Shown here: positions 1 to 64,000 of the stretch, piece by piece
How positions within the stretch are numbered: the stretch's first letter is position 1
How the letters are laid out: the number at the start of each line of letters is the position of its first letter
Source: Bacteroidota bacterium
Lineage (GTDB): Bacteria > Bacteroidota > Ignavibacteria > Kryptoniales > JAKASW01
Assembly (NCBI GenBank): GCA_021812985.1
Contig: JAKAMG010000013.1
Coordinates: 586 to 64,585, forward strand
Direction of reading: 5' to 3'
Length of the DNA stretch: 64,000 bases
The notes under the pieces: generated by a model
Seen by the model: the letters and a program-made list of their open reading frames with translations, nothing else
What the model was told of the DNA's origin: nothing
The model's database searches: none
Program-made: the position numbers and the translations under genes

Positions 1-2866
1 ACTTGTTAACGAATATATCGAGCCTGTGCAGCGCCGTCTCCCTGCTGTCGAGGGAATCGGTTTGCACCACAAAAAGTCCAGTCGATCTGTTGTACCTTGA
101 CTCTACTATTTGTCCCGAAAGAATCCTGGCCCACTTAGCGAACTTTGACGCCTTATCGCGTGTGTTAAACGCGCCGAGCTGGACGAGATATTTCCTGTTG
201 GAGGTTTCCGCGGAAGGCCGTGCCTCAGCGGCAGCGCTCCCGACTTTCGGATGCGGGGGCAACACCGCGCTCGGGGTCTTCAGCACCATCTTGAGCCCCT
301 CCACAAAGTCACCGTCGATGGAAGGCTTGACCGTAAAATGCAGCGACGGAGGGTCAGATACGACTTCCAGCACACGGAGCTGAGTCGGATCGACGTACGC
401 CTCGTAATCGCCTGGGGGGAGCCCCATATAGTAGAAGCTTCCGTCATTGAACACGTTCACGCTCCTGTCCTTGCCGCCGGAGAGAGATTTTATTTCAAGC
501 GTAAGACCCGCAATCGCGGACAACACGCCTCCCTGTTCCCTAAGGACGGTACCGTCGACAATTCCCCCCGCGTAAAAGGGGACATCAACCCTCTTGTATG
601 AATTCGGGTCTGTTATGAAAGAGAATGATTTCTCTTTCGGTATCCAAAGCGGATTTCTTATCGTGCTGAGGTCGACATCCGCGCTGTACTGCGTATAAGG
701 GAGGAGGTTCCAATCCCTTATAGTGCCATCTTTGGAAGTCTCGATTGAAACGGCCTGGCGCAGGTTGATCTGTCCCTCCTTTATAATCTCTTCGCCCTTG
801 TCATATCTTCCGTTCCCATTTGCATCCACAAACATCCTCATCGAAGCGGCGGAATGCCCGACCCAACCTATGTCGTTGAAGAGGAGTGTACCACTGTTGC
901 TGTCGAAGCCCACCGAACCAGACAGGTTCTCGGCATAAGTAGTTCCGGTGCTTTGAGACTGCACGTTGGTCGTGGACCGCGTGAACGGAAGGTCCGCTAT
1001 GATTTGCAGGCTTAGGCTGGTCGACCTGTTTACATAGTCTCTTTCGGCTGTAAAGGCGACCCTTATGTATTGCTGCAGATTCTTAGAGAGCTGAAAGGAC
1101 AGATCGTCGAGAGAGTTTTTCAACACGCCGTACCTTCCCGTCACATTGAGCAGAGTGCCGTTAAGGAAGCTTAGGGCATCGCTTTGGAAGAAGAGTGAGT
1201 AGAGAACGTTCCCCGAAAGGCTGTAGTTTTGAATTAGAGTTCCAGGCCCGAAATCAGTTATCGACCTCTGGTATCCTAGGGAGGCGTTCACCTGTGATAG
1301 GTCTGTCGAGAGGTAGCTTGAATATGTATATGTTCGTTCACCCCCCGCATAATCCTCGGCAGTGCCCGCTAGTCTGATATTAAAGTCGCTGCCTCCGAAC
1401 GAGAATGGCATGTAGGCGTTGGCATCGGCCTCCTGGAGTTTTCCGCCAGGGTTGTACAGTAGATTATGGTTATAACGCGAGTAAGACATGTCCCACGCTG
1501 CCTGAGAGGCGTAGAGCGCACTGAAGGTGGATTTATAATATGCCTGAGGAGCGGCATCGATGTCCATAGTATACTCTGGGCTGAATCTCAAGGAAAGCGA
1601 GTTGTAGAACAACGGCTCCCCGAAAAGAGGGTTGTCCAGATAATCCATCCCCACCTTATCGGATGCCCAGTCAAAGAGGCCGAAGTTCAGGTAGGCGGAG
1701 GCGAAATTTTGGTTAGAATTCTCAATTTTGCCAGCGCTGACAGAATATGTAACCTGACCGGCCGGGAGAAACGAGAATGGGATCTGGAGCCTTCTGTCAG
1801 ACTCATGAAACTCGCCGTTGGGCCCATAGTATTTCAATTGGACGAACGACGTGCCATAGACGATTGGTATTTTGAACTCCGCCCTTCCAAGCGAGTCAGC
1901 GGTTTTATATCCCACGAGCTGACCGTTAAGATAGAGTTCTACGTCCCAGCCGGGATTTGTCTTCGCGTCGACGGCGTACTGGCCGAATAGCGTTCGTACT
2001 GTGAGAGGTTCGTTCGAGATCTGCGCACCGCGGAAGCCGTATTGCGTGAGTCCGCCCGAGTAGAGATTGCCGAGCCCGGCATAGGTGATGATACCGGTGG
2101 AGTCGAAGGCATACTTCCAGCTGAAGGTGTTCGAGTTGATTGTCGATCCGGTCCGTGAAAGCGTGCCGTATATGTTTCCCTCGGTTTCTCCTCCGAGGAC
2201 CTCTGCGCCGCCGTCGAGCTCGTAATTATAGGTCGGCTGTCCCCCAGTACCCGTTGCGGTAAGCGAATAGTCCACTACCCCGCCGTTCAGAAGCGATCGA
2301 CTTCTCGGGTACATTAGCGGAGCCTGGATAAGATTCGTGTCTGGCGAAACAACGGCGTAATTTTTCCTGCTCTCCCTCTGATAGTCTTTCACAATCGGAA
2401 GCTCCAGATCAGTATTGAGAAAGAGCGAGAGTGAACCGAAGTCAGCTTTGAAATTAAGGCCGAATATTTCACTGATGACGGACGGAAGGAGATAGAAATC
2501 GAGCTGTCCAATAATAACCTTTGACGTGTCGAACCTGATCTTCCTTCCCCCGATCTCCGCCTCGCCCGTTCCGAAGTTGACGACATATTTCACGGATGGA
2601 GTTATGTAGAACCCAATCATGGTCCTCGCCTTGAGATCAAGCGAGTAGTCTACCCTTAACTCCTTGAACAGAGTGCCAATGGGAACATAAACGGAATCCT
2701 TGTCATACAGCGCCGTGACGACTGTATTTACAAGCCCGCTATAATTGAAAGAGAGATAAATGTCCTGAGTGTCAGGACTTCTGGAAGGCTCCTGTGCGTG
2801 CACTCCCCCCGCGAGGGAGAGCAGTACGAAGGCGGTCACTACCCAAAGAGATTTTTGTGCGCAGAT
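1..2866 (-). CDS. Large secreted/outer-membrane usher-like candidate, 3'-partial (runs off the left edge). C-terminal beta-sandwich (carboxypeptidase-regulatory-like) plus SPOR-like domain.
   Basis: Uninterrupted minus-strand frame from about 2866 to base 1 (at least 946 codons). It is missing from the ORF track because no stop lies inside the window. The N-terminus ..KSLWVVTAFVLLSLAGGVHA/QEP looks like a signal peptide. Long aromatic/polar alternating beta-strand-like stretches follow. The tail KYLVQLGAFNTRDKASKFAKWA...GLFVVQTDSLDSRETALHRL fits the SPOR pattern. The start is uncertain: GTG at 2839 or non-canonical ATC at 2866, with an in-frame TGA at 2876-2878. Confidence 0.6.
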   Translation of the reverse strand, partial: MCAQKSLWVVTAFVLLSLAGGVHAQEPSRSPDTQDIYLSFNYSGLVNTVVTALYDKDSVYVPIGTLFKELRVDYSLDLKARTMIGFYITPSVKYVVNFGTGEAEIGGRKIRFDTSKVIIGQLDFYLLPSVISEIFGLNFKADFGSLSLFLNTDLELPIVKDYQRESRKNYAVVSPDTNLIQAPLMYPRSRSLLNGGVVDYSLTATGTGGQPTYNYELDGGAEVLGGETEGNIYGTLSRTGSTINSNTFSWKYAFDSTGIITYAGLGNLYSGGLTQYGFRGAQISNEPLTVRTLFGQYAVDAKTNPGWDVELYLNGQLVGYKTADSLGRAEFKIPIVYGTSFVQLKYYGPNGEFHESDRRLQIPFSFLPAGQVTYSVSAGKIENSNQNFASAYLNFGLFDWASDKVGMDYLDNPLFGEPLFYNSLSLRFSPEYTMDIDAAPQAYYKSTFSALYASQAAWDMSYSRYNHNLLYNPGGKLQEADANAYMPFSFGGSDFNIRLAGTAEDYAGGERTYTYSSYLSTDLSQVNASLGYQRSITDFGPGTLIQNYSLSGNVLYSLFFQSDALSFLNGTLLNVTGRYGVLKNSLDDLSFQLSKNLQQYIRVAFTAERDYVNRSTSLSLQIIADLPFTRSTTNVQSQSTGTTYAENLSGSVGFDSNSGTLLFNDIGWVGHSAASMRMFVDANGNGRYDKGEEIIKEGQINLRQAVSIETSKDGTIRDWNLLPYTQYSADVDLSTIRNPLWIPKEKSFSFITDPNSYKRVDVPFYAGGIVDGTVLREQGGVLSAIAGLTLEIKSLSGGKDRSVNVFNDGSFYYMGLPPGDYEAYVDPTQLRVLEVVSDPPSLHFTVKPSIDGDFVEGLKMVLKTPSAVLPPHPKVGSAAAEARPSAETSNRKYLVQLGAFNTRDKASKFAKWARILSGQIVESRYNRSTGLFVVQTDSLDSRETALHRLDIFVNK

Positions 2867-2946
2867 TTCTAACTCTCACGTGTTTCTTATTTCTGACCTC
2901 AGGCTACCAATCTGAGCCCCGATGACGAGGAGCCTGAAGCGTCACC

Positions 2947-3768
2947 TTACTGGACCACGAAGCTCAGTTTCTTTTCGACCGCCGGAACCTTGAGCAAATC
3001 ATTGGCGGTGATATCGCTTCTCTCCGACACCAGCGTGATTTCAGCAGTGTATGTTCCGCTTCGAAGCTTGGAAAGGGGAACAGCAAACTTCACCATCATC
3101 GTGTCGGGATAGATTGCCACTATTTCGCCGCCACTATAGACTGTGTTCCCCGCGCGGTCAACGACAGAGCCGACCATCTTGCCGAAATACGGAGAATTGC
3201 CCCCACGCAGCACCTTGGCAAGAATAACAACTGAAGACGAGTCGGTCATCGAACTGATTTCGGGTATCTCCACGGAAGTGTTGACATAACCCTTCTTGTA
3301 AATAACCGTGGTCACTTGCTGAAGTACGAACGTGATGTTCGCCGTTATGCCTGTCTTCACCGTGTCAATGGTCTGCGCCTGAGGAGTAGAACTTGTCACC
3401 AGCCTTGTCCAGTATTCACCGTCCGGTATTCCCTGCGGAGCGGTCACGAGGAGACGGACGACCTGTTGTTGGCCGGGATTAATGATGAACTTCTCCGGGA
3501 ATCCCCTTAGCCAGGTCTGACAGGAATGCTTCGCCGCCATCAGGCTGTCATTGTACTGCATCGTTATGTTCCCGAGAGAATCTGATTCAGGATAACCAAA
3601 CTTGAAAGATATGCTTATTTCCTGCGGAGTGTTCGACCTGTTCAACACAATGAAAGTTCCGAAACGGGACTGATCGCTCATGAAGAGAAGCGTCGGTGCC
3701 ACAATGACCTGTGCCCGTGCCACCAAGACAGACACAAGTACCAGAAACAGAGGGAGTGTCTTTTTCAT
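2947..3768 (-). CDS. Periplasmic fimbrial chaperone-like protein (PapD-like Ig fold candidate)
   Basis: Signal peptide MKKTLPLFLVLVSVLVARAQ. The N-terminal domain pattern APTLLFMSDQSRFGTFIVLNRSNTPQEISISF ... FPEKFIINPGQQQVVRLLV ... EYWTRLV resembles the pilus chaperone N-domain signature. It sits between a fimbrial-subunit-like gene and a large OM protein. Confidence 0.5.
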   Translation of the reverse strand: MKKTLPLFLVLVSVLVARAQVIVAPTLLFMSDQSRFGTFIVLNRSNTPQEISISFKFGYPESDSLGNITMQYNDSLMAAKHSCQTWLRGFPEKFIINPGQQQVVRLLVTAPQGIPDGEYWTRLVTSSTPQAQTIDTVKTGITANITFVLQQVTTVIYKKGYVNTSVEIPEISSMTDSSSVVILAKVLRGGNSPYFGKMVGSVVDRAGNTVYSGGEIVAIYPDTMMVKFAVPLSKLRSGTYTAEITLVSERSDITANDLLKVPAVEKKLSFVVQ

Positions 3769-3865
3769 GGACGTAATTTAACCAATTATAAGTTAGCTCC
3801 AAAAGTGCCGACGGCAGACCCGGCCCTACTGGACTTAAACCAAACGGAGGCGTGGAGCGAAGACA

Positions 3866-3900
3866 TCAAAAAAAGGCCTGGCAGTTTGCGCCAGGCCTTT
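3866..3900 (-). terminator. Rho-independent terminator/attenuator between the subunit and chaperone genes
   Basis: The minus strand reads AAAGGCCTGGC-GCAAACT-GCCAGGCCTTT followed by a run of T (7 T in total). It lies 60 nt after the stop of the 3960-4451 gene. Confidence 0.65.
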
Positions 3901-3959
3901 CTCACATCGATCCCGCCAATTGCAGTGGGCTCACAGCCGAAAAGCAGAGTGCCGTACAG

Positions 3960-4451
3960 CTAATAGCTCACGGTAAGAGTGAATGTAGCTGTATAGGTAC
4001 CCGGTGTGGTGCTGTTAGATATTCCGCTTACTGTACCGCCAACCCAGAAATAATAGTCTCCCGTTGTCGCGTCAAGGGAAACGGTGGAATTGCTGCTAAC
4101 GCTTGTCGAAGACCCCTGCGTATTCGTGTTAAGTCCGTAGAGCGCGGGGGCATAGGTCAAGCTGCTTGACGGCGGATTTGCTGAGCTGTATGTCACGGTA
4201 ATCGTGTGACTCGTATCGCCATTCACTATGAACGTGCCAGCGGACTGCCCGGCAGTGGGACTATTAGGGGTCAGCGTTATGCTACCAACTCCCGCATACG
4301 TGGAGCCAAAGCTACCGTTAGTAGAACTGGTGATGGTCAGTCCCTTGTAGACACTAAGGCTCATATTCACGGTCTGAGTCCCCGACTGTTGCGCTAGCGA
4401 CATTCCCGAAAAGCCGAGGATCAACGCCGCCGCAAAAAGTAATTTCTTCAT
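3960..4451 (-). CDS. Secreted DUF4402 / spore-coat-U (SCPU)-like fimbrial subunit candidate
   Basis: Start taken at the internal ATG at 4451, which has an AGGAGAG RBS 6 nt upstream. Signal peptide MKKLLFAAALILGFSGMSLAQQ. The mature part is Cys-free and very Thr/Ser/Gly-rich. The C-terminus ..GDYYFWVGGTVSGISNSTTPGTYTATFTLTVSY matches the family ending G.Y.g.f.vtv.Y as I recall it. Confidence 0.55.
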   Translation of the reverse strand: MKKLLFAAALILGFSGMSLAQQSGTQTVNMSLSVYKGLTITSSTNGSFGSTYAGVGSITLTPNSPTAGQSAGTFIVNGDTSHTITVTYSSANPPSSSLTYAPALYGLNTNTQGSSTSVSSNSTVSLDATTGDYYFWVGGTVSGISNSTTPGTYTATFTLTVSY

Positions 4452-4599
4452 TTCAACTCTCCTTTGAATCACAAACTTTGTTAAAAAAACATTCCCCCGA
4501 TGGACGCCATTTGGAACCTCTGAAGTATGTCTCTTTCTTATTCATGCCTATCTAACTATGCGACAACACTCATGCCACGGTAAAGCCAGCGTTTCAGTG

Positions 4600-4658
4600 A
4601 AAAAGAGCCTCATTTGCGACGTCCCGAAGGTCGTTTGTTACGTGGAAGTAACATGAGG
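4600..4658 (-). terminator. Compound stem-loop followed by a T-run, downstream of the GH31 gene
   Basis: On the minus strand, CCTCAT...ATGAGG encloses GTTAC-ttccac-GTAAC and is followed by CTCTTTTT. The outer stem is only 6 bp. Confidence 0.35.
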
Positions 4659-4786
4659 GTTTATTTCTGTAACTTTTGGCGGGTGCGGCAAAGACAGACG
4701 TTCCCTTGTCGCCCGGAGCTCAGAGATTCCAGCTCTGAACAAGCTGAACCCGGGCGGCCGCAATCCGAGAAAAGGCCGAATTCAGA

Positions 4787-7186
4787 TCACTCCAGGTGAA
4801 CCGAGCGGATAAAAGGATCGTACGGAAAGACCACCTCGACAAGGTTTCCTCCGACAGACTTCACACTTCCGTTCAGTGTGCGACCATCAGAAGTCTTTGC
4901 AGTGGCCGATCTGAAGGGATGAGCAGACTCAAGCTTTATTCCCATTTCCTTGAATCCCGGCTTGAAACCGCCGCTCGACTCAAATTCCAAGTCTGCCTCG
5001 CGGGCGCCCGATTTGTACGAAACGTTGAGATTAAGGAAATCGCCATTCCTGTACGCGAGTGTCGCGCCGTCGTCAAAGTAAGCATTCCCCTTCGCCGATT
5101 TATTGCCAAACACATTGACGTAGAGAGTATCTGCCTGCTCGCTTGTTGACTGGATGAGACTTTGCGTAAAGAGGACTGTCCCTTCGCGGACGAAGGCAGG
5201 CGTTCTTCCGAGAGGAGCGTCTACGACGTGGGAACCGCCGTCGAGTGTGCTCCGGTCATCAATCCGCATCCACCTACCCGCAGGGAGGTAAACGCTTCGT
5301 TTCACGACGCCCGAGTCAAGGACAGGCGCGACAAGTATCTTGCCGCCGAACATGAACTCGTCCGAAATCGCGTACGCCTTATTGTCCTTCGGGAAGTCGA
5401 GGTAAAGCGGTCTGACTATCGGAAGGCCTGTCTTATTCGCTTCGCGGAAGGCGGTGTATATTTCGGGAAGCATCTCGTACCTTCTGCTTATCACCTCGCG
5501 GTTGATCTTCGTGTATTCAGGGCCGAAGACCCAAGGCTCACGCGGCTTTGAGTCGTTCGTGCTGTGCGTCCTGTAGAATGGCGTAAAGGCGCCAAGTTCA
5601 AGCCATCGCGTGAAGAGTTCGGGACTGGGGTTTCCCACAAAGCCTCCAACGTCGCTCCCGACGAAAGGCTGTCCGCTCACTCCGATATTCAGGAACATCG
5701 CGAGGGCGAGTCTCAGGTGGGCGAAGCTGGCGAAGTTGTCGCCGGTCCACATGGCTGCATACCTTTGACCGCCCGCGTAGTTGGCGCGCGTCAGGACGAA
5801 CGGGCGTTTATTGGGTTCGAGCCGCTCGAGGCCTTCCCTAGTTCCCCGCGCCATCTGCATTCCATAAAGGTTATGAACCTCGTAGTGTTCCACCGTGTCG
5901 CCGTCTACGTCATGAAGCACGTCCGGCGGAAAAGTCTTGTTCGGAGTATCGAATACGCTCGGCTCGTTCATGTCGTTCCAGAATCCGTCGACACCGTAGT
6001 CGACGAGAAACTTGTATTGATCTCCCCACCATTCCCTCGCCTCTTTCCTGAGAAAGTCCGGGAAGACGCAATCTCCAGGCCAGACCCTCCCGACGAAATA
6101 TTTTCCGTCAGGGGTTCTTACGAAGACGTCCTTCTTCATTCCGCTTTTGAAAACCCGGTAGCTCTTGTCGTTCTTAATGCCGGGGTCGATTATAGTCACG
6201 ACCTTGAATCCCATGTCATGGAGCGTGTCCAACATCTCCTTGGGTGTCGGAAAGTTCTTCGGGCTCCATGTGAAACACCTGTATCCGTCCATGTAGTCTA
6301 TATCTAGAAATATCACGTCACAGGGGATCTGGTTCTTCCTGAAATCGCGGGCCAGGGTCAGGACTTTTGACTCGGGATAATAACTCCAGCGCGATTGCTG
6401 GTAACCCAGAGACCAGATCGGGGGCATATGCATCTTGCCGGTCAGTTCGGCAAACTTGCGAACGATTTCCGCGGCATCCTTTCCGGTTATGATATACAGG
6501 TCAAGATCGCCCGCGCCGGCGGTGTAAGTGAATTTGCCGCTCTCCGTCGCGCCCACGTCGAACGTCGTGCGTGACGGGTTGTCAAAGAAGAGTCCATAAG
6601 CGCCGTGTGCGTCTGCCTTCAGAAGGAACGGGACACTCTCGTAAAGGGGATCGAATTTCACGCTGTAAGCAGGGAAGTCCGAGTTCCACATCGTCCAGCG
6701 CGTGCCATACCTGTTGTAAGGGAGCGTCTTCTCGCCCAGACCGTAGAAATTTTTCGCGTTGTGTATATCGAATTCCGCAGTAAGCCCCGAGTCACTGAAG
6801 GCATAATTATTTAGGTCGAGAACGTCTGCCCCGTTTTCCGAGATAAGCTTCAGCTTCCCGGTTTCGGGTGAGAAGATGACCGTCCCGTTAGGGTACGCAG
6901 CTCTCACCTCTTCCCTGCTGACCTTCATCCCGCTCCTGGAGATTTCTTCCGGAGACTCAATGACGGCAAACGATTTCAACGCATGCCCGCCCCTCTGGAT
7001 CTTGAGATGGAAAATCCCGGATTTAAACGCCTGGGCTTTCGCACTCCCGGCCTTGTAACTCGCCATCACTTCGTACCGCTCCTTCTGTAAATTTGCCAGC
7101 TTGCCCAGCGATTCAATCTTCTTTGCGGAGGCATTGCTCATTCCGAGTTGGGCGCCAAGCAGCAGAATCAATCCGTAAATTAGCAT
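4787..7186 (-). CDS. Glycoside hydrolase family 31 alpha-glucosidase/alpha-xylosidase, secreted
   Basis: 799 aa. Carries the GH31 nucleophile motif GFWNDMNEPS and an N-terminal signal peptide MLIYGLILLLGAQLGMSNASA. Confidence 0.85.
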   Translation of the reverse strand: MLIYGLILLLGAQLGMSNASAKKIESLGKLANLQKERYEVMASYKAGSAKAQAFKSGIFHLKIQRGGHALKSFAVIESPEEISRSGMKVSREEVRAAYPNGTVIFSPETGKLKLISENGADVLDLNNYAFSDSGLTAEFDIHNAKNFYGLGEKTLPYNRYGTRWTMWNSDFPAYSVKFDPLYESVPFLLKADAHGAYGLFFDNPSRTTFDVGATESGKFTYTAGAGDLDLYIITGKDAAEIVRKFAELTGKMHMPPIWSLGYQQSRWSYYPESKVLTLARDFRKNQIPCDVIFLDIDYMDGYRCFTWSPKNFPTPKEMLDTLHDMGFKVVTIIDPGIKNDKSYRVFKSGMKKDVFVRTPDGKYFVGRVWPGDCVFPDFLRKEAREWWGDQYKFLVDYGVDGFWNDMNEPSVFDTPNKTFPPDVLHDVDGDTVEHYEVHNLYGMQMARGTREGLERLEPNKRPFVLTRANYAGGQRYAAMWTGDNFASFAHLRLALAMFLNIGVSGQPFVGSDVGGFVGNPSPELFTRWLELGAFTPFYRTHSTNDSKPREPWVFGPEYTKINREVISRRYEMLPEIYTAFREANKTGLPIVRPLYLDFPKDNKAYAISDEFMFGGKILVAPVLDSGVVKRSVYLPAGRWMRIDDRSTLDGGSHVVDAPLGRTPAFVREGTVLFTQSLIQSTSEQADTLYVNVFGNKSAKGNAYFDDGATLAYRNGDFLNLNVSYKSGAREADLEFESSGGFKPGFKEMGIKLESAHPFRSATAKTSDGRTLNGSVKSVGGNLVEVVFPYDPFIRSVHLE

Positions 7187-7187
7187 C

Positions 7188-9014
7188 TCAGATCACCTTT
7201 AAGTGGAGTTCCATCAATTGTTCCCGGCTCACTTCGCTGGGGGCCTCATCCATGAGTGACATGGCGCTGCTAGTCTTCGGGAAGGCGATCACGTCGCGTA
7301 TGGATTTGCTTCCGGTGAAGAGCATTACGAGCCTGTCGAAACCGAACGCGATGCCTCCGTGGGGGGGAGCGCCGTATTTGAATGCCTCAAGGAGAAACCC
7401 AAATTTGGTCTGAGCCTCCTCGTCCGAAATTCCGAGACAACCGAACATTTTCTTCTGAAGTTCAGGCTGAAAAATCCTTATGCTTCCTCCGGCAATCTCG
7501 TTTCCGTTCCACACGAGGTCATACGCTCTGGCCCGGGCGTCGCCGACAGGGTTCTCGCTCGTCCAGCGCTTCTTCGACCTGAACTCTTCGAGCCCCTTAT
7601 CGAGTATCGCCGCGTCTTCGTCCCTCGGCGAAGTAAACGGGTGGTGCATCGCCGCGAACCGCCTCTCGTCCTCCGACCATTCAAGGAGAGGAAACTCCGT
7701 GACCCAAAGGAGGGCATCCTTTTTCGGATCTATGAGATCGAATTTTCTCGCGACCTCGAGTCTGAACTGCCCAAGCGTCGAGAAAATCTGTTTGCGTGGC
7801 TGAGTGACGATGAGAATCAGGTCCCCGGTCTCCGACGCGAAGCTCTCGCGGAGTCCCTTGAGCTGATCGTCTGAAAAATATTTGGCCGTCGGCGATTCGA
7901 GTGACCCTGCGGAAACCTTGAAATACACGAGCCCGGCAGCGCCGCAGCTCTTCGCAAGATCCGTCAGGTCGTCGATCTGCTTGCGACTGACACCCGCCTG
8001 TCCCTTCAGGTTGAAACCGCAAATGAGGTTACCGCTCTGTATGCCAGTCTCAAAAACTTTGAACTGCGAGCCCTTCAGAAGTTCAGTAACGTTGACGATC
8101 TCCAGGCCGAATCGCAGGTCCGGCTTGTCGCTGCCGTACTTTGTGATCGCCTCGTCGTAGCTCATACGTGGAAGCGGCGTTGCCACATCGACGCCACGCA
8201 CCTCCTTGAAAAGCGTCTTGACCAGCCCTTCTGCCATCGCATAGATGTCCTCTTCGAGCACGAATGACATCTCGACATCTATCTGGGTGAATTCCGGCTG
8301 GCGATCGGCCCTGAGGTCCTCGTCGCGGAAGCACTTAACGATCTGAAAGTACCGGTCGTACCCGGAGACCATCAGGATCTGTTTGTAGGTCTGGGGGGAC
8401 TGCGGAAGCGCATAGAATTTCCCGTGATGAATCCTGCTTGGGACCAGGTAGTCACGTGCTCCTTCGGGCGTACTCTTCATGAGAAAGGGGGTCTCGATCT
8501 CCAGGAAATTTAGCGAGTCGAGGTAGCGTCTGACGGTCTGTGCCATCCTGTGACGCACCAGGAGATTGCTCTGCATCTGATGCCGCCTAAGATCCAGGTA
8601 GCGGTATTTCAGCCTGAGCTCTTCGCTCGTATCGATCTCATCCTCAATCGGGAACGGGGGCGTGTCTGCCTCGTTCAGGATCGCCAGATCGTCTCCCAAG
8701 ACTTCAATCGCTCCGGTTGGGAGAGATTTATTATCGGTCCCTTCCGGTCTCCGTTCCACTTTTCCCGTCGTGGAAATCACGTCTTCGCTTCGAAGCTGCT
8801 TCGCGATCTGATAGACCGCCTGGTTGTGCTGAGGGGCAAAGACAACCTGCGTCTTTCCGTACCTGTCGCGGAGATCGATGAAGATTACTCCGCCCAAGTC
8901 ACGTCTTCCATCTACCCAGCCATTGAGGGTCACGACTTTATTGACATCTTCAGCTCTTAATTCGCCACAAGTATGCGTTCTTTTCCTGCCGCGTAATGAT
9001 ATCGTTTCGGACAT
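7188..9014 (-). CDS. aspS: Aspartate--tRNA ligase
   Basis: 608 aa. Class II aaRS motifs FRDEDLRADRQPEFTQ, AGGSIRI and PPHGGIAFGFDRLVML, with an N-terminal OB-fold region. Confidence 0.95.
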   Translation of the reverse strand: MSETISLRGRKRTHTCGELRAEDVNKVVTLNGWVDGRRDLGGVIFIDLRDRYGKTQVVFAPQHNQAVYQIAKQLRSEDVISTTGKVERRPEGTDNKSLPTGAIEVLGDDLAILNEADTPPFPIEDEIDTSEELRLKYRYLDLRRHQMQSNLLVRHRMAQTVRRYLDSLNFLEIETPFLMKSTPEGARDYLVPSRIHHGKFYALPQSPQTYKQILMVSGYDRYFQIVKCFRDEDLRADRQPEFTQIDVEMSFVLEEDIYAMAEGLVKTLFKEVRGVDVATPLPRMSYDEAITKYGSDKPDLRFGLEIVNVTELLKGSQFKVFETGIQSGNLICGFNLKGQAGVSRKQIDDLTDLAKSCGAAGLVYFKVSAGSLESPTAKYFSDDQLKGLRESFASETGDLILIVTQPRKQIFSTLGQFRLEVARKFDLIDPKKDALLWVTEFPLLEWSEDERRFAAMHHPFTSPRDEDAAILDKGLEEFRSKKRWTSENPVGDARARAYDLVWNGNEIAGGSIRIFQPELQKKMFGCLGISDEEAQTKFGFLLEAFKYGAPPHGGIAFGFDRLVMLFTGSKSIRDVIAFPKTSSAMSLMDEAPSEVSREQLMELHLKVI

Positions 9015-9127
9015 ATCTTATTCTTCGTCTTGTTAATTCTGAACAGTGAAATTCAATATAAGAAAGGGGGAAACCAGTTTCAAAATCGCTGTTTTCCGGC
9101 AAAATCAGGGATGGAATCGCGTTCTCT

Positions 9128-10930
9128 TTATATCCTGCCGAACTTCTTATCGAGTTCGAGGAGAGGTATCTTGACGAGAACCGGTCTGCCATGGGGACAG
9201 ACATACGGGACTTCAGCCTGGAAGAGCTGGTCGATAAGTGACTCCATCTCTTCGACGGTCAGGTAATCTCCAGCTTTGACGGCGGCCTTGCATGCGTATG
9301 TCTTGCAGAGCTTCTCACGCGGAGTCAGCCTGAGATCGTTGTCGCGCTTGAAGTCCTCAATTATCTCCGTGATGATGGTGCTTTCCCTTCCGGGTTTGAG
9401 ATCCACAGGCACGCCGTCTAGAACAGCCGTCGACCCGCTGAACATTTTTATACTGAACCCCATCAGGTTGAGGTCCGGAAGAGTTTCCTCGACAACCGAA
9501 AAATCAGCCGGGTCGAGGTTCATGCTAATCGGGAAAAGGAGCTGCTGTGTATTCTGCCCCTGCTCATTAAACCTTTTGAGCGTCCTTTCATAAATCACGC
9601 GCTCGTGGGCGGCATGCTGGTCGATCACCAGAAGACCGGTCGAGATCTGGGAGATGATGTACTTATTGTGCAACTGATAGATTATGCCGGCGTCGGTGTC
9701 GAACACTCCGTTGTCTGATTCCTCTGAATCTGTCGATGCCGGTCTCGGCTGGGGCAGGCGCAGAGAGAAGAGAGGATCGACCGCATCTGCGATCCTTTCC
9801 TCCTCAATATATCTGCCGGAGGCTCCGGTCTGCGGCGCCCTTGAATTGAACATTACCGGCACTATGCCGCCTCTCGAAGACTCTGTGGTTGTCCGGCTTA
9901 CGAACCTCCCGGAATCCGGGGCCATTCCCATCTCCGGAACAAGATCGCTTCTTACCAGAGCGCTCCTCGTCGCCGAGCGGATTGCGCCGTAGATGCTTCT
10001 CTCATCCTTGAACTTGACTTCCATTTTGGATGGGTGGACATTCACGTCCACCTCGTTTGGAGGGAGCTCAATAAAGATGGCGAAGAAAGGGAAGTCCCCC
10101 CTGTCTATCAGGTTTTCATATGCCGAAAAGGCGGCATGGTTGACTGCCTTGTTCAGCACATATCGCCTGTTGAGAAAAAGGAACTGCTCGCCGCGAGTGC
10201 GCTTAGTGTATTCAGGTTTGCCCAGAAAGCCGCTGACTTTCAGGTGGTCGTAGTCCTCTTCGAACGCAACAAGAGAATCAGTGAAACGTTCGCCGAAGAT
10301 CTCATCGAGCCGTCCGCGTATCGTGTCAGCCTTCGCACGAAGCACGATCTCGTCGCCTGACTGGAGAGTGAATTCTATTTCGGGAAAAGCCAGCGCGTAT
10401 CTTGAGACCGTCTGATAAATATGCCTGAACTCGGTCGGGTTCGCCTTCATGAAATTTCTTCTGGCCGGGGTATTGTAGAAGAGATTCTTTACGATGACCG
10501 TCGTCCCGACTCCGTGCGCGACCCTGGAGACTTCCTCCCGCCTTCCACCATCTATGCGGAGGTAGACGGCGGCATCCTCACCGGCAACCCTTGTCTTAAG
10601 TTCAATCTGGGAGACTGCCGCGATTGAATAGAGCGCTTCACCTCTGAAACCGAGTGTGCCAACGTTCTCCAGATCCTCGTAAGTCTCAATCTTGCTCGTG
10701 GCATGTCGCTCGAAAGCCACCAGCGCATCTTCCTCCGTCATGCCTGAGCCATCGTCGGTGATTCTTATGAAGCTCTTCCCCGCGTCTTTCACCTCAACAT
10801 ATATCGACTTGGAGCCGGCGTCGATGGAATTCTCGAGGAGCTCCTTCACGACCGATTCGGGTCGCTGGACTACTTCACCCGCCGCGATCTTGCTCGCCAA
10901 TTCTTCGGAAAGGACTTTGATCTTAGCCAT
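9128..10930 (-). CDS. mutL: DNA mismatch repair protein MutL
   Basis: 600 aa. GHKL ATPase N-terminus IAAGEVVQRPESVVKELLENSIDAG. C-terminal CPHGRP motif. Confidence 0.95.
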   Translation of the reverse strand: MAKIKVLSEELASKIAAGEVVQRPESVVKELLENSIDAGSKSIYVEVKDAGKSFIRITDDGSGMTEEDALVAFERHATSKIETYEDLENVGTLGFRGEALYSIAAVSQIELKTRVAGEDAAVYLRIDGGRREEVSRVAHGVGTTVIVKNLFYNTPARRNFMKANPTEFRHIYQTVSRYALAFPEIEFTLQSGDEIVLRAKADTIRGRLDEIFGERFTDSLVAFEEDYDHLKVSGFLGKPEYTKRTRGEQFLFLNRRYVLNKAVNHAAFSAYENLIDRGDFPFFAIFIELPPNEVDVNVHPSKMEVKFKDERSIYGAIRSATRSALVRSDLVPEMGMAPDSGRFVSRTTTESSRGGIVPVMFNSRAPQTGASGRYIEEERIADAVDPLFSLRLPQPRPASTDSEESDNGVFDTDAGIIYQLHNKYIISQISTGLLVIDQHAAHERVIYERTLKRFNEQGQNTQQLLFPISMNLDPADFSVVEETLPDLNLMGFSIKMFSGSTAVLDGVPVDLKPGRESTIITEIIEDFKRDNDLRLTPREKLCKTYACKAAVKAGDYLTVEEMESLIDQLFQAEVPYVCPHGRPVLVKIPLLELDKKFGRI

Positions 10931-10965
10931 TAAGCTCCCTTTGCTGTTGTATCCCGAACGACGCC

Positions 10966-11895
10966 TTAATCCTGTGACTCCGCAAACAGCGCATCGACGA
11001 ATGTTTCCCTTTTGAAAGGCTGCAGGTCATCAATCCCTTCGCCGACGCCTATATATTTCACCGGTAATTTAAGCTCCTGACTGATGGCAATCACGATTCC
11101 CCCCTTGGCGGTACCGTCAAGTTTCGTCAGGACAATGCCCGTCACGCCGGCCGCCTCCAAGAACTGTCTCGCCTGCACAAGGCCGTTCTGGCCCGTCACG
11201 GCATCGAGGACCAGGAAGACTTCGTGAGGAGCTTCGGGTATGACCTTCTGCACGACCCTTCTCACCTTCTTCAGCTCTTCCATCAAATTAGTTTTTGTAT
11301 GGAGCCTGCCGGCAGTGTCTATGAGGACGACGTCAACGTCCCTTGCCTTGGCCGCGCTCACGGCATCGTAAGCGACCGCGCCCGGGTCGGTCCCGGGTTC
11401 CTGCTGGACTATTTCGACTCCTGCTCTGTCCGCCCATATCTTCAACTGCTCGTTCGCGGCCGCCCGGAAAGTATCAGCCGCGGCTATAAGTACACGCTTT
11501 CCGTCGTTCCTGAAATTATATGAAAGCTTTCCAACAGTGGTTGTCTTTCCAACCCCGTTCACGCCAACGATCATTATAACGTGTGGCTTCCCTGCGGAGG
11601 TTTGCGTGCCATCTGGCATGGCCAGATATTTTGAAATCTCTTCCTTAAGCAGTGATTTTAGAACGGATGCGTCCTCATAGCCCTCCGCCTTGACGCGCGC
11701 GCGGATATCGGAGATTATCCTCTCGGTAGCGTCGAACCCGACATCGCTGGAGAGCAACGACTCCTCAATTTCGTCTATGAGAGCATCGTCGATCTTCGCC
11801 TTTTTCGAGATGGCCTTCGTAACCCTCTCGACAAGCGTGGATCTTGTTCTGGATAGCCCGTCCTTTACCTTCTTGAAACGGTCAAGCAATCCCAT
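10966..11895 (-). CDS. ftsY: Signal recognition particle receptor FtsY
   Basis: 309 aa. SRP GTPase motifs [17 protein letters not shown] and [11 protein letters not shown]. Confidence 0.93.
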
Positions 11896-11943
11896 CAGTA
11901 ACTGAATTCCTCTCTGAAATTAATGCGGCGAAAATCGTCGGGG

Positions 11944-12525
11944 TCAGACGTTGCGCACCATGTATTTTCTGTAAATGTTCGCGTATACTCCAAGCGAAAG
12001 AAATATCGATGCAGTGCTCAAATAGAGGAAGAAGCTCTTGGCAGCTTCCAGCGCCTCCACCCTCATCGTTGCAAGTATGATGTACGCCGCTATGAATGTC
12101 ACGGTCCATTTCCCGGCCCACACCGACTGTACCACCACCTTCCGGCGAGCGATTATATAGGAGCTCCCGGCTACGATGAGTATGTCACGTGCCGCGACAA
12201 GCGCGGCGTACCACAGCGGCACGTCACCGACGACAACGAGCACGGCTGAGATAGTAATAATGCAAATCTTGTCCGCCGCAGGATCGAGGAGCCTGCCAAA
12301 ATCAGTGACCTGGTTCATGATCCGAGCCAGGAAGCCGTCGAGAAAATCGGTCGCGGCGGCCGCAATCATGAGGGCCAGGACGGCAATCCTGTACTCGCTT
12401 CCAGGCTTGAGGATCAGGACGACGATCGGGATCAGCAGGACAATCCTGCTGAGACTGAGGATGTTAGATGCCGTCCAACGAGTCTCAAGCTTCAACACTT
12501 CGTTCCCGCGAGAAGTCTCGGTCAA
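11944..12525 (-). CDS. CDP-alcohol phosphatidyltransferase family protein (PgsA-like)
   Basis: 193 aa, polytopic. Signature DFLDGFLARIMNQVTDFGRLLDPAADK, which fits D-x2-DG-x2-AR...G-x3-D-x3-D. Confidence 0.8.
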   Translation of the reverse strand: MTETSRGNEVLKLETRWTASNILSLSRIVLLIPIVVLILKPGSEYRIAVLALMIAAAATDFLDGFLARIMNQVTDFGRLLDPAADKICIITISAVLVVVGDVPLWYAALVAARDILIVAGSSYIIARRKVVVQSVWAGKWTVTFIAAYIILATMRVEALEAAKSFFLYLSTASIFLSLGVYANIYRKYMVRNV

Positions 12526-12620
12526 AAGAGGGTCACTCCTGCCTGCCGGCCTACCGACTCAAAAATTCAAGATACCCCGCCGATAGCGGCGAGATTGCCT
12601 GGCGTTCCGGAGAGAAAAGG

Positions 12621-14126
12621 CTAAGCCCTAGCCTCATTGATGTTAGCCTCAAACTCTTCTTTCCTGTTTCCCTCGACTTCGGTAGGATATTCACCGCTGA
12701 AGCATGCCGTGCAGTAACCGCGGCGCTCATCCTCCGGGACCGAATCGAGGAGCTTACCAAGCGAAAGGTAAGCAAGCGAATCAACGTTCAGCTCCCGCCG
12801 CATCTTTTCGATATCTCCGTTAAGCTGATTCGCGAACAGCTCCTTCTCGGACGGGAAATCCATGCCGTAATAGCAGGGATGCATGATCGGCGGTGAGCTT
12901 ACGCGAAAATGGACCTCCGCCGGTTCGGCCTCACGGATTAGCCTCACGAGTTGCTTGCTGGTCGTCCCGCGCACTATCGAGTCATCCACGATTACAACCT
13001 TGCGTCCCTTCAAGACTCCCTTCACGGTGTTGAACTTGATCTTCACCTTCAAGTCACGTGAATACTGGTTCGGTTGAATGAAGGTTCTTCCTATATAGTG
13101 GCTTCTGATCAGTCCGATTTCGAATTTCGCCTTTATCCCCATCTTAAGACTCTGCGACACGTAGCCGAGCGTCGCGGTGTTCGATGAGTCGGGCACACTG
13201 ATGACCACCAGCTTCTCGTCCTCATCATTCTCGACGGGTGCCTCCTCCGCGAGTCCCTTCCCGATCTTACGCCTGACCTTGTCCACGCTTTCGCCGAAAA
13301 TCTTGCTGTCAGGTCGCGAGAAGTAAATGAACTCAAATATACAGTGATGCGATCGTTCCGGAATGCCGGGGAGATACATGGAGCGAAACTTCCCTGTCGA
13401 TAGGGCTTCGTCATCTATGATGATTACCTCTCCGGGCTCGACATCGCGCACGTATTCTGCTCCCAATATATCGAACGCGCAGGTTTCGGAGGCGGCTATG
13501 AATGCATTCCCGATCCTGCCGAGTGCCAGAGGCCTGAACCCATACGGGTCTCTGGCTATGATAAGCTGATTGTCAGAGAGTATGACGAGCGAGAAGGCCC
13601 CCCTTATGGTCTGAAGTGCGTCATAGACTTGCTCTATTACGGTTTCCTTCTGGCTCCTGGCTATGAGATGGAGGATTATCTCCGTGTCGGTAGTCGTTTG
13701 AAAGAGAGTGCCGCTTTCCGTAAGGTCGTGCCTGAGGCTGTGTGAATTAGTCAGATTCCCGTTGTGGGCTATAGCCAGGTTACCCTTGCGATAGTTAACG
13801 ACGATCGGCTGGACATTTTTGCTGCTCTCGGCCGCGCCTGTCGTCGAATATCTGTTGTGCCCTATCCCCGCGTTCCCTTTCAAGGTCTCATTGAGGATTC
13901 TTTCATCCTTGAACACATCCGCGATGAGGCCGGTGCTCTTGTGCACGTTGAAAAACGATTTATCCGCGGTTCGTTCCCGGGTCACTATTCCCGCCGCCTC
14001 CTGCCCGCGATGCTGGAGAGCGTTCAGTCCGTAGTAGATATAGTTCGACGCGTTTTCCGCCCCATAAACTCCTACTATGCCGCAAAAGGTCTTCGGTTTA
14101 TTAATCTTAATCTGAGCTTCACGCAT
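12621..14126 (-). CDS. purF: Amidophosphoribosyltransferase
   Basis: 501 aa. Ntn nucleophile CGIVGVYG after a short propeptide. PRPP loop VVIVDDSIVRGTT. C-terminal Cys ligands (CYYGMDFP, CTACFSGEYP) typical of the Fe-S type enzyme. Confidence 0.93.
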   Translation of the reverse strand: MREAQIKINKPKTFCGIVGVYGAENASNYIYYGLNALQHRGQEAAGIVTRERTADKSFFNVHKSTGLIADVFKDERILNETLKGNAGIGHNRYSTTGAAESSKNVQPIVVNYRKGNLAIAHNGNLTNSHSLRHDLTESGTLFQTTTDTEIILHLIARSQKETVIEQVYDALQTIRGAFSLVILSDNQLIIARDPYGFRPLALGRIGNAFIAASETCAFDILGAEYVRDVEPGEVIIIDDEALSTGKFRSMYLPGIPERSHHCIFEFIYFSRPDSKIFGESVDKVRRKIGKGLAEEAPVENDEDEKLVVISVPDSSNTATLGYVSQSLKMGIKAKFEIGLIRSHYIGRTFIQPNQYSRDLKVKIKFNTVKGVLKGRKVVIVDDSIVRGTTSKQLVRLIREAEPAEVHFRVSSPPIMHPCYYGMDFPSEKELFANQLNGDIEKMRRELNVDSLAYLSLGKLLDSVPEDERRGYCTACFSGEYPTEVEGNRKEEFEANINEARA

Positions 14127-14265
14127 TTAGTGCATCACTCCATCATTCTCAACGGGAAAACTTCGTCAACTGTGACCGACACAAAGGGACTTGTCCTCAA
14201 AAAGCTTGAACCGGTTTAAAATTAATGAACACATGAAAGTAAATCAAACCAGCGCCGATGAGGCG

Positions 14266-14305
14266 AAAAAGGCAGCGCCTCCCGGAAGTTGACATGGGAG
14301 GCGCC
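14266..14305 (-). terminator. Rho-independent terminator after lon
   Basis: The minus strand reads GGCGCCTCCC-atgtcaacttcc-GGGAGGCGC followed by tgccTTTTT. It lies about 30 nt after the lon stop. Confidence 0.6.
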
Positions 14306-14332
14306 AGAGAATTCATATATATGCACGAGTCG

Positions 14333-16747
14333 TCAATTCGCGATCGGAGCTTCCGCCCGCGCGGGAGGCTTATCGTCCTTCTTCGATGGGCGAAGAGCGA
14401 AGCCGAGGACCTCAGGCATCTCGCTGACAAACTTGAACTTCAGCTGATCACGCACGTTGGGAGGGACCTCGTCAAGATCGAGTTCGTTCTTCCTGGGGAG
14501 AATGACTGTCTTTATTCCTGATCGTACCGCCGCGATTACCTTCTCCTTCACACCTCCAATCGGTAGCACCGCACCGCGCAGTGTAATCTCACCAGTCATC
14601 GCCAGGTCATTTCTGACGAGTCTCCCGGTCAGAAGCGAAACTAGAGCCGTGAGCATCGTTACGCCTGCCGAGGGTCCGTCCTTGGGTATCGCGCCGGCGG
14701 GAACGTGAATATGAATATCGTACTTCTCCCTGAAATCCGGCTCGATGCCGAGCGCCTCCGCGTTGGCGCCGATGAAGCTCAAAGCGGCCTGCGCCGATTC
14801 CTTCATGACTTCTCCAAGTTGTCCGGTCAGTATGAGGCTTCCCTTTCCCTTCATCTTCGAAGCTTCCACGAAGAGTATGTCTCCTCCGACCGGAGTCCAG
14901 GCCAATCCGGTGGCGATGCCCGGCTTGTTAATCCTCTCGGACACTTCCGGATAGAATTTCTGGTTGCCGAGATACTTCACCACTCCTTCGCGGTCGATAT
15001 TGAACTGTTTCTTCGAACCCGCCGCTACTTCCATAGCGACGCCTCGGCAAACGTCCGCAATCTTTCTCTCGAGGCTTCGGACACCAGCCTCTTTGGTGTA
15101 TCCCGATATGATGAAATGGAGGGACTCATCAGTAAAATTCACCCTTTTCTCTTTGAGCCCATGCTCCTGCTGCTGCTTCGGGACAAGGAAGTTCCTCGCT
15201 ATGTGAAGTTTCTCCTCGTCCACATAGCTGGGGATCTCTATTATCTCCATCCTGTCTCTAAGGGCAGCAGGTATAGGCTCCATCATGTTCGCTGTGGCGA
15301 TGAACATCACCTTGGAGAGGTCGAAAGGGATTTCGAGATAGTGATCGCTGAACGAGAAGTTCTGTTCGGGATCGAGCACCTCGAGGAGCGCACTCGAAGG
15401 ATCACCGCGGAAATCCGTCCCTATCTTGTCAACCTCGTCTAACATGAAGACCGGGTTATTCGAACCGGCTTTTTTTATCCCCTGTATAATCCTGCCGGGG
15501 AGAGCGCCGATGTAAGTCCGCCTGTGTCCCCGAATTTCGGCCTCATCATGGACGCCACCGAGCGACATCCTGACGAATTTCCTTCCAAGCGCCTTGGCGA
15601 TTGACCTTCCGAGGCTCGTCTTTCCGACGCCCGGCGGGCCTACGAAACAGAGTATCGGGCCACGCATGTCGTCCTTCAACTTGCGGACGGCGAGGTATTC
15701 GAGGATTCTCTTCTTGACCTTCTCCAGGCCGTAATGATCGGCCTCGAGAGACCTTTCCGCCTCCTTTATATTCAGGTTGTCCTGCGTCGAATCGCTCCAT
15801 GGAAGATCAAGCAGCCAGTCGAGGTAATTGCGCGAGACCGAGTATTCAGCGCTCGATGCATGCATCCTCTGCAGCCTGTCGAGCTCCTTCGAAGCCGTCT
15901 TCTTAACTTCCTCAGGATAGCTCCCCTCTTCGACCCTCTTTCTCAGTTCGTTGACTTCAACGTTCTCATTGTCTTCACCAAGCTCGTGCTTTATGGCCTT
16001 CATCTGCTCGCGAAGGAAATAATCACGCTGGCTCTTGTTGATTTCATCCTGGACCTCAGTCTGTATCTTGTTGCCGAGCTCGAGCCTCTGAACAAGCTTG
16101 GTCAGGTAGACGTTCGATTTCTTCAGCCTTTCGCGAACATCGAGTTCCTCGAGGACCTCCTGTTTCTCGTTGACGGGAATATTGATGAGCCACATGGCCA
16201 TATCGGCGACGTGGCCGGGATCCTCCGTATTGAGAATGAGGCCGAGGTGTTCGGGCGTGAGGTCCGGCGCCAGGTCCACAGCCTTGCGGAATCCGTTCTT
16301 TATGGTGGCCGTCAGGGCCTCGACCTCTATCCCTTCGGCTTTGACTTCCTCGACCCTCTGAACGAAACCTTTGAGGTATGGCTCCTGCTGTACCAGGTTA
16401 AATATCTGCGCCCTGTACAAGCCCTGTACAAACACGCTCTTCGACCCATCCGGAAGGTTATAAACCTTTAAAATCCGCGCTACGGTCCCGGTCTTATAGA
16501 TGTCTTCAGGCGTGGGACGCTCGGTGTTGGCGTCTTTCTGCGCAACTATCAGGATCGGGAGGTCATCCCTGAAGGCCTCGTCCACAAGCTGTATCGTGCT
16601 CTTCCTCCCCACGGACAATGGCATCATCTGGCGCGGGAAAAAAACGGAATTCCTTAACGGCATTATCGGGAGTATTTCCTGGCTGTAAAGCCTCCCCGGA
16701 TCTTCCATTATTATCTGTTCGTCTTTGTCAAACTCATTATCACTCAT
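14333..16747 (-). CDS. lon: ATP-dependent Lon protease
   Basis: 804 aa. Walker A GPPGVGKTS. Catalytic-serine motif PKDGPSAGVTM. N-terminal LON substrate-binding domain. Confidence 0.95.
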   Translation of the reverse strand: MSDNEFDKDEQIIMEDPGRLYSQEILPIMPLRNSVFFPRQMMPLSVGRKSTIQLVDEAFRDDLPILIVAQKDANTERPTPEDIYKTGTVARILKVYNLPDGSKSVFVQGLYRAQIFNLVQQEPYLKGFVQRVEEVKAEGIEVEALTATIKNGFRKAVDLAPDLTPEHLGLILNTEDPGHVADMAMWLINIPVNEKQEVLEELDVRERLKKSNVYLTKLVQRLELGNKIQTEVQDEINKSQRDYFLREQMKAIKHELGEDNENVEVNELRKRVEEGSYPEEVKKTASKELDRLQRMHASSAEYSVSRNYLDWLLDLPWSDSTQDNLNIKEAERSLEADHYGLEKVKKRILEYLAVRKLKDDMRGPILCFVGPPGVGKTSLGRSIAKALGRKFVRMSLGGVHDEAEIRGHRRTYIGALPGRIIQGIKKAGSNNPVFMLDEVDKIGTDFRGDPSSALLEVLDPEQNFSFSDHYLEIPFDLSKVMFIATANMMEPIPAALRDRMEIIEIPSYVDEEKLHIARNFLVPKQQQEHGLKEKRVNFTDESLHFIISGYTKEAGVRSLERKIADVCRGVAMEVAAGSKKQFNIDREGVVKYLGNQKFYPEVSERINKPGIATGLAWTPVGGDILFVEASKMKGKGSLILTGQLGEVMKESAQAALSFIGANAEALGIEPDFREKYDIHIHVPAGAIPKDGPSAGVTMLTALVSLLTGRLVRNDLAMTGEITLRGAVLPIGGVKEKVIAAVRSGIKTVILPRKNELDLDEVPPNVRDQLKFKFVSEMPEVLGFALRPSKKDDKPPARAEAPIAN

Positions 16748-16779
16748 CTATTGTTCTCCGTTAAACCATCTCTTGATAA

Positions 16780-17274
16780 TTAAGACAATCTCATAACTAT
16801 ATCCAGCAACTCCTCATTCCGGCGCTGCATTTCAGAGGCCAGGAAATCGACCAGCCTGATTACATCACGGTCGGTCATGTTGTTCTTCTGATGTACGAAC
16901 GCCTCGCTTCTCGAAGCGTGTTCCTCCATATCGCTGACAAGCCGCCTTACGTTCCCCCTAAAATCGACATCCTCCCTTGTTTGCAGACTGACCTGAGGAG
17001 GCACTCCTCCAAGTTCCACAATCTTTACTCTGACAAGTTCAGCGTTACTGCGCAGATCGTCCGCAATCTTCCTCAACCTGTTCGTGATAAAAGGATAGGG
17101 GATCCATTTGTAATGTGAGGCCATGTTTGCCGCGATACTAATCAGCGAAGCGTAATCTTCGCCCAGGTATTGGAGGTCCTTCTTCAACTCTCGTCGGGGT
17201 CCAGAGTCAGAAGAGAGCGCTTCAATAAACGCGATCCTGTGGCGCCTATTTTCGATTGCCGATTGCTGTAACAT
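16780..17274 (-). CDS. Hypothetical all-helical protein (four-helix-bundle / ferritin-like guess)
   Basis: 164 aa, with no signal peptide or TM segment. Helix-rich heptad-like sequence with E/H pairs (DMEEHASRSE). Located 32 nt upstream of lon, between hsp20 and lon. Confidence 0.35.
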   Translation of the reverse strand: MLQQSAIENRRHRIAFIEALSSDSGPRRELKKDLQYLGEDYASLISIAANMASHYKWIPYPFITNRLRKIADDLRSNAELVRVKIVELGGVPPQVSLQTREDVDFRGNVRRLVSDMEEHASRSEAFVHQKNNMTDRDVIRLVDFLASEMQRRNEELLDIVMRLS

Positions 17275-17284
17275 ATCTCCTCCT

Positions 17285-17330
17285 GATAAAATAGATACTG
17301 ACAGGCCCCCTCAACAAGGGGACCTGTCAG
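17285..17330 (-). terminator. Rho-independent terminator after hsp20
   Basis: The minus strand reads CTGACAGGTCCCC-ttgttga-GGGGGCCTGTCAG followed by tatctatttta. Confidence 0.6.
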
Positions 17331-17342
17331 GCCGACCTCCGA

Positions 17343-17813
17343 TTAGGAGACCTTTACTTCGATTTCTTTTGGCTTCGCCTCTTCAACCTTCGGAAGTGTC
17401 ACTGTGAGAACGCCATCCCTGAAAGAAGCGTCGATTTTCTCACTCTTCACGTTCGCCGGAAGGGAGAAAGCTCTCTCAAACGAACCGTAGGAGCGTTCGA
17501 TGCGATGCATGTTCAGCTCCTTCTCTTCCTTCTCCTGCTTCTTCTCGCCCCTGATGGTAAGCACGTTCTCCTGGACGGTGATTTTAACGTCACCCTTATC
17601 GACGCCGGGGAGTTCCGCCTTTATCAAATAGGAATCCTTGTGTTCCATGACGTCGACCCGAGGGGCCCACTCTGCGACGAAAGAATTTTCTCCCTTGAAA
17701 TCAGAGAACAAGCTGTCGAAGACGCGCCCGATTTCTCTCTGCATGTTGAACAGATCTCTTAACGGGGTCCATTCTGCGACTTCACGCTCAGGTTTCCATC
17801 TTGCTATTGCCAT
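17343..17813 (-). CDS. Hsp20/alpha-crystallin family small heat-shock protein
   Basis: 156 aa. Alpha-crystallin core AELPGVDKGDVKITVQENVLTIRGEKK...SYGSFERAFSLP. AAGGAGGA RBS. Confidence 0.9.
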   Translation of the reverse strand: MAIARWKPEREVAEWTPLRDLFNMQREIGRVFDSLFSDFKGENSFVAEWAPRVDVMEHKDSYLIKAELPGVDKGDVKITVQENVLTIRGEKKQEKEEKELNMHRIERSYGSFERAFSLPANVKSEKIDASFRDGVLTVTLPKVEEAKPKEIEVKVS

Positions 17814-18009
17814 TTTATATTCCTCCTTTTTGTTTTCATCCTGCTATACTTCAAGAGGCGTGCCGGCAAAAAGGCGCCTGAAATCGCAAGAGAAAAGGGG
17901 GACGCGACGGGTTAAGTCGGGGCTTCGGACAATATCATCAAATAAAGAGACATAACGGGAAATTTCTCTGCCGCGGGAGCGACAGTTTGGCACTGACCAT
18001 AGAGCAGGC

Positions 18010-18624
18010 TCATTTGTCAAGAAAGCGAACGAGTTCGTCAGCGACGAGACGATTTCCCTCACCGCTGAGATGAACCCCGTCGAGCGTGAGCACGCCCCGC
18101 GAAAGGTCAGCGTTATTGTGAATCCGAAGATACTCTCTGAAAATGGCATGAAGGTCACAAAGCTCGATCCCTCCTTTGGCGGCGGCTTTCCTGCTCAGTT
18201 CCGCGTACTCATCGAGCAACGCGTCCAACGGGTTACTCAATCCAGTCTTTTCTCCAATGACTGTCGGGGTACAAAGGATGGCCCTCGCACCAGTCTCTTT
18301 GATGCGGGCGATAATCTCTGCAAGTCCAGATTCATACTCCCCTTTTGGAGTCCCAGTCAAACCGGGCTTCGAGAAATGCCAGACATCATTGACGCCGACG
18401 TAGATGACCACTGTCGCGGGCGTCCTCGAAATAACGTCCCTGTCAAGCCTCTCAAGGAGGTCGGTCACCTTGTTCCCGCTTATCCCGGCATTTACAAGTT
18501 CAGGATACTCATCGCCGTATTTTGTCCTGAGAGATTTCCTGATCAGCGACAAGTATCCGTACGGCTTGTCCCCCATCTCTGTGATGGAGTCTCCCAGGAA
18601 AACTATTCTACCAGATGCAGTCAC
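18010..18624 (-). CDS. SGNH/GDSL hydrolase family protein
   Basis: 204 aa. Block I IVFLGDSITE, block III GVNDVW, block V DGVHLS. Confidence 0.8.
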   Translation of the reverse strand: MTASGRIVFLGDSITEMGDKPYGYLSLIRKSLRTKYGDEYPELVNAGISGNKVTDLLERLDRDVISRTPATVVIYVGVNDVWHFSKPGLTGTPKGEYESGLAEIIARIKETGARAILCTPTVIGEKTGLSNPLDALLDEYAELSRKAAAKGGIELCDLHAIFREYLRIHNNADLSRGVLTLDGVHLSGEGNRLVADELVRFLDK

Positions 18625-18699
18625 ATTAAACTCCAGATAATTTTGGAGAAGACAAGCGAGCCGACCCCGTTGTTAGTAGTTTCAGGCCAAATGGTCCTG

Positions 18700-19644
18700 T
18701 CACGACAAGGTTTCGGAAAGGGCCTCGTCGATCTTCAGCATGTCGTCCGGTTGGATGATGAAATCACCTCCGTTGTTCTCTTCTACCTGACCGGCGGTCC
18801 TCGCGCCGACGATCGATGAGGTGACGGCAGGGTTCATGTTAACCCAGGCCACTGCAAGCTGTCCGACTGTTCTGCCGTATTTAGACGCTATCGGGCGCAG
18901 CCGCTCCACGAGGGCGATTTCCCTGGACAGAAGGGGTTCCTGGAAAACCTTGTTCTTCCTTCGCCAGTCATCCGCTGCCAATTTGGTTATGTCAAATTTC
19001 CCGGACAGAAGGCCCGACATCATAGGACTGTAAGCGACGACACCTATGCCGTTCTGCAGACAGTAAGGGAGCACCTCTTTACTCACGTCCTGCTTGACTA
19101 GATTGTAAATCGGCTGGAGGGATTGAGGACGCTCGATAGCCGAGCACCTCTTGAGAAGATCTACACCGAAGTTGCATACTCCGATGTGCTTCGCCTTACC
19201 CTCCTCCTTCAAGCGAACCATCGTCTCCCACGACTCCTCGACGGGGGTATCAGGATCGGGCCAGTGAAACTGATAAAGGTCGACGTGGTCAGTCCTGAGC
19301 CTCCGGAGGCTTGCCTCGATTTCTTTCCTGATGCTCACGGGACCAAGGTGAACCCTGACCTTTCTGCTGTCGTCCCAAACCATGCCGCACTTTGTCGCGA
19401 GGAACACGTCATCCCTGTGCCCTGATATCGCGCGGGCGACAACCTCTTCAGAATGGCCGAGCCCGTAAACGGCAGCGGTGTCTATCCAGTTGATACCGGA
19501 ATCGATCGCCTTCCTTATGGCGGAGACCGATGCCTCATCGTCCACGGGTCCCCAGCCGAACTCCCACGGCCCACCGATGGCCCACGCGCCAAAACCAATC
19601 GCGGTCAGCTCCGGACCGCCTTTGCCTAATATCCTCTTTCGCAT
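18700..19644 (-). CDS. Aldo/keto reductase
   Basis: 314 aa. Carries IGFGAWAIGG and WIDTAAVYGLGHSEE, with a typical AKR (alpha/beta)8 length. Confidence 0.88.
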   Translation of the reverse strand: MRKRILGKGGPELTAIGFGAWAIGGPWEFGWGPVDDEASVSAIRKAIDSGINWIDTAAVYGLGHSEEVVARAISGHRDDVFLATKCGMVWDDSRKVRVHLGPVSIRKEIEASLRRLRTDHVDLYQFHWPDPDTPVEESWETMVRLKEEGKAKHIGVCNFGVDLLKRCSAIERPQSLQPIYNLVKQDVSKEVLPYCLQNGIGVVAYSPMMSGLLSGKFDITKLAADDWRRKNKVFQEPLLSREIALVERLRPIASKYGRTVGQLAVAWVNMNPAVTSSIVGARTAGQVEENNGGDFIIQPDDMLKIDEALSETLS

Positions 19645-19710
19645 TTCAACTCCTGATTTATTTCAGCCGGCTCCATACTGCAAAATATAACAGCGACGAC
19701 GTGAATTCCG

Positions 19711-20439
19711 TCACGCCCCGGCCAGCGAAATGGCATACATCGCCGCCAGTCCGAGGAGCATCGAGACGACCGATCCGAGACGTCTTCCTTTTACGTGGAA
19801 AGCTTCAGGCAGCAAGTCCATGGTTGCCACGTACAGGAATGTTCCCGCCGCGAGAGATGTCGGAATCCCCATTGACGCATGATTCATCCGTTCCATCATG
19901 AGGTAGGCGGCAACCGCTCCGAGAGGGGTCATAAGCGCATAAACCGCCAGCAGGTTAACAGACCTCTTGATCGGGAAATCCGAAAGCTTAAGCACCGTTG
20001 CGAGCGAGAACGCCTCGACAGACTTGTGCCCTATTATGGCGAGGAACATTACAAAGCCGAGCATCGAATTACCTGCCATCCCCACACCAAGAGCAACACC
20101 TGCCGTGAGGCTGTGTATGATCAGGCCCAGGAAGGCAGCCAAGCCTACCACGTCATGACGGTGCGGACAGTCAGGGCCGCAATCTTCATCATGATGCCTG
20201 AATGTGAGCTGTTCGAATATGAGGATGACCAGGAAACCTGCAAGGACGAAGGCAAACGCACCGTTGGAGTTCTTCACATCGGGGAGGAGATGGAAGAAAA
20301 CCGCCCCGAGAAAAACTCCGGCGCCAAAGGCCACGAAGAGGTGAAGCACGTCCGACTTCCACTCTCTTACGAATGGCAACGCGGAACCGACGGCGGCAAA
20401 CAAGAAAATCACAGATATGTATTCGGCAAGACGATCCAA
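19711..20439 (-). CDS. ZIP family metal (zinc) transporter, ZupT-like
   Basis: 242 aa, about 8 TM. His-rich cytoplasmic loop HHDEDCGPDCPHRHD. ZIP-like helices HSLTAGVALG and GHKSVEAFSLA. Confidence 0.75.
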   Translation of the reverse strand: MDRLAEYISVIFLFAAVGSALPFVREWKSDVLHLFVAFGAGVFLGAVFFHLLPDVKNSNGAFAFVLAGFLVILIFEQLTFRHHDEDCGPDCPHRHDVVGLAAFLGLIIHSLTAGVALGVGMAGNSMLGFVMFLAIIGHKSVEAFSLATVLKLSDFPIKRSVNLLAVYALMTPLGAVAAYLMMERMNHASMGIPTSLAAGTFLYVATMDLLPEAFHVKGRRLGSVVSMLLGLAAMYAISLAGA

Positions 20440-20531
20440 TTGAGAAATCCCTTTTTCCTATAAGATGTCAAATCGCGAGCTAAGTTGCGGAATGGCCACG
20501 TCCCTGTGACCTTGCCTTAGTTTTAGTCAAA

Positions 20532-20544
20532 TGTTATACTAACA
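20532..20544. promoter_or_regulatory. Perfect 5-3-5 palindrome TGTTA-tac-TAACA (Fur/Zur-family-like operator candidate)
   Basis: It sits in AAATGTTATACTAACAAAG in the divergent region between the ZIP transporter gene and the ECF sigma gene. The left half is identical to the Zur-box half AAATGTTATA as I recall it. Confidence 0.25.
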
Positions 20545-20583
20545 AAGTCATTTTCAATTGAAAGAGTCTCTTTTCTTCCTTTT

Positions 20584-21174
20584 ATGAGCATAGATCAGAT
20601 CCCTGCGAAGCACAAGAACTTCGAAAAAGAGATGCTGCCGCACATGCCGGCACTCTATAATTTTGCCTTACGGATGACCGGGGATCCCGATGACGCGAAA
20701 GACCTCGTCCAGGAAACATACATGAAGGCCTTCCGTTTTTTCGACAAGTATGCGCAGGGAACGAATGCCAAGGCGTGGTTGTTCCGAATAATGAAGAATT
20801 CGTACATCAACCGATATCGGAAGGAATCAAAGGAACCCGATAAGGTCGATTACGACGACATTAAGGATTTCTACGTAAGCGTTAAGGACTCCGCGGTCGA
20901 TACGAACGACTTGCAGGAGAAGATATTCGGCAACCTGTTCGAGGATGAGGTGGCGAAGGCGCTTCAGGTTCTTCCTGAAGACTTCAGAACCGTCGTGATA
21001 CTTTGCGACATAGAAGGATATACTTATGAGGAGATCGCCGATTTCATCGAGGTTCCAATCGGTACCGTCAGGTCACGCCTCCACCGCGGGAGGAAGATGC
21101 TGAGATCGATGTTGAGGGAATACGCGCTCGGAAGAGGGTTCAAGGACGCCGAAGTAGAAACGGACGAGGATTGA
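20584..21174 (+). CDS. ECF-type RNA polymerase sigma-70 factor
   Basis: 196 aa. Region 2 [14 protein letters not shown]. Region 4 [29 protein letters not shown]. Confidence 0.9.
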
Positions 21175-21195
21175 CTACAGAGGGAGCTGTAAGGA

Positions 21196-22059
21196 TTGGA
21201 CTGCAGAGAGTCACGCGAGTTGATGAGCGGAGCCGTCGACAATGAGCTCCACGGCGAAGAGGCGGAAGGCTTTTTCGAGCACATAGAGATCTGCGGCAGC
21301 TGCAGGGACGAATACGAGCTCGAGGCGCTGACCAAGTCTTACATCAAACGAAAGATCGCTTTCGTGCGGGTTCCTGTCAGCCTCGAGAGGGCAATAAGGG
21401 AGATGATTTTTTCGGATACCGGATTGCTTAAACAAGGCGCCTTGATTTCACGACCATTTACAAATCCGCTCTTCCAACCGGTCATGGCAATTCTCACCGT
21501 GGTGCTCATAGGCGTGGCGCTTTTCTTCGCCAACAGGCCAAATCTGATAATGCCCGCCGGTTCTTCCCCTCCCGACTCTGAAGCGGCGGTCCAGCAGGGA
21601 CCTCAAGACATGCTCATCGCCGCGATGAACAATTTTCAGGATGTCCTAAGCGGCAAATTCAAATCTCAGATAACCGCCATCACCTCCGCGGACGTTTCGA
21701 ACTTCGTGAACGAAAAGACCGGGGAATCCGTGAAGCTTCCCGTAATTAACGAAGCCGATTGGATAGGCGGAAGCGTTTCAAGCGGGGGGAGCAAGGCAGT
21801 GCAGGCGGTCTACAAGATTGGCGAAGGATACATTTACATCTACACCCTTCCGGAGAACGATGTCACCGCCGGAGTGCTTTCACTCCCGCCCTCCTGTGCC
21901 AGCACGATTAAGAAGGGGGAATGGTACTGGGGAATGGATGAGAACGGAGACACGCAGGCGGCGTGGACATCAGGCAGCCGCGTTTTCGTGGCAACGACTA
22001 ATCTTGACAAGAAGGACCTTGCCGGCTACCTCAAGGCCGGGGGGAGGAATCCACAATGA
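21196..22059 (+). CDS. Anti-sigma factor (zf-HC2 type), single-pass membrane protein
   Basis: 287 aa. N-terminal H-x3-C-x2-C motif (HIEICGSCRDEYE). TM segment FQPVMAILTVVLIGVALFFA. Immediately follows the ECF sigma gene. Confidence 0.7.
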   Translation: MDCRESRELMSGAVDNELHGEEAEGFFEHIEICGSCRDEYELEALTKSYIKRKIAFVRVPVSLERAIREMIFSDTGLLKQGALISRPFTNPLFQPVMAILTVVLIGVALFFANRPNLIMPAGSSPPDSEAAVQQGPQDMLIAAMNNFQDVLSGKFKSQITAITSADVSNFVNEKTGESVKLPVINEADWIGGSVSSGGSKAVQAVYKIGEGYIYIYTLPENDVTAGVLSLPPSCASTIKKGEWYWGMDENGDTQAAWTSGSRVFVATTNLDKKDLAGYLKAGGRNPQ

Positions 22060-22652
22060 TCAAAAAGCTCGCCATCCTGTCACTTCTAGCGATGCTGAGT
22101 TCCTGCGCGAAGCAGCCTTCCACGCAGACTCAGAAGGCCTCCACGGCCCAGGCACAGTCGGGAACGAACCACATCGCGAACGTGTCGATCGTCAAAGGAG
22201 TGGTCCCAATCGCCGGCAAGGCCGCGTCTGATTTCACTTGGTATGACAGCGATGGCAAGAGTGTCTCTTTGAGTGACCTGAAAGGGAAGATAGTCCTCGT
22301 GAATTTCTGGGCGACGTGGTGCGGTCCATGCAAGTCAGAACTTCCTGACATCGAAGCCGTCAGCAAAGAGTACGCCGCCAAAGGATTTGTGGTGGTTGGG
22401 GTATCTGAGGACAGAGGAGACAACCTTGTAAAAGACGTGTCCGATTTCGCCAGAGACAACGGATTGACTTACCAGATAGTCATCGACAACGATAACATCG
22501 CCAACGCTTACGGCAACATCAACGCCATTCCCACCTCGTTCCTCGTGAACAAAGAAGGACAGATAGCCGAGAAGTGGATAGGCGTCAGGGACAGGGCCTT
22601 CTTTGAATCAACCGTTAAGAAGTACCTGAACCAGGGTTCCGTTACGAAGTAG
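22056..22652 (+). CDS. TlpA/ResA-like thiol:disulfide oxidoreductase lipoprotein
   Basis: 198 aa. Lipobox LSSC. Thioredoxin motif WATWCGPC. ATGA overlap with the anti-sigma gene. Confidence 0.85.
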   Translation: MIKKLAILSLLAMLSSCAKQPSTQTQKASTAQAQSGTNHIANVSIVKGVVPIAGKAASDFTWYDSDGKSVSLSDLKGKIVLVNFWATWCGPCKSELPDIEAVSKEYAAKGFVVVGVSEDRGDNLVKDVSDFARDNGLTYQIVIDNDNIANAYGNINAIPTSFLVNKEGQIAEKWIGVRDRAFFESTVKKYLNQGSVTK

Positions 22653-22702
22653 TTCTCTAAGCTTAAGGCCACCGGCAGCGATTTAGACAAAGGCCGGCAC
22701 GG

Positions 22703-25700
22703 CTAAGAGTCGAGAACTTCCCTCACCTTTTTTGCGAGCGTGAACGGCGTGAACGGTTTTTGTATGAACTCCACGTCGTCGTCCAAAACTCCGCGGTGCG
22801 CGATGACGTTTGCAGTGTACCCCGACATGAATATCGTCTTAATTTCAGGCTTGAGCACATGGATCCTGTTACGAAGCTCCTTCCCGTTCATCGTAGGCAT
22901 TATCACATCCGTCAGGAGGAGATGTATTCTCTCATGATAAGACTCAGAAATGAGTAGCCCCTCACCGGGGGTAAGCGCGGTCAGGACCTTGTAGCCGTAT
23001 TCCTCTAGGCTGTTCTTGGCCAGCTCCAGTAGCTCGGCCTGATCCTCGACCACAAGTAGGGTCTCAGTTCCCCTGACATCCTCGGCGGGTCCCTTCGGCT
23101 CCGACTTCTCGAGCTCGCCATAAAAGCGAGGGAGATATATTTTGAAGGTCGTTCCGCTCTTCGGTTCGCTGTACACGTTTATGATCCCGCCATTCTGTTT
23201 CACGATACCATAGACCGTCGATAGTCCAAGGCCGGTGCCTTCTCCCTTCGGCTTCGTCGTGAAGAACGGCTCAAAGATCTTGTCGAGAGTGTCTTTGCCC
23301 ATTCCTTTCCCATCGTCCGAAAACGTGAGGAGAACATATTCGCCTGGAGTCACGGAGAGCCTGTTTTGAGAGTAAGCCTCGCTTATCAGGCAGTTCGTCG
23401 TTTCTATGAACACGCTCCCTACTCCTTCAATCGCGTCCCTCGCATTCGTCGCGAGGTTTACCAGAATCTGGTCAAACTGCGTGGGATCTATTTTGATGTG
23501 CCAGATGTCCGTTCCAGGAACAAATTTCAGCGATATGTCTTCGCCGATGAGCTTCGCAAGCATCTTCTGGAGAGAGGTTATCGCCAGGTTTGGATCGACA
23601 GGTTTTGGGGAGACGATCTCCCTTCTCGCGAAAGCCAGGAGCTGTCTTGTGAGATCCGTGCCCCGCTTCGCGGCAGAATCTATCAGCTCAACGTATCTGT
23701 AGATTTGATCACCCTTGTTGAGTTTTCCCAGTATAAGCTGAGAGTATCCCGTCACGACGCCTAGCATATTGTTGTAGTCATGAGCGATACCTCCGGCCAG
23801 TCTTCCTATCCCTTCCATCTTCTGCGCTTGCAAGAGCTGCTCCTGCAGCATCTTTCTCTCCGTTATGTCGTAAACCGAAACGAGTATCGCAGGTTTGCCC
23901 TGATATTCTATGAGTGAAGCGTTCAGATCTGCCCATCTCGCTTCGCCGTTTTTCCGTACGATCTCCAATTCGGAACGTTTCAGGACATCTTCGCCCCTCA
24001 GTCTTCTGTCAACTCTCTCACGAAGCGCGGTGCGATCGGCGGGGAAATGTATATCCAAGGGAGCCATGTCCACCAGCTCGTCCATGCCGTACCCGAGCAG
24101 GTCTAGAGCTGTCGGATTGGCGTAAAGGAAATGATTCCCGTCATGTATCCATATCCCGGCCGCGGAACCCTCGACAACAGCCCTGAACTTCTGCTCACTC
24201 TCGCGGAGCGCCTGTTCTGCTTTTCTCCGTTCCGTAACATCTCTCGCAGCGGCGTAAAGCGTTTTCCCATCCGGAGAAGGGCTGGCCTTCCATTCCAAAG
24301 TCCTGTAGCTTCCATCTTTACAGCGGTAACGGTTGACGAAATTGACAGTCATCTCTCCCGCAACCTGATTCTGTACTTCGCGCAATGTCGATTCAACGTC
24401 ATCAGGATGAATTAAGTCCGTGAGTGGGATAGGGAGCATTTCATCGGGAGTGAAACCCAGCGTCTTCTCCCAGGCGGCGTTCAATTTCCTGAAGTAGCCG
24501 TCGGTCCCTGCAATGCAGACCATGTCCGGCACGAGATCGAAGAATCTTGAAAGCTCCTCTTCTGCCCTCCGCAGGTCGGTTATATCACGGCCAATCGCCG
24601 ACGCGCCCACTATCTTGCCGTTTGCGTCCCGTATCGGCGACACGGTAAGGGAGACTTCTATTATCGTCCCATCCTTCCTGAGGCGCTTCGTGAGCTGGTG
24701 CGAAACATGCCCTCCGTTCTTGATCATCTCCAGTATACCTGGAATCTCATCGTCGTTCCCCGCGGGAACCAACGTTTGCACCGGTCTGCCAATGATTTCT
24801 TCCGCCTTGTAGCCATAGATTCTCTCGGCACTAGCGTTCCAGCTTGTCACTATCCCATCAAGGTCCTTGCTGATGATCGCGTCGTCTGAAGACTCGACAA
24901 TGGAGGCGAGCTGGGTGACTTTCTCTGCGGCCAGCTTCCTTTCCGTCACGTCCTGGATGGTTCCAAACATCCTGACCGGCTCTCCGTGTTCATCGAATTC
25001 AAGATCCCCAAGCCCATGAACCCACAACACTTCGCCGTCGCTGAACCTTCTTATTCTGTACTCCCGGTCGAACCCTTTCTTTTCCACCAACACAGCGTTC
25101 CTGAAGTATGAATCCATTTCGCCGCGGTGATCCGGATGAACGAGAGTCATCCAGGCTTCAAGGCTGTGGTGAAAAGTAGAGTCGATCCCGAAAATCTCGT
25201 CGAGCATTTCGGAGCACGTCCACAACCCGGTTCTGATGTCCAGATTATAGTATCCTATTCTGCTCACGCGTTGCGAGCGCTTGAGCTGGAATTCGCTCTC
25301 AGTGATTTTGCGCTCGGCTTCTCTTTCCCTGGTCTGGTCTCTGAAAATCAGAACAACTCCGATGACCTTGCCGTCTTTGTCGAGGATGGGAGCGCCGCTG
25401 TCAGCGATGGGACGTCTGGTTCCATCCCTGGATATCAAAAGCGTATGGTTTGCAAGCCCGACGATCCGCCCTTCGCGGAGCACCAGCTCAGAGGGGCTCT
25501 GTACGATGGCACCCGTATCCTCATTCACTATTCTAAATATCTCACCCAGCGGTTTTCCGCGAGCATCACTCTCTTCCCACCCCGTGAGATGCTCGGCGAC
25601 GGGGTTCATCTGCTTCACCCTGCTCTCAACATTGGTCGTGATCACCGCATCTCCTATGCTGTAAAGAGTCGCCCTCAACTCTTCCCGGACCTCGCGTCTG

Positions 25701-26716
25701 GCCGCTTCGCTTTCATACAGTTCCCTGTAAATAGAGACCTGACTGTGCCTGTAGGCATACGCGGTTGCCGAAATTGAGAGAGTCACGAGGAGTGCGACGA
25801 GAAGGGCAACGGTCCTCCCCCGACTGTGCGCCTCAGCAAGCACTTCGCCTTCACTCAACTGCGTCACAAGAGACCATGGCGTCCCGGGTATGCGCGACAG
25901 ATCTGCAAGAACGCTCTTCCCTGCCAGATTCCTCCCCCTGAAAATCCCGGTCTTTCCAAGTGCCGCCTGGACTTCAGACAATTCACCGGACGCCAGTGGA
26001 AACTCGGCAACGAGTGCACTGTCATGCCCAACCCCGGTGTCGCTTAGGAGCACGCCGCGGTTGCCGCGCCGCTCGAGGAGACGGGTTTCGGCCGCAAACC
26101 TGGGCACCGGCCACGAGTTGATGAGTGGATAAAGGAATGTGCCGGCATTGCTCCGGAGGACCACTGCTGCGACAGCTTTGCCCGAACCGTCGACCACGGC
26201 ATCAATTGCATCTATGTGAATATTCCCGCTTTCACCCCTGAAGAAGTCCGTCAGTACCGGCTTGCTGCTTTTCAAAGCCAGGTTAAGAGTCGCAAGCTCG
26301 GAGGCGTTTATCCTGTTTCCGATCGACGCGGCCGACAGGAGAATCCGTCCTGTAGTATCCACTATGAAGGCGTTGCTGTAAAGTCCGAGTTGCTGCTCCA
26401 GTCTCAGCCTTCCCATCTCTGCCAAACGGAGCCGCTGATTGCCAGGAGTGCGGACGAGCGTCACAATGGCGTCTCTTGTCAGAGGACTTCCGGCAAGAAC
26501 CCTGGCATCCGCCAGGCGCTCTTCCCGCCACTGCTCTATCTCTTTGACCTTGAGTGAAGCGACAGACCTGAGTTGGCTGTACCGCTCGGCGAGAATCCTC
26601 CGCTTCTCAGCATGGTAATATAGGATGCCTGAGAATATCAGCCCTGCGCTGATGACTAAGAGTAGAAATGCCCAAAACTGAAGTGATGACCGCGTGCTTC
26701 GGAAACTTTCATTCAT
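22703..26716 (-). CDS. Hybrid sensor histidine kinase (periplasmic sensor, multiple PAS domains, HisKA, HATPase, receiver)
   Basis: 1337 aa. Two TM segments flank a roughly 270-aa extracytoplasmic domain. Several PAS repeats. H-box [14 protein letters not shown] boxes [14 protein letters not shown] and GTGLGLS, and C-terminal [16 protein letters not shown]. Confidence 0.85.
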
Positions 26717-27037
26717 AGATAGTTCCTCTTGGTGCTTCGTCTTATCAAGTGTCGATCTGCTTAGCCAACTCGCCTAAGTTAAATGCCGTATGAGTAATCT
26801 CGATCTATTTGAAAGACTTCAAGAAAGTTTAACAGAAGAACATATCTGCCTTGAATGTCGATGCGCTTCGAACCGTTTAACGTAATGACACAGATCGAAT
26901 TTTGCAATGGCAAGCGGACCGGGGATTTGTTTGTGAGGCCTGCCGTGGCTCAGTCAAAATCCATGACAAAAGATTCGCAGCTGTTGAGCCGCTCTATACT
27001 GGTACGGCATGTTGAGGGGGAAGAGCAACTTGCTGGG

Positions 27038-27110
27038 TAGCGCTAACGGGAGTCGAACCCGTGTTTTCGCCTTGAGAGGGCGACGTCCTAGGCCACTAGA
27101 CGATAGCGCC
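27038..27110 (-). tRNA. tRNA-Glu (anticodon CUC)
   Basis: 73 nt with a hand-folded cloverleaf. Acceptor GGCGCTA/TAGCGCT, D arm GTCT..GGAC, anticodon arm TCGCC-CTCTCAA-GGCGA, T arm ACGGG-TTCGACT-CCCGT. CCA is not encoded. Confidence 0.85.
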
Positions 27111-27115
27111 ATGAG

Positions 27116-27195
27116 AATTCAAAATTTCAAATTCTCAATTCTAAATGTGGGAAGGATTACCCAATTCAAAATTGTGAATTTAGGATTCAAAATTC
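27116..27195. repeat. Three exact copies of ATTCAAAATT in the AT-rich tRNA-Glu/tRNA-Gln spacer
   Basis: Copies at 27117-27126, 27164-27173 and 27186-27195. On the minus strand each reads AATTTTGAAT. Confidence 0.8.
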
Positions 27196-27204
27196 CGAGA
27201 AAAG

Positions 27205-27277
27205 CTGCCCGGCTAGGGCTCGAACCTAGACTTTCCTGATCCAGAGTCAGGCGTGTTGCCAATTACACCACCGGGCA
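27205..27277 (-). tRNA. tRNA-Gln (anticodon CUG)
   Basis: 73 nt. Acceptor TGCCCGG/CCGGGCA (U1-A72, discriminator G, as typical for tRNA-Gln). D arm GTGT-AATTGGCA-ACAC, anticodon arm CCTGA-CTCTGGA-TCAGG, T arm CTAGG-TTCGAGC-CCTAG. CCA is not encoded. Confidence 0.88.
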
Positions 27278-27494
27278 ATTATTCATCAAACTCTTTGTAA
27301 ACGAACGAGGCTTTTCCCGCCTGGGGCGGGACGTATTGCCACGCACACCACCGGGCAATTATTCTTCAAACTCTTTGTAAACGAACGAGGCTTTTCCCGC
27401 CTGGGGCGGGACGTATTGCCAGGCACACCACCGGGCAATTATTCTTCAAACTCTTTGTAAACGAACGAGGCTTTTCCCGCCTGGGGCGGGACGT
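27255..27494. repeat. 80-bp tandem repeat x3: tRNA-Gln upstream leader plus the first ~25 nt of the tRNA
   Basis: Period is exactly 80 bp. ttgcca...acaccaccgggcaatt recurs at 27255, 27335 and 27415. The leader segment attattcNtcaaactctttgtaaacgaacgaggcttttcccgcctggggcgggacgt recurs three times with a single mismatch. Confidence 0.92.
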
Positions 27495-27749
27495 GTCTCC
27501 TGCATCGGCTTCAATAATCCGCGAATTCCGCCATTCCTTAGCGGTCGCCGAAAAATGACACCAAAATTTAGCTCTTCCATTCCAATTTCCCAAGAGACTT
27601 TTGTCCCAATACTGTTAGAAATCAGAATGAATGAGATGTGCCCTCGCCAGGGACCGCAGGCCAAGCGAGTGAAAGGCCTCCGATCTGCCGCAATCCCTTC
27701 CAGCGGCAGGAGTTACAAGCCCCTCTGTCGCCAATTGAAATTGAGAGGC

Positions 27750-28277
27750 TTACTGATGAGTCGATTCGTACGCCTCAACTCCCTTTGTTATCGCCTCCTT
27801 CGCTGAGCGCGCGGGCTCCCAACCGAAACTCTTGACGAACTTCCCTTCGAGCTCCTTGTACGTCTCAAAGAAGTGTTCCGCTTCACGGAGGAAGTGCTTT
27901 GCCACGTCCGTTATGTCAAACACGTGGTTGTAGCGGGGGTCGAGAGAAGGGACCGCAAGTATCTTGCTGTCTGAACCTTTCTCGTCCTTCATTACAAGGA
28001 CACCAACAGGACGGGCGCGTAGCAGAAGCCCTGTCTGAAGAGGTTCCTCGTTGAGGACCAGAACATCCAATGGATCGCCATCTTCCCAAAGTGTGTGAGG
28101 AATGAATCCGTAAGCAGTTGGGTAATGAACGGCGGAGTACAACACGCGATCCAGCCTGAACACTTCCAGAACCGGATCATATTCGATCTTAGTGTGAGTT
28201 CCTTTCGGGATTTCGATAATCACGTTGACTTCTTCAGGAGCTTTCTCTCCTACGGGAAGATCTTTCAGGTTAGGCAT
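27750..28277 (-). CDS. ppa: Inorganic pyrophosphatase (family I)
   Basis: 175 aa. Carries EDGDPLDVLVL and VLVMKDEKGSDSKILAVP. Confidence 0.93.
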   Translation of the reverse strand: MPNLKDLPVGEKAPEEVNVIIEIPKGTHTKIEYDPVLEVFRLDRVLYSAVHYPTAYGFIPHTLWEDGDPLDVLVLNEEPLQTGLLLRARPVGVLVMKDEKGSDSKILAVPSLDPRYNHVFDITDVAKHFLREAEHFFETYKELEGKFVKSFGWEPARSAKEAITKGVEAYESTHQ

Positions 28278-28498
28278 CTAAACTCTCTTTCACAGTTGTA
28301 ACACACTGATTTCTTGAAATTGCACGACAGCGGACGGTCATCCATCACGAGGACGGACAACGCGGCGTGCTCCACATCTTATCAGAACAAGAACAGCGCC
28401 GGATTCGTTCGGAAGTTCGACACGAAACTTCAATCTATCAGGCGGGACCTGCGGGGACGAAAAGAATACGAATTCTACTTAGGCAGGGCCCTAAATGA

Positions 28499-28540
28499 CG
28501 AAAGGTGGCAACCGAGCGAGCCACCTTTCGCTTCTTTTAC
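28499..28540 (-). terminator. Hairpin terminator candidate after the MCP gene
   Basis: AAAGGTGGC-N10-GCCACCTTT, a 9-bp stem about 30 nt downstream of the stop at 28567. The T-tract is only modest on either strand. Confidence 0.45.
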
Positions 28541-28566
28541 CTTCCAAGCGGGGAGGAAGGAATTTA

Positions 28567-30663
28567 TCAGGCCGTCACGATGTGACCATTCGCTCTGACG
28601 GCAAGGCTTCCCCTCTCCTCGCGTGTGCGCCTGGGCGAAGAAGACGCGCCCGCTTCTATTTTGAATTTGGAGATCAACACCTGCAAGTCAGCGGTGAGCC
28701 TGTTGAGATCGTCCGCCGCCTTGGCAATCTGCTGAGAACCGGCGGCGCTCTGCTGTGAAACGCTGCTTATGGCTTCAATGTTCTTGCTGATTTGCTCCGC
28801 CGCTGATGACTGTTCTTCGCTTGCGGCCGCCACTTGCCCGACGATATCGACAACCTGCTGGGAGCCCGATATGATTTCCTGAAGGGCCGTGCTCGCCTGG
28901 TCTGCCATCTTCTTCCCGTTCTCGACTTCAGAAGTTCCCTCGTCGATGGAAGCGACAACATCGCCTGTCTCTTCCTGTATCTTCTTTATCATTCCGGCGA
29001 TTTCCTTTGTCGCCTTCGTCGTTCTTTCGGCCAGTTTCCGCACTTCGTCCGCGACGACGGCGAATCCTCGCCCCTGCTCCCCCGCCCTCGCCGCCTCAAT
29101 AGCCGCATTCAGGGCAAGCAGATTCGTCTGGTCGGCTATGTCGTCGATTACCTGAATTATCTCGCCGATCTGGTCGCTGCTTCTGCCGAGGGTCTTTATT
29201 TTCTCGGACGATTTTTTGACGACTTCCGCAACCTTGTCCATCCCGGCTATCGTGGCTTTCACGATGTTCCCTCCCCCTTCGGCGGTCGTACCAGCGTCTC
29301 TCGCCGCCTGGGCTGCCATGCCTGCGTTCTTCGTCGTTTCTATTATGGTCTTCGTCATCTCCTCAACGGCGGTAGCAACTTCGCTCGCCTGTGAGCTTTG
29401 TTCCTGAGCTCCCGCAGCCATCTCTTCCGTGCTGGACGAGATTTGACCGCTCGCGCTGGCTGTTCCCTCCACCGCCTGCGTTACCTCCTCGAGAAGTTCA
29501 CTGAGCGAATCGCCCAGCTGGTTGATGCTGTTCTTTATGAGCTGGTGGTCTCCCTTGTATTCACCTTTCACTCTCACAGTAAGATCACCCTTCGCCATGA
29601 CCTCGAGCACGTCAGCTCCCTCCTTGACAGGGAGAATGACAGCGTCGAGCATTTCGTTCACTCCTCTCACGATCTCCTCATACGCCCCGCGGAACCTTGA
29701 GACATCGCCACGGTTGCTCAGGAGCCCGTTCTGCGAGTCTTTTATGAGCCGCCCGGTCTCGGCGATCAGATCGTTAATCCTATGCCTGACTTTTTCATAT
29801 TCATCGATGCCGGCCTGGCTCTTCATAATCATCTTGTCAACGCTACCAGCCATTTTGCCAAATTCGTCCTTCTGGCGAAGGTTAAGAGGCTGGGTCGCCT
29901 TCTCCACTTTTGCGCCCAGGTCTCCATTCGCCATCGCGAGGAGGCCGTTGCCGAGATTGGTGATGCAGACAGACTGAAGCTGTTCCACCCGCTCTGCGAC
30001 GACACTTATACTCTTCGACATATATCCTGACATGAAGAAACCAAGAATTATCGCGGCAATCAGAGCGCCGATGCCGGCGACTATCGAGACACTCCGGGAG
30101 CGCTGAAGAACTGCGGAGTTCGCGTAGTACGCATCTCTTGTTTCAGACATGGTGAGGTCCATCGTCTTCTGAACTGCACTGCTGAGATACTTGCTGCTGT
30201 TGCTAACTTCACCGTTGAAGAAGCTCAGCGCGGCCGCCGTCTGGCCCGACTTCGCCAAGGCGACAAACTGCTCCGCGTCAGCAAAAAAGTCGCTCTCACC
30301 CTTAAGGAGCTGTGCGTAACAGTCCTTGTCTCCCTGGCTGTATATCGTAGGCTCGTACGCTTTCGTGAACTCGACGATTGACTTCTTTTCATCCGAGAGT
30401 TGCTGAGACAGTTCATCCACATTGCCCTTGTTGTCCGGAAGGGCCATCTCAGCCATGATGCCCCTGGCGATCTCAATATGGATCCCGGCCTGGCCGGCCG
30501 CGGCGAGCGCCTTCGCGTTTGACTTGTAGAGAAAAGTGTCCCCCGTCGAAGCTGTGTTCATATTCTCGACCCCTATTACTCCAACTGCCGTGCTAAATGC
30601 CGCCAGCACCGCGAAAGCAATCAGCAGTTTTGCCCGCACGCTAAGATCGTAAAACCAGTTCAT
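28567..30663 (-). CDS. Methyl-accepting chemotaxis protein
   Basis: Start taken at the internal ATG at 30663 ([14 protein letters not shown].., with GGAGAG RBS) rather than the track start at 30831. Contains an N-terminal four-helix-bundle sensor between two TM segments, HAMP regions, and the conserved signalling hairpin [34 protein letters not shown]. Confidence 0.9.
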
Positions 30664-30972
30664 CTTCGTCTCTCCTTCGAAAGTTAAGCTTGAAACCACT
30701 ACCGCTCGAGACAACGAGTCGGGAGCGTACTTCGAATAATTTTCGTGATGAAGACGGCGGTGTTCCCCTTTGAATGATTCTCCCTGAACCAGAATCCGGG
30801 TGTCACCGATTTCACCACATGAACGGCGCAACCTTTATATATTTTGCTTCGACGGAACGAAAGACGGAGAACATCATAAATAGTGCAGTAGTTGTGTCGA
30901 AAATAATGCGACACCCCGACTGTTGAACCGGAGTCTGAGGAGAACGAGCTGCTGCCGGGAGAAAGGAAGGAA

Positions 30973-31614
30973 CTACCTCGATGGGAAAGAAAGGTTGTTA
31001 TCGAGGACGTACCTGATGAGTTGTGCAGTCGTACTGAGATGCATCTTCGAGAGTAAGCGCGCCCTGTACGTATTAACACTTGACACGCTTAACGAGAGAA
31101 TCCCCGCTATTTGGGTGACGGTGTTTCCCTGACCGATGAGACAGAGTATTTGGAATTCGCGGTCGGAGAGTTTCTCATGAGGAAGGTGGCCGGCGCCTGA
31201 GGCGATTTCACCGGCAAGGAGTTCAGCGAGCGACGTGCTTATGAACCTCCCACCGCTCATCACCCTGCGGATTGCGGCTATCAGATCAGCGGGCCCTGAG
31301 TCCTTCGTCAGGTAGCCTCCCGCGCCATTCCTTAGACACCTGACGGCGTACTGGCTTTCGGGATGCCCGCTCAGCATCAGGACTTTAACCGAAGGGAACT
31401 CCGCCTTCAGACTCTTCAGAACCTCAAGTCCGCTCTTACCCGGGAGGGCTACATCAAGGAGAACCAGATCGGGCTTGAGTTTGCGCGCCTTGCGGAGCGC
31501 TTCGTCGCCGTCACCGGCTTCGCCGACCACTGAAATGTCAGGAGTTTTCGAAAGCTCCGCGACCAGGCCGCTCCGAGTCAGCGGGTGGTCGTCCACAATC
31601 AAAATGCGAAACAT
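30973..31614 (-). CDS. NarL/FixJ-family response regulator (REC + LuxR HTH)
   Basis: 213 aa. REC ILIVDDHPL...DLVLLDVALPGKSG. HTH LSDREFQILCLIGQGNTVTQIAGILSLSVSSVNTYRARLL. Confidence 0.88.
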   Translation of the reverse strand: MFRILIVDDHPLTRSGLVAELSKTPDISVVGEAGDGDEALRKARKLKPDLVLLDVALPGKSGLEVLKSLKAEFPSVKVLMLSGHPESQYAVRCLRNGAGGYLTKDSGPADLIAAIRRVMSGGRFISTSLAELLAGEIASGAGHLPHEKLSDREFQILCLIGQGNTVTQIAGILSLSVSSVNTYRARLLSKMHLSTTAQLIRYVLDNNLSFPSR

Positions 31615-31857
31615 CGAATAAATAAGTCTCTTTTGTTCTTTGGCATCTCTGAATCTCGATTCTCATTCCGCTGCAACGCGGAGAGGAATTATGAAAGAAG
31701 AATCGAGCCGTCTCGGCTAGATTCACCCGCCGGTGATGGACCGGATGTACTGCTGGGTCGTTGAAATACAGGCTGTTCACTTGAACCTGCCTTACGCCCT
31801 ATTTCGGAACTAACAGGGAAATCTTTAACTGCCGAGGCGCCTCTCCGCAGACAAAAC

Positions 31858-32877
31858 TTACTCGAGAAGCTTTTTCAGCATGTCGCCGGCCAGAGCCTTG
31901 ACGGCGTGATCCAAATCGTATTGGGCCCTCTCCTTCGCCCGCTCGACGGTCAACTGGCCCGATCGTCCACTCCGCGAAACCGAAACGATTATATTACCAC
32001 GGCTGTTGTCGATTAGCCTGATCGCGACATTCCACCTGCAGTAGTACCATCCCCCAACGGGCGTGCCGGATGGCTCAAGATGGCTTGAGAGGTGGACAGA
32101 CAGGTCGGCCAGAGTGTCATTTGATACATTCAGCTTGAAGCCATGTTCCGTAAGCGCGTCGGAGACTACCTGCGCCGCGCCGCGCGAGTCCGCTCCGTCA
32201 GCCGAGAGGTCGAACGTAATTTGTGAAGAGCAATAGTTCGAAAGCCGGCTCGATGCCTCGTCAGCGGAGACACCGGTCAGAGGAATGCCCTGACCCGAGC
32301 CCGAGAGTATCGAGTAATCTGAATTCAGGTCACGGCGTCGCGCGGCGGTGCCTGCTATCGAAGCAAGCAACCTTAATTTACCAAGCTTCGTCGCCGCCGT
32401 GTCAGCCTCCCGCGTGAGGTCGACGAGATCGCTGTCGAGTGCAGCTATCTGGCCAGCCAACCTTGACGATGCCTTCTCCTTGTCGAGCACGGCAAGAGCG
32501 TAATACTCCATGGTTTGCGGGTCCTGCCAAACGTCGGCTATTTCCGACCCTTCCAGTGTCTTTGTGGTGCCGACATCGACGCGGCTCCTCGTAACGTCCA
32601 GCGATTCTCCCTCCCCCTTCGTTCCCCGCAAAGTCTCGGTCTTGTTCGTGCTGAACCTTGCGTTCAACTGGATTCTAAAGACCTGTGCGATCTGCGCTCT
32701 CGCCTGGTTCTCCGCCTCATTTCGCGTATCACCGCTTCCAACGCCGGTTATATAATACTGGTCGGGGTAGGTGCCGCTCTTCCCTGCTACCCAATCGGGA
32801 GTCTGAGCCCTTACCATCCCGCTTAAGACAAGAACGAGTGTAAATAGTGTCATGTGTTTCATCTGACAAATCCTCAT
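31858..32877 (-). CDS. LPP20-like secreted protein (third paralogue in the operon)
   Basis: 339 aa. Signal peptide ..MTLFTLVLVLSGMVRAQ. Motif PDWVAGKSGTYPDQYYITGVGSGDTRNEAENQARAQIAQVFRIQL. ATGA overlap with the upstream gene. Confidence 0.5.
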   Translation of the reverse strand: MRICQMKHMTLFTLVLVLSGMVRAQTPDWVAGKSGTYPDQYYITGVGSGDTRNEAENQARAQIAQVFRIQLNARFSTNKTETLRGTKGEGESLDVTRSRVDVGTTKTLEGSEIADVWQDPQTMEYYALAVLDKEKASSRLAGQIAALDSDLVDLTREADTAATKLGKLRLLASIAGTAARRRDLNSDYSILSGSGQGIPLTGVSADEASSRLSNYCSSQITFDLSADGADSRGAAQVVSDALTEHGFKLNVSNDTLADLSVHLSSHLEPSGTPVGGWYYCRWNVAIRLIDNSRGNIIVSVSRSGRSGQLTVERAKERAQYDLDHAVKALAGDMLKKLLE

Positions 32878-34307
32878 TTGAGGTCCGGAATCAATTTCAC
32901 AATAACCTGGCCGGCACTTATATCCACCCTTTCTGCCATTAGCTGGGTGCCGTCACTTGCGTCCACCTCCACGCTGTAAGTTCCGGCAGGGAGAAGGACT
33001 TGCTCAATTTGTATGTCGTGTGGAAGCGTCCTCCATGTCCGAAGGTCGGCCTGCTCCGATGCATCATACGCGGCATCAATGAGCGTGCTGCTCAGAAGAT
33101 TTGACAGGTAGGAGCCGTTCGTTTTCTTCTTAGCCTCTTCCTTCAGTTTCTCGGCGGCAAGGAACTTCAGTAGGGCTCTACCTCCAGCCTTAAGGTAAAT
33201 AAGCGAAAGACGGTCGTCAAGATCTTTCTCCGCAATCCTGTTCACATTCTCACCAACCTGCGTCATTTCTCTTATCTCTCCTCCGCTTCCTGATATCGAG
33301 ACCCGGTAGGAAGTCGTCCCCTTCTGACGCGCTTGGAACTTAGGCACGGCAACGACGAAAGAATGGACGACCCCGCTCGTGTCGGGGATGGAAACTCTAA
33401 GCTTGAATTCCTCCTTAATCGGCCCCTTCCCTGAATACACTATTATAAGGAGATTTCCTTTCGCGCCATCCGAGCGCGAATAGTCTATCCCGAATTCGTC
33501 CTGGTAACGCTCGAGCCGATCTGAGAAACCGAGCTCGCCTGCTGTACGTACGAGACTCGACTTCAGGAAAGAAGGGCACGCGGTACTATAGAGGCTATCG
33601 TACGCTTTGTACCCTTCATAAGCCTGGTGATACGAGATGAACGCGTTGTTGATATCGCCGTCGGCTTCGTAAAGCACTCCCATCACATATCGGATGAACG
33701 CGTCCTGTCTGAACGAGTTTTTGCCGCCGTATTCCCTGGAGTATTCGTTAAGCTTGAGGTCTACCTTCCTCGCCTCGACGAGCGCGTCTTCAGTTTTTCC
33801 CAACTCCGCGTAATTGAGCGCCATGAAGAGATTGACATAGACTTTCTCGAAGTCTTCCCCCTGATATGGTAGCTCGTTGTCGTTTATCACGAAAGAGCCG
33901 GTGATCTTTGAAATGCTCTTGGTGTACAGCTCGTCCATCTCCCGCTCGCCCGCCGCGAAGTGCCGCGTGCTCTCCGCGTAATTACCGGCGTAGTGAAGGA
34001 GGAGCCCCATCTCGAGGTTGTAGAGGACCGAGCTGTTCTTACCAAACTTGGCCTTGTTTTCTCTTACGACGTCAGCCGCTCTGGCGTACTGACCGGCCGT
34101 CAAATCGGCATCCACGTTCCTGTAGAAGCCTGCAGACATGGCACAGCCGGAAATAAAGATGCTCACGGAGAGGATAACTCCTCCGCGGCACAGGCGGCCG
34201 GCCAAAGATGCATTTCCGCGCCTTTGACTCAAAGGGCTCACGCTATGACGGTCCTTATCTGGTTCCGGATATGGGGGATAACGTTTTCGCCGATTCGTTG
34301 CTCTCAA
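32874..34307 (-). CDS. TPR-like lipoprotein of unknown function (COG3014-like guess)
   Basis: Up to 477 aa. Lipobox FISGC. Three TPR-like helical pairs (YNLEMGLLLHYAGNYAEST, VNLFMALNYAELGKTEDAL, GVLYEADGDINNAFISYHQAYEGY). The start is uncertain: TTG at 34307 overlaps the upstream stop, and in-frame GTG/TTG codons closer to the signal peptide are alternatives. Confidence 0.45.
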   Translation of the reverse strand: MRATNRRKRYPPYPEPDKDRHSVSPLSQRRGNASLAGRLCRGGVILSVSIFISGCAMSAGFYRNVDADLTAGQYARAADVVRENKAKFGKNSSVLYNLEMGLLLHYAGNYAESTRHFAAGEREMDELYTKSISKITGSFVINDNELPYQGEDFEKVYVNLFMALNYAELGKTEDALVEARKVDLKLNEYSREYGGKNSFRQDAFIRYVMGVLYEADGDINNAFISYHQAYEGYKAYDSLYSTACPSFLKSSLVRTAGELGFSDRLERYQDEFGIDYSRSDGAKGNLLIIVYSGKGPIKEEFKLRVSIPDTSGVVHSFVVAVPKFQARQKGTTSYRVSISGSGGEIREMTQVGENVNRIAEKDLDDRLSLIYLKAGGRALLKFLAAEKLKEEAKKKTNGSYLSNLLSSTLIDAAYDASEQADLRTWRTLPHDIQIEQVLLPAGTYSVEVDASDGTQLMAERVDISAGQVIVKLIPDLK

Positions 34308-34930
34308 AATCCGACGTCAGCCCTCTTCACTATTTTCTTAATCTTCTTCTCGCCGATCCACGCTTTTTCGTTCGTCGCGATGTTGTCGAGTTCCAGATCG
34401 ATCTGATAATACTTTACGCTCTCGCCCCCCTCCTTGTCGATTATGGACGAGATGTTTCCGATCAACATATAGTCCGCGCCGGTTTCCTGGCCCGGCCCTT
34501 TCTGAGACTCGTCGGAAGCGTTCATCGCCTGGTCTTTTCGTTCTGCCCTGATCTGTTCCCTTTCCTTGGATGAAGCAACGAACTTCACAATCCCGCCGTT
34601 GACAAGGGCCTCCTCCAGATTCTTAACGAACGTTTCCACGTCGATATGCTCATAGCTTCTGTTGACTATCTTCCCGACAATCACGACCGGCTTCCTGTTG
34701 TTTTCCTGTTCGAACCTGTCCACCCATGGCGAAGTCTGGAGATCACCTATCATCTTCTGAGCGACGAGGCGGGAATCAGTGTCGTTCCAATACCCGCTCA
34801 GGTCCGTTTCAGTGTCCGGACTGACCCTGGTCACAGTGACGGCCGGACCGCAGGAGATCACGAGAAATGGAATGAACAAAACCGCGACCGCAAGCGCCAT
34901 TCGCGGGACGCATTTGACATGCTTATTCAT
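34304..34930 (-). CDS. LpoB-like (penicillin-binding-protein activator family) lipoprotein
   Basis: 208 aa. GGTGAGGA RBS. Lipobox LVISC. Core pattern KPVVIVGKIVNRSYEHIDVETF...GADYMLIGNISSI...YYQIDLELDNIATNEKAW is typical of LpoB/YcfM-like proteins as I recall them. Confidence 0.55.
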   Translation of the reverse strand: MNKHVKCVPRMALAVAVLFIPFLVISCGPAVTVTRVSPDTETDLSGYWNDTDSRLVAQKMIGDLQTSPWVDRFEQENNRKPVVIVGKIVNRSYEHIDVETFVKNLEEALVNGGIVKFVASSKEREQIRAERKDQAMNASDESQKGPGQETGADYMLIGNISSIIDKEGGESVKYYQIDLELDNIATNEKAWIGEKKIKKIVKRADVGF

Positions 34931-34991
34931 ATTTTCCTCACCTTCTCAACTGTTGAATCATATCACCTGGGAGTCAGGCAAATCAAGCCTG

Positions 34992-35741
34992 TCAATTTCC
35001 TTTCGGGCTGGCAGGGGCCGGCATTCGCACGAGCACATAGAAAAGCCCACGACGAGTATCTGCCCACCGCCGGACGACCTGCACGTTCCTGAGTGCGACG
35101 GCTATTTCCTCGTTCCTTATCTCCTGGCCCGAAAGGCCGGTCGATTTCTGAAGCGACTCAAGCGAAAGCCTGACGCTCCTCGCGAGATTGAACAGTGCGT
35201 GTTTTTCTGCGGCTTGCCAGGAGCTCGATTCGTAGAAATACTCCGGCGCGGCGCCCTCGGCATATATGAACTCGTCATCCTGCGGCAGGTTCTCGACCCA
35301 GTTCGGCTGGGTCCTGGGACACCTGACAAGCTCGCGCATATACACAGGCAGGTCGCAGCCGCGCTCACCGGCCAGAAAGACCGTCATCCTCCCTGTCGAG
35401 CAGCTGTCAAGCCTGACTCCCTCAGACAGCACCGTATAAAGATACGAAGTGTCTGTCATCATCTTAAAATCGCTCCCCATCCAATAAACTCCGGCCTCGG
35501 TCGCCCAGAAAGCCTCACCGCCCGTTATTCTGGCGAAGTGCTGGATTGACAGACGCTGGCACGCGTCAGCAAACGCGACCGAATCAGACGAGTGGTTGCT
35601 GAAGAAGGGCACGGAGTATCCGACAGCCGACAACCCGCAATGAAGTGATCCAGGTTCAAGGAACCAGCGGGGATAGGTCTGTCCACGCACGGAAGAGACG
35701 AGCACGATCATCAGCAAGATTTGTCTCATTGGCATTCGCAC
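34992..35741 (-). CDS. LPP20-like secreted protein (second paralogue)
   Basis: Start proposed at GTG 35741, with GGAGGGAG 6 nt upstream, giving the signal peptide MRMPMRQILLMIVLVSSVRGQ. The track start is 35795. C-terminal half motif PNWVENLPQDDEFIYAEGAAPEYFYESSSWQAAEKHALFNLARSV. Confidence 0.4.
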   Translation of the reverse strand: MRMPMRQILLMIVLVSSVRGQTYPRWFLEPGSLHCGLSAVGYSVPFFSNHSSDSVAFADACQRLSIQHFARITGGEAFWATEAGVYWMGSDFKMMTDTSYLYTVLSEGVRLDSCSTGRMTVFLAGERGCDLPVYMRELVRCPRTQPNWVENLPQDDEFIYAEGAAPEYFYESSSWQAAEKHALFNLARSVRLSLESLQKSTGLSGQEIRNEEIAVALRNVQVVRRWADTRRGLFYVLVRMPAPASPKGN

Positions 35742-35827
35742 GGCGGTCTCCCTCCATCGTTCTTGCCGCTCAGATATGAACGGGTACGCATGCATTCAGA
35801 AGGCAACATTCTTCTTCCGCGGAGTTA

Positions 35828-37075
35828 TCATCGGTGGATTTCTCCAATTTCAGATTCGAACCTCACCTTCATCCTCGCTCCTGGCGAATCCTGAGAAAAG
35901 TTCCGATCCACAAATTCTTTTATTAGCCTGTAACGTTCCGCGGGGTCGTTCTGCAGCGTGAAGTCGGCCCCAAACATGTCAGGCGACTCCGTCTTGCTGA
36001 GAGCATAGACCTTCTGGTCCATCCTGACGATCCCCCACGGATCATAACCGGCGTTAGCACAGAGTACGGCGGACATTTCATCCGCCTCTTTTTCGTATGC
36101 GAAGAGACGTTTATGTACCACAATATCATAGCTTTCCCTCGCCATCGACTCCAGATCCTCCTCCGTCTTTGAGCTTCCCCCTACGTTCTCGTCGAGTTCC
36201 GAGAACGCGCTGTCCGCTTTTATGTCCACCGCACGATTAGTCATCTCCTGCAAGCCGTGTCTCCTGATGACGTGTCCCATCTCATGCGCAATTATGGCGG
36301 CGAGCATCGACTCATCGCTGCACGCCTTCACGGCACCGAGCGTCAGGAAGATGTAGCCGCCTGGACAGGCGAAGCCGTCGATTGTGCTGTCGTTCAACAC
36401 GAAAACGGTAAAGTCCCAGTTGTAGACTTCTGAACTCTGCGCAAGGGCTGCGGCAATCATGTTCACGTACTTCACGAGCCTCGTATCTCTTACAATTCCT
36501 CTCGCTGCGAGGCGTGCCGCAATGCCGACTCCTATCGCCTGCTCATCCATCGTCGGGTCGTAGTGAGGAGTCTTGAAGTCAAGGTCCCCGAAATCGAGTT
36601 TCCCTTTATTTGAAGACGAAGAGAGCTCGAGCGGTTTCGCGAAAGAGACGAGCTCGTCGGCAGTGAAGTTCTTGCGGGAATAGGACAAGACCTCGTCGAC
36701 ATCGCCGGCGCCCGCGTCGCTGTATTTCTTCGCGAACCCTTTGATGGCGGCCGCGAGTGCCGACTGCGACGCACCGGCAGAGCTCCAACCGCTGCTCAGC
36801 TTTTGGAACATGGATGCCCCCGATCTCTTGTCGGAAAGACAGTTCGCTGCGATCCAGCCTTTCTTATCCGCCTGAACCTCCACTTTGTACCAGTTGCCTG
36901 ATACCCCCAGCTCCTTTATGCCCGCGCCCGACTGCAGGACGACGATGAAAGGGTAAAACGAGCCGGGACCCTCCCTCACATAGGCATTGTTCCGCTTCAC
37001 GTAAAGCGTCTGTGATTCGGAGACCATGGCGGCGACGCACAAGATCAGGACTGTCGTGGCAATTTTCATTTGCAT
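35828..37075 (-). CDS. Secreted SH3b-domain / M48-family zinc metalloprotease
   Basis: 415 aa with a signal peptide. N-terminal SH3b-like region YVREGPGSFYPFIVVLQSGAGIKELGVSGNWYKVEV..KKGWIAANCL. M48 core GFACPGGYIFLTLGAV...LAAIIAHEMGHVIRRH. Confidence 0.75.
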   Translation of the reverse strand: MQMKIATTVLILCVAAMVSESQTLYVKRNNAYVREGPGSFYPFIVVLQSGAGIKELGVSGNWYKVEVQADKKGWIAANCLSDKRSGASMFQKLSSGWSSAGASQSALAAAIKGFAKKYSDAGAGDVDEVLSYSRKNFTADELVSFAKPLELSSSSNKGKLDFGDLDFKTPHYDPTMDEQAIGVGIAARLAARGIVRDTRLVKYVNMIAAALAQSSEVYNWDFTVFVLNDSTIDGFACPGGYIFLTLGAVKACSDESMLAAIIAHEMGHVIRRHGLQEMTNRAVDIKADSAFSELDENVGGSSKTEEDLESMARESYDIVVHKRLFAYEKEADEMSAVLCANAGYDPWGIVRMDQKVYALSKTESPDMFGADFTLQNDPAERYRLIKEFVDRNFSQDSPGARMKVRFESEIGEIHR

Positions 37076-37213
37076 CCCCTTATTCTCTTGTCAGTATTGA
37101 AAGTTCCGGCTGAACGCGAGTTGCATTCGGTCCAAACGACCTGGTGTGCGACCGAATCATCATCACTCCAACCGCTATCGACTCAAACTCTCAGTCTCCG
37201 TTTCCTTCGGACT

Positions 37214-39394
37214 TCATTTCGTCTTCAGCGTGAAGACACCATCCCAGTCGTCCGGCACACCGGCGGAGGCGAGGGACCTGCATCGCGATAAGTAAGTCAG
37301 CGACGGCCCGTCATCATGCCTCAACTTAAGGACTTCCGCGAATATGGCCTCCGACCGCTCCCACTCTCTTCTCCTGTATGCCTGTAAACCCGAGTGAAAT
37401 AGCCTATATGCCTCTTCCTGTGCCGGCTCTAGCGAGCCTTTCTCGCCGAGCAACTCGAATATCCTTACGGGCTTGTCCTTCCCTTTGACCCTGACGAGGT
37501 CCAGCTCCCTGGCCTCGACGGAACCTGAAGCCAGATCGAAGGTAGATTCACTGATCATTATTCGCGTGCCGAACTGTTTGTTGACCCCTTCGAGGCGCGA
37601 TGCAAGATTGACGCTGTCTCCGATTGCCGTGTAATCTGTCCGCCTCTCCGAACCTATGTTCCCTATGACCATCTTTCCGGAGTTAAGTCCGATTCTGGTC
37701 TGAAATACCGGTTTGCCGCCATCTCTCCTTGAATAAAATTCCGTCAAGACCTTCTGCATTTTTATGGCGGTAAGGCAGGCGATGATGGCGTGATCGTCCC
37801 TCTTCAGTGGGGCGCCAAAGACCGCCATTATCGCGTCCCCAATATACTTATCAAGCATGGCTCCGCTGTTGAGGACAATATCCGTTGCGATGTTGAAATA
37901 CTCGTTAAGGCTTTCGACAAGTTCTCTCGGCTGGAGCCTTTCGGACACTGAAGTGAAATCCCGTATGTCCGAGAAAAACACAGTCGCTTCAACCTCCCTC
38001 CCTTTCAGATCCACGGTGTCCGGATCAGCAGAGATTTCCTCAATCACGTCAGAGTTGATGTACCTATTCATTAACTTGCGGAGCTCTCTTCTCCGCTTCC
38101 CTTCGGTCACGTAGCTGATGACGCCGGCCAGCGCGAACGCACCGAGAGCAGATACTTCGGGCCCCACAAGGGGGAGAGAAATTCGAGCGGCAGACATAAC
38201 GATAAGAGTGGCGAGGAAATAAACTCCCGCCAGCACAAGCGCAATCGCCGTCGACAGGGCCGCTCTCTTCGTGCCGAAGAACAAACCTGATACGACTGAT
38301 GACATCCCCAGAATGACGAACGCAACCACCCATGGGGATAGCTCCCTCAGAAAGTCATGGTCCAGAAGGTTGCTCAGGATCGTCGCGTGTATCTCGGCTC
38401 CCGGAAAGGGCTCCAAAGCAGTGAACGGAGTTGAGACGTAGTCCATCAAGCCAAGGGCAGTCCCGCCGACAATCACGTACTTCCCCTTGAAGAGGGAAGG
38501 AGAGATCTCAGGTCGTAACCTCTGCATCATCTGCACGGCGGAAATCATCAGCGCGCTGATGGAGTAGTACCTGAAGACCCCTCCGGGTCCGCCTCTGCCG
38601 TACCAGTTAATGAGGTAGTAGCCGTTTTCATCTACGGGAATCGTTCTGATGAAGTTCATCAGCTTGTTTGAAGAAAAATCATTCCCAACCGCGAAGGTGG
38701 CCAGCGCCGCCTGCGGGAGAAGTTCGTCGCCCTCTTTGTAAAGGAGGGGAATCCTTCTGGCAACGCCGTCGAGATCGACCATATAATTTGCGGCCCCGAG
38801 CCGGCCGGCTCCCGATTGGAATTCGGACCGCGGCGCGATGCATGAGCTGTAGCCAGGGACAGCGATCCTGTTCGGAGCACCGCGCAAAAAGAATCTGTCA
38901 TCTATCCGGGGTGTCGCAGAATCCGAAGATCCGCGCGTCAGGAGAGTTATGAGAACAACGTTCCCCGCTTTTCGTATTGCCCTGCCGAATGAACTGTCAG
39001 ACTCGCTGGCATCAACGTTGAGTCGATCCATGTCTTTCTGGGAGAAGTCCATATCGAACAGCACGGCTTTCGCGCCCCCCGCACGGAAGTAGTCGAGAAG
39101 GACGCCGTAGAATTCTCTGGGCCAAGGCCATGCCACGCCGTTCTTTTCGAAGTAAGTGAGACTCTTCTGGTCAATCGTCGCGATGACAACTGATGTGTCG
39201 GGCCTTCTGCTCCCCTGTGCCAGACGCATTCGCCAGTCCAGGGTCTCCCTTTCCACGGTCTTCCCCAACTGTGAACCGCTCAATAGAATTCCGAGAAGAC
39301 CCGAGACAAGTAGGGTGACCGAGAAATGCAGACCGCTCGATCTTAGGAACAATCTCCGCATTTGGGCAGGACCTTGCGAGGATTCACCCCGCAA
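37214..39394 (-). CDS. CHASE2 sensor domain-containing class III adenylate cyclase
   Basis: 715-726 aa. The track start is TTG at 39394, but ATG at 39361 (MRRLFLRSS..) is more likely. It has an N-terminal TM segment, a roughly 300-aa extracytoplasmic domain, a cluster of TM helices, then the cyclase core ATVFFSDIRDFTS, LDKYIGDAIMAVFGAP, RIGLNSGKMVIGNIG and DYTAIGDSVNLASRLEG. Confidence 0.8.
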   Translation of the reverse strand: MRGESSQGPAQMRRLFLRSSGLHFSVTLLVSGLLGILLSGSQLGKTVERETLDWRMRLAQGSRRPDTSVVIATIDQKSLTYFEKNGVAWPWPREFYGVLLDYFRAGGAKAVLFDMDFSQKDMDRLNVDASESDSSFGRAIRKAGNVVLITLLTRGSSDSATPRIDDRFFLRGAPNRIAVPGYSSCIAPRSEFQSGAGRLGAANYMVDLDGVARRIPLLYKEGDELLPQAALATFAVGNDFSSNKLMNFIRTIPVDENGYYLINWYGRGGPGGVFRYYSISALMISAVQMMQRLRPEISPSLFKGKYVIVGGTALGLMDYVSTPFTALEPFPGAEIHATILSNLLDHDFLRELSPWVVAFVILGMSSVVSGLFFGTKRAALSTAIALVLAGVYFLATLIVMSAARISLPLVGPEVSALGAFALAGVISYVTEGKRRRELRKLMNRYINSDVIEEISADPDTVDLKGREVEATVFFSDIRDFTSVSERLQPRELVESLNEYFNIATDIVLNSGAMLDKYIGDAIMAVFGAPLKRDDHAIIACLTAIKMQKVLTEFYSRRDGGKPVFQTRIGLNSGKMVIGNIGSERRTDYTAIGDSVNLASRLEGVNKQFGTRIMISESTFDLASGSVEARELDLVRVKGKDKPVRIFELLGEKGSLEPAQEEAYRLFHSGLQAYRRREWERSEAIFAEVLKLRHDDGPSLTYLSRCRSLASAGVPDDWDGVFTLKTK

Positions 39395-39406
39395 GGCCTC
39401 TTCGAA

Positions 39407-39994
39407 TCAGTGAGTGGGAGCCCCTTGCTGCTCCTGTTCCTGCTTGTACTTCTCGTACTTGTCGACCTCACCCTGAAGGTCTTTAAAAGCCTGCGAAGCC
39501 CTATACCTCGTGTACATCTGATTGTTGTTCTTTATCTGCTGCATCAGCGCTTCATTGGCGGCGCCGACAGGATATTCGACGAGAACATATGCACGCCAGA
39601 GCTGACCATCGCGGACAATTTTCTGGCTCTTCACCCTGCTTCCCTGAAGCGTTGTGGAGACGACCGTCTTCTCCGCCTGCGTGAACATCTGGAGGAGCTG
39701 CGCATCGTTGCCCGAACCAGTCTCTTCGGAGAATCTCTTCTGGAGACCTTCGATCTTCACCTGGAGCTGCCTTCCGATATCTGCCCGGGCCGCCTCGGTC
39801 GACTTGTCGACCGCGAGCTGCATGTCCTGCGAAGTCTGTGTGTTCGCCGCGAATAAATAGTTCGGATCCTGCGGAACATTCATATACCAGTCTGGTACGT
39901 CACCGGTATCAGCGGACTGCAGCGACTTTGACCCGCCGCAACCTATCATGAACGCACCGAACAAGGGGAGCAGAAGCAATATCATCTTTTTCAT
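39407..39994 (-). CDS. LPP20-like lipoprotein (first gene of the operon)
   Basis: 195 aa. ACGGAGG RBS. Lipobox FMIGC. Motif PDWYMNVPQDPNYLFAANTQTSQDMQLAVDKSTEAARADIGRQLQVKIEGL. Confidence 0.5.
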   Translation of the reverse strand: MKKMILLLLPLFGAFMIGCGGSKSLQSADTGDVPDWYMNVPQDPNYLFAANTQTSQDMQLAVDKSTEAARADIGRQLQVKIEGLQKRFSEETGSGNDAQLLQMFTQAEKTVVSTTLQGSRVKSQKIVRDGQLWRAYVLVEYPVGAANEALMQQIKNNNQMYTRYRASQAFKDLQGEVDKYEKYKQEQEQQGAPTH

Positions 39995-40338
39995 TATGAC
40001 CTCCGTAGCTTAATAGCTGATGAATTGAATCAATTGGAACCGTACTGATAATATGGAATGGCATCGACCGTTTTGCGGGGCAAATCCGCTTTTTCGAAAA
40101 ATCTAAAAATCCACTGAGTCCGAATCTTCAAGCGCCATCTCCCCTCTGAGCAGTCAAGACTATTCCACTCCCAAGCATACTCCGAACAAACGCCGCTGCA
40201 TCATGCTTGAATCCTGCGTAAAATAGACAGGGGCGTTATGAAAAGCAAACCTACCCTCATCCCAAATGACGCTCCCCTTGTGCTAGCTCAATGGAGATTT
40301 GGCTGCCCGGCAATCCCTCCCTGGAAGAACGCTCCGGT

Positions 40339-42504
40339 TTAGCGATCGAGAACCAATCTCACCTTCTCAAGGATCTCAGCGGGCTTGTAAGGCTTCAGTA
40401 TAAATTCGCTCGCTCCATCTTCGAGGAGCTTTGACCTGGCAGGCGGATCGAGATATCCAGTGGCTATTATCAACCTCACTTCCGGATTTATTGCCTTGAG
40501 CGCTCTCAGGACTTCATCTCCGGACATTTTTGGGAGGCCATAGTCAGAAACCACGAGGTCAATCTCGCCTGACCTGCCGCGATACTTTTCAACCGCCTCG
40601 TCGCCGTCAGCCGCGGTAATTACCCTATAGCCCTTGGACGAAAGTATGGACAACGCGAGTTCCCTCAGCATCTCCTCGTCCTCGACAATGAGGACAGTCT
40701 CGCTTCCCCCCTCAACATCTGTTAGAGCCTCAACACTGTCACACTCATTCTTCTCAGCTTGGGCAGGCACCGGGAAATAGAGCGTGAACACCGAGCCTTT
40801 CCCCACTTCGCTCTGCACGTCGATGAAGCCCTTGTGGTTTTCCATTATCCCAAACACAACCGACAGTCCCAGCCCGGTTCCCTTCCCAGGCTCCTTGGTC
40901 GTAAAGAAGGGTTCAAAGATGTGTCGCCTCGTCTCCTCATCCATGCCTGCGCCGGTATCGCTGACCCTGAGCGTGACGTACCTATCGGCCAAAGCTGACT
41001 GGAATTTCCCCCGCACTTCCACGCCGTCACATTCATCGACCGACAATATAAGGTCGCCTATTCCCTTCATCCCGTCGCGAGCATTCACTGAAAGGTTCAG
41101 AAGTATCTGGTTGATCTGAGTCATGTCCGCGATGACCCTTGGGACGGCAGGATTGATCTCGCATTTCAGGTTCATTGTTTTCGGAAACGTCTCATGGAAA
41201 AATTCCCTGAACTCCCCGAGCGAGTCGCCAATTGAGACCAGTCCGAAAGAGACATCGTTCTTTCGGGCAAACGTAAGCATCTGTCGGACGAGGGCCGCGC
41301 CGCGTTCAGCAGCTTGCGCGATTGCCTTGACCCCGCGGTTTATCCTATCGTTCCCCGAATCAATCCGCCCAATCAGCGCAGAGTGACCGAGGATAACGCC
41401 GAGAAGATTATTGAAGTCATGCGCTATCCCGGCGGCAAGAACTCCTATTGATTCCATCTTTTGAGATTGTATGACCTGCTCCTGAAGGCGCCGTTTCTCG
41501 GTCACGTCCCTGTAATTGACGACAATCCCATGGACGGCAGGGTTATCGAGGAGATTCATGACGTTTGCTTCAACAGACCTCCAAGTTCCGTTCTTGTGTC
41601 TTATCCGCATCTCCAGAGTCACTGTGGCACCCGGCTTGGATCTTATCGACTCGAAAGCAGACAGCGTCGTGGAAACGTCATCTGGATGGACATTTTGTAA
41701 TCCCTGGTTGGCCTCGTCAATCTCGTAGCCGAAGATTCTCTTTCGAGACGGGCTTAGGTAAATGCTGTTGAAGTTCTTGTCGAGGACAGCAATGACATCC
41801 GAACTATTCTCCACAAGCGCGCGCAAGTATTCTTCGCTCTGACGGAGTTTTTCCACCGCCATCTTCTCGTTAGCGATGTCCCGTATTATCAAGCTGGTTC
41901 TCAAGTTGCCATGTCTGTCCTTCAGAATGGCACTAGAGACTTCGGCCGGAAATTTGGATCCGTCATTTCTGATGAGTGTCAGCTCCCCCCTGAATCCTCC
42001 GGTCCTCGCACGCTCTGCCAGGGCACGGGCAGACTGCGGATCATCGGGATCGAGGACGCCGGCACGGCCTGCGGCCTTCAGTTCCTCCTCAGTACGACCG
42101 AATATGCGACACGCCTCGCGATTGGCCTCAAGTATGCCTCCTTGCGGCTCGGTCAGCATAATCGCGTCCAGGCTGTTTTCAAAGAGTGAGCGGTACTTCT
42201 GTTCGCTCTCGAGCAGGGCCTCCTCCGCGCGTTTCCGCTCGGCAGCCTCCAGCTCCCAACGTCTCAGCTGGTTTCTCAGAACAAGGTAGAGGAGTGAAGC
42301 CGTGGCAGATACGAAGAACCACCCCTTGTAAGTCTGAAGAACGCTGAGCGTTCCGACGTCAATCCTCATCGACTCGAGCAATCGATCGGAAAGCGCGATC
42401 CACAGCACCGATATAACCCAGTAAATGAGACTGGTTCGGAGCGCTATCTTCTCTAACTTACTCTTCATTGAGCTGGTCCCTGACAAAAAATCAACATCCG
42501 CCAT
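40339..42504 (-). CDS. Hybrid sensor histidine kinase (TM, PAS x2-3, HisKA, HATPase, receiver)
   Basis: 721 aa. H-box AGIAHDFNNLLG. N/G boxes LSVNARDG, DTGAGM and GTGLGLS. C-terminal REC DLVVSDYGLPKMSG. Confidence 0.85.
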   Translation of the reverse strand: MADVDFLSGTSSMKSKLEKIALRTSLIYWVISVLWIALSDRLLESMRIDVGTLSVLQTYKGWFFVSATASLLYLVLRNQLRRWELEAAERKRAEEALLESEQKYRSLFENSLDAIMLTEPQGGILEANREACRIFGRTEEELKAAGRAGVLDPDDPQSARALAERARTGGFRGELTLIRNDGSKFPAEVSSAILKDRHGNLRTSLIIRDIANEKMAVEKLRQSEEYLRALVENSSDVIAVLDKNFNSIYLSPSRKRIFGYEIDEANQGLQNVHPDDVSTTLSAFESIRSKPGATVTLEMRIRHKNGTWRSVEANVMNLLDNPAVHGIVVNYRDVTEKRRLQEQVIQSQKMESIGVLAAGIAHDFNNLLGVILGHSALIGRIDSGNDRINRGVKAIAQAAERGAALVRQMLTFARKNDVSFGLVSIGDSLGEFREFFHETFPKTMNLKCEINPAVPRVIADMTQINQILLNLSVNARDGMKGIGDLILSVDECDGVEVRGKFQSALADRYVTLRVSDTGAGMDEETRRHIFEPFFTTKEPGKGTGLGLSVVFGIMENHKGFIDVQSEVGKGSVFTLYFPVPAQAEKNECDSVEALTDVEGGSETVLIVEDEEMLRELALSILSSKGYRVITAADGDEAVEKYRGRSGEIDLVVSDYGLPKMSGDEVLRALKAINPEVRLIIATGYLDPPARSKLLEDGASEFILKPYKPAEILEKVRLVLDR

Positions 42505-42674
42505 TGGAGATGCTAAGGTACGGAAACTGCGGGAGGGTCAGTGTTTTGCTGTAAAGCCTCCCTGACACATTTATAACGATAATGTATCAAGGGCGCGGAC
42601 AAACTTCAACAAAGCGGCTCACATCCAATCTCTCTCGAGGGCGTCGCAGCGTGATGAAACCAGCAGGGCGAGAG

Positions 42675-43610
42675 TCAGATGACGGACACCCTCCTCCGAA
42701 AGGCGTCGAGTAAACCGGGACTGATTTCGGGGGTACCGCCAGGCTGTGTGACTGCATAGGCTCCGAGTAGGTTGGCGTTTTCAATCATCTCCTCGTCGCG
42801 CCCGCCTCGCGTAAATGTGGTAAGGAGGCCGGCCAGGAACGCGTCACCAGCGCCGACGCTGTTGACCACCTCGGCCTTGAATCCCGGATGACGGGTCCAC
42901 CTCCCGTCATGCCAGAGGCCGCCCCCACTTGCCCCAAAGGAAACGGCTACGATCCGTAATGAGAACTTCTTCCCCAATACTGCAGCCGCATCCTCATCCC
43001 GCGATGGCAGGCCAAACCAGCGTCCGATTACACCGAGCTCCGAAGCGTTAACCTTGACTATGTCCGCCTTGTCCAGCAGGTGTTCCACGATATCTTTGGA
43101 ATCGAAGCCGGTCCTGAGGTTCACGTCAAGTACGTTGAGTGTCGCTTCGTCCGCTAACCCATAAACTGCCCTTCTAGATACTTCACCCCGACAGGCCAGC
43201 GTGCCGAACACGATCATCTCTGCCTTTCTGACGGCGCGCAACGCGGCTTCATTCGCCTCAATCGAATCCCACGCCACGGGTTCGCATATCCTGTAGCTCG
43301 GTTCACCCTTCTCATCTACAACCACCTCGACAAAACCCGTCTGATGCGTGTCGTCAATCTGGATGAGCTCGGTTGGAATGCCGCCCTTTTCCACCCTCCT
43401 GATGGCCTCCTCTCCCAGAAAATCTCTTCCGACTCTGCTTATCACGCGCACTGCACAGCCGAGCGCACGCAGGTCGTGTGCCACGTTGTATGGCGCACCT
43501 CCCAGGAAAAGACCGGAAGGAAGTGAGTCCCACAGAATTTCACCCACACAGATTATTTCGTCATTCATTCGATCTTCGACTCTTTTCAGAAGATACTCCA
43601 CTGGACCCAT
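42675..43610 (-). CDS. PfkB-family carbohydrate kinase (fructokinase-like)
   Basis: 311 aa. N-terminal GEILWD. C-terminal ATP-site motif VNSVGAGDAFLAGLL. Confidence 0.8.
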   Translation of the reverse strand: MGPVEYLLKRVEDRMNDEIICVGEILWDSLPSGLFLGGAPYNVAHDLRALGCAVRVISRVGRDFLGEEAIRRVEKGGIPTELIQIDDTHQTGFVEVVVDEKGEPSYRICEPVAWDSIEANEAALRAVRKAEMIVFGTLACRGEVSRRAVYGLADEATLNVLDVNLRTGFDSKDIVEHLLDKADIVKVNASELGVIGRWFGLPSRDEDAAAVLGKKFSLRIVAVSFGASGGGLWHDGRWTRHPGFKAEVVNSVGAGDAFLAGLLTTFTRGGRDEEMIENANLLGAYAVTQPGGTPEISPGLLDAFRRRVSVI

Positions 43611-43671
43611 CTAATAAAATGATACCGGTCCATGACACTTCAGCCGGCGAATCAACTTCTCCTGGAAGGTT

Positions 43672-44052
43672 TCATCGCGGAGACTTGAATTTAGACTTGC
43701 GGATAACGGTGGCGAGGGCATTCGCGGCGTTATATTCTTCCTCCCGCGAGGCATAAAGAAGCGTCACGTTCCCTTTCGCGAGCCGGTCGAGTATCTCACC
43801 AATGAAGGATGGATCGGCGTCGAGTTCTGATCGATACCTCTCCATGAACTCCGGCCATTTGGCCGGCTCGTGGTTGAACCACTTGCGTAGTTCTGTCGAC
43901 GGAGCTATTTCCTTGAGCCAGACGTCTAGGGCCGCCCTCTCCCTGGAAACGCCTCTGGGCCACAACCTTTCCACGAACACCCTGTAGCCGTCGTCTTTTG
44001 ATGGGGGCTGATATATCCTCTTCACCCTGAGCTCGCCTTTCATCACTCGCAC
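43672..44052 (-). CDS. DUF488 (YeaO-like) family protein
   Basis: About 123-126 aa. Carries VKRIYQPPSKDDGYRVFVERLWPRGVSRE...WLKEIAPSTELRKWFNHEP. Confidence 0.7.
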   Translation of the reverse strand: MRVMKGELRVKRIYQPPSKDDGYRVFVERLWPRGVSRERAALDVWLKEIAPSTELRKWFNHEPAKWPEFMERYRSELDADPSFIGEILDRLAKGNVTLLYASREEEYNAANALATVIRKSKFKSPR

Positions 44053-44094
44053 TCCTCTTTGTCACCGGACCTCTCCCCGAGGCGGGAAAGCAGG

Positions 44095-45912
44095 TCAGGA
44101 AGTCTGAAGCTTTCTTCCAGTTTCCTTTTTCGCGCTGAATTTCTTTTCGACAACCTCTGGGGGAAGAATTCCCTCCTCGGCAAGTTTTTTCAGACGAGCC
44201 GAGATTACCTGCGCTCGTCCCAGATAGCCGACCACCTTCCGCACATCGTCCCTGTTCACTACAGGAAGCCTGCCGATGTCATGATGCAGCATCCTGACAA
44301 CCGCATCATAAAGTGGCTCGCTCTGGAACGCGAGGACGAGGTCCTTCGCACCAGCCTCAAGAATACTCTTATCACCCGCTCCCGACCGCATCGCCCTTCG
44401 CACGTCCTCGTGAGTGATAATTCCAACGAGACGGCCATCGCCGTCCACAATCAGCACACCTTTATGCCGGTTCACATCAGAGTCACCGTGGGCTATTTTC
44501 TCTGAAAGCTCGCTGACCTTCATCTCCTGCCGGAGCGTCGCCACATCAGTGTCCATAACGTCCGACACAGGGACGCGTTTAAATATGTCAGCTTCATAAT
44601 CCTGAGGAATGAGGAGTCCCCTTCGGACAAGCTTCTCAGTCACGACGGAATTCTTGTACAGGACATACGCGACCCCTGAAGCTACAACACCGACCAGCAT
44701 GAGAGGAAGGACTGAATCGAAATTCCGGGTCATCTCGAGCGGGAAGATGATGAAGGCGAAGGTAGATCGCACAGAGGCGCCGAAGACAGCCCCCATCCCA
44801 ACAAGCGCGAAAGCGCCCGGTGATAGATCAGCACCGGGCACGATGCGATTCACAACCAGCGCGAACAAACCGCCGATTGCGGCACCTATCATGAAGACCG
44901 GCGCCAGTAGTCCTCCAGATGTCCTGGTGCCGAGTGAAAGAATCAATGCTGCAAACTTCGTGACGAGCAAAACCAGGAGAAATGACAACGTGAATTGGTT
45001 CGCGAGTATCGCGCCGATCGTATCGTAACCCGGACCGAAAATTCTTGGCACCAGGAATCCGAGCACTCCCACCCCCAAAGCACCTATTGAGGGGAGTATG
45101 TAGGGACTGATATGAAGTTTCTCAAACTGATCTTCCGTCCAATAGAGAGTCTTTATGAAGGACACAGCAGCTAATCCGCACAGCACTCCAAGTGCAACGT
45201 AGTAAGGGAGAGCGGAGGAAAATCTGAAGTCCAGAGAGCCGATCGGGAACATGGCGCCCGATTGCATTGTCTGGAAACGAACAGCGGTCGCCAGGCTGCT
45301 CGCGATCACGAGCGGAATGAACGAGCGGGTTCGGAACTCGAAGAGAAGAATTTCGATGGCCATGATGACTCCCGAAATGGGAGTCCCAAATGTGGCTGCC
45401 AGGCCTGCGGCGGAGCCGCAGGCCAGAAGTATGCGCCTTTCCGACTCGGTTGTCTTGAGAATTTGCCCGACGAAGGATCCGACGGCGCCGCCCGTTTGTA
45501 TGATAGGCCCCTCTGCGCCGAAAGGCCCGCCGGTACCGATGACAATGGCCGCGGAAAGGGGCTTCCAAATTGCCACCTTTCCGGGTATCCTGCTCTTATT
45601 CGTAACCACTGCCTCCAGAGCTTCCGGAAGTCCGTGTCCCTGAATTTGCTCGGTGCCGTACTTTGACATCAGTCCTACTAGCAGCCCCCCTATCACCGGC
45701 ATTAGTATTGCCAGATATCCGATCTGGGTGTTTACTTCGCTTACAAAATGAAACGAGACGACATGATAAAACACGATATTCGTAATCAACGCTATCAGAT
45801 GGTACAGTACAAACATGATGAGCCCTGTACCTACGCCTATTAGGGCCGCAAGCGTTGATATAAATAATAGTCTGGAGCCATTTTCTTCTGCTAACTGAGG
45901 CGCGCGTGACAT
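44095..45912 (-). CDS. ClC-family anion channel/antiporter with a C-terminal CBS pair
   Basis: 605 aa. ClC motifs GHGLPE (position of GSGIPE), GAEGP (position of GREGP, Glu retained) and GGLLAP (position of GxFxP). Two CBS-like repeats lie after about residue 440. Confidence 0.85.
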   Translation of the reverse strand: MSRAPQLAEENGSRLLFISTLAALIGVGTGLIMFVLYHLIALITNIVFYHVVSFHFVSEVNTQIGYLAILMPVIGGLLVGLMSKYGTEQIQGHGLPEALEAVVTNKSRIPGKVAIWKPLSAAIVIGTGGPFGAEGPIIQTGGAVGSFVGQILKTTESERRILLACGSAAGLAATFGTPISGVIMAIEILLFEFRTRSFIPLVIASSLATAVRFQTMQSGAMFPIGSLDFRFSSALPYYVALGVLCGLAAVSFIKTLYWTEDQFEKLHISPYILPSIGALGVGVLGFLVPRIFGPGYDTIGAILANQFTLSFLLVLLVTKFAALILSLGTRTSGGLLAPVFMIGAAIGGLFALVVNRIVPGADLSPGAFALVGMGAVFGASVRSTFAFIIFPLEMTRNFDSVLPLMLVGVVASGVAYVLYKNSVVTEKLVRRGLLIPQDYEADIFKRVPVSDVMDTDVATLRQEMKVSELSEKIAHGDSDVNRHKGVLIVDGDGRLVGIITHEDVRRAMRSGAGDKSILEAGAKDLVLAFQSEPLYDAVVRMLHHDIGRLPVVNRDDVRKVVGYLGRAQVISARLKKLAEEGILPPEVVEKKFSAKKETGRKLQTS

Positions 45913-45989
45913 AGTTATCCTGCTTTAATCTGATTCTTCCACAAAGGACAACCGTTTTGCGCCCTAAAAAGTTCTGGCTTTATACCGGT

Positions 45990-46904
45990 TCATGCGGCGG
46001 CAAGGCCGTCAAAGGACTCCTTGAAAACCCTGGCCCTGTGTGAAGCTTGAAGAGTTCTGTTGATCATCGGGTAGAGAATGAGTTCCTCCTTCTTGTTGTG
46101 GACAGCCAGTTTGCCTATCAGCAGGTCTGTTCTCGACCTGAGCGATTCTTCATCAATGTCCTCTAAGGATGGAGATATGATCGAGACGATTTCCCTATGC
46201 TCTGAGATCATGACCTGGACTGGCCCCATTTGCCCCGGATTGGCGTGCTCCTCGAACGCCGGGAAGAGCACAGTCTCCTCCAGTTCGATATGCTTCAGGA
46301 GCTGTCCCCTCATTCTTGAATAGTAATGCCTCGCCGCGTCCAGATGGACTCCCGGCATCCTCATGCGGGACATATTGAGATCTATCCTTTTATGATCGAG
46401 TTCGAATAGCGACCAGATGTCGCTCCTTTTCTTCTCGCCCTCGACGCGATGCGCTTCGGTGATGAGGTTCTCCATCTCGCCTTCGGACATCTTGTTCGAC
46501 AACCGCGGCATAAGGATGTTCTCTTCTTCGAGAAAATGAGCATTGAGGAGTTCCATGAACCTTGCCGATTCTGAAATGATCAACGATGCTCCCCCTGTCC
46601 CGAGGGCATTCCCTATCGACTCGAGCAGTTCCTTTATCTCCCTGTGTTCCCGAACCATTTTGTCTACAAACTCAGCATTGGCGTCCGCATTATAAAGAGT
46701 CGACTCCTCGGCCTCCGCATGCGCGAGAAGAAACTCTCCGCAATACGAGACAAGGAGTGACGCTTCGGCGGGATCAGCCTTTGTCCTTTCCACCAGTTCC
46801 CTTATCGTGCCAATTAATTTCTCGTGATGCGCGTGCAATTTTTCCATCGTTGTCATAGTTCCTCCAGTTTTAAATATTCGTGAACGGTCGGGATCATGCG
46901 TCAA
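45990..46904 (-). CDS. Tandem hemerythrin-like (HHE cation-binding) domain protein
   Basis: 304 aa. Two repeats carry H...HxxxEE...H patterns (LAHAEAEESTLY, VREHREIKEL, NAHFLEEENILMP; KHIELEETVLFPAF, ISEHREIVSI, HNKKEELILYP). ATGA overlap with the SCO gene. Confidence 0.7.
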   Translation of the reverse strand: MTHDPDRSRIFKTGGTMTTMEKLHAHHEKLIGTIRELVERTKADPAEASLLVSYCGEFLLAHAEAEESTLYNADANAEFVDKMVREHREIKELLESIGNALGTGGASLIISESARFMELLNAHFLEEENILMPRLSNKMSEGEMENLITEAHRVEGEKKRSDIWSLFELDHKRIDLNMSRMRMPGVHLDAARHYYSRMRGQLLKHIELEETVLFPAFEEHANPGQMGPVQVMISEHREIVSIISPSLEDIDEESLRSRTDLLIGKLAVHNKKEELILYPMINRTLQASHRARVFKESFDGLAAA

Positions 46905-47590
46905 CCTCTTCTGCGGGCGCGCTCTGCCTTTTTAATAGCATTAACAACGTCGCCGATAGGTTTGTTCAGCCCTGTGTGCCTGTAAATTATGTCGCCGGAT
47001 TCATCCAGCACCGCGATCAAGCTCGAGTGCTGGAAGTCTCCGTCGGCTTTCTTTTCGAATTCCACCCCGAGCTCAGCTGCAAGTGTCCTGTCATCTCCTT
47101 CGCTTCCCGTCAGGAGCAGCCAATCCGTGCTATCGATTTCTTCTGATTCGGCAAGCTTGCGCAAGGCTGCGGGAGAATCCCTTTCAGGATCGAAGGATAC
47201 AAGGACAAACCCCACTCTATCCCTCAATCCTGACGGGAGAGCACGGGAGATCCTCTTCATGTCGTTAATCGTCAGTGGGCAGGCATAAGTACAGTGTGAG
47301 TAAAACATCGCGATGACACGCACCTTCCCTTCAAGACCTGACAGCTTCATCCTTTCTCCGTTTTGGTCGGTCCATTGAGAATTCACGTGATATATGGAAT
47401 TGCCGCTGATACCTCCCTCAGTCCCCGGCGCGATGCAGCATGAATCTCTCTGCAGCCCATACCGGTTTCCCAATTCAGGAGCAGACCGATCTGCGGCTCC
47501 CTCATTGCTGCGGCTCTGATGATGCCCGGCAATCATGATGAATGACGCCATCAACGCGGCGGCCAGAAGAGCAATTATTGGATTTCTCAC
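46901..47590 (-). CDS. SCO1/SenC-family copper chaperone (thioredoxin fold)
   Basis: Start proposed at GTG 47590, which has a GGGAGGA RBS and a GTGA overlap with the nirV stop. This gives the membrane anchor MRNPIIALLAAALMASFIMIAG. CxxxC motif FYSHCTYACP. Confidence 0.75.
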   Translation of the reverse strand: MRNPIIALLAAALMASFIMIAGHHQSRSNEGAADRSAPELGNRYGLQRDSCCIAPGTEGGISGNSIYHVNSQWTDQNGERMKLSGLEGKVRVIAMFYSHCTYACPLTINDMKRISRALPSGLRDRVGFVLVSFDPERDSPAALRKLAESEEIDSTDWLLLTGSEGDDRTLAAELGVEFEKKADGDFQHSSLIAVLDESGDIIYRHTGLNKPIGDVVNAIKKAERARRRG

Positions 47591-48408
47591 TTCATCCTCC
47601 CTTTGATTTGATGGACATCTATCGCCCCCCTGAAGCCGACATTCGGAAGGCAATATTCAGGCTTGAGTCCGCTCATAAACGCGTACCTTAGGAAAGCAGC
47701 ATAATCTGTCGGGTCGCTGAAACCCGATGACGCGCCGCCGCACGACGACATGGCCGAGGAACCATCCGCGCTCCCGGCAAGGAGCACGCTGCTGTAGTCC
47801 TCCACCCACTCCCAGAGTCTCTCGCTCGTGAGTGATCGGGGAAACTCCCCGGCGGTCGGGACGGTCAAGCGGTCTGCCTTCCCCTTCTCATGGCCGTACC
47901 ATGCAGTCAATTCCTTTCTCAGCGCTTCCTCATCCCCCGAAACATGTCTGCCGATTCCGGACGCGTAGTCCCATTCGTTCAGAGTCGGCAGCCTCTTTCC
48001 CCTCCACTCGCAGTAGGCCCTTGCAGCGTACCATGAGACATAAGTCACGGGATCGTTCGGTGAGGCGTGCACCCCGAGACTCAGGTCTCCGCTCCAGTTT
48101 ATAAGGTACTCCCTGTCAGCGAATATGCGTTTCACCCTCGAACGCCTCCATTCAGGATTTCCCTTGACGAACCGGAGATATTCCGCGTTTGTCACGGGAC
48201 TCCTGTCCAGAAGAAAGGATTTCACCACGACCTCGACAGATCTCCCCGCCTCCCTGGCGAACTGGACGAAGCTCCCGCCATTGATTAGGACCATATTGCC
48301 GTACGACCGTTTTGCAGCGTTCCCCTCTGCAACCGAGACACCCGAAGCCAGGAGGACCGCGAGTACGGCCGCAAAGAGGCGAGGGACGTCTAAGACTTTA
48401 CTCTTCAT
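47587..48408 (-). CDS. nirV: NirV-like formylglycine-generating-enzyme (SUMF1) family protein
   Basis: 273 aa with a signal peptide. FGE-type motifs LDRSPVTNAEYLRFV and YVSWYAARAYCEWRGKRLPTLNEWDYA. ATGA overlap with nirK. The position directly after nirK is the classical nirV location. Confidence 0.72.
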   Translation of the reverse strand: MKSKVLDVPRLFAAVLAVLLASGVSVAEGNAAKRSYGNMVLINGGSFVQFAREAGRSVEVVVKSFLLDRSPVTNAEYLRFVKGNPEWRRSRVKRIFADREYLINWSGDLSLGVHASPNDPVTYVSWYAARAYCEWRGKRLPTLNEWDYASGIGRHVSGDEEALRKELTAWYGHEKGKADRLTVPTAGEFPRSLTSERLWEWVEDYSSVLLAGSADGSSAMSSCGGASSGFSDPTDYAAFLRYAFMSGLKPEYCLPNVGFRGAIDVHQIKGRMK

Positions 48409-49922
48409 TTCGCTTTCGCATCGTCGCTGGCCAGGGCGCCCTTCTGCCTGACCGTTTCCACTTCCTCCACGCTCACAGGACTCATATGATTGCCAAAATG
48501 TGTCCTGACGTATGTCAGGACGGCGGCTATCTGCTTATCGTTCAGTGGTTGAGGGGGCATCGTGTTATTAAACGGCTTCTTGTTCACGACGAGTGGTCCT
48601 GAGTGACCGTGCATCACGAAGTCAATCGCTCTGGACTTGTTCGCGCTCAGGAAGTCGGAGCCGGCCAGTGGCGGGAAGACATTCGGTATTCCCCCGGCGT
48701 TGGCCTGGTGACAGGCGATACAAGTCCTTCCGAAGATGTGGTCTCCCGTCTCATCGGCGGATTCGGCGACGTTCTGATCTTTCGCGGCCGATTCCATGGC
48801 GCCGGCTTGCTGATCGTCGCCCTGGAATGAAGCTTCCCCCGGCATGCCCTGCATCTGCGCCTCACCCTCCCCAAGATATATTTCGTCAGCCTGCCGACCC
48901 GAGAATAACTCAGGGTTGGGTTCGCCTCCGATGATGAGCTGACCCACGGCTCCCTTGTTGAAGGCTCTGAAGATCGAGTGGTCCACGATAGTGTAAGTGC
49001 CCGGAACCTCCGCCTTGAATTCAACCATTGACGCTCCTCCCGCCGGGATGAGCGTAGTCTGTATGTCGTGGGCGGTGATTGTCGAGCCTCCCTCGCCGTA
49101 GACGTTGTCAAACATTTCGCCGATAACATGGAACGACGAGATGAGATTCGGTCCTATGTTTCCAACATACATCCTGACCTTCTGCCCGACCTCCGCCTTC
49201 AGGGCGTTGTCTCCAGTCAGAGCCCCGACGGAGCCGTTGAAGACTACGTACGTCGGCCTTTCGTCGAGCGCTTTCTGAAGGTCGAACTGCTGAAGCCCCG
49301 GGTCTCCGTAATTGCCTGTCGTGTAGAACTCGCTCTGCATTATGTAGAACTCCTTGTCCACATGAGGAAATCCTTCTCTGGGCTGGACAAGTATCAACCC
49401 GTACATTCCGTTCGCGATGTGCATCGGAACCGGCTGGGTGGCACAGTGATAAATGAAAAGACCGGCATGCATTGCCCGGAAGGAGAATACCGAAGTATGT
49501 CCCGGCATCGTGACGGAAGACGCCGCGCCGCCTCCCGGACCTATCACCGCATGCATGTCAATGTTGTGCGACATCATGTTCGATGGGTCGTTGCTGAGAT
49601 GAATTTCCACGAGATCCCCCTGTCGGACGCGTATCATGGGTCCCGGGACCGTTCCGTTAAATGTCCAGAAAGTATATTGAACTCCGTCGGCGAGCCTGCC
49701 GATCTTCTCCTTCGTGTAGAGATGGACAATCACCTTTGTAGGATAATTCCGCGTGATGGGAGGAGGAACATTGGGGGCTGTCGTCAGAACGGCCTCTTCT
49801 GATCCCCTGATTTCGTTCGAGTATCCCGGTTGGCAGCCCGTATAGATTATAGAACCGGCGGCAAGAAGCAGTATGAGTGCTGAGGCATATATTATGGCGA
49901 ATTTCTTGTGTCTGATTTTCAT
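48405..49922 (-). CDS. nirK: Copper-containing nitrite reductase, AniA-like (class II) lipoprotein with a C-terminal c-type cytochrome domain
   Basis: 505 aa. Lipobox YTGC. Cu ligand regions SHNIDMHAV and YHCATQPVPMHIANGMYG. C-terminal heme-binding CIACH followed by ..NNTMPP. Confidence 0.88.
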   Translation of the reverse strand: MKIRHKKFAIIYASALILLLAAGSIIYTGCQPGYSNEIRGSEEAVLTTAPNVPPPITRNYPTKVIVHLYTKEKIGRLADGVQYTFWTFNGTVPGPMIRVRQGDLVEIHLSNDPSNMMSHNIDMHAVIGPGGGAASSVTMPGHTSVFSFRAMHAGLFIYHCATQPVPMHIANGMYGLILVQPREGFPHVDKEFYIMQSEFYTTGNYGDPGLQQFDLQKALDERPTYVVFNGSVGALTGDNALKAEVGQKVRMYVGNIGPNLISSFHVIGEMFDNVYGEGGSTITAHDIQTTLIPAGGASMVEFKAEVPGTYTIVDHSIFRAFNKGAVGQLIIGGEPNPELFSGRQADEIYLGEGEAQMQGMPGEASFQGDDQQAGAMESAAKDQNVAESADETGDHIFGRTCIACHQANAGGIPNVFPPLAGSDFLSANKSRAIDFVMHGHSGPLVVNKKPFNNTMPPQPLNDKQIAAVLTYVRTHFGNHMSPVSVEEVETVRQKGALASDDAKAK

Positions 49923-50087
49923 TTCATTTTTCCCCTTCGCTTTCGCGGGAGCCCGGACGGTCAGGCAGCCGCGAGGATCGCATTAAAATATTCAGATTAA
50001 TTAGTCCGAAATATGTATAAAAAAATGTGTCGAATCCCGCATTTGTCACTGGCGCGGTTTGCCATGGATATTGAATCGTTAGTAAAC

Positions 50088-50582
50088 TCAGAATTCCGGC
50101 CTGTGGCCTGCTCTCTCGACCGCTCGCCTTGTTATTTCAAGTATGCCATCCCGCTGATTATGCGGCAGCACCGGGACCTCAGGAAAAGCTTTCAGCTGGT
50201 CTATGACTTTAGCAGTCTCTTCTTCGGAAAGCGAGTCGAGTTCAGCGTACACTCCCCCAACGCCTTCCTCTGACGCGTTATGCGCCTGAAGTATGGAGCG
50301 GATAGTGCTTATGATGGGACGCGAAGGCGGAGGGACGAGCAGGGCCACCAAAGCTCCATGGTCAAGACGGAGCTTGTCGAAGCCTTCCACTTTCAGCCCC
50401 TCTTTGAGCCGTGCAATCGCGGGAAAAAGAATCTTCTCTTCCATACCGATGTGCCTCAAAAGTCCCTTGCGAAATTCCGCGTAGGCCGGCACGTCAATGG
50501 CGTCCGGTTGTGCGACGGCCTTCTCGAGGTATCCATCGAGTCGGAGATGATCGCTTGAGAGGTACTCGTAGATCCAGCGCAT
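50088..50582 (-). CDS. Hemerythrin-like domain protein
   Basis: 164 aa. Carries DHLRLDGYL, LRHIGMEEKILFPA and LDHGAL. It is 26 nt downstream of the DUF59 gene. Confidence 0.65.
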   Translation of the reverse strand: MRWIYEYLSSDHLRLDGYLEKAVAQPDAIDVPAYAEFRKGLLRHIGMEEKILFPAIARLKEGLKVEGFDKLRLDHGALVALLVPPPSRPIISTIRSILQAHNASEEGVGGVYAELDSLSEEETAKVIDQLKAFPEVPVLPHNQRDGILEITRRAVERAGHRPEF

Positions 50583-50608
50583 TTAAATATCCTTCGATTT
50601 TCCTGAGA

Positions 50609-50917
50609 TCACTTGTAACCCAGTTGCTCTCTGGCCCAGTCGGTCATCATATCGGGCGTCCAGCGCGGCTCCCATACTATTTCAAGATTCACGCGCCTGG
50701 TAATATCGAGCACCGATAGAACATTTGTAACATAAGTGCTGATGCTTTGACTAAGTGGACATCCCGGGGCGGTAAGCGTCATCCTGACTTTTATCTCGGC
50801 ACCTGTTACGTCCACATCGTACACCAGGCCCAAATTTACAATATCGATCCCAATTTCCGGGTCGTGGACCTCTTTCAAGGCGTCCATCACCTCTTCTTTG
50901 GTTATTACCACGGTCAA
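50609..50917 (-). CDS. DUF59 / MIP18-family Fe-S cluster assembly protein (SufT/PaaD-like)
   Basis: About 102 aa from TTG 50917 (TTGA overlap with the upstream stop). GTG 50911 and ATG 50887 are alternative starts. Sequence ITKEEVMDALKEVHDPEIGIDIVNLGLVYDVDV...LTAPGCPL. The track's 216-aa version overlaps the upstream gene and is rejected. Confidence 0.75.
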   Translation of the reverse strand: MTVVITKEEVMDALKEVHDPEIGIDIVNLGLVYDVDVTGAEIKVRMTLTAPGCPLSQSISTYVTNVLSVLDITRRVNLEIVWEPRWTPDMMTDWAREQLGYK

Positions 50918-52188
50918 CTCCTGAAGATTTTCAATTGGACGTACGCATATATGATTGCTGAAATCGTCATCGCCGAGCATCCGACGAGAAATAGAGGCAT
51001 GTACGAGAAGACGAGCGCTCCCGAGGCAACAGCGACGGCCGCGCTCCAAAGATAAAGTTGGACATAAGAGAGAGTCTGGTCGACCATCTCGTGCAACGAC
51101 GGTACGTCGGTCAAACCCACCATTGAGCTGTACTTCCGCACCCAGACCAAAAAGGGCGCGATCTTGAGCATTTGTCCCAGAATCAGAGAACCGATGAATC
51201 CGAAGAAGAAGAGGAAACCGACAGAGAGCGCGATATCGGCCGACGGAGTGTTCTTCCACGGACCCAGCGCTATCGAAGCGGCAACCGCAAATGCGGCCAG
51301 GCCGAGGTAAACAAACGAAACCACGGTCTGTCTCAGACCCGCGTCGAGTTTTCTCCGCACCCTCTTCCTGAATATCTGAGCCGCCTGGACGAGGAACGCA
51401 AAGACTCCCGCCACCATTACCAGCGAGAAGACATCTGACAACTCCGTATTGTCTCCCAAAGTAATCGCCAGTCCATACCCGACGATGCCGACGAGTAACA
51501 GGAAGTAAGCGGCCCAGCCGAAGCCGCGCGGGAAATTGTACGACAGCGAGAACATGGGGACAAGCTGGTACACGGCTCCGAATATGATCATAGTGACGAA
51601 CCCGACAAGGACTACGTGGGCGTGGACTTTCAGAATCTCCAGATGATTAACCATCAGGAAGCCATACTGCAGGTTCATCGCCAGGAGAAGCCCGATCGAG
51701 ACGGCGACGAGAAGAAAAACGATCCCCGTCAGGAAATGAGCGGCGGTGATGTTCCACTCCTTCACCTTAGCCATGCTCATCAGTACGTTGATTATGAATG
51801 CGATCATGCCAAGGAAGGCGATCGAGGCGAAGGTCACAAAGCCCGGGCTTATGTTGAACTCATAGAAGCCGTATATCATTCCCAGCGACCCGGCGGTCAG
51901 GACAAAATACTGGAGATACGCGAGCGGTATGCTGTACACGCGAACTCTGAATACCACGGGTATAAGCTGATACATCGCCCCGGATATGGACATCGTGATC
52001 CATCCTAACGCAAGGGTGTGAACTATGGCGAGGATATGCGGCTGGAAATAGAAACCCTGGAAGTCGGAGTAGTTAATCAGAGTCAGCACCGTACCCGCCA
52101 GGAAGAAAAGGATGGAGGTAATGAAATACGTGGCGACCAGCCTGAAGGGAGGGGTGAGTTTTGCCGTGCTAGCCATGTCGAAGGACAT
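50914..52188 (-). CDS. 12-TM membrane protein built from three 134-aa repeats, His-bearing. Heme-copper-oxidase-subunit-I-like architecture; function unknown.
   Basis: 424 aa. The motif G[WF][IV]xxxIxGxxxx[LI]xP occurs with its first G at residues 62, 196 and 330. Conserved His lie 5 residues before the motif in repeats 1 and 2 (H57, H191), with additional H51, H182 and H189. There is no signal peptide. Confidence 0.5.
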   Translation of the reverse strand: MSFDMASTAKLTPPFRLVATYFITSILFFLAGTVLTLINYSDFQGFYFQPHILAIVHTLALGWITMSISGAMYQLIPVVFRVRVYSIPLAYLQYFVLTAGSLGMIYGFYEFNISPGFVTFASIAFLGMIAFIINVLMSMAKVKEWNITAAHFLTGIVFLLVAVSIGLLLAMNLQYGFLMVNHLEILKVHAHVVLVGFVTMIIFGAVYQLVPMFSLSYNFPRGFGWAAYFLLLVGIVGYGLAITLGDNTELSDVFSLVMVAGVFAFLVQAAQIFRKRVRRKLDAGLRQTVVSFVYLGLAAFAVAASIALGPWKNTPSADIALSVGFLFFFGFIGSLILGQMLKIAPFLVWVRKYSSMVGLTDVPSLHEMVDQTLSYVQLYLWSAAVAVASGALVFSYMPLFLVGCSAMTISAIIYAYVQLKIFRS

Positions 52189-52189
52189 G

Positions 52190-53014
52190 TTACCGTCCGC
52201 CCGCCGCGCGTCGTATCACGACCTTGTAATGATTCTCCCCGACCTTATTGGACACCGCCTCGAAGCCTCCGTCGTGAAGCTTGTCGTAGAGGAGGACAGG
52301 CTCCCTGTGATGGTGGACCAGCAGAATCTCATTCGCTCCAAGGGCTTTGAGGGCCTTCAGTATCCGCATCATAGGTTCGGGCGGCTCCAGTCCTCTCACA
52401 TCCATCTCGACAACTTTCAAATCGCCGACCACATCCTTACCAGTCGCATCAAGTTTCTTGGTATCACGTTTCGATTCCGCTGCCCCATCGGTACGCTTGA
52501 ACAACACATGGAATACCCCATCCCTGGATTCTGTAGCGTGCACAAATCCTTTTTTTCCCAGTACGTCGTAAAGGGGAATTGGTTCAAAGCTGTTGACTAG
52601 ATGGAGGATTCTTCCCCTTTCAATTCTCTTCGCCGTGCGCATAATCTTCTGGAGCGGATCGTTGTTCACCGCAATGTCGTCTCTGACGTCCAGCGTCTCC
52701 TGGATTTGCGACTCGTCATAGTCAAACTCCTCCGCAAAATCGTCGCCCCATTCGACCTCAGATTCCAGCCTGCCACGTTCGGTTCCATCTTCCGTGCTCT
52801 CGCCTATATCCGCTCTAAGCGCGGTGATCAGATATTCCGGATCTACTCCTCCGACCCTTGCCGCGTCGGAGATACTCACCCTGCGGGCGATAGTCCTGCG
52901 CAGAAATTTATTCTCGAGTTTCCTGAAGTGCGGAGATACTCTTATGAAAGAGTCCAATAGCTCAGGATGCTCGTCCAGAAGCTTTCCTACAAGTGTGTTC
53001 TCATCTATCTTCAT
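52190..53014 (-). CDS. DUF1858 + 2x DUF2249 fusion protein
   Basis: 274 aa. The N-terminus LVGKLLDEHPELLDSFIRVSPHFRKLENKFLRRTIARRVSISDAARVGGVDPEYLITAL fits the DUF1858 pattern. Two DUF2249-like units follow (LDVRDDIAVNNDPLQKIMRTAKRIERGRILHLVNSFEPIPLY and MDVRGLEPPEPMMRILKALKALGANEILLVHHHREPVLLY). Confidence 0.6.
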   Translation of the reverse strand: MKIDENTLVGKLLDEHPELLDSFIRVSPHFRKLENKFLRRTIARRVSISDAARVGGVDPEYLITALRADIGESTEDGTERGRLESEVEWGDDFAEEFDYDESQIQETLDVRDDIAVNNDPLQKIMRTAKRIERGRILHLVNSFEPIPLYDVLGKKGFVHATESRDGVFHVLFKRTDGAAESKRDTKKLDATGKDVVGDLKVVEMDVRGLEPPEPMMRILKALKALGANEILLVHHHREPVLLYDKLHDGGFEAVSNKVGENHYKVVIRRAAGGR

Positions 53015-53061
53015 TTCTTCTCACCCTCTGATCGGCGGCCTAACCAGCCTCCGTGCCATGA

Positions 53062-53197
53062 CGGTTCATCCGTTCGTAACTTCAAAGGCTCACTTCACTT
53101 CCGATGGCAGTGTCTCCCCCGAGCCACTCACTGAACTGAAAGTTGCGGAAGAGGGCGAGCTTGCTTCTCACCGCAAAAGACGAAGTCGGATGAACCG
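53062..53197. repeat. 11-bp perfect inverted repeat (CGGTTCATCCG / CGGATGAACCG) enclosing 114 nt in an intergenic gap
   Basis: Arms at 53062-53072 and 53187-53197. A nested 6-bp inverted repeat TTGCGG/CCGCAA lies at 53143-53148 and 53171-53176. Confidence 0.75.
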
Positions 53198-53254
53198 CTT
53201 TCCATGCAGGCTTCTTTCCCGACATGGCGGCACGGACGCAAATCATAGCCCGAT

Positions 53255-53497
53255 CTACCTGGTCTTGGTGATTAGTACTCTCCAGACATCGGGGCCCTGT
53301 TCGAGGTATTCCCAATTAAAACGACCTGGCTTCTCGAAGTTAAACTCGTAGTAAAGCGGCTTCGGGTCGTGGTCGTTAATCAACGTCATGCTCTGGCCCG
53401 GGCTCAATTTCTCGAATGTCGCGTGAATTGTCGGGTGCTTTTCCCTAGGCAATATGGGCCTGACGTCCAAATCTATCGAACTGCTGCTGTCTGTCAT
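53255..53497 (-). CDS. DUF2249 domain protein
   Basis: 80 aa from ATG 53497, which has an AAGGAGA RBS 7 nt upstream. The track start at 53542 lies only 5 nt from the regulatory palindrome. Sequence LDVRPILPREKHPTIHATFEKLSPGQSMTLINDHDPKPLYYEF. Confidence 0.65.
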   Translation of the reverse strand: MTDSSSSIDLDVRPILPREKHPTIHATFEKLSPGQSMTLINDHDPKPLYYEFNFEKPGRFNWEYLEQGPDVWRVLITKTR

Positions 53498-53546
53498 TTT
53501 AATTCTCCTTTCAGTGAACAAGCTATGGAAGGACCTTGCCACGCAC

Positions 53547-53560
53547 CTTGACTTTGGTCA
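53547..53560. promoter_or_regulatory. CRP/FNR-family box TTGAC-tttg-GTCAA (serves the minus-strand DUF2249 operon)
   Basis: Perfect 5-4-5 palindrome whose centre is 57 nt upstream of the ATG at 53497. Confidence 0.5.
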
Positions 53561-53611
53561 ATTCCCGGAGATTCGAAGACATGCGCCCCGGAGCCAGGCC
53601 TGAAAACGAGT

Positions 53612-53631
53612 CGACTTGACCGAAGTCAAGT
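53612..53631. promoter_or_regulatory. CRP/FNR-family box GACTTGAC-cgaa-GTCAAGTC (serves qNOR)
   Basis: Perfect 8-4-8 palindrome centred about 85 nt upstream of the norB ATG. A -10-like TAGATT lies at 53651-53656, consistent with a class II (-41.5) arrangement. Confidence 0.6.
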
Positions 53632-53706
53632 CCTTTGGGAGGCCAAACGTTTAGATTTCAGATGAATCTATCCGCAATTCTAAATCAAATATTAGGAGAA
53701 ACACAA

Positions 53707-55995
53707 ATGGGCAAAGACAATTCAGAAAAACTATCACCATGGTGGAAACACTCCATCGTTCTGATTATGATCGCGGCTTTCAGCGTACTGATTTTTGTGG
53801 CCGTAAGGAGCTACACGGACGCGCCTCCGATACCGAACAAAGTCACTGACAGCAAGGGGCAGACGATCTTTACTTCCGACGACATAGAACACGGGCAGGA
53901 GGTATTCCTGAAGTACGGGCTGATGGAGGATGGAACACTTCTTGGACACGGCGCATACCTGGGGCCGGACTACTCTGCCGAATATCTTCACGTTGAAGCC
54001 GTCAGCGTCCAAAAAGAGCTGGCCGCTAAAAAGTACTCAATTCCATACGACAGCCTCACCGAGGACCAGAAGAACAGCATAATAGCGGACGTACAATCTA
54101 TGCTTCACGAGAACCACTACGATAAGTCGACAGGTACACTCGTCCTAACGGACGCCGAAGCGGCCGCGTACCAACTTGAGCTTCAAAACTGGAGCGACTA
54201 TTTCTCACAACCCGACCGCGCCCCGGGTCTTCCCCAGAATTTCATTAAGAATCCGGTCGAGCTTAAGGAACTCACATCTTTTTTCGCATGGGCAGCCTGG
54301 GCGGCGGTTACTAACCGCCCCGGAAAAGCATACTCATACACGAACAACTGGCCTTTTGACAAGCTGGCCGGCAATGGACCGACTAGTTCCACCATAATAT
54401 GGAGCGCCCTCAGCCTCGTTGCTCTTCTCGGAATGACGGGGCTCATTCTCTTCGTGTTCGGCAAGTTTGATTATCTCGGTTGGAAATCGGGGACCGTTGA
54501 GCACATGAACGAAACGAGGCGCCTGCCACCGACTGACAGCCAGAAGGCCTTGTTGAAATACTTCCTCGTCGTTGGCGCCTTGTTTCTCCTTCAGACTCTC
54601 GCAGGCGGCGCGCTGGCACACTACAGGGCGGAGCCGTTCGGGTTCTACGGCATCCCGCTCGAGAAGTGGCTCCCATTCAATGTGATAAGGACATGGCATC
54701 TCCAGCTGGCGATCTTCTGGGTGGCAATGTCATTCGTAGCGGGCGGGCTTTTCCTTCCGCCACTCATCAGCAGTTCTGAGCCGAAAGGACAAAAATTCTG
54801 GGTGAATTTCCTCTTCGGCGCCGTGGTTATCGTGGCCATCGGAAGTCTGTTCGGCGAGTATCTCGGCATCAACCAGCTTCTCGGGAAACTCTGGTACTAT
54901 TTCGGAATGCAGGGCTGGGAATACCTAGAGCTGGGAAGGGCCTGGCAATTGCTCCTGATCGTCGGCCTTCTTATCTGGCTCGTGCTGGTATTCCGCGCTC
55001 TCAGACCCGCAATGCGGGATGAATCGAGAAAGGAACTGAGCTCACTCTTCCTTTACTCGGCCGTGGCTATTCCGCTTTTCTATCTTCCCGCCCTCTTTTT
55101 TGGTCCGACGACCAATTTCACGGTAGCTGACAACTGGCGGTTCTGGATAATACATCTTTGGGTCGAAGGCTTCTTCGAGTTGTTCGCGACAGTCATGGTA
55201 GCGGTAATCTTTTACCAGCTCGGACTCGTGCGCGCCACATCCGCCGCTCGAGTAGTTTACCTCGACGCGATACTCTACCTGGGGAGCGGAATTGTCGGGA
55301 CCGGCCATCACTGGTACTGGACTGGCCAAAGCGACATCACTATGGCACTGGGCGCCATGTTCTCAGCGATGGAAGTCGTGCCTCTTACGCTTCTGACGCT
55401 GGACGCATGGGACTTCATCCGCCTGACAAGGAAGCACCCGTCTGACAACAGCCCTCATCCGGCACTGGAACAGAAGTGGGCTTTCTACTTCCTCATGGCG
55501 GTCGGATTCTGGAATTTTCTCGGCGCAGGCGTGTTCGGCTTCCTGATCAACCTCCCGATCGTGAGCTACTACGAAGTTGGAACAATGCTGACCCTTAACC
55601 ACGGTCACGCCGCGATGATGGGCGTGTTTGGAATGCTGGCTCTCGGCATAATGATGTACTCTCTCCGGACCCTTTCAACCGACGAAGTCTGGAAGAGAAA
55701 CGAGAAATACGTACGTGTCGGGTTCTGGGGGCTGAACTCAGGCCTCATGCTGATGGTGTTGACAGACATGTTTCCCGCCGGTGTACTCCAACTGGCCGAT
55801 GTTGTTAACAACGGATACTGGCACGCCAGGGAACTCGGCTTCATCGATACGGGATTGTTTCACTTCCTCGAGTGGCTTCGTATCGTGGCAGACACTGTCT
55901 TCATAGCGGCAGGGTCGCTCCCCATATTGATATTCGTCGTGAAGGTTTATCGTGCGAGAAAAGAAATGTGGAAGGCCATCCCGGCGCACGATTAA
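53707..55995 (+). CDS. norB: Quinol-dependent nitric oxide reductase (qNOR, NorB/NorZ large single subunit)
   Basis: 762 aa from ATG 53707 (AGGAGA RBS; the track start is 53635). An N-terminal extension with one TM and a periplasmic domain lacks a CxxCH motif. HCO core motifs HLWVEGFFE, GTGHHWYW and NHGHAAMMG. Confidence 0.9.
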   Translation: MGKDNSEKLSPWWKHSIVLIMIAAFSVLIFVAVRSYTDAPPIPNKVTDSKGQTIFTSDDIEHGQEVFLKYGLMEDGTLLGHGAYLGPDYSAEYLHVEAVSVQKELAAKKYSIPYDSLTEDQKNSIIADVQSMLHENHYDKSTGTLVLTDAEAAAYQLELQNWSDYFSQPDRAPGLPQNFIKNPVELKELTSFFAWAAWAAVTNRPGKAYSYTNNWPFDKLAGNGPTSSTIIWSALSLVALLGMTGLILFVFGKFDYLGWKSGTVEHMNETRRLPPTDSQKALLKYFLVVGALFLLQTLAGGALAHYRAEPFGFYGIPLEKWLPFNVIRTWHLQLAIFWVAMSFVAGGLFLPPLISSSEPKGQKFWVNFLFGAVVIVAIGSLFGEYLGINQLLGKLWYYFGMQGWEYLELGRAWQLLLIVGLLIWLVLVFRALRPAMRDESRKELSSLFLYSAVAIPLFYLPALFFGPTTNFTVADNWRFWIIHLWVEGFFELFATVMVAVIFYQLGLVRATSAARVVYLDAILYLGSGIVGTGHHWYWTGQSDITMALGAMFSAMEVVPLTLLTLDAWDFIRLTRKHPSDNSPHPALEQKWAFYFLMAVGFWNFLGAGVFGFLINLPIVSYYEVGTMLTLNHGHAAMMGVFGMLALGIMMYSLRTLSTDEVWKRNEKYVRVGFWGLNSGLMLMVLTDMFPAGVLQLADVVNNGYWHARELGFIDTGLFHFLEWLRIVADTVFIAAGSLPILIFVVKVYRARKEMWKAIPAHD

Positions 55996-56012
55996 GATTC
56001 CCCCCTCCACAA

Positions 56013-56050
56013 GAAGCCGTACGGTCAGCACGACGTACGGCTTCACTTTT
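56013..56050 (+). terminator. Rho-independent terminator after norB
   Basis: GAAGCCGTACG-gtcagcacga-CGTACGGCTTC, a perfect 11-bp stem followed by acTTTTat. Confidence 0.65.
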
Positions 56051-56088
56051 ATGACGCGCACCTGCGCTGCGGCTGCACAGACCAGCAG

Positions 56089-56775
56089 CTATTCGGCCAC
56101 CTTCCTCAGTTCCCTCAAATCCAGCACGGTTATCTCGCCGCGAACTTCCCGGACTATCTTCCGGTCCTTCAGCTTTCTAAGATTTCTTGATAGTGTCTCT
56201 ATCGCGACTCCTAGCTGGCCTGCCAGGTCCTTCTTGCTCACGTTAAGAGAAAATGCCGGCTTCGCAGTGCCGATCGATCCGTTCAGATTCACCTCGTTCA
56301 ATATGTAGAGGGCGAGCCTCTTTTCCACGTTTACGGAAAGCTGTGCCACCTTCTTGTTAAGTTCCATCAGCCGCGTCGCGAAAGCTTCGGAAATCTTGAT
56401 GGCCAGCGAAGGGCTATCTTCCATGAGTCGCCTGAACTCGACTTTCGGCACGTAATAGAGTATCGAGTCCTCCATGGTCTGAGCGCAGGCGGGATATGCG
56501 TCAGAGTTCGTAAACAGAGGTGTCTCCGCGAAGCTTTTGTATGGCCGGAGTATGTGAAGAATCGTCTCGTCGCCTCCCGCGCTAAGCTTGAAGACTTTCA
56601 CTGATCCTTCGAGGATGATATAGAACCCCGCGAACTGGTCTCCCTCAAGAAAAATCATTCTCTCCCTTGCGAACGACTTCTTTCCGCCGATGCCCGACAC
56701 AAGCCTGAGCTCCGCCGGACTCAACTTCTCGAACAGCGGCGCCTTCTTCAGGAGCTCTTCTGTTTCTTCCCTCAT
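56089..56775 (-). CDS. CRP/FNR-family transcriptional regulator (Dnr/NnrR-like by context)
   Basis: 228 aa. cNMP-binding-type beta-barrel (IFLEGDQFAGFYIILEGSVKVFK). C-terminal HTH SKKDLAGQLGVAIETLSRNLRKLKD. There is no N-terminal Cys cluster, so it is not a classical O2-sensing Fnr. Confidence 0.85.
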   Translation of the reverse strand: MREETEELLKKAPLFEKLSPAELRLVSGIGGKKSFARERMIFLEGDQFAGFYIILEGSVKVFKLSAGGDETILHILRPYKSFAETPLFTNSDAYPACAQTMEDSILYYVPKVEFRRLMEDSPSLAIKISEAFATRLMELNKKVAQLSVNVEKRLALYILNEVNLNGSIGTAKPAFSLNVSKKDLAGQLGVAIETLSRNLRKLKDRKIVREVRGEITVLDLRELRKVAE

Positions 56776-57101
56776 GGTTCCCGCGCTATTCGGAAGTGGA
56801 CAGCACCATCGGGCGCCACGGTGCCTGTCTCAGTTTGATACTTGGATTCATGATTGAAATTTATCGGAGCGTGGACGCATAATCAAACACAGGGATGGTA
56901 GACTCCTGGGCCCTCGGACCTCAGGTTTGAAAGCGGCCCGATTCACACGCGGTGTGCTACCTCCGAATTCCGTGCACCACGACAAGAAAGGTGCCGGAGA
57001 GGCGAGTGCTCTCTTGCCATCGTGCGCATCCTGTTATCTTATTGTCCTGACTCGCCTCCCCGGGCAAGGCCAACTTCCCGGCTCGGTACTTCGTACGCCG
57101 A

Positions 57102-59888
57102 CTATTTGGTCCCTGGTGGAGAAGCGGGCTCCCGTCCCGTTTCCAGGGCCGAGCGGATTTTCCTCAGGAGATCGTCCCTCGCATACGGCTTTTGAATGAA
57201 CGAGCTCACCCCTTTGCCGGAGAGTTTCTTCTTCTCTTGTTCGCTGATGAAACCACTTGCGAGTATTATGGAGGTTTCAGGGTTTGTCGCAAGTATCGCC
57301 TCCATGAGGTCTATGCCTCCGATCTTCGGGAGGCCGACGTCTGAGAGGACGAGCCTGATTTTGCTGTTGCTGAAGAAGAGTGAAATCGCTCTCTCTCCGT
57401 CGGAAGCCGAAAGCACCTTGTAACCTTCCTCCGTCAGGAGGTCTTCGAGGTACTCTCGGAGACCAGGCTCGTCCTCGACCACTAGTATGGTTTCATTTCC
57501 GCCGCGGACAGCTTGCGGTTTGACTTCGGACGCTTCCACCGACGCGCCGCCTTGCTGTCTTGCGGGGAAATAGACGTCGAATCTCGTACCCACCCCAGGT
57601 GAACTCTTGATATCTATCAACCCTCCGTGGTTCTGAACTATCCCATAAACAGTGGCCAGCCCAAGGCCCGTCCCCTTTCCAATCGGCTTTGTCGTGAAGA
57701 AAGGCTCGAAGATTCTGCTTCGCGTACTCTCGTCCATTCCGACCCCGGTGTCCTGGACCTCAATGGACACGTACTCTTCTTCGGTGGCAGCAGGGAACTT
57801 GTCCTGCAGTGTCTGCCCCGGGACGATGCCGGTTCTAATCGTCAGCATACCCCCCGCCAGAACTCCGTCCTCGCGGTCCATCATAGCATCACGCGCATTC
57901 ACGCAGAGGTTTAACAGAAGCTGATGCAATTCCGAATGATCTCCGTAAACAACGGCGGCTCCGGCGTGCAGTTCGGCTCTTATCATTATCTGCTTCGGGA
58001 AGGTCTCACTTAACAATCTGTGAAGCTCGTCCACTAGTTTGTTCAGGTCGACGTAGGTGAGGACCCTGTCAGTCTTTCTGGCAAATGTCAAAAGCTGGCG
58101 GACAAGCGCAGCAGCCCTGTCAGAGGCAGTTTCGATCGAGTCGAGCGCCTTCCTGCACTTCGCGTCCTCGCCGAGGTTTCGCCTGAGCAGCGAGGCATAG
58201 CCTGAAATTATTCCGAGGATATTGTTGAAATCATGTGCTATTCCGCCGGCAAGCGTCCCAAGCCCTTCCAATTTCTGAGCTTTCCTTAGCTCCTCCTCCA
58301 GATTTTTCTGGGCAGTGACATCCCTCGCGATGCCGAGGATCCCGATTATCTTCCCTTCCCTTACTTCGGGAGCGGTGTTTAACTCGCCGATAATGAAGGA
58401 GCCGGACGCGGTCATTATTCTAAATTCAGTAACCGCCATGTCTTTCCCCTCCGCGACGCTACGGAGGGCTGATATCGCCCTTGCACGGTCATCAGAGTTG
58501 AGGACATCCTCCACGTGCTTTCCAATCCAGTCCTCACGTCGAAATCCGGTAATGCTCTCGAAAGCGGGATTGAGGCTTTGGATTGTTCCATCAAGAGAAA
58601 GGCTGAAGATCGCGTCACGCGCTCCCTCAACAAGGCCGCGATACTTCGCCTCAGAGTCGAGAAGTGCCTTCTCTGCCGCCCTCTTTTCAGTCACGTCATC
58701 CAGGATTGTGACGGCGTGGCTGAACCTATCCTTATCGTCGCGTACTGCCGCGACAGTGAGGCCGGCAAGAAACACGCTTCCGTCCTTGCGGACATAGCGC
58801 TTCTCAAACCTCGCCATGTCTTTTCCCCCGGCGACCATTTCGTCAAGTACCGACAATCCGATGGTGACATCATCCGGATGGGTCATATCATTGAACGAAG
58901 TGCCAAGGAGTTCCTTCTCGTCATATCCGAACAGTCTCTCCGCCGCGGGGTTGCAACCGAGAAATCTTCCCTCCCCATCTATATTCAGGATGGCGAGGGG
59001 AGAAGCGCGGTAGATGGTCCTGAATCTCTCCTCGCTTTCCCTTAGCGCTCTCTCCGCCTTCTTCACCTCGGTCAAATCACGGACTAGGGCGAGGATCGAT
59101 AGCTCCTGATCGTTCAGGAGCGTTGAAAGCATAATATCAGCGGGGAATTCACTCCCATCCTTCCTGCGGGCGAAAAGCTCCAAACCTGATCCCAATGGAC
59201 GCGAATGGGGCTGAACGCTGTACGCCTTTACACTCCTCTCATGTGCCTTGGCAAAGCGCTCGGGTACAAGCACGCTTATCGATTTGCCTATTAGCTCATC
59301 CCGCCGGTAACCGAAAGTCAGCTCAGCCTGCCTGTTGACAAACGTTATGACATCCTTGCCACTAAGGATGATGGCTGCGTCAGGCGCACTTTCGAGGAGG
59401 CCGCGGTACCTCGACTCCAGACTCCTCAAATCATCAAGCGCCATCCCGCGCATCTTTTCGGCGAGTCTCAGCTTCCGTCTTTCATCGGCCTCCCTGAGTG
59501 CCCGTCTGATAGCCGGCACGAGCCGCTTGAGCCCAGGTTTCAGCACATAATCTGTCGCACCGTCTACGAGTGTTTGGACAGCCACCTCCTCCCCGATAGT
59601 CCCCGACACAAAGATGAATGGGGTCTCTGGTGAATTCTCCTTCGCGTGGTAAAAGGCCTCCTTGCCGCTGAACGAAGGGATCGTGAAGTCACAGAGGATC
59701 AAATCAAATCTTTTCCTCGCGAGGCTCCCGAGATACTCGTCCTTTGATTTGACGAGTTCGATTCGATACTTCACCCCCGCCTCGTCCAGCACTCCCTTGA
59801 CGAGTTCTGCGTCTTTTGCATTATCCTCCAGATGAAGAATCTCGAGGAATGCTTCTTCTTTGTCAGGCATGCCTTGTGGTACCCCCAT
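57102..59888 (-). CDS. Hybrid histidine kinase with N- and C-terminal receiver domains and multiple PAS domains
   Basis: 928 aa. N-terminal REC DLILCDFTIPSFSG. About four PAS domains. H-box GGIAHDFNNILG. HATPase boxes CVNARDA, DTGVGM and GTGLGLA. C-terminal REC RLVLSDVGLPKIGG. Confidence 0.85.
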   Translation of the reverse strand: MGVPQGMPDKEEAFLEILHLEDNAKDAELVKGVLDEAGVKYRIELVKSKDEYLGSLARKRFDLILCDFTIPSFSGKEAFYHAKENSPETPFIFVSGTIGEEVAVQTLVDGATDYVLKPGLKRLVPAIRRALREADERRKLRLAEKMRGMALDDLRSLESRYRGLLESAPDAAIILSGKDVITFVNRQAELTFGYRRDELIGKSISVLVPERFAKAHERSVKAYSVQPHSRPLGSGLELFARRKDGSEFPADIMLSTLLNDQELSILALVRDLTEVKKAERALRESEERFRTIYRASPLAILNIDGEGRFLGCNPAAERLFGYDEKELLGTSFNDMTHPDDVTIGLSVLDEMVAGGKDMARFEKRYVRKDGSVFLAGLTVAAVRDDKDRFSHAVTILDDVTEKRAAEKALLDSEAKYRGLVEGARDAIFSLSLDGTIQSLNPAFESITGFRREDWIGKHVEDVLNSDDRARAISALRSVAEGKDMAVTEFRIMTASGSFIIGELNTAPEVREGKIIGILGIARDVTAQKNLEEELRKAQKLEGLGTLAGGIAHDFNNILGIISGYASLLRRNLGEDAKCRKALDSIETASDRAAALVRQLLTFARKTDRVLTYVDLNKLVDELHRLLSETFPKQIMIRAELHAGAAVVYGDHSELHQLLLNLCVNARDAMMDREDGVLAGGMLTIRTGIVPGQTLQDKFPAATEEEYVSIEVQDTGVGMDESTRSRIFEPFFTTKPIGKGTGLGLATVYGIVQNHGGLIDIKSSPGVGTRFDVYFPARQQGGASVEASEVKPQAVRGGNETILVVEDEPGLREYLEDLLTEEGYKVLSASDGERAISLFFSNSKIRLVLSDVGLPKIGGIDLMEAILATNPETSIILASGFISEQEKKKLSGKGVSSFIQKPYARDDLLRKIRSALETGREPASPPGTK

Positions 59889-60023
59889 ATATTCTTGATC
59901 CAGCGACAGGCGCCGACAAGCGTCCGGCGGTCCAGTTCGGAGGATCTCCTTCAGGCCGCTTCTTCAAGATTATGGAAGCGGAATATGAAGCCGTGCCAGG
60001 GGTCACGCGTGGAGACACTACAA

Positions 60024-60479
60024 TCACCGCAATCTCTTAGCTGTGTTGGGGGGAGGCTCATTTAGGAGTGCCCAGAATGCTCCGAGCTGGCTCACGGCTC
60101 TGATGAATTCGCGGAATTCCAGGGGTTTCACGACGTAAGCGTTAGCTCCCAACGAGTAACTCGCAACCAAGTCGGCCTCTTCCTTTGAAGATGTGAGAAC
60201 TACGACGGGTATGGCCCGCAGGGCGGGGTCCGACCTGATTTCTTTGAGGACTTCCAGGCCGCCCATCTTTGGCATCTTTATGTCCAACAGGATGACCGCG
60301 GGATTGCCGACGGAACGTCCATGAAATTTTCCGCGACACCTGAGGTAGTCGAGCGCTTCGACTCCGTCCTTCACCACCATCACTTCGTTAGCCAAGTTAT
60401 AACGCGCCAACCCCTCGAGAGTCAACTCGATATCCATTTTGTTGTCCTCTGCGAGAAGTATGCTCTTCAGCTGTTCCAT
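60024..60479 (-). CDS. Single-domain response regulator (CheY-like)
   Basis: 151 aa. Carries ILLAEDNKMDIEL, VILLDIKMPKMGG and VVVLTSS. It is 2 nt downstream of the preceding kinase gene. Confidence 0.88.
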   Translation of the reverse strand: MEQLKSILLAEDNKMDIELTLEGLARYNLANEVMVVKDGVEALDYLRCRGKFHGRSVGNPAVILLDIKMPKMGGLEVLKEIRSDPALRAIPVVVLTSSKEEADLVASYSLGANAYVVKPLEFREFIRAVSQLGAFWALLNEPPPNTAKRLR

Positions 60480-60481
60480 GA

Positions 60482-62431
60482 TCAGTTCTTCTCCGACGCG
60501 GGAAGTGAGAAAAAGAATGTGGCTCCTTTGCCGACTTCACCTTCGGCCCACGTTTCCCCGCCGTGACGCTCGATGATCCGCCGCACATTAGCGAGACCTA
60601 TCCCAGTCCCTTCGAATTCGTCCGATCTATGCAGCCGCTGGAAGACTCCGAACAATCGATCCGCGTACTTCATGTCGAAGCCCACTCCGTTATCTTTGAC
60701 GTAAACCACAATTTTGTCTTTCAACATCCTGCTTCCGATCTCAATCACGGCCTTTTCTCTCGGGCGGGTGTATTTGACAGCATTGCCGATGAGGTTGCGG
60801 AAAACAAGCTGAAGCATCGATGGGTCCGCCTGCACTGATGGGAGATTACCAGTCCTCCATTCCACGGCTCTTCCCTCCAACTCCTGCGACATCATTTTGA
60901 TGGCGGCAGATGCAGTGGCCTGAAGGCTTACGGCGGTTTGACTCATTTCAGTGCGCCCCATTCGCGAGAACGAAAGCAAGTCATCTATCAGCACCCCCAT
61001 CTCCTTTACCGACTCTGAGATGAATCCCATATAGCGCTTCCCTTTTTCATCGAGAGACTGGTGGATATGGTTCATAAGCAGGTCGGTAAAGCCGCTGATG
61101 TGCCGAAGCGGCGCCCTCAGGTCATGCGACACAGAATAGCTGAACGCCTCAAGTTCCTTGTTGAGTCCCTCAAGCTGCCTGGTGCGCTCTCGCACGCGCT
61201 CCTCAAGCTTCTCATTGAGGAGCTTGATTTCCTCTGCCACCCTCCTGCGCTCGGTTATGTCTCTGGCTATTTTCGACGCCCCGACGATATTTCCCCGCTC
61301 ATCCAGGACAGGTGATATGGTAAGCGACACATCGACGAGAGAGCCGTCCTTTCTGATCCTGACTGTCTCAAAATCTCTTATCGTCTCCCCCTGCCGGAGC
61401 CGGAGAATTATGGAGTCCTCCTCTTCCACTCGTTCCGGGGGGATTAACATTCTTATGTTTTTTCCTATGGCCTCACCGGCGGAATATCCAAAGAGGGCCT
61501 GGGCCCCGCGGTTCCATGCCGTGATTGTCCCGTCAATATTTTTTGCTATGATTGCATCGGAAGCTGACTCAACAATCGCGGCGAGGCGTGACCGGAGTTC
61601 GTGGGCTTCCTCCTGTTCCGTTATGTCCCGTCCGATTGCATATATCACGCCTTCCTCGGGGATCGGATTTGAATTCCACGCGACCCACCTGTATGACCCG
61701 TCTCCACACTTAAACCTGTTTTGAAAACTCATTCCATGCCTTGCAGTCGCACACTTCTCAACGCAAGCCTTGGTCCTTTCGTAATCGGCGCGGTGGGTCA
61801 GACTCAGGAAGTTCGACTTCACTATTTGACCTTTCGGTATTCCCGTCATCCGCTCGAATGCCGGATTGACCGCACGGAACGTTCCGTCGCCGCCGATGAT
61901 GCAGAAGAGGTCGAGCGACATTTCCCAGAATCGCGTGAACCTGTCTTCCACTTCCTTTTGCTCCGTAAGGTCCTGGGCAAGTACGAGCTTCGCGTCCCTT
62001 CCCTCGTAGAGAACGCCGTGTGTGGTGATCCTGACTTTGAACACCTTTCCGTCCCTGGAACGATGGGTCCAAATACCGCGCTCCTGCAGAGCGGCCCCCT
62101 TTGTTTTACGTATGTCCTCCTTGAGACGCCTGATATGCTCAGGCGGCCGAATCTCAAATATCGTCATTCGGAGGAACTCATCTTCTGAATAACCATACCT
62201 ATTGACGGCCGCATCGTTTACTGCAAGGAAGAGAAGAGTCTCAGCATCGTACACCCACATTGGATTCGGATTGCTTTTGAAGAGAAAGTCGTAATCCCCG
62301 GCGATCCTCCCGGTCCCCGCGAAGTTACCCTTCGGACTGGGCGGTTTCACCCCAGCTTGACTCTCACGCGTCACCTTACGAACCGGCATGATAACCCTCA
62401 CCGTGAGTGCGCGGACAAATATTCCTTTCAT
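60482..62431 (-). CDS. Cytoplasmic multi-PAS sensor histidine kinase
   Basis: Up to 649 aa. An alternative start at ATG 62389 (MPVRKV) has a GGTGAGGG RBS. No TM segment. About four PAS domains. H-box SYSVSHDLRAPLRHISGF. HATPase boxes IGNAVKY, DNGVGF and GTGIGLA. Confidence 0.85.
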   Translation of the reverse strand: MKGIFVRALTVRVIMPVRKVTRESQAGVKPPSPKGNFAGTGRIAGDYDFLFKSNPNPMWVYDAETLLFLAVNDAAVNRYGYSEDEFLRMTIFEIRPPEHIRRLKEDIRKTKGAALQERGIWTHRSRDGKVFKVRITTHGVLYEGRDAKLVLAQDLTEQKEVEDRFTRFWEMSLDLFCIIGGDGTFRAVNPAFERMTGIPKGQIVKSNFLSLTHRADYERTKACVEKCATARHGMSFQNRFKCGDGSYRWVAWNSNPIPEEGVIYAIGRDITEQEEAHELRSRLAAIVESASDAIIAKNIDGTITAWNRGAQALFGYSAGEAIGKNIRMLIPPERVEEEDSIILRLRQGETIRDFETVRIRKDGSLVDVSLTISPVLDERGNIVGASKIARDITERRRVAEEIKLLNEKLEERVRERTRQLEGLNKELEAFSYSVSHDLRAPLRHISGFTDLLMNHIHQSLDEKGKRYMGFISESVKEMGVLIDDLLSFSRMGRTEMSQTAVSLQATASAAIKMMSQELEGRAVEWRTGNLPSVQADPSMLQLVFRNLIGNAVKYTRPREKAVIEIGSRMLKDKIVVYVKDNGVGFDMKYADRLFGVFQRLHRSDEFEGTGIGLANVRRIIERHGGETWAEGEVGKGATFFFSLPASEKN

Positions 62432-62849
62432 TTCCTGAAAGGCCCAACGAGATTCCTTGTCCGGACAGGTTACATGGACCGGCCAGCGGCGTTGTGCTTC
62501 CGCGTTCCCCTTCAGTAAACCCGACGCGATATGAATGGCGGGAAAGCAATTTCCTCCCCATCCTCTCCTTCCTGATCACAACCGCCGGAAGAAGCTCTCC
62601 CCTCCGTAAAAGAATAAACTGAGAAACTTCCGGTTTTCGTTTACTCGGCAGACGATTAACGTTAATTCCCAGGGTTAGCTCCGGTTGCCCCGGTCTTCCT
62701 CGTTTATGTCTGCTTCGTTTTTTATTCAAGAGTCGGAGTCACAGGTTCAGGAATCCAACGAAAGACATTCCCTAGCCGGACGACCCGCCCTTCGATTTAA
62801 AACTTACTCAGCGGCTGAGACGTTCGCACGTCCCGGATAACGTAAATAT

Positions 62850-62872
62850 TTTGTCATGGTTTTTGTGACAAA
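62850..62872. promoter_or_regulatory. Inverted repeat TTTGTCA-N9-TGACAAA in a 538-bp non-coding gap
   Basis: 7-bp perfect arms at 62850-62856 and 62866-62872. It lies about 100 nt after the upstream regulator gene and about 420 nt before the kinase start. Confidence 0.2.
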
Positions 62873-62969
62873 CTGATTCGACCACAGGGTCACACCATCC
62901 GGCCGCAAGACTTGAGCCACCAGCAGAAGGGGGAAGACGACGAGCCTAAAGTGGCGGGAGGGAAATGAT

Positions 62970-63611
62970 TCAGACTATGAGCTTATTTTCCAAAGCGAAA
63001 CGCACGAGTTCTGCGTTTGTCCTCATTCCGAGCTTTGCAAGGAGTCGCCTTCTGTAGGTTGTAATTGTATTGACGCTGAGGGATAGCTGATTCGCTATTT
63101 CGCCTACAGATCTCCCCCGCGCTATAAGCCGCAGGACTGAGAGTTCCCGATCAGACAGAGATTGCAGCGGTTGCTTGTCGACAGGAGTTCCGATTTCGTC
63201 GACAAGTTGCTTCTCTACAGAAGGGCTCGCATACTTTCTCCCGGAGGCGATCGTCCTGATTGCGTCGACGAGTTGTTGTGTCACGGCCTTCTTAGTGACG
63301 TATCCGTGTGCTCCGGATTTTAGAGCACGTATAGCGAATTGCTCTTCAGGGAACATGCTCAAAAAGAGGAATCGTGCCTTGGGGTATGCCTTCTTGAGAT
63401 CGGCAAGCGCCTCAAAACCGCTTCTCCCCGGCAAATCTATGTCGAGCACAATGATGTCGGCGTCTTTTGCGGCATTCTTGCCGAGAAGCTCCTCGGCAGA
63501 CTCAGCTTCGCCCGTGATCATGATCTCCTTGAACAGGCCGAGCGTCCTGCGTATCCCCTGCCTTATAAGTTCATGGTCATCGAGAATAAACACCTTAATG
63601 TTTTTCATCAC
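62970..63611 (-). CDS. NarL/FixJ-family response regulator (REC + LuxR HTH)
   Basis: 213 aa. Carries VFILDDHELIRQG and DIIVLDIDLPGRSG. HTH LSDRELSVLRLIARGRSVGEIANQLSLSVNTITTYRRRLL. ATGA-type overlap with the upstream kinase. Confidence 0.88.
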   Translation of the reverse strand: MMKNIKVFILDDHELIRQGIRRTLGLFKEIMITGEAESAEELLGKNAAKDADIIVLDIDLPGRSGFEALADLKKAYPKARFLFLSMFPEEQFAIRALKSGAHGYVTKKAVTQQLVDAIRTIASGRKYASPSVEKQLVDEIGTPVDKQPLQSLSDRELSVLRLIARGRSVGEIANQLSLSVNTITTYRRRLLAKLGMRTNAELVRFALENKLIV

Positions 63612-64000
63612 GCGATATTCCTTGAGAGAGGGAGACTGAGACGCACAAGAGTCCCACCGAGTTCAGACTTACCGATGGTTACAGAACCTCCTACCGATTC
63701 AGCTCGTTGATGCATTCCAAAAATCCCGAAAGAGCTGCTTCCCGAGATCTCATTCTCCACTATCCCCTTCCCGTTATCATGGACCTCTACGATCAACTCT
63801 CCGAGCTTAAACGATGATCTGATTGTAACTTTTGTGGCTCCTGAGTGCCTTGCGACGTTCGTGAGCGATTCCTGGATGACGCGGTATACGGCAATAGATT
63901 TCGCGTGCCCTATAGTGTACCCGTCCAGCTTCACCCGGGCGACGGTGGATATGCCCGTCTTTCTCTCAAAAGACGCTGCCAGTTCAGAGATTGCCGCGTC
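63608..64000 (-). CDS. NarX/DegS-type sensor histidine kinase, 5'-partial (continues beyond the right edge)
   Basis: The frame is open to base 64000. HATPase boxes YRVIQESLTNVARH, HDNGKG and GIFGMHQRAESVGG. The track's GTG start at 63934 is an edge artefact. Confidence 0.75.
   Translation of the reverse strand, partial: DAAISELAASFERKTGISTVARVKLDGYTIGHAKSIAVYRVIQESLTNVARHSGATKVTIRSSFKLGELIVEVHDNGKGIVENEISGSSSFGIFGMHQRAESVGGSVTIGKSELGGTLVRLSLPLSRNIA

Follow-up and report, generated by a model that had tools for sequence, protein, structure and literature searches.

A Probable, Highly Divergent Chaperone-Usher-Type Locus With a DUF4402 Subunit in an Uncultured Kryptoniota Bacterium

Chaperone-usher (CU) pili are textbook adhesins. 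A plug inserted between strands 6 and 7 of the barrel is a hallmark of their ushers and, to our knowledge, classical ushers carry no peptidoglycan-binding domains. The Caf1 system of Yersinia pestis (caf1M-caf1A-caf1) is functional with one chaperone, one usher, one subunit, and no tip adhesin, and one-subunit CU systems of the Caf1 type form amorphous capsules. In the type V pili of Bacteroidota (FimA/Mfa), the pilins are lipoproteins, and polymerisation follows proteolysis with neither chaperone nor usher involved. Among the CU classes, it is the archaic one that is known to reach beyond the Proteobacteria, and CU pili have been listed only for Proteobacteria, Cyanobacteria, and Deinococcus-Thermus (PMC4654587). 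The carboxylate anchor of the archaic chaperone is non-classical, and is formed by a super-conserved Arg and a Tyr of domain 2 (Arg89 and Tyr196 in CsuC; PMC4654587).

The locus described here lies in a 64,000-nucleotide stretch of DNA (the window) from an uncultured Kryptoniota bacterium. Three genes on the minus strand, which encode a subunit (163 aa, 4451-3960), a chaperone-like protein (273 aa, 3768-2947), and a large protein (at least 946 aa, 2839-2), are present as placed in the initial annotation, clustered on one strand in the manner of an operon. The order is that of the archaic (sigma) CU pili (Acinetobacter Csu: CsuA/B-CsuC-CsuD; Pseudomonas CupE), and in this respect the archaic-like layout that had been proposed stands, but we do not assign the locus to the archaic (Csu/SCPU) class specifically, as SCPU gave no match on the window subunit and only weak ones among its relatives. 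We consider it very probable that this is a real, highly divergent CU-type assembly and secretion system. The initial CU reading is supported on each of the points at which it might have failed: the fold predicted for the 273-aa protein, the barrel predicted for the large protein, and the family of the subunit. In the Pfam search, no curated HMM reaches threshold on the window's own proteins; of the profiles proposed earlier for this purpose, DUF4402 and PapD_N gave sub-threshold matches, and Usher and SCPU gave none.

The Usher-Like Protein and Its SPOR Domains

The gene for the usher-like outer-membrane protein (2..2839, minus strand) is cut by the window edge. No stop codon interrupts the open reading frame between 2875 and base 2, and its first canonical start, a GTG at 2839, gives 946 aa inside the window, in agreement with the initial description. 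That GTG yields a signal peptide with no charged N-region, a point against the usher reading. Leftward extension to the true C-terminus was achieved with the 320-kb parent contig, on which an identical full-length protein (P0001) has 1122 aa; residues 1-946 are in the window, and the last 176 are outside it.

The AlphaFold2 model of the full-length protein (pLDDT 86.9) has the predicted architecture of an usher. At its center is a transmembrane beta-barrel of exactly 24 strands (902..2290, residues 184-646), delineated by DSSP on the model and by hhalign and Foldseek matches to the FimD barrel. Between barrel strands 6 and 7, DSSP places a plug (1781..1990, residues 284-353), a six-strand beta-sandwich that is collinear with the FimD plug in the hhalign alignment, including the FRGAQ and V-x-L-x-x-NG motifs. 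Two periplasmic C-terminal beta-sandwiches follow in the model (278..862, residues 660-745 and 748-854); these have weak SdrD_B and CarboxypepD_reg matches, and hhalign aligns them, as far as residue 848, with the C-terminal region of FimD. The N-terminal periplasmic domain (2405..2770, residues 24-145) shows a pattern of strands and helices in the model and has a weak Cu_amine_oxidN1 match, and hhalign gave no alignment to its FimD counterpart at the sequence level; its equivalence to the classical N-domain comes from position only, and it is presumed to be the dock for chaperone-subunit complexes. The predicted 24-strand barrel with a plug, which the initial annotation had suggested looking for, is thus recovered in the model, with Foldseek E-values of 5e-31 for FimD and 2e-25 for PapC, vs. 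∼1e-7 for the best non-usher barrels. CsuD-type structures were absent among the Foldseek PDB matches.

Profile comparison (hhalign) with six E. coli ushers gave a probability of 98.5% (E 3e-15) over 620 columns across the barrel, plug, and C-terminal domains. The Pfam Usher, PapC_N, and PapC_C profiles had no match on the window protein (for Usher, none at E ≤ 1), and the precomputed annotation of 92 usher homologues includes no instance of PF00577; Pfam Usher directly matched four of the 44 family representatives (best E 6e-8).

A disordered linker (residues 855-882) precedes the first of three C-terminal SPOR domains, which are seen in the model as three beta-alpha-beta-beta-alpha-beta units (residues 884-1121). 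The first (2..190, minus strand; Pfam SPOR at residues 893-950) is cut by the window edge. The precomputed annotation of the full-length protein includes PF05036, and there is a profile match to the SPOR structure of CwlC (1x60). Add-on domains recur in the family: among the 44 representatives, SPOR occurs in 12, OmpA in two, and LysM in two; TPR is also found in relatives, and in Pseudoalteromonas SPOR and TPR are encoded by separate neighboring genes. These SPOR domains probably tether the usher machine to peptidoglycan, and possibly do so at the denuded glycan of division sites.

The Chaperone-Like Protein and the DUF4402 Subunit

The chaperone-like gene (2947..3768, minus strand) encodes a 273-aa periplasmic protein with a signal peptide and two Ig-like domains, modeled by AlphaFold2 as a two-domain Ig fold (pLDDT 90.8). 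The top PDB matches in Foldseek are chaperones of the PapD type (EcpB, CfaA, CsuC, PapD, and FimC; E ∼1e-9, probability 1.00), and rank 1 is the Gram-positive protein WxLIP, which makes the fold alone unspecific. TM-scores in the structural comparisons are only moderate overall (0.4-0.6), and the best superposition of the chaperone is with CsuC (0.46-0.49). In the comparison with E. coli chaperones (hhalign, 72.5%, E 3e-5), the F1 and G1 strand motifs are in register. Within the family alignment R122 is invariant, and R105, Y220, and Y240 are nearly so. PapD_N (PF00345) scores 15.6 bits on the window protein (threshold 23; E 0.017) and is the commonest sub-threshold Pfam match among its relatives (20 of 52); the Polaromonas and Pseudoalteromonas members match the family profile at ∼1e-22, and both pass the PapD_N gathering score. 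Model, structural matches, and profile alignment together bear out the PapD-like two-domain chaperone fold, as a prediction.

Could the resemblance be one of fold only, the large protein being a generic plugged barrel or SPOR envelope tether, and the 273-aa protein a WxLIP-like or fn3-like protein with no role in a pilus? The rank of WxLIP, the missing match to the curated usher HMM, and the names given to the large protein by annotators (“SPOR domain-containing” or “carboxypeptidase regulatory-like”) would fit such a reading. Set against these are the profile homology to ushers, which is collinear through barrel, plug, and C-domains, the direct Pfam Usher matches in some family members, the position of the plug, and the strict linkage to PapD-like and pilin-like genes at more than 40 loci; we regard this explanation as extremely improbable.

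The subunit gene (3960..4451, minus strand) begins with an ATG preceded by AAGGAGAG at 4464-4457, a ribosome-binding site. Its product, the candidate sole (major) fibre subunit, is a 163-aa protein with a Sec signal peptide ending in A-Q, and its C-terminal end reads ...GTYTATFTLTVSY. No Cys is present within or after the signal peptide, which is of type I, without a lipobox. DUF4402 (PF14352) scores 21.1 bits on this protein, below the gathering score of 25.2 (Pfam, E 5e-4); however, PF14352 is present in homologues at 51-57% identity, and DUF4402 is matched by 80 of 87 locus subunits (best E 1.5e-25). By transitive homology, then, the window subunit appears to be a DUF4402 member, although it falls below threshold alone. 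Of the “DUF4402/SCPU-like” assignment made initially, the first half is supported, and the second is not: SCPU (PF05229) had no match on the window subunit in Pfam, and, while it is the second commonest Pfam family among the subunits, its matches are weak and confined to four of 87 (best E 8e-4). Fimbrial (PF00419) is likewise absent among the Pfam matches of the window subunit.

Among 90 relatives, the positions 28, 30, 32, and 34 past the signal peptide are hydrophobic in 88-100% of sequences, vs. ≤10% for positions 27, 29, 31, and 33, and the C-terminal consensus is G-x-Y-x-G-T-F-T-L-T-V-x-Y. This donor-strand-like N-terminus and the G-x-Y...Y C-terminus are compatible with a pilin. The DUF4402 profile aligns only marginally with the archaic pilin CsuA/B (hhalign score 18, E 0.024), over the C-terminal strand only. 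The subunit is Thr/Ser-rich and fast-evolving: seven homologues were found, and the nearest in another species has 57% identity, vs. 77% for the chaperone. On a second contig, the chaperone is identical and the subunit is 96% identical.

Between the subunit and chaperone genes lies an intrinsic terminator or attenuator (3868..3900, minus strand), a GC-rich hairpin followed by seven T. The hairpin, at 3900-3868, has a dG of -30.3 kcal/mol (z -4.9), and none of 200 shuffled sequences folds as well. Similar hairpins occur after the first subunit gene in three related loci (L005, L023, and L028) and after the second in another (L021). The “compound terminator” initially described as setting the locus apart from the upstream GH31 gene proved weak: this hairpin and U-run in the interval between the GH31 and subunit genes (4600..4658, minus strand; dG -15.8) is statistically unremarkable (z -1.55, equaled by 14 of 200 shuffles), and was not detected in a consensus terminator scan.

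Distribution of the Gene Order and Reduction of the Cassette

The order of one to seven DUF4402 genes, chaperone, and usher on a single strand recurs at more than 40 independent loci in several phyla, and is thus far from accidental; the carriers belong to the Kryptoniota, Ignavibacteriota, Balneolales, Rhodothermales, and Gemmatimonadales, and include cultured Proteobacteria. A search with the usher barrel region alone yielded some 2,000 clusters (50% identity). The close relatives of the locus are all metagenome-assembled genomes, in which the system is known from genes alone; cultured carriers are Polaromonas sp. JS666 (plasmid 2) and Pseudoalteromonas xiamenensis (chromid).

At the syntenic site, relatives have two to seven subunit genes, and most of those in Kryptoniota also encode a two-domain DUF4402 protein; the single subunit found here is the smallest complement seen there. 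The initial statement that there is no recognisable tip adhesin is correct for the window, and we read this absence, along with the one-subunit state, as a lineage-specific reduction of a multi-subunit cassette. There is one subunit gene inside the window, as described initially, but the count of three genes may be too low, given that a conserved gene for a 120-aa secreted protein follows the usher on the contig, just outside the window edge. This small gene, the SPOR domains of the usher, and the strong terminator were not part of the initial annotation.

Reduction could also have gone further, leaving a decaying, non-functional remnant with its minor subunits and tip lost and its usher start compromised. 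The small subunit complement is in keeping with this, as is the split chaperone ORF of another single-subunit locus (L023). The usher gene also lacks an ATG start, and a TGA stands in frame 36 nt upstream. We nevertheless consider decay very unlikely: each of the three ORFs is complete and uninterrupted (the usher as extended on the parent contig), every domain of the 1122-aa usher is modeled at high confidence, and the ribosome-binding site and terminator are intact. The second contig, with its identical chaperone and nearly identical subunit, also argues against decay, and single-subunit CU systems are established as functional elsewhere.

Proposed Assembly and Comparison With Known Systems

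In the CU-type reading that we favor, the 163-aa DUF4402 protein would be exported by Sec, as indicated by a signal peptide that is directly visible in the sequence. In the periplasm, the 273-aa Ig chaperone, with its predicted fold, would capture the subunit by donor-strand complementation, and hand the complex to the 1122-aa usher (predicted N-domain, plug-gated 24-strand barrel, and two C-domains). By analogy with described systems, the alternating-hydrophobic N-terminal extension of the incoming subunit may there take the place of the strand of the chaperone, and the barrel may serve to pass the lengthening homopolymer out to the surface of the cell. With one subunit gene and no two-domain protein for the tip, such a system would make a homopolymeric fibre, or “polyadhesin,” as one-subunit systems such as Caf1 do. 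The strong terminator that follows the subunit gene would leave the subunit transcript in excess over that of the chaperone and usher, and the three SPOR domains, which are not known from other ushers, would probably anchor the machine to peptidoglycan.

A CU-derived exporter with a product other than a pilus, such as a capsule or sheath-like layer or displayed DUF4402 monomers, with SPOR fixing the exporter in the envelope, is an unlikely alternative. It accommodates the one Thr/Ser-rich, fast-evolving subunit with no tip protein, the amorphous capsules made by one-subunit CU systems such as Caf1, and the wall-tethered pore, for which we know of no precedent among pili. It sits less well with the conservation, across 90 subunits, of an N-terminus resembling a donor strand and a C-terminal motif resembling that of pilins, or with the multi-subunit cassettes of relatives, which include a two-domain protein and are of a kind typical of tipped fibres. 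Furthermore, a Caf1-type capsule is also a donor-strand-linked polymer, and differs in morphology rather than mechanism.

On the CU-type reading, DUF4402 acquires a concrete role as a pilin, a prediction that the cultured carriers make directly testable; the usher fold ranges more widely than was known, and the repeated, independent fusion of ushers to peptidoglycan-binding modules is a new design element. The locus also shows that a sizeable family of this kind, effectively invisible to routine annotation, occurs in phyla outside the published list (PMC4654587). It is possible, if doubtful, that the DUF4402 systems make up a fourth, undescribed CU class (FCB superphylum, Gemmatimonadota, and some Proteobacteria) with an usher coupled to peptidoglycan via SPOR, OmpA, or LysM and assembly perhaps restricted to the septum or new pole, since denuded glycan at division sites is what SPOR domains recognise. 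Septal or polar restriction, if true, would be a form of spatial control with no known example among CU pili.

Type V pili are donor-strand-linked fibres from the same superphylum as the host, and this identity was considered and rejected, as the subunit has no lipobox Cys and the chaperone and usher genes are adjacent. Caf1 has the same minimal gene set as the window locus; however, it is a member of the classical FGL family, found in gamma-proteobacteria, and no relationship to the window proteins can be detected at the sequence level. With classical type 1 (FimC/FimD) and P (PapD/PapC) pili, the locus shares a two-domain Ig chaperone and the same predicted usher architecture (N-domain, 24-strand barrel, plug, and two C-domains), collinear by profile, whereas sequence identity is about 13%, and the position of the classical chaperone Lys112 is occupied by Val155 in the hhalign alignment. 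Common to CsuA/B (sequence verified against PDB 7zl4) and the window subunit are a strand of alternating hydrophobic residues at the N-terminus, an L-x-F-G motif early in the sequence, and the motif G-x-Y-x-x-T-x-x-V-T-V-x-(F/Y) at the C-terminus. The differences from the archaic systems are in the subunits, which are DUF4402 rather than SCPU, in the usher, which is 200-300 aa longer and has SPOR, OmpA, LysM, or TPR add-ons in the family, and in the hosts, as Kryptoniota, Ignavibacteriota, Balneolales, Rhodothermales, and Gemmatimonadota are outside the list given for sigma systems (PMC4654587).

Gene content and transcription of the locus

The locus comprises three consecutive genes on the minus strand, each encoding a protein with a Sec signal peptide, and the initial annotation proved to have described these genes accurately. 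The subunit gene (4451–3960, minus strand) begins with ATG, carries AAGGAGAG 5′ of the start, and encodes a protein of 163 aa with a cleavable signal peptide; the mature part is rich in Thr and Ser and its C-terminal end is GTYTATFTLTVSY. Next are the chaperone gene (3768–2947, minus strand; 273 aa, with signal peptide) and the usher gene (2839–2, minus strand), the latter in a reading frame that runs without a stop from 2875 to base 2 and holds 946 codons in the window from a GTG at 2839. Leftward extension, proposed earlier as the route to the true C-terminus of the usher, provided it: the 320-kb metagenomic contig to which the window belongs encodes a 1122-aa protein (P0001) identical to the window usher over 946 residues, so the window usher is missing its last 176 residues. 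No second locus of the same kind was found in the 64-kb window.

The usher gene lacks an ATG start; the GTG at 2839 is the first canonical start, and the signal peptide that begins there has no charged N-region. An in-frame TGA is located upstream of this GTG (2878–2876, minus strand). Because the in-frame peptide between the two, LEICAQKSLW, resembles the N-terminus of the usher homologue P0020 (MDRQICKRLLL), the reading frame may use a non-canonical ATC start at 2866–2864, or may recently have lost an ancestral start.

In the gap between the subunit and chaperone genes, there is an intrinsic terminator (3900–3868, minus strand), a GC-rich hairpin with seven T residues after it that had previously gone unmentioned (dG −30.3, z −4.9, with 0 of 200 shuffles as stable). 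The "compound terminator" that had been placed at 4600–4658 proved unremarkable (z −1.55, 14 of 200 shuffles folding equally well). Terminator-like hairpins also occur after the first subunit gene in the related loci L005, L023, and L028, and after the second in L021. Partial termination behind the major pilin gene is a classical route to an excess of subunit over chaperone and usher, and by analogy with pap and fim biology, the hairpin at 3900–3868 would yield more subunit than chaperone and usher in this way.

Homology to chaperone–usher systems

Routine annotation would not call this locus a chaperone–usher system. The subunit scored 21.1 bits against DUF4402 (Pfam; gathering score 25.2) and the 273-aa protein matched PapD_N (Pfam) at E = 0.017, so that both of these anticipated families were recovered only below threshold, while the Usher family, also anticipated, had no match to the large protein of the window in Pfam and NCBIfam scans. 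The large protein has weak matches to SPOR, CarboxypepD_reg, and Cu_amine_oxidN1 (Pfam), and its 92 homologues, none of which carries PF00577 in precomputed annotation, are named "SPOR domain-containing protein" or "hypothetical" in the databases. In profile searches of PDB sequences, neither the chaperone nor the subunit had a match, and the usher had domain-level matches only, plus PapC at E 4.4. By the families' own thresholds, the locus lies outside the curated Usher and PapD_N families.

In PapC and FimD, a plug is inserted after strand 6 of a 24-strand barrel, and the periplasmic domains are one at the N-terminal side and two at the C-terminal side. The structure predicted for the 1122-aa usher from a 59-sequence alignment (pLDDT 86.9) has the same arrangement of barrel, plug (strands 6/7) and flanking domains. 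As read from the DSSP string of the model, an N-terminal domain (residues 24–145) and a helix (148–162) precede barrel strands 1–6 (184–275), a plug in the form of a six-strand beta-sandwich (284–353), and barrel strands 7–24 (363–646); two beta-sandwich domains (660–745 and 748–854), a disordered linker (855–882), and three beta-alpha-beta-beta-alpha-beta units (SPOR; 884–1121) complete the protein. The plugged 24-strand barrel that the initial annotation had named as the feature to look for is thus present in the model, and Foldseek agrees: each of the top 19 matches is to FimD or PapC (best E 5e-31, target-normalised TM 0.58), and barrels other than ushers reach no better than E ∼1e-7 to 1e-5 (chitoporin, Occ porins, and LptD).

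For profile comparison, we used reference profiles of the ushers and chaperones from six E. coli K-12 chaperone–usher operons. The usher family profile aligns with the E. coli usher profile by hhalign at 98.5% probability (E 3e-15, 620 columns), pairing query residues 121–817 with FimD 138–848 collinearly across the barrel, the plug, and both C-terminal domains. Against single sequences the family profiles gave weak matches (39% for the usher with FimD, 0.3% for the chaperone with FimC), and it is with the six-operon profiles that the comparison is informative. Pfam Usher is matched directly by 4 of 44 usher-family representatives (best E 6e-8), and the chaperones of two proteobacterial members, which match the family profile at ∼1e-22, lie above the PapD_N gathering score (Pfam); these relatives link the family to the curated families.

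The chaperone model, predicted from a 52-sequence alignment, has two beta-sandwich domains (pLDDT 90.8). Its best PDB matches (Foldseek; E ∼1e-9, probability 1.00) are EcpB, CfaA, CsuC, PapD, FimC, Caf1M, and other periplasmic pilus chaperones, with the highest TM-scores (0.46–0.49) to CsuC. By hhalign, the chaperone family matches the E. coli chaperone profile over the N-terminal domain (72.5%, E 3e-5), in an alignment that matches up strands F1 (W120) and G1 (ITFVLQQVTTVIYKK vs LAIISRIKLYYRP) and sets Val155 at the position of Lys112 of classical chaperones. A Gram-positive WxLIP protein occupies ranks 1, 3, and 8 among the PDB matches of the chaperone model; we rejected a WxLIP-type reading given the usher homology (98.5% by hhalign), the direct Pfam Usher matches of some family members, the position of the plug, and the linkage of the usher gene to PapD-like and pilin-like genes in more than 40 loci.

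An indexed search recovered seven subunit homologues, those at 51–57% identity carrying PF14352. DUF4402 accounts for 80 of the 87 small proteins encoded beside related chaperone–usher pairs (best E 1.5e-25), and SCPU, the pilin family of archaic chaperone–usher pili, comes second (4 members, best E 8e-4). An alignment of 90 DUF4402 subunits of related loci revealed a signal peptide ending in A-Q (Q in 93%), a strictly alternating mature N-terminus (positions 28/30/32/34 hydrophobic in 88–100%, 27/29/31/33 in ≤10%), a downstream L-x-F-G motif, and the C-terminus G151-x-Y153-x-G-T-F-T-L-T-V-x-Y. At the level of sequence, a donor strand at the N-terminus and the F strand of a pilin would be expected to look like this, and both the pilin-like fold of the subunit and its use of donor strands are putative. 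CsuA/B has parallel motifs (AVTGQVDVKLNIS..., ...LNFG..., ...GDYKDTLLVTVNF; sequence checked against PDB 7zl4). The hhalign comparison of the 90-sequence DUF4402 profile with CsuA/B is marginal and covers the C-terminal strand only (score 18, E 0.024; the maximum of 30 shuffles was 14.7, all below this score), and a score of 18 is too weak for a claim of DUF4402–CsuA/B homology. A type V pilus reading was rejected on the grounds that the subunit has no lipobox Cys and that the chaperone and usher genes are adjacent. Separately, a lone DUF4402 gene occurs amid IS elements on a Piscirickettsia salmonis plasmid (NZ_CP039222.1, 14167–14601), with no annotated chaperone or usher within 7 kb on either side.

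Distribution, synteny and subunit number

When 185,579 species genomes were scanned with a 14-sequence alignment, 44 loci came to light, all in metagenome-assembled genomes, from Kryptoniota or "Bacteroidetes," Ignavibacteriota, Balneolales, Rhodothermales, and Kapaibacterium, and at 25–27% identity from Gemmatimonadales. The gene order, obtained by searching six-frame ORFs with a profile for each of the three families, is near-universal: one to seven DUF4402 genes, the chaperone (∼273 aa), and the usher, on one strand. One Ignavibacteriota locus (L039) runs subunit, usher, subunit, chaperone, and the Gemmatimonadales loci (L047, L048) have an additional DUF4402-like ORF between the chaperone and usher or overlapping both. 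By tblastn of plasmids, cultured Proteobacteria carry the same arrangement, namely Polaromonas sp. JS666 plasmid 2 (BPRO_RS26565–26580), where PGAP names the chaperone "fimbria/pilus periplasmic chaperone" and the usher "carboxypeptidase-like regulatory domain-containing protein," and a Pseudoalteromonas xiamenensis chromid (NI389_RS19165–19190); the usher-like matches in Novosphingobium and Sphingopyxis are known from the usher match alone. With the barrel region alone as query, a search of 1.84 billion representative proteins yielded 1,985 clusters at a cut-off of E ≤ 1e-3 and 248 at the stricter E ≤ 1e-30. A genome may hold more than one such locus: on the 3.5-Mb contig of L023, ∼570 kb separate the SPOR-type locus from a further locus (L058), which has a TPR-ended usher paralogue (P0071) and DUF4402 genes of its own, and in L037 the end of one usher gene is directly upstream of a second complete cassette.

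In Kryptoniota, the locus occupies a fixed chromosomal site, in the order AspRS, GH31, subunit genes, chaperone, usher, a 120-aa secreted protein, a PAS protein, malic enzyme (opposite strand), and Lon, the conserved block including window positions 4787–9014 and, on the parent contig, L001:13582–19872. Conservation of this syntenic block marks the pilus locus as part of the vertically inherited core rather than an island.

Across Kryptoniota, this site holds between one and seven subunit genes. In most relatives (L005–L026, L045; e.g., L019:4100–5017), the gene directly upstream of the chaperone encodes a protein of 305–330 aa with a tandem pair of DUF4402 domains. This candidate for a two-domain tip protein is absent from the window locus and from L023, each with one subunit gene only. 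The single-subunit state that had been described as minimal is therefore real and is the smallest set at the syntenic site; we read it as a reduction, specific to this lineage, of a cassette that varies, and not as a trait of the whole family. Outside the window, some 210 nt beyond the stop codon of the usher gene, the gene for the 120-aa secreted protein (L001:13582–13944; mature N-terminus VTATATVTLTVV, C-terminus EIDYLGS) is conserved in ∼20 Kryptoniota loci. Compared with DUF4402 as a possible truncated pilin of that family, it gives an hhalign match to the N-terminal half (62%) that is weak and partly signal-peptide-driven, and the protein may be a fourth component, e.g., an anchor or terminator subunit.

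Wall-binding modules and relation to known systems

Three SPOR domains extend the usher C-terminus, as found in Pfam, precomputed annotation, a PDB profile match, and the model. Of the 44 usher-family representatives, 12 have SPOR, 2 have OmpA, and 2 have LysM, these being three unrelated peptidoglycan-binding modules, and other usher paralogues have TPR repeats at the C-terminal end. The repeated, independent acquisition of such modules, as read from the sequences, argues that wall tethering of the usher is functionally important. In Pseudoalteromonas xiamenensis (NZ_CP099918.1, 447121–459268), SPOR and TPR are separate genes flanking the DUF4402–chaperone–usher operon, whereas the Kryptoniota ushers carry them as C-terminal fusions; such a pattern is expected when the fused and the split form serve one partnership. 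To our knowledge, no usher with a peptidoglycan-binding module has been described, and a literature search returned no relevant paper on DUF4402/PF14352, on chaperone–usher systems with a SPOR domain, or on the archaic class in Bacteroidetes.

The models predict that the chaperone has a PapD-like fold and that the usher is a gated 24-strand barrel flanked by N- and C-terminal domains and extended by SPOR domains. In the proposed mechanism, the chaperone would cap the DUF4402 subunit through donor-strand complementation and, at the usher, would be displaced by the N-terminal extension of the next subunit; with the plug displaced, a homopolymeric fibre would exit via the barrel, and the SPOR domains would tie the assembly machine to the peptidoglycan. 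The product may be a thin fibre or a capsule-like polymer. The locus is homologous to chaperone–usher systems at the superfamily level and would work like one, and we hold with good confidence that it is a system of the chaperone–usher type.

The kind of machine is familiar; the family is large and unannotated, offers a testable function for a DUF, and brings in a design element that is new, and cultured carriers exist in which the DUF4402 system can be tested. What we rate as new is a clade of chaperone–usher systems with DUF4402 pilins and wall-anchored ushers, in host phyla that are not listed for the known chaperone–usher classes in PMC4654587. The chaperone–usher layout recognized in the initial annotation was borne out as superfamily-level homology, but the locus cannot be placed in the archaic SCPU class, whose layout that annotation had likened it to, because its subunit falls outside the family that defines that class. 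By layout, the nearest analogue is a one-subunit system such as Caf1, and by chaperone fold and subunit motifs the nearest is Csu.

Follow-up and report, generated by a model that had tools for sequence, protein, structure and literature searches.

Intergenic minisatellites with a variable number of tandem repeats (VNTR), such as the mycobacterial MIRU-VNTR loci, have units of 40-100 bp and differ in copy number between close strains, and they are used for strain typing. It has been proposed that duplications armed with microhomology are the usual origin of bacterial tandem repeats, and at loci with 1x/2x/3x variants in natural isolates microhomology arms were reported in >90% of the bacterial cases (bioRxiv 10.64898/2026.02.28.708716). 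A tandem array next to a tRNA gene has been described at the distal end of the tyrT-tyrV locus of E. coli, where a 178-bp repeat is present x3.14 in the rttR/tpr region; one unit encodes the small RNA rttR, and the repeat also yields the small ORF tpr (Bosl & Kersten 1991, as cited in PMC3318445). For tandem arrays of tRNA 5' fragments in bacteria our literature search found no direct precedent, and the matches that it returned were mitochondrial repeats.

Here we analysed an 80-bp tandem array that carried the 5' part of a tRNA-Gln(CUG) gene and lay directly upstream of the complete gene. The term window refers to the whole 64-kb stretch of DNA that was analysed. In our view, the array was probably a population-polymorphic minisatellite (VNTR) that arose by microhomology-mediated tandem duplication (MTD), and its extra units probably acted as a passive extension of the tRNA leader.

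Structure of the array and its neighbours

On the minus strand, the ppa gene was followed by a 255-nt spacer, three 80-bp units, the rest of tRNA-Gln(CUG), a 92-nt spacer and tRNA-Glu(CUC) (Table 1). Each unit consisted of a 55-nt leader, GTCCCGCC-CCA-GGCGGGAAAAGCCTCGTTCGTTTACAAAGAGTTTGA(A/T)GAATAAT, and of 25 nt that were equal or similar to positions 1-25 of tRNA-Gln. The arrangement was leader, TGCCCGGTGGTGTGCCTGGCAATAC, leader, TGCCCGGTGGTGTGCGTGGCAATAC, leader and complete tRNA-Gln(CUG), and the proximal unit alone ran on into the complete tRNA. The three leaders had a single difference, namely A, A and T at -8 (27285 in the proximal copy). Tandem Repeats Finder reported a period of 80 with 2.9 copies, 98% matches and no indels at 27265-27494, and a repeat search of the window returned three 83-nt copies with a spacing of 80/80 at 27252-27494. 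The 25-mer hairpin core had 3 occurrences in the window, whereas 0 were expected from shuffles, and the 80-bp unit was confined to this one locus within the window. The preliminary description of this DNA had reported a triplicated 80-bp unit of tRNA-Gln leader and tRNA 5' end, with a leader of about 55 nt, a CCCGCC-CCA-GGCGGG hairpin and copies differing at one position. All of this was present, with coordinates off by <=2 nt; its range of 27255-27494 covered the same 240 nt shifted by 2.

Table 1. Features of the tRNA-Gln(CUG) locus; positions refer to the window
Feature	Position	Strand	Description
ppa (inorganic pyrophosphatase)	27750..28277	(-)	ORF and Pfam PF00719; upstream neighbour, anchor for finding related loci
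Candidate promoter TTGGGA-17 nt-TAAATT	27565..27593	(-)	8/12 matches; about 70 nt upstream of the array; putative, weak
Upstream microhomology arm ACACG	27492..27496	(-)	Same pentamer as tRNA positions 22-26
Unit 1 (distal)	27413..27492	(-)	Leader 27492-27438 and pseudo-5' fragment 27437-27413, D-loop GCCT
Leader hairpin UCCCGCC-CCA-GGCGGGA	27475..27491 (unit 1), also 27395-27411 and 27315-27331	(-)	7-bp, GC; in MFE and centroid folds of every unit
Unit 2	27333..27412	(-)	Leader 27412-27358 and pseudo-5' fragment 27357-27333, D-loop GCGT
Unit 3 (proximal)	27253..27332	(-)	Leader 27332-27278 with T at -8 and true tRNA-Gln positions 1-25
tRNA-Gln(CUG), complete	27204..27277	(-)	ARAGORN; Rfam RF00005, 63.2 bits
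Downstream microhomology arm ACACG	27256-27252, inside tRNA-Gln	(-)	80 nt from the upstream arm in the one-unit allele
tRNA-Glu(CUC)	27034..27111	(-)	ARAGORN; Rfam, 64.4 bits

The upstream fragments were not called as tRNA by ARAGORN or Rfam, both of which called the complete tRNA-Gln and tRNA-Glu only. At the gathering and E<=1 modes, Rfam returned from 26950-27800 nothing except these two tRNAs and noise. The fragments were without a complete cloverleaf: they ended at position 25, and G14 replaced the conserved A14.

A relaxed sigma70 scan found no promoter-like site in the 92-nt spacer between the two tRNA genes, and tRNA-Glu(CUC) was probably co-transcribed with the upstream tRNA-Gln. The same spacer contained two direct repeats of ~31 nt (27116-27193) that were 74% identical and rich in AATTCAAAATT/TTTGAAT motifs. 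Among the long non-overlapping ORFs of the window, 42/48 were on the minus strand, and the tRNA pair had the same orientation, presumably that of replication.

In a set of species-representative genomes, the closest ppa matches came from MAGs labelled Candidatus Kryptoniota or 'Bacteroidetes bacterium' (72-89% amino-acid identity). According to a synteny search with ppa on the genome contigs, the order ppa-tRNA-Gln-tRNA-Glu was kept only in the nearest ppa relative, the sister species L001. It had a single tRNA-Gln copy without a tandem repeat, and its leader was almost entirely different and nearly unalignable. The first 42 nt of its tRNA-Gln, including the duplicated 5' part, were identical to those in the window, and the sole difference between the two tRNAs was a compensated pair in the T-stem.

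Copy number in sibling strains

The proteins of ppa, the response regulator and a redoxin gene were used as exact queries, and they recovered the same locus from NCBI MAGs, ENA assemblies and Logan contigs that came from other samples. The flanks differed by 6-34 SNPs per 10.1 kb (0.06-0.34%), both between the window and the other haplotypes and among the latter. Within this narrow divergence, the distance from the upstream anchor to the tRNA took three values in steps of exactly 80 nt, corresponding to one unit (L092, L095/L103, L096, L098/L104 and L100), two units (L093/L102, L097 and L081/L094) or three units (L099 and the window). Multi-unit alleles were found in 5/10 assemblies; all assemblies were short-read, and the copy numbers are therefore lower bounds. 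The preliminary description had proposed a comparison of the locus in related genomes and had taken variable copy number, with no transcripts from the upstream units, as a mark of neutral slippage; variable copy number was the outcome among the sibling strains.

The multi-unit alleles were distinguished by the fragment variant (GCCT or GCGT, with or without G9U) and by leader variants, which formed five distinct but mutually consistent combinations of units in independent assemblies. It could be argued that the array was an assembly artefact, or that strain variants had been collapsed or expanded during metagenome assembly, since all data came from short-read metagenome assemblies and assemblers are error-prone at 80-bp repeats. 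However, the variants that distinguish the units were <141 nt apart, so each allele required k-mers that would be present only if that allele was in the reads. Moreover, the alleles held different fragment variants, and the collapse of one array was thus no explanation. The Logan contig L082 (k=31) ended exactly at the first 31-mer common to the units, where a branch point was predicted. An artefact, which had been listed among the first explanations, was refuted by these independent alleles and retained only a very slight probability. The 80-bp tandem array was real, and its copy number was polymorphic within the species.

In sample ERZ27237541, contig L105 seemed to carry an element integrated in tRNA-Glu, and in contig L100 tRNA-Glu was followed by a ferredoxin gene. 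Both contigs left the locus within tRNA-Glu (L100:10390-10420 and L105:11990-12060), on either side of a common 24-mer, GTCGCCCTCTCAAGGCGAAAACAC, and continued into foreign DNA that was high-GC in one contig and AT-rich in the other. They looked like reciprocal chimeras, in which the assembly had joined tRNA-Glu genes from different organisms, and an integrated element was rejected.

Probable origin by microhomology-mediated duplication

In the one-unit alleles, the segment that was duplicated elsewhere was bounded by the pentamer ACACG, with the two arms exactly 80 nt apart. The upstream arm stood in the context GGAG-ACACG-TCCCGCC and the downstream arm, which followed the leader, in the context TGCCCGGTGGTGTAATTGGCA-ACACG-CCTGAC, with GGCA immediately before the arm. 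Both arms were seen in L092, L095, L096, L098 and L100.

This arrangement suggested the following scenario. In the ancestral one-unit state, ACACG would have occurred twice, just upstream of the leader hairpin and at positions 22-26 of tRNA-Gln(CUG). A template switch during replication, or slippage, from one arm to the other would have doubled the segment from -55 to +25, and the product would have been a leader, the first 25 nt of the tRNA, a second leader and the whole tRNA. The orphan 25-nt fragment would then have changed in its D-arm (A14G, A15C, U16C/G and C23U). Finally, the 80-bp units would have recombined unequally or slipped against each other, so that closely related strains came to have 1, 2 or 3 copies.

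All distal fragments (7/7, from five array alleles) had G14, C15 and U23 in common, where the true tRNA had A14, A15 and C23; the D-loop accounted for two of these changes and the D-stem for one. Because the duplicated 5' part was the same in L001 and in the true tRNA, the fragments represented the derived state. The three common changes also pointed to a single origin and to a founding duplication older than the strain diversity. On the other hand, the nearest haplotypes differed in copy number: L092 (1x) and L097 (2x) were separated by 6 SNPs per 10 kb, and L096 (1x) and L099 (3x) by 7 SNPs per 10 kb. Thus, expansion and contraction, or exchange between strains, appeared to be fast relative to point mutation. 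Some of the 1x alleles were probably secondary contractions, with the qualification that consensus contigs from metagenomes can be mosaics of haplotypes. The earlier suggestion of a recent slippage duplication was therefore correct in part. The one-unit allele with ACACG at both ends and the alleles of 1, 2 and 3 copies argued for slippage, and the changes in copy number were recent, but the founding event was not, since G14, C15 and U23 were present in all fragments.

Probable position of the promoter

The pattern TTG-N19-21-TAnnnT showed an enrichment of about 4-8 times in front of long ORFs in the window, and the Bacteroidetes -7 motif TAnnTTTG had 0 occurrences in 7 kb of upstream regions of the window. 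Sigma70-type rules were therefore a reasonable guide. Since the TAnnTTTG motif was missing, we no longer read AGAGTTTG in the leader as a Bacteroidetes-type promoter.

A relaxed scan (8/12 matches) of the minus strand from ppa to tRNA-Glu returned a single site, TTGGGA-17-TAAATT, which on its own was not significant against shuffles. L001 had a counterpart, TTGTAA-16-TAAATT, at L001:4761-4788. In a global alignment of the ppa-tRNA spacers from the window and L001, the clearest conserved block was this TTG(G/T)(G/A)A-N16/17-TAAATTT site with its downstream neighbourhood; the site was trailed by a GGCG..GGAA.GCGG stretch, and it was the only block conserved between the spacers of both species. 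This block was a likely promoter and leader start for the tRNA pair.

A consensus scan of the minus strand found no sigma70-like -35/-10 pair inside the units, with the caveat that promoter rules for Kryptoniota are not established. Since a conserved promoter-like block was located upstream of the array and no promoter was seen within the units, the units probably only lengthened the leader of the pre-tRNA. We concluded with moderate confidence that they would lie in the transcribed leader and would be removed by RNase P cutting at the true +1. According to this model, the extra units are no genes and most likely belong to a 5' leader whose transcription would begin at a promoter located about 70 nt before the first unit; RNase P cleavage would discard them, and the array would be neutral or nearly so. 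At most, it might modulate the processing of the pre-tRNA.

Variation and folding of the units

Variation was examined in 16 units from 9 haplotypes. Segregating sites made up 6/80 positions of the distal units and 1/80 of the proximal units; over 12.4 kb of flanking sequence they made up 0.6%. Within the locus, constraint was thus lowest in the extra units, and this argued against an essential role. All 10 variable positions, fixed or segregating, fell within -12 to +23, and the first 43 nt of the leader, with the hairpin and the TTTACA box, were invariant in 16/16 units, including the distal ones. These 43 nt could be functional in every copy; their invariance could also have come about if recombination homogenised the longest identical stretch.

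Of the four changes in the fragments, three (A15C, U16C and C23U) extended a hairpin, AUUGCCCGG...CCUGGCAAU, that would sequester the orphan acceptor strand. Its folding energy was -11.2 or -9.9 kcal/mol, versus -5.4 kcal/mol when the corresponding part of the true tRNA was folded, and 4 random substitutions reached -11.2 in only 1-2% of trials (P about 0.01-0.02; post hoc). These changes hinted at selection rather than pure drift, although this observation and that of the invariant leader were both post hoc and concerned few events. The idea that the fragment changes form a decoy-hiding hairpin was suggestive, but outside the contingency-locus reading given below it was set aside, because the test was post hoc and because the Omnitrophota array described below was without this feature. 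A-specific mutagenesis between tRNA and fragments, as in diversity-generating retroelements (DGR), was rejected in view of the changes themselves (A>G, A>C, U>C/G and C>U).

The distal unit of L081 (GCA_027400635.1) contained a clustered four-base change at L081:3829-3835, TTTGAAG>TCTGGTT at -12..-7, together with G9U in the fragment, in a background that was otherwise 99.5% identical. It may represent a multi-nucleotide mutation or a conversion event.

A similar array in Omnitrophota

We scanned metagenomes for two copies of the first 13 nt of tRNA-Gln at a distance of 45-75 nt and obtained 9 loci. Eight of the nine were rejected as unrelated coding or palindromic tandem repeats, and L090 alone was tRNA-related. 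When viral contigs were searched for the same 13-mer pattern with a distance of 15-45 nt, only two 12-nt repeats came up, both of them unrelated. Since the scan was built on one 13-mer, it demonstrated recurrence and held no information on specificity for tRNA-Gln. In two unrelated metagenome contigs (L086:411-700 and L087:5067-5344), we observed arrays of 65-72-nt units around the palindrome GCCACCGGCTTGCCCGGTGGTGT; these were REP-like intergenic repeats that shared the tRNA 13-mer by chance.

The names of its GluRS relatives placed the L090 organism in Candidatus Omnitrophota. The locus was seen again as L109 in another sample, and the Logan contig L110 broke inside the repeat. At L090:3547-3650 (minus strand), the gltX stop codon was followed by two identical 44-bp units (TGCCCGGTGGTGTA and 30 nt) and by a complete tRNA-Gln(CUG); each unit comprised the first 14 nt of the tRNA-Gln and GCGAAGCGGAGCGTAGCACACAAATTATAT. 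Because the units were wedged between the gltX stop codon and tRNA-Gln, there was no room for a promoter. They had no stable fold, and relatives at 80-89% GluRS identity had gltX-tRNA-Gln without an array.

Alternative explanations

One alternative was a site-specific recombination scar, that is, the att site of a tRNA-targeting mobile element; tRNA genes are common integration sites. We gave this explanation next to no chance. The array duplicated the 5' end and the leader rather than the 3' end, and its copies were directly adjacent, with no DNA between them. There was no integrase or transposase among the Pfam-annotated neighbours for about 10 kb on either side, and a comparison of the 80-bp unit with viral contigs and with the phage collection gave no match. 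The preliminary description had already set the array apart from an integrase scar and from CRISPR, and we agree on both. In the latter case, the units were head-to-tail direct repeats that abutted each other, the whole 80 bp was repeated without unique spacers, and cas families were absent from the Pfam annotation of the neighbours. Another of its proposals, a tandem promoter array boosting tRNA-Gln transcription, found no support. In its broader form, this reading holds that the units are tandem promoters or a contingency locus in which every unit has a promoter or an activating element and unit number sets the expression of tRNA-Gln(CUG) and tRNA-Glu(CUC), and we regarded it as unlikely. 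It would account for the 43 invariant nucleotides at the start of every unit, distal ones included, and multi-unit alleles were frequent. Furthermore, a GTTCG..TTT(A/T)CA block at about -20 to -30 was common to the window leader and the otherwise different leader of L001. However, no unit had a legally spaced -35/-10 pair. Within the unit, TTTACA was at -24..-19 and the A/T-rich hexamer AATAAT at -6..-1, and either of them as a promoter element would place the start site inside the tRNA: with TTTACA the -10 would fall on the first bases of the tRNA, and AATAAT abutted its +1. Four changes at -12..-7 were tolerated in the distal unit of L081, the Omnitrophota array began about 5 nt past the gltX stop codon with units too short for a promoter, and the conserved promoter-like site was located upstream of the whole array.

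The extra units might instead be functional RNA modules, either as stable small RNAs resembling 5' tRNA fragments or as decoy acceptor strands that titrate RNase P or compete with the true 5' strand, so that copy number sets the rate of pre-tRNA maturation. The exact 13-nt acceptor/D-stem strand was kept in both the Kryptoniota and the Omnitrophota arrays, and the fragment mutations strengthened a hairpin that hides the acceptor strand. Against this stood the lack of any Rfam family match for the units, their unremarkable folding z-scores (-0.7 to -1.5), the z-scores of +0.8 to +2.0 for the Omnitrophota units without stable structure, and the fact that the distal units were the most variable part of the locus. 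One-unit alleles were common, hence such modules would be dispensable. We considered functional RNA modules very doubtful, and no observation pointed to the small RNAs resembling 5' tRNA fragments that the preliminary description had listed. A related possibility, to which we attached a low probability, was that the array serves as a contingency locus of tRNA supply. Every additional unit would bring a decoy acceptor/D-arm strand to the pre-tRNA, compensatory mutations would hide this decoy in a hairpin, and a copy number of 1-3 would tune the maturation of tRNA-Gln(CUG) and the co-transcribed tRNA-Glu(CUC). If this were true, the independent array in Omnitrophota would imply that modules of this kind have evolved repeatedly in tRNA-Gln leaders, and an effect of copy number on maturation would define a new kind of contingency locus. 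Nothing that we found required it. The invariant 5' part of the units, the fragment changes that strengthened the hairpin and the separate case in Omnitrophota together left a small chance that copy number tunes tRNA maturation.

Implications

Read as a minisatellite that arose by MTD, the locus provided a clear natural example of duplication through microhomology, with the 1x, 2x and 3x states all present in one wild population of an uncultured bacterium and with one arm in a tRNA gene. For annotation, it explained odd tRNA 5' pseudo-fragments without mobile elements or CRISPR-like systems. The array can also serve as a typing marker in strain tracking of this Kryptoniota-like population, and it marks a spot where assemblers break or miscount.

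Comparison with known systems

The distal repeat of E. coli tyrT-tyrV was similar in architecture, although not by homology. Both were tandem arrays abutting a tRNA gene, with a terminal tRNA fragment and a non-coding flank in each unit. In MG1655 we found a period of 178 with 3.1 copies, each with the 3'-terminal 19 nt of tRNA-Tyr, AATCCTTCCCCCACCACCA. The E. coli array was thus a mirror image of the Kryptoniota array, with the 3' end and trailer in place of the 5' end and leader, and its unit was 178 bp rather than 80 bp long. In addition, the E. coli repeat has known products (rttR and tpr), whereas the Kryptoniota units are known here from sequence alone.

The Omnitrophota locus (L090/L109) had a comparable layout: tandem units of the tRNA-Gln(CUG) 5' end (14 nt) and leader-like sequence were placed directly upstream of the complete tRNA, and the fragment also diverged from the tRNA in the D-loop. 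It differed in its phylum and in its 44-bp unit without a hairpin, and there was no copy-number variation in the two assemblies examined.

Like the mycobacterial MIRU-VNTR loci, the Kryptoniota array was intergenic, in the 40-100 bp range and variable in copy number between very close strains. MIRU form dispersed families at many loci, whereas the 80-bp unit occurred at one locus in the window and was derived from local sequence. No essential difference separated the array from the loci at which MTD gave rise to tandem repeats (bioRxiv 10.64898/2026.02.28.708716). Here, too, there was a single-copy allele with short direct arms (5 nt in this case), 1x, 2x and 3x alleles in a natural population, and head-to-tail units without spacers. 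The only peculiarity was that one arm was located inside a tRNA gene, so the extra units carried a tRNA 5' fragment. Thus, the array looked like an ordinary microhomology-mediated minisatellite and not a new genetic system.

Follow-up and report, generated by a model that had tools for sequence, protein, structure and literature searches.

The locus raises the question of what the accessory genes do that accompany the enzymes of nitrite and NO reduction in a 64,000-nt stretch of bacterial DNA (the window). In the initial annotation, five or six of these genes outnumbered the enzymes and were left without an assigned role. The comparison with related genomes revealed that four of them, encoding a DUF2249 protein, a DUF1858-2xDUF2249 protein, an oxidase-like membrane protein and a DUF59 protein, are one conserved unit.

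Gene content and control of the island

The island, with a copper nitrite reductase and a quinol NO reductase (qNOR), is a genuine and fairly ordinary denitrification gene island. The ORF list and searches with Pfam and NCBIfam bore out the coordinates, strands and domains of all eleven genes of the initial annotation (Table 1), and the tight packing of the minus-strand run and its divergence from qNOR were confirmed. Read directly in the sequence, the junctions of the drpB-like and membrane-protein genes (TAAcATG), the membrane-protein and DUF59 genes (TTGA), NirK and NirV (ATGA), and NirV and SCO (GTGA) matched those described before; that of SCO and the double hemerythrin, given as ATGA, reads TTGA. 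SCO probably starts at the GTG at 47590, in line with the GTGA overlap and the public gene calls (229 aa), and the double hemerythrin probably at the ATG at 46856, which lies behind GGAGG and in the region where the public gene calls start. The true start codon of qNOR is the ATG at 53707.

Table 1. Features of the denitrification island (positions in the window)
Feature	Position	Strand	Evidence
Double hemerythrin-domain protein	45990..46856 (initially 45990-46904)	-	PF01814, two stretches, E 9e-28
SCO1/SenC copper chaperone, membrane-anchored	46901..47590 (ORF 46901-47653)	-	PF02630, E 2e-19
NirV, FGE-sulfatase/SUMF1-type domain and signal peptide	47587..48408	-	PF03781, E 3e-25
NirK, three-domain copper nitrite reductase with C-terminal cytochrome c	48405..49922	-	TIGR02376, structure 3ziy
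Hemerythrin-like di-iron protein, single domain, 164 aa	50088..50582	-	PF01814, E 1e-6
DUF59/SufT-like metal-sulfur cluster assembly factor, ~100 aa	50609..50917	-	PF01883 (FeS_assembly_P), E 1e-19
Heme-copper-oxidase-homology (HCOH) membrane protein, 12 helices, 424 aa	50914..52188	-	alignments, profile match, AF2, Foldseek
DrpB-like protein, DUF1858 and 2x DUF2249 (TusA-like fold), 274 aa	52190..53014	-	Pfam
Spacer, 240 nt, two nested long-range stems	53015..53254	-	inverted repeats
DrpA-like single-domain DUF2249 protein, 80 aa	53255..53497	-	Pfam PF10006, E 2e-31
DNR/FNR-type box TTGACTTTGGTCAA	53548..53561		exact palindrome; centre ~57 nt upstream of the drpA-like ATG
Second DNR/FNR-type box TTGACCGAAGTCAA	53616..53629		centre ~85 nt upstream of the qNOR ATG
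qNOR, quinol-dependent nitric oxide reductase, 762 aa	53707..55995	+	Pfam NorB_cytochrome_c-like and COX1
DNR-like CRP/FNR-family regulator	56089..56775	-	Pfam

NirK scored 368 bits against TIGR02376 (cut-off 296, NCBIfam search) and aligned over its full length with structure 3ziy of the three-domain RpNiR (E 8e-162). Its translation contains the heme motif CIACH and the copper motif YHCATQPVPMHIANGM, and the protein is probably a lipoprotein. Among three-domain cytochrome-c-fused CuNiRs (RpNiR 3ziy, PhNiR 2zoo) it is an ordinary family member with no notable difference, and the same was true of qNOR in comparison with the Geobacillus enzyme, the structure of which (3ayf) was matched over the full length (E 2e-185). 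As had been proposed, NirK plus qNOR account for the conversion of NO2- to NO to N2O, and a role of NirV and SCO in maturation of the copper enzyme is plausible. The nirK-nirV pair was seen again in R. etli and in Ignavibacteria, and SCO carries a CTYAC (CxxxC) motif at residue 121.

Perfect TTGAC-N4-GTCAA sites occurred only twice in the whole window, both in the promoter common to qNOR and the operon. The CRP/FNR regulator adjoining qNOR has the recognition helix ETLSR and lacks a cysteine cluster of the FNR type; among proteins of solved structure, DNR of P. aeruginosa is its best match (3dkw, E 3e-21). A conserved DNR-type box is also usual upstream of the unit in other genomes: of 58 related loci, 47 have a near-invariant (C/T)TGACTTAAGTCAA ahead of drpA, compared with a background rate of 0.23 per 220 nt. 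The gene directly upstream of drpA encodes a homologous CRP-family regulator in 45 of 68 related loci.

Conservation of the four-gene unit

About 80 Ignavibacteria/Kryptoniota genomes have the four genes in one fixed order. The membrane-protein gene was adjoined by the drpB gene in 72 of 75 loci and by the DUF59 gene in 68 of 76, and drpA was present alongside in 58 of 73. Gene fusions recur as well: DUF59 is fused to the C-terminus of the membrane protein in at least six protein clusters, and one DUF2249-RIC fusion (DUF2249-ScdA_N-hemerythrin) exists among the relatives. Published fusions join DUF59 to DUF1858 or to an NTPase, a P-loop Fe-S carrier (PMC4982691), and Haloferax has an Fe-S carrier NTPase that bears DUF2249 (PMC11218638).

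The surroundings of the unit were diverse, and in several phyla they include reductases of nitrogen oxides. It follows narCGHJIK on Thermus pTHTHE1601, nar, RIC and Rrf2 in Melioribacteraceae, and nos in Sphingobacterium; its genes lie between norECBQD-hemN and nnrS-nirK-nirV-nnrR on R. etli p42f, and in Haloferax larsenii the membrane-protein gene stands directly after nirK and beside qNOR. In the close relative L090 the unit adjoins nuo, with no N-oxide genes within 10 kb. A nearby regulator is missing in L090 and in Sulfurospirillum, and the Campylobacterota have the membrane protein and DUF59 but neither DrpA nor DrpB. Flanks of 9 kb or more on either side were available for 33 loci; just 10 of these had NirK or qNOR nearby, and 10 had nosZ instead. 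Frequent neighbours were a ferredoxin, a single-unit oxidase-like protein, Rrf2 and RIC. In Ignavibacteria, this single-unit homologue (151 aa) accompanies the membrane protein in 54 of 74 loci, and a 2x[4Fe-4S] ferredoxin and sometimes a pyridine-nucleotide-disulfide oxidoreductase are also found with it; neither the single-unit partner nor the ferredoxin was found in the window.

The initial annotation had tied the accessory set to nirK/norB and to induction by nitrite or NO. These expectations were not contradicted: the accessory genes adjoin nirK/nor in Rhizobium etli, Haloferax larsenii and about one third of the Ignavibacteria loci, and homologues are induced in denitrification or are NnrR/DnrT-dependent in published work (PMC11218638, PMC6710368, PMC6282519). 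Rather than tracking nirK/norB in particular, the unit travels with N-oxide and anaerobic respiration generally (nar, nos, nirK/nor, even nuo). NirV, SCO and the two hemerythrins were variable between lineages in the neighbourhood comparison of relatives, and are add-ons to the conserved unit.

The first two genes have the same architectures (DUF2249; DUF1858 and 2x DUF2249) and the same order as drpA-drpB of Thermus, which lie downstream of narCGHJIK(T) and were studied genetically by Chahlafi et al. 2018 (PMC6282519). In drpAB double mutants, nitrate reductase protein was made but its activity was low, and DrpB was membrane-attached (PMC6282519). Deletions altered dnrST and nar expression, which was constitutive without DrpB (PMC6282519, PMC7694296). 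The authors concluded that nitrate is sensed and expression repressed, reported DrpA to be periplasmic, and treated drpAB as a bicistronic nitrate-sensor operon, leaving the downstream genes out of the discussion (PMC6282519). Expression in Thermus needs a Dnr-type activator, and the window has a DNR-type box. A few genes downstream, Thermus also encodes DUF59 and a counterpart of the oxidase-like membrane protein (hhalign E 6e-41). Unlike in the window, drpB is separated from the membrane-protein gene by genes for a single-unit oxidase-like protein and a protoglobin, hemerythrins are missing, and the setting is nar and not nirK/qNOR.

DUF2249 (COG4309) was linked to nor operons already in 2005 by Rodionov et al., who predicted co-transcription with nor in rhizobia and with norB in beta-proteobacteria and judged it relevant to NOR function (PMC1274295). 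R. etli p42f shares with the window the DUF2249, oxidase-like, 2x DUF2249 and DUF59 proteins as well as the predicted control by a CRP/FNR-family NO regulator. It differs in gene order, the two DUF2249 genes flanking that of the membrane protein, in a DrpB counterpart without DUF1858, in having a cNOR with NorQD in place of a qNOR, in the presence of NnrS and NnrU, and in the absence of hemerythrins. The view that the accessory genes lack an assigned role holds only in part, given the precedents of drpA/drpB, COG4309 near nor and the HCOH proteins.

Proteins of the unit and the hemerythrins

To our knowledge, no biochemical activity has been described for DUF2249, DUF1858 or the oxidase-like membrane protein. 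The drpA-like gene has an AGGAG ribosome-binding site ahead of its ATG, and no signal peptide was found in its product; the residues D11, R13, K20, H21, N41-D42-H43, P45, W62 and E66 are conserved in 51 homologues. The DrpB-like protein is 33% identical to Thermus DrpB over 95% of its length. Its AF2 model comprises three confident domains with two disordered linkers between them, the fold matches TusA, SirA and YeeD, and H159, PPEPM and HHREP are conserved. The DUF2249 domain weakly matches YeeD, which has a TusA fold and docks onto a partner in the membrane. The homologue alignments contain no conserved cysteine for either DrpA or DrpB, and therefore direct Fe-S or sulfur carriage by these proteins is unlikely.

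The 240 nt between the two genes had been described as a structured gap. They fold better than shuffled sequences (MFE z = -2.7), and both long-range stems are common to L090 with compensatory changes in this comparison of only two sequences; the spacer is possibly a structured RNA element. It had no match in Rfam and is missing in the relatives L091 and L008. Public gene calls place a 54-aa ORF at 53082-53246 inside the spacer; conservation of this ORF at the protein level was not found.

With its 12 helices, the protein initially described as a triple-repeat membrane protein is homologous to heme-copper oxidase subunit I. Its repeat was verified by comparing profiles among the three 4-helix units (E 8e-14, 2e-13 and 2.5e-10), the profile matched TM9-12 of cbb3 CcoN (E 1.4e-8), and the best Foldseek match of the AF2 model (pLDDT 94.7) was 3mk7_A (TM 0.80), an oxidase subunit I fold. 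No curated model of Pfam or NCBIfam covers the protein. Only two histidines, H57 and H189, are invariant, positioned some 7 residues inside the outer ends of TM2 and TM6, and the third repeat contains no histidine. The loop charges (K+R 11 vs 1) indicate an N-in/C-in topology. By analogy, the two histidines probably hold a single bis-His heme close to the outer face. HCOH proteins, NnrS included, were reportedly described computationally by Pei, Li, Kinch and Grishin in 2014 (Protein Sci 23:1220); like the window protein, they have 12 helices as three homologous 4-helix units, top sequence similarity to cbb3 CcoN TM9-12, only two conserved histidines, and a context of denitrification or NO detoxification with adjoining DUF2249 genes. 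Membership in the NnrS family itself was rejected: Pfam PF05940 did not match, and R. etli has both genes adjacent to one another.

The DUF59 protein has the conserved motif GC53P, and C53 is invariant in 68 homologues. It resembles SufT (Mashruwala et al. 2016, PMC4982691) in having a single DUF59 domain with a conserved cysteine. It differs in lying outside any suf operon, in scoring below the cut-offs of TIGR02945 (102 bits, cut-off 143) and TIGR03406, and in its coupling to a membrane protein, to which it is fused in some clusters elsewhere.

The single-domain hemerythrin contains H-x3-E/D motifs; it is present in L091, is missing from L090, L008 and most Ignavibacteria loci, and is a lineage-specific addition. 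RIC/YtfE/ScdA, DnrN and NorA are hemerythrin-type di-iron proteins encoded in NO-responsive regulons, and the two proteins of the window share their di-iron domain. However, the latter lack the ScdA_N domain and are not equivalogs: they scored 19-36 bits against cut-offs of 205-300, and the double hemerythrin was far below all cut-offs of the RIC, DnrN and PA2171 models (NCBIfam; TIGR03652 and NF041614 for the RIC/DnrN-type comparison). In relatives, a true RIC adjoins the four-gene unit or is fused to DUF2249.

Possible functions of the unit

The earlier proposal of an NO-sensing or metal-centre-care module was judged plausible. In a signalling function, DrpA and DrpB would detect an N-oxide or redox cue and, through protein-protein contact, modulate the DNR-type regulator encoded next to them; the oxidase-like heme protein would supply the transmembrane or NO-binding sensor that has been missing as a link between them, and DUF59 would be auxiliary. 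We regard this main alternative as possible but doubtful. It agrees with the altered expression in Thermus drp deletions and the membrane attachment of DrpB (PMC6282519, PMC7694296), with the protoglobin, a sensor-type heme domain, inside the Thermus cluster, and with the conserved His, Asp and Arg of DrpA, which could bind a small ligand. Yet the Thermus double mutant lacks enzyme activity in spite of having the enzyme protein (PMC6282519), DNA-binding, kinase, cyclase and other output domains were absent from all four proteins in Pfam, AF2 and fold searches, and the recurrent fusions of DUF59 with the membrane protein and of DUF2249 with RIC point to metal-centre chemistry. The frequent regulator gene immediately upstream also fits signalling, but such a gene is expected beside its target operon in any case, because the operon carries the regulator's box, and L090 and Sulfurospirillum have the unit without it.

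qNOR operons lack NorQD, and the unit might replace it by inserting non-heme iron, heme or copper into qNOR or NirK. The divergence from qNOR in the window, the positions between nor and nirK in R. etli and after nirK beside qNOR in Haloferax larsenii, and the predicted co-transcription of COG4309 with nor/norB (PMC1274295) would suit such an assembly factor. It is nevertheless unlikely, as NirK or qNOR are near the unit in a minority of loci, the unit follows nar in Thermus and Melioribacteraceae and nos in Sphingobacterium and lies beside nuo in L090, and R. etli retains NorQD too. Still more improbable is a catalytic function of the oxidase-like protein, as an NO/O2 reductase or a new type of electron-transfer enzyme that oxidises quinol, acting by itself or together with the ferredoxin and single-unit paralogue seen in relatives. 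The complete oxidase subunit I fold, with cbb3 oxidase and cNOR NorB as best structural matches, and these Ignavibacteria companions speak for it; but of the six canonical histidines that ligate metal, just two have counterparts, a CuB/FeB-type histidine cluster is not conserved, the companions are absent from the window, and a complete qNOR is already encoded there.

We prefer to read the region as a nitrite-to-N2O regulon in which a system anchored in the membrane protects iron and Fe-S centres or helps them mature, and we give this reading an even chance. It builds on the gene identities, folds, conserved order, fusions and conserved regulator box; from these we infer complex formation, heme binding and an Fe-S or iron function. 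The invariant cysteine of DUF59, the HCOH-DUF59 and DUF2249-ScdA_N-hemerythrin fusions, and the enzyme protein without much activity in Thermus drpAB double mutants (PMC6282519) count in favour of Fe-S centres. Counting against them are the lack of Fe-S clusters in NirK and qNOR themselves, the DUF59 score below the SufT equivalog cut-off, the sensing and repression view of the Thermus authors with a periplasmic DrpA (PMC6282519), the derivation of heme binding from two histidines and analogy only, the unit beside nuo in L090, and the Campylobacterota pair lacking DrpA/DrpB.

According to this preferred reading, the DNR-like regulator would act on the two palindromic boxes of the divergent promoter, one arm of which would drive qNOR and the other the ten-gene operon. 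In the periplasm, the cytochrome-c-fused NirK would make NO, with NirV and SCO serving its copper centres. The promoter-proximal four-gene unit would represent the cytoplasmic and membrane side: the oxidase-like protein may be a membrane scaffold, possibly with a heme-based NO/redox site like its distant relative NnrS, and DUF59 and the TusA-fold DrpA and DrpB would dock on its cytoplasmic face. The hemerythrins, two di-iron proteins added in this lineage, may contribute RIC/NorA-like handling of iron and NO, and the docked unit would protect, repair or load the iron and Fe-S centres of respiratory enzymes during NO production.

Gene content of the nitrite/NO island

Scans with Pfam and NCBIfam profiles, together with the ORF list, recovered every gene that the initial annotation had named in the nitrite/NO island. 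The gene junctions were also found as they had been read from the sequence, except that the SCO and hemerythrin genes meet at TTGA, not at ATGA. The window derives from an uncultured bacterium, and the same locus is contained in the MAG assemblies GCA_027400595.1 and GCA_027347225.1. Among named organisms, the closest relatives belong to Candidatus Kryptoniota, the membrane proteins of which are 55-60% identical to that of the window.

Features of the island and of its immediate surroundings
Feature	Position	Strand	Evidence or remark
DUF488 protein	43672-44052	-	
ClC-type channel with CBS pair	44095-45912	-	
Double hemerythrin	45990-46856	-	Pfam; ATG at 46856 probably the real start
SCO1/SenC	46901-47590	-	Pfam
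NirV (FGE-sulfatase domain)	47587-48408	-	Pfam
NirK with cytochrome c	48405-49922	-	TIGR02376, PF00034
165-nt spacer	49923-50087	-	
Hemerythrin, 164 aa	50088-50582	-	Pfam
DUF59	50609-50917	-	PF01883
Membrane protein, 424 aa	50914-52188	-	ORF list
DUF1858 with 2x DUF2249 (DrpB-like)	52190-53014	-	Pfam
240-nt spacer between drpA- and drpB-like genes	53015-53254	-	
DUF2249 (DrpA-like)	53255-53497	-	ORF list, Pfam, NCBIfam
qNOR, 762 aa	53707-55995	+	PF22085 and PF00115; divergent from the minus-strand operon
CRP/FNR regulator	56089-56775		Pfam; convergent with qNOR, past its end
PAS-rich hybrid histidine kinase/response-regulator genes	57102-59888 and 60482-62431	-	

NirK and qNOR are ordinary enzymes, and the window brings no new enzyme chemistry. 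NirK scored 367.9 bits with the Cu_nitrite_red equivalog TIGR02376, above the cut-off of 296.3, and its cupredoxin core is contiguous with a C-terminal class I cytochrome c (PF00034, residues 392-474), the CxxCH heme motif of which reads CIACH in the translation. Residues 39-498 align with the three-domain RpNiR structure 3ziy (E 8e-162). By both the equivalog and the fused domain, it is a cytochrome-c-fused (three-domain) copper nitrite reductase. By domains and alignment, the divergent gene encodes a qNOR, i.e. a single subunit with an N-terminal heme-less cytochrome-c-like domain (PF22085) followed by COX1 (PF00115); residues 14-751 align to the G. stearothermophilus qNOR 3ayf (E 2e-185).

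Using tblastn, no gene for narG, nosZ, RIC, Rrf2, NnrS, ferredoxin or a single-unit protein of the heme-copper oxidase homology (HCOH) type was detected in the 64-kb window. The two hemerythrins lack ScdA_N and reached 18.8 and 36.2 bits with TIGR03652 (cut-off 204.7), and an identity as RIC/YtfE/ScdA was rejected. They were also rejected as members of the conserved core, being present in just a handful of 80 related genome loci.

The ClC-type channel gene follows that of the double hemerythrin after 77 nt. A ClC gene is also a neighbour in locus L091, and in L066 it flanks an arrangement of CRP, NirK, NirV, SCO and the module; it may encode an island-linked anion channel, perhaps for nitrite or nitrate. 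A DUF488 protein is encoded near the module in the window, in the close relatives L007 (2521-3063) and L090 (5782-6390), and in 8 Ignavibacteria loci. The large PAS-rich kinase genes adjoin the regulator gene, and public gene calls show the same neighbours.

The 12-helix membrane protein and its companions

The membrane protein did not exceed the cut-off of any curated Pfam or NCBIfam family. Its AlphaFold (AF2) model has a pLDDT of 94.7, and Foldseek ranked the cbb3 oxidase subunit N first (3mk7_A, TM 0.80) and NorB of cNOR next. The family profile matches helices 9-12 of cbb3 CcoN (E 1.4e-8), and the three 4-helix units of the protein are mutually homologous (hhalign, E 8e-14 to 2.5e-10), which accounts for the triple repeat noticed at the outset. 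The predicted structure is thus the 12-helix fold with the three-fold pseudo-symmetry of subunit I of heme-copper oxidases and NO reductases. H57 and H189 are the only histidines shared by all sequences in alignments of 22 and of 106 homologues. The distribution of loop charges (K+R 11 versus 1) indicates an N-in/C-in topology, by which the two histidines would lie close to the outer face, in helices 2 and 6. The protein presumably binds heme. An identity as a catalytic heme-copper oxidase or NOR was rejected, because six ligand histidines would be needed and two are conserved, and the COX1 Pfam score is 17 bits at a cut-off of 34.8. NnrS was likewise rejected, as PF05940 gave no match at E <= 0.01; a 151-aa single-unit relative from other genomes matches this family weakly (E 0.002).

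HCOH proteins, as treated by Pei et al. in 2014, reportedly consist of three 4-helix units, have two conserved histidines and are most similar to TM9-12 of HCO/NOR. We take the membrane protein of the window to be such a three-unit HCOH protein. At E <= 1e-30, 1,270 of 1.84 billion cluster representatives belong to the family, and its members are often mislabelled as a cbb3 oxidase subunit. In a passage of a study of Haloferax, Pei et al. 2014 is cited as tying the oxidase superfamily to DUF2249 (PMC11218638).

In its AF2 model, the DrpB-like protein is predicted to form three confident domains with TusA-like folds, joined by flexible linkers; its best fold match, a weak one, is YeeD docked on its membrane partner. 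No conserved cysteine was present in DrpA or DrpB, and no signal peptide in the DrpA of the window. No solved structure was found for DUF2249, and for DUF1858 the sole structure match was the structural-genomics entry 2fi0. A possible homology of DUF1858 and ScdA_N was probed with a profile against a single sequence, and the two aligned in register at E 0.023 and a probability of 2%. The DUF59 protein scored 70.9 bits with PF01883 (cut-off 23.5), and its C53 is conserved in all 68 of 68 sequences. It was rejected as a SufT equivalog, with scores of 101.9 versus 143.4 for TIGR02945 and 86.7 versus 202.6 for TIGR03406, and no suf genes lie near it in the window. Natural fusions of the membrane protein with a C-terminal DUF59 (522-540 aa) were found in at least 6 separate protein clusters (P0118, P0262, P0270, P0279, P0295 and P0327).

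Conservation and regulation of the four-gene unit

With the membrane-protein profile, 80 genome loci were retrieved, mostly from Ignavibacteria or Kryptoniota. The order DUF2249, DUF1858-2xDUF2249, membrane protein and DUF59 was almost invariant: the membrane protein gene is adjoined by the DrpB-like gene in 72 of 75 loci and by DUF59 in 68 of 76, and the DrpA-like gene lies upstream of it in 58 of 73. The unit is followed by the 151-aa single-unit oxidase-like protein in 54/74 loci, and a 2x[4Fe-4S] ferredoxin is added in about half; the window lacks both. A relative with 67% identity has the window's arrangement without NirV and SCO. Outside this lineage, the unit of Melioribacteraceae comes after narGHJI, a true RIC, a hemerythrin and an Rrf2 regulator.

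Denitrification clusters of at least four bacterial phyla and of haloarchaea contain these genes, in part or in full, beside nitrate, nitrite, NO or N2O reductases. The drpA and drpB genes of Thermus are an adjacent DUF2249 and DUF1858 + 2x DUF2249 pair in the same order as in the window, and the DrpB proteins are 33% identical over 95% of the length (tblastn). On pTHTHE1601 of Thermus thermophilus SG0.5JP17-16 (L092), narCGHJIK is followed by drpA, drpB, a single-unit oxidase-like protein, a protoglobin, the membrane protein (hhalign E 6e-41) and DUF59. Because four further genes lie downstream of drpAB, the conserved unit in Thermus is larger than the two genes that have been studied. The genes downstream of the published "bicistronic" drpAB are tightly packed, with overlaps of 1-4 nt (L092 8765-12563). 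Rhizobium etli p42f carries norECBQD, hemN, DUF2249, the membrane protein (E 2e-27), 2x DUF2249, DUF59, nnrS, nirK, nirV and nnrR, and Haloferax larsenii has qNOR, NirK and the membrane protein. In Sphingobacterium the unit follows the nos cluster; a 307-aa fusion of DUF2249, ScdA_N and hemerythrin, the RIC/YtfE architecture (L089 8215-9138), lies directly upstream of DrpB, membrane protein and DUF59, and nrdDG comes thereafter.

Campylobacterota have kept only the membrane protein, DUF59 and, upstream in place of DrpA/DrpB, a small protein of 107-110 aa. That of Sulfurospirillum deleyianum (L088 9664-9996) had no Pfam match, and a plasmid copy in Aliarcobacter butzleri (L095 5667-5990), annotated as hypothetical, sits between transposases.

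The 64-kb window contains only two perfect TTGAC-N4-GTCAA palindromes, and both are in the divergent promoter of 209 nt. The centre of one is about 57 nt from the ATG of DUF2249 and that of the other about 85 nt from the ATG of qNOR, upstream in each case. The regulator has a cNMP-like sensor and an HTH_Crp_2 domain (Pfam), and its translation has one cysteine and lacks the FNR-type cysteine cluster. Its best solved relative is Pseudomonas DNR (3dkw, E 3e-21), with FNR behind (E 7e-11). Domains, cysteine content, closest relative and a box of the TTGA-N6-TCAA type characterize it as a putative NO-responsive regulator of the DNR/NnrR type. A near-invariant (C/T)TGACTTAAGTCAA (14-mer CTGACTTAAGTCAA) precedes the homologous DUF2249/drpA genes in 47 of 58 related loci, at a background of 0.23 sites per 220 nt; it mostly lies 40-80 nt from the gene and occurs in dozens of Ignavibacteria genomes (L010-L079). 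In 45/68 related loci the gene next upstream is of the CRP family, and the 14-mer is a candidate operator for this adjacent regulator. Together, the box and the neighbouring gene suggest that membership in a DNR-type regulon is a conserved property of the accessory genes. A scan of the operon for sigma-70 promoters and terminators yielded counts not clearly above the shuffled expectation; the lineage may use other promoter types.

The 240-nt spacer folds somewhat better than shuffled sequences (z = -2.7) and contains two nested long-range stems (53047-57 with 53229-39, and 53062-72 with 53187-97). They are kept, with compensatory changes, in L090 (8930-9173), the sole relative with the spacer, so that the comparison comprises two sequences; in other relatives 41-43 nt separate the drpA- and drpB-like genes. 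A 54-aa ORF in public gene calls was rejected, because its L090 counterpart has no protein similarity and the DNA alignment contains frame-breaking indels. By this comparison, the spacer is not protein-coding. Rfam gave nothing at E <= 1 for spacer and promoter, and an exact-pattern scan of metagenome contigs found no further copy of the element, with one unrelated match in a coding region.

Possible roles of the unit

The accessory genes had been described as having no assigned role. It holds that no biochemical function has been established, but the genes are already recognised companions of denitrification. COG4309 was predicted to be co-transcribed with nor genes and to belong to NnrR/NsrR regulons (Rodionov et al. 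2005, PMC1274295), denitrifying conditions raise the expression of DUF2249 genes in Haloferax 3-8.6 log2-fold (PMC11218638), and a Bradyrhizobium DUF1858 gene beside nnrR and nirK is strongly NnrR-dependent (PMC6710368). DUF59 proteins (SufT) help in the maturation of Fe-S centres, and fusions of DUF59 with DUF1858 and with Fe-S carrier NTPases occur (PMC4982691). In Thermus, expression of the drpA/drpB pair depends on a Dnr-type activator, DrpB is membrane-attached, and DrpA is reported to be periplasmic (PMC6282519). Overall, the observation of the island was confirmed, and its interpretation was supported in part.

The favoured but unproven reading is that the unit, anchored in the membrane, takes care of iron and Fe-S centres. 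Several features point in this direction: through fusion, DUF59 comes to lie at the cytoplasmic, C-terminal end of the membrane protein, DrpB carries its TusA-like domains on linkers and weakly matches YeeD, one lineage has a fusion of DUF2249 with RIC, and RIC, Rrf2 and ferredoxin genes are frequent neighbours. In addition, the Thermus drpA/drpB double mutant had normal nitrate reductase protein and little activity (PMC6282519). Against this reading stand the lack of conserved cysteines in DrpA and DrpB, the fact that heme binding is inferred, and the regulatory phenotypes in Thermus, which are real: deletions of DrpA/DrpB disturb the control of nar and dnr expression (Chahlafi et al. 2018, PMC6282519). 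The authors of that study proposed nitrate sensing, and the main rival reading is that the unit senses a signal and passes it on to the DNR-type regulator; the loss of activity at normal protein level argues for iron and Fe-S care instead.

An assembly factor for qNOR or NirK, the enzymes encoded beside the unit in the window, is less likely. In the set of 33 loci that extend for 9 kb or more on each side, NirK occurs in 6, qNOR in 7 and nosZ in 10, at least one of these being present in 19; in a relative with 70% identity the four genes lie beside a nuo operon, and the 10 kb around them contain neither an N-oxide gene nor a regulator. A new reductase, to which the oxidase-like fold might point, is also less likely. 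A further proposal, which we regard as rather doubtful, unites DrpA, DrpB, the oxidase-fold heme protein and DUF59 in one undescribed membrane complex. Here, a degenerate HCO scaffold would be an NO- or redox-gated platform that joins the membrane to the cytoplasmic TusA-fold and DUF59 proteins for iron/Fe-S repair or delivery, or for DNR gating, in denitrification. If so, Thermus DrpAB would be part of a six-gene unit and not a two-gene nitrate sensor.

The value of the island lies in pointing to a widespread, uncharacterised four-gene companion of N-oxide respiration and in sharper hypotheses about it. The comparison offers several handles, namely the fixed gene order, the fusions of membrane protein with DUF59 and of DUF2249 with RIC, the DNR-type box, and the occurrence of the full unit after drpAB in Thermus; R. 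etli, S. meliloti and Thermus are tractable hosts. Should the unit protect or mature metal centres under NO, it would influence how well denitrifiers tolerate their own toxic intermediate and, thereby, the release of NO and N2O.
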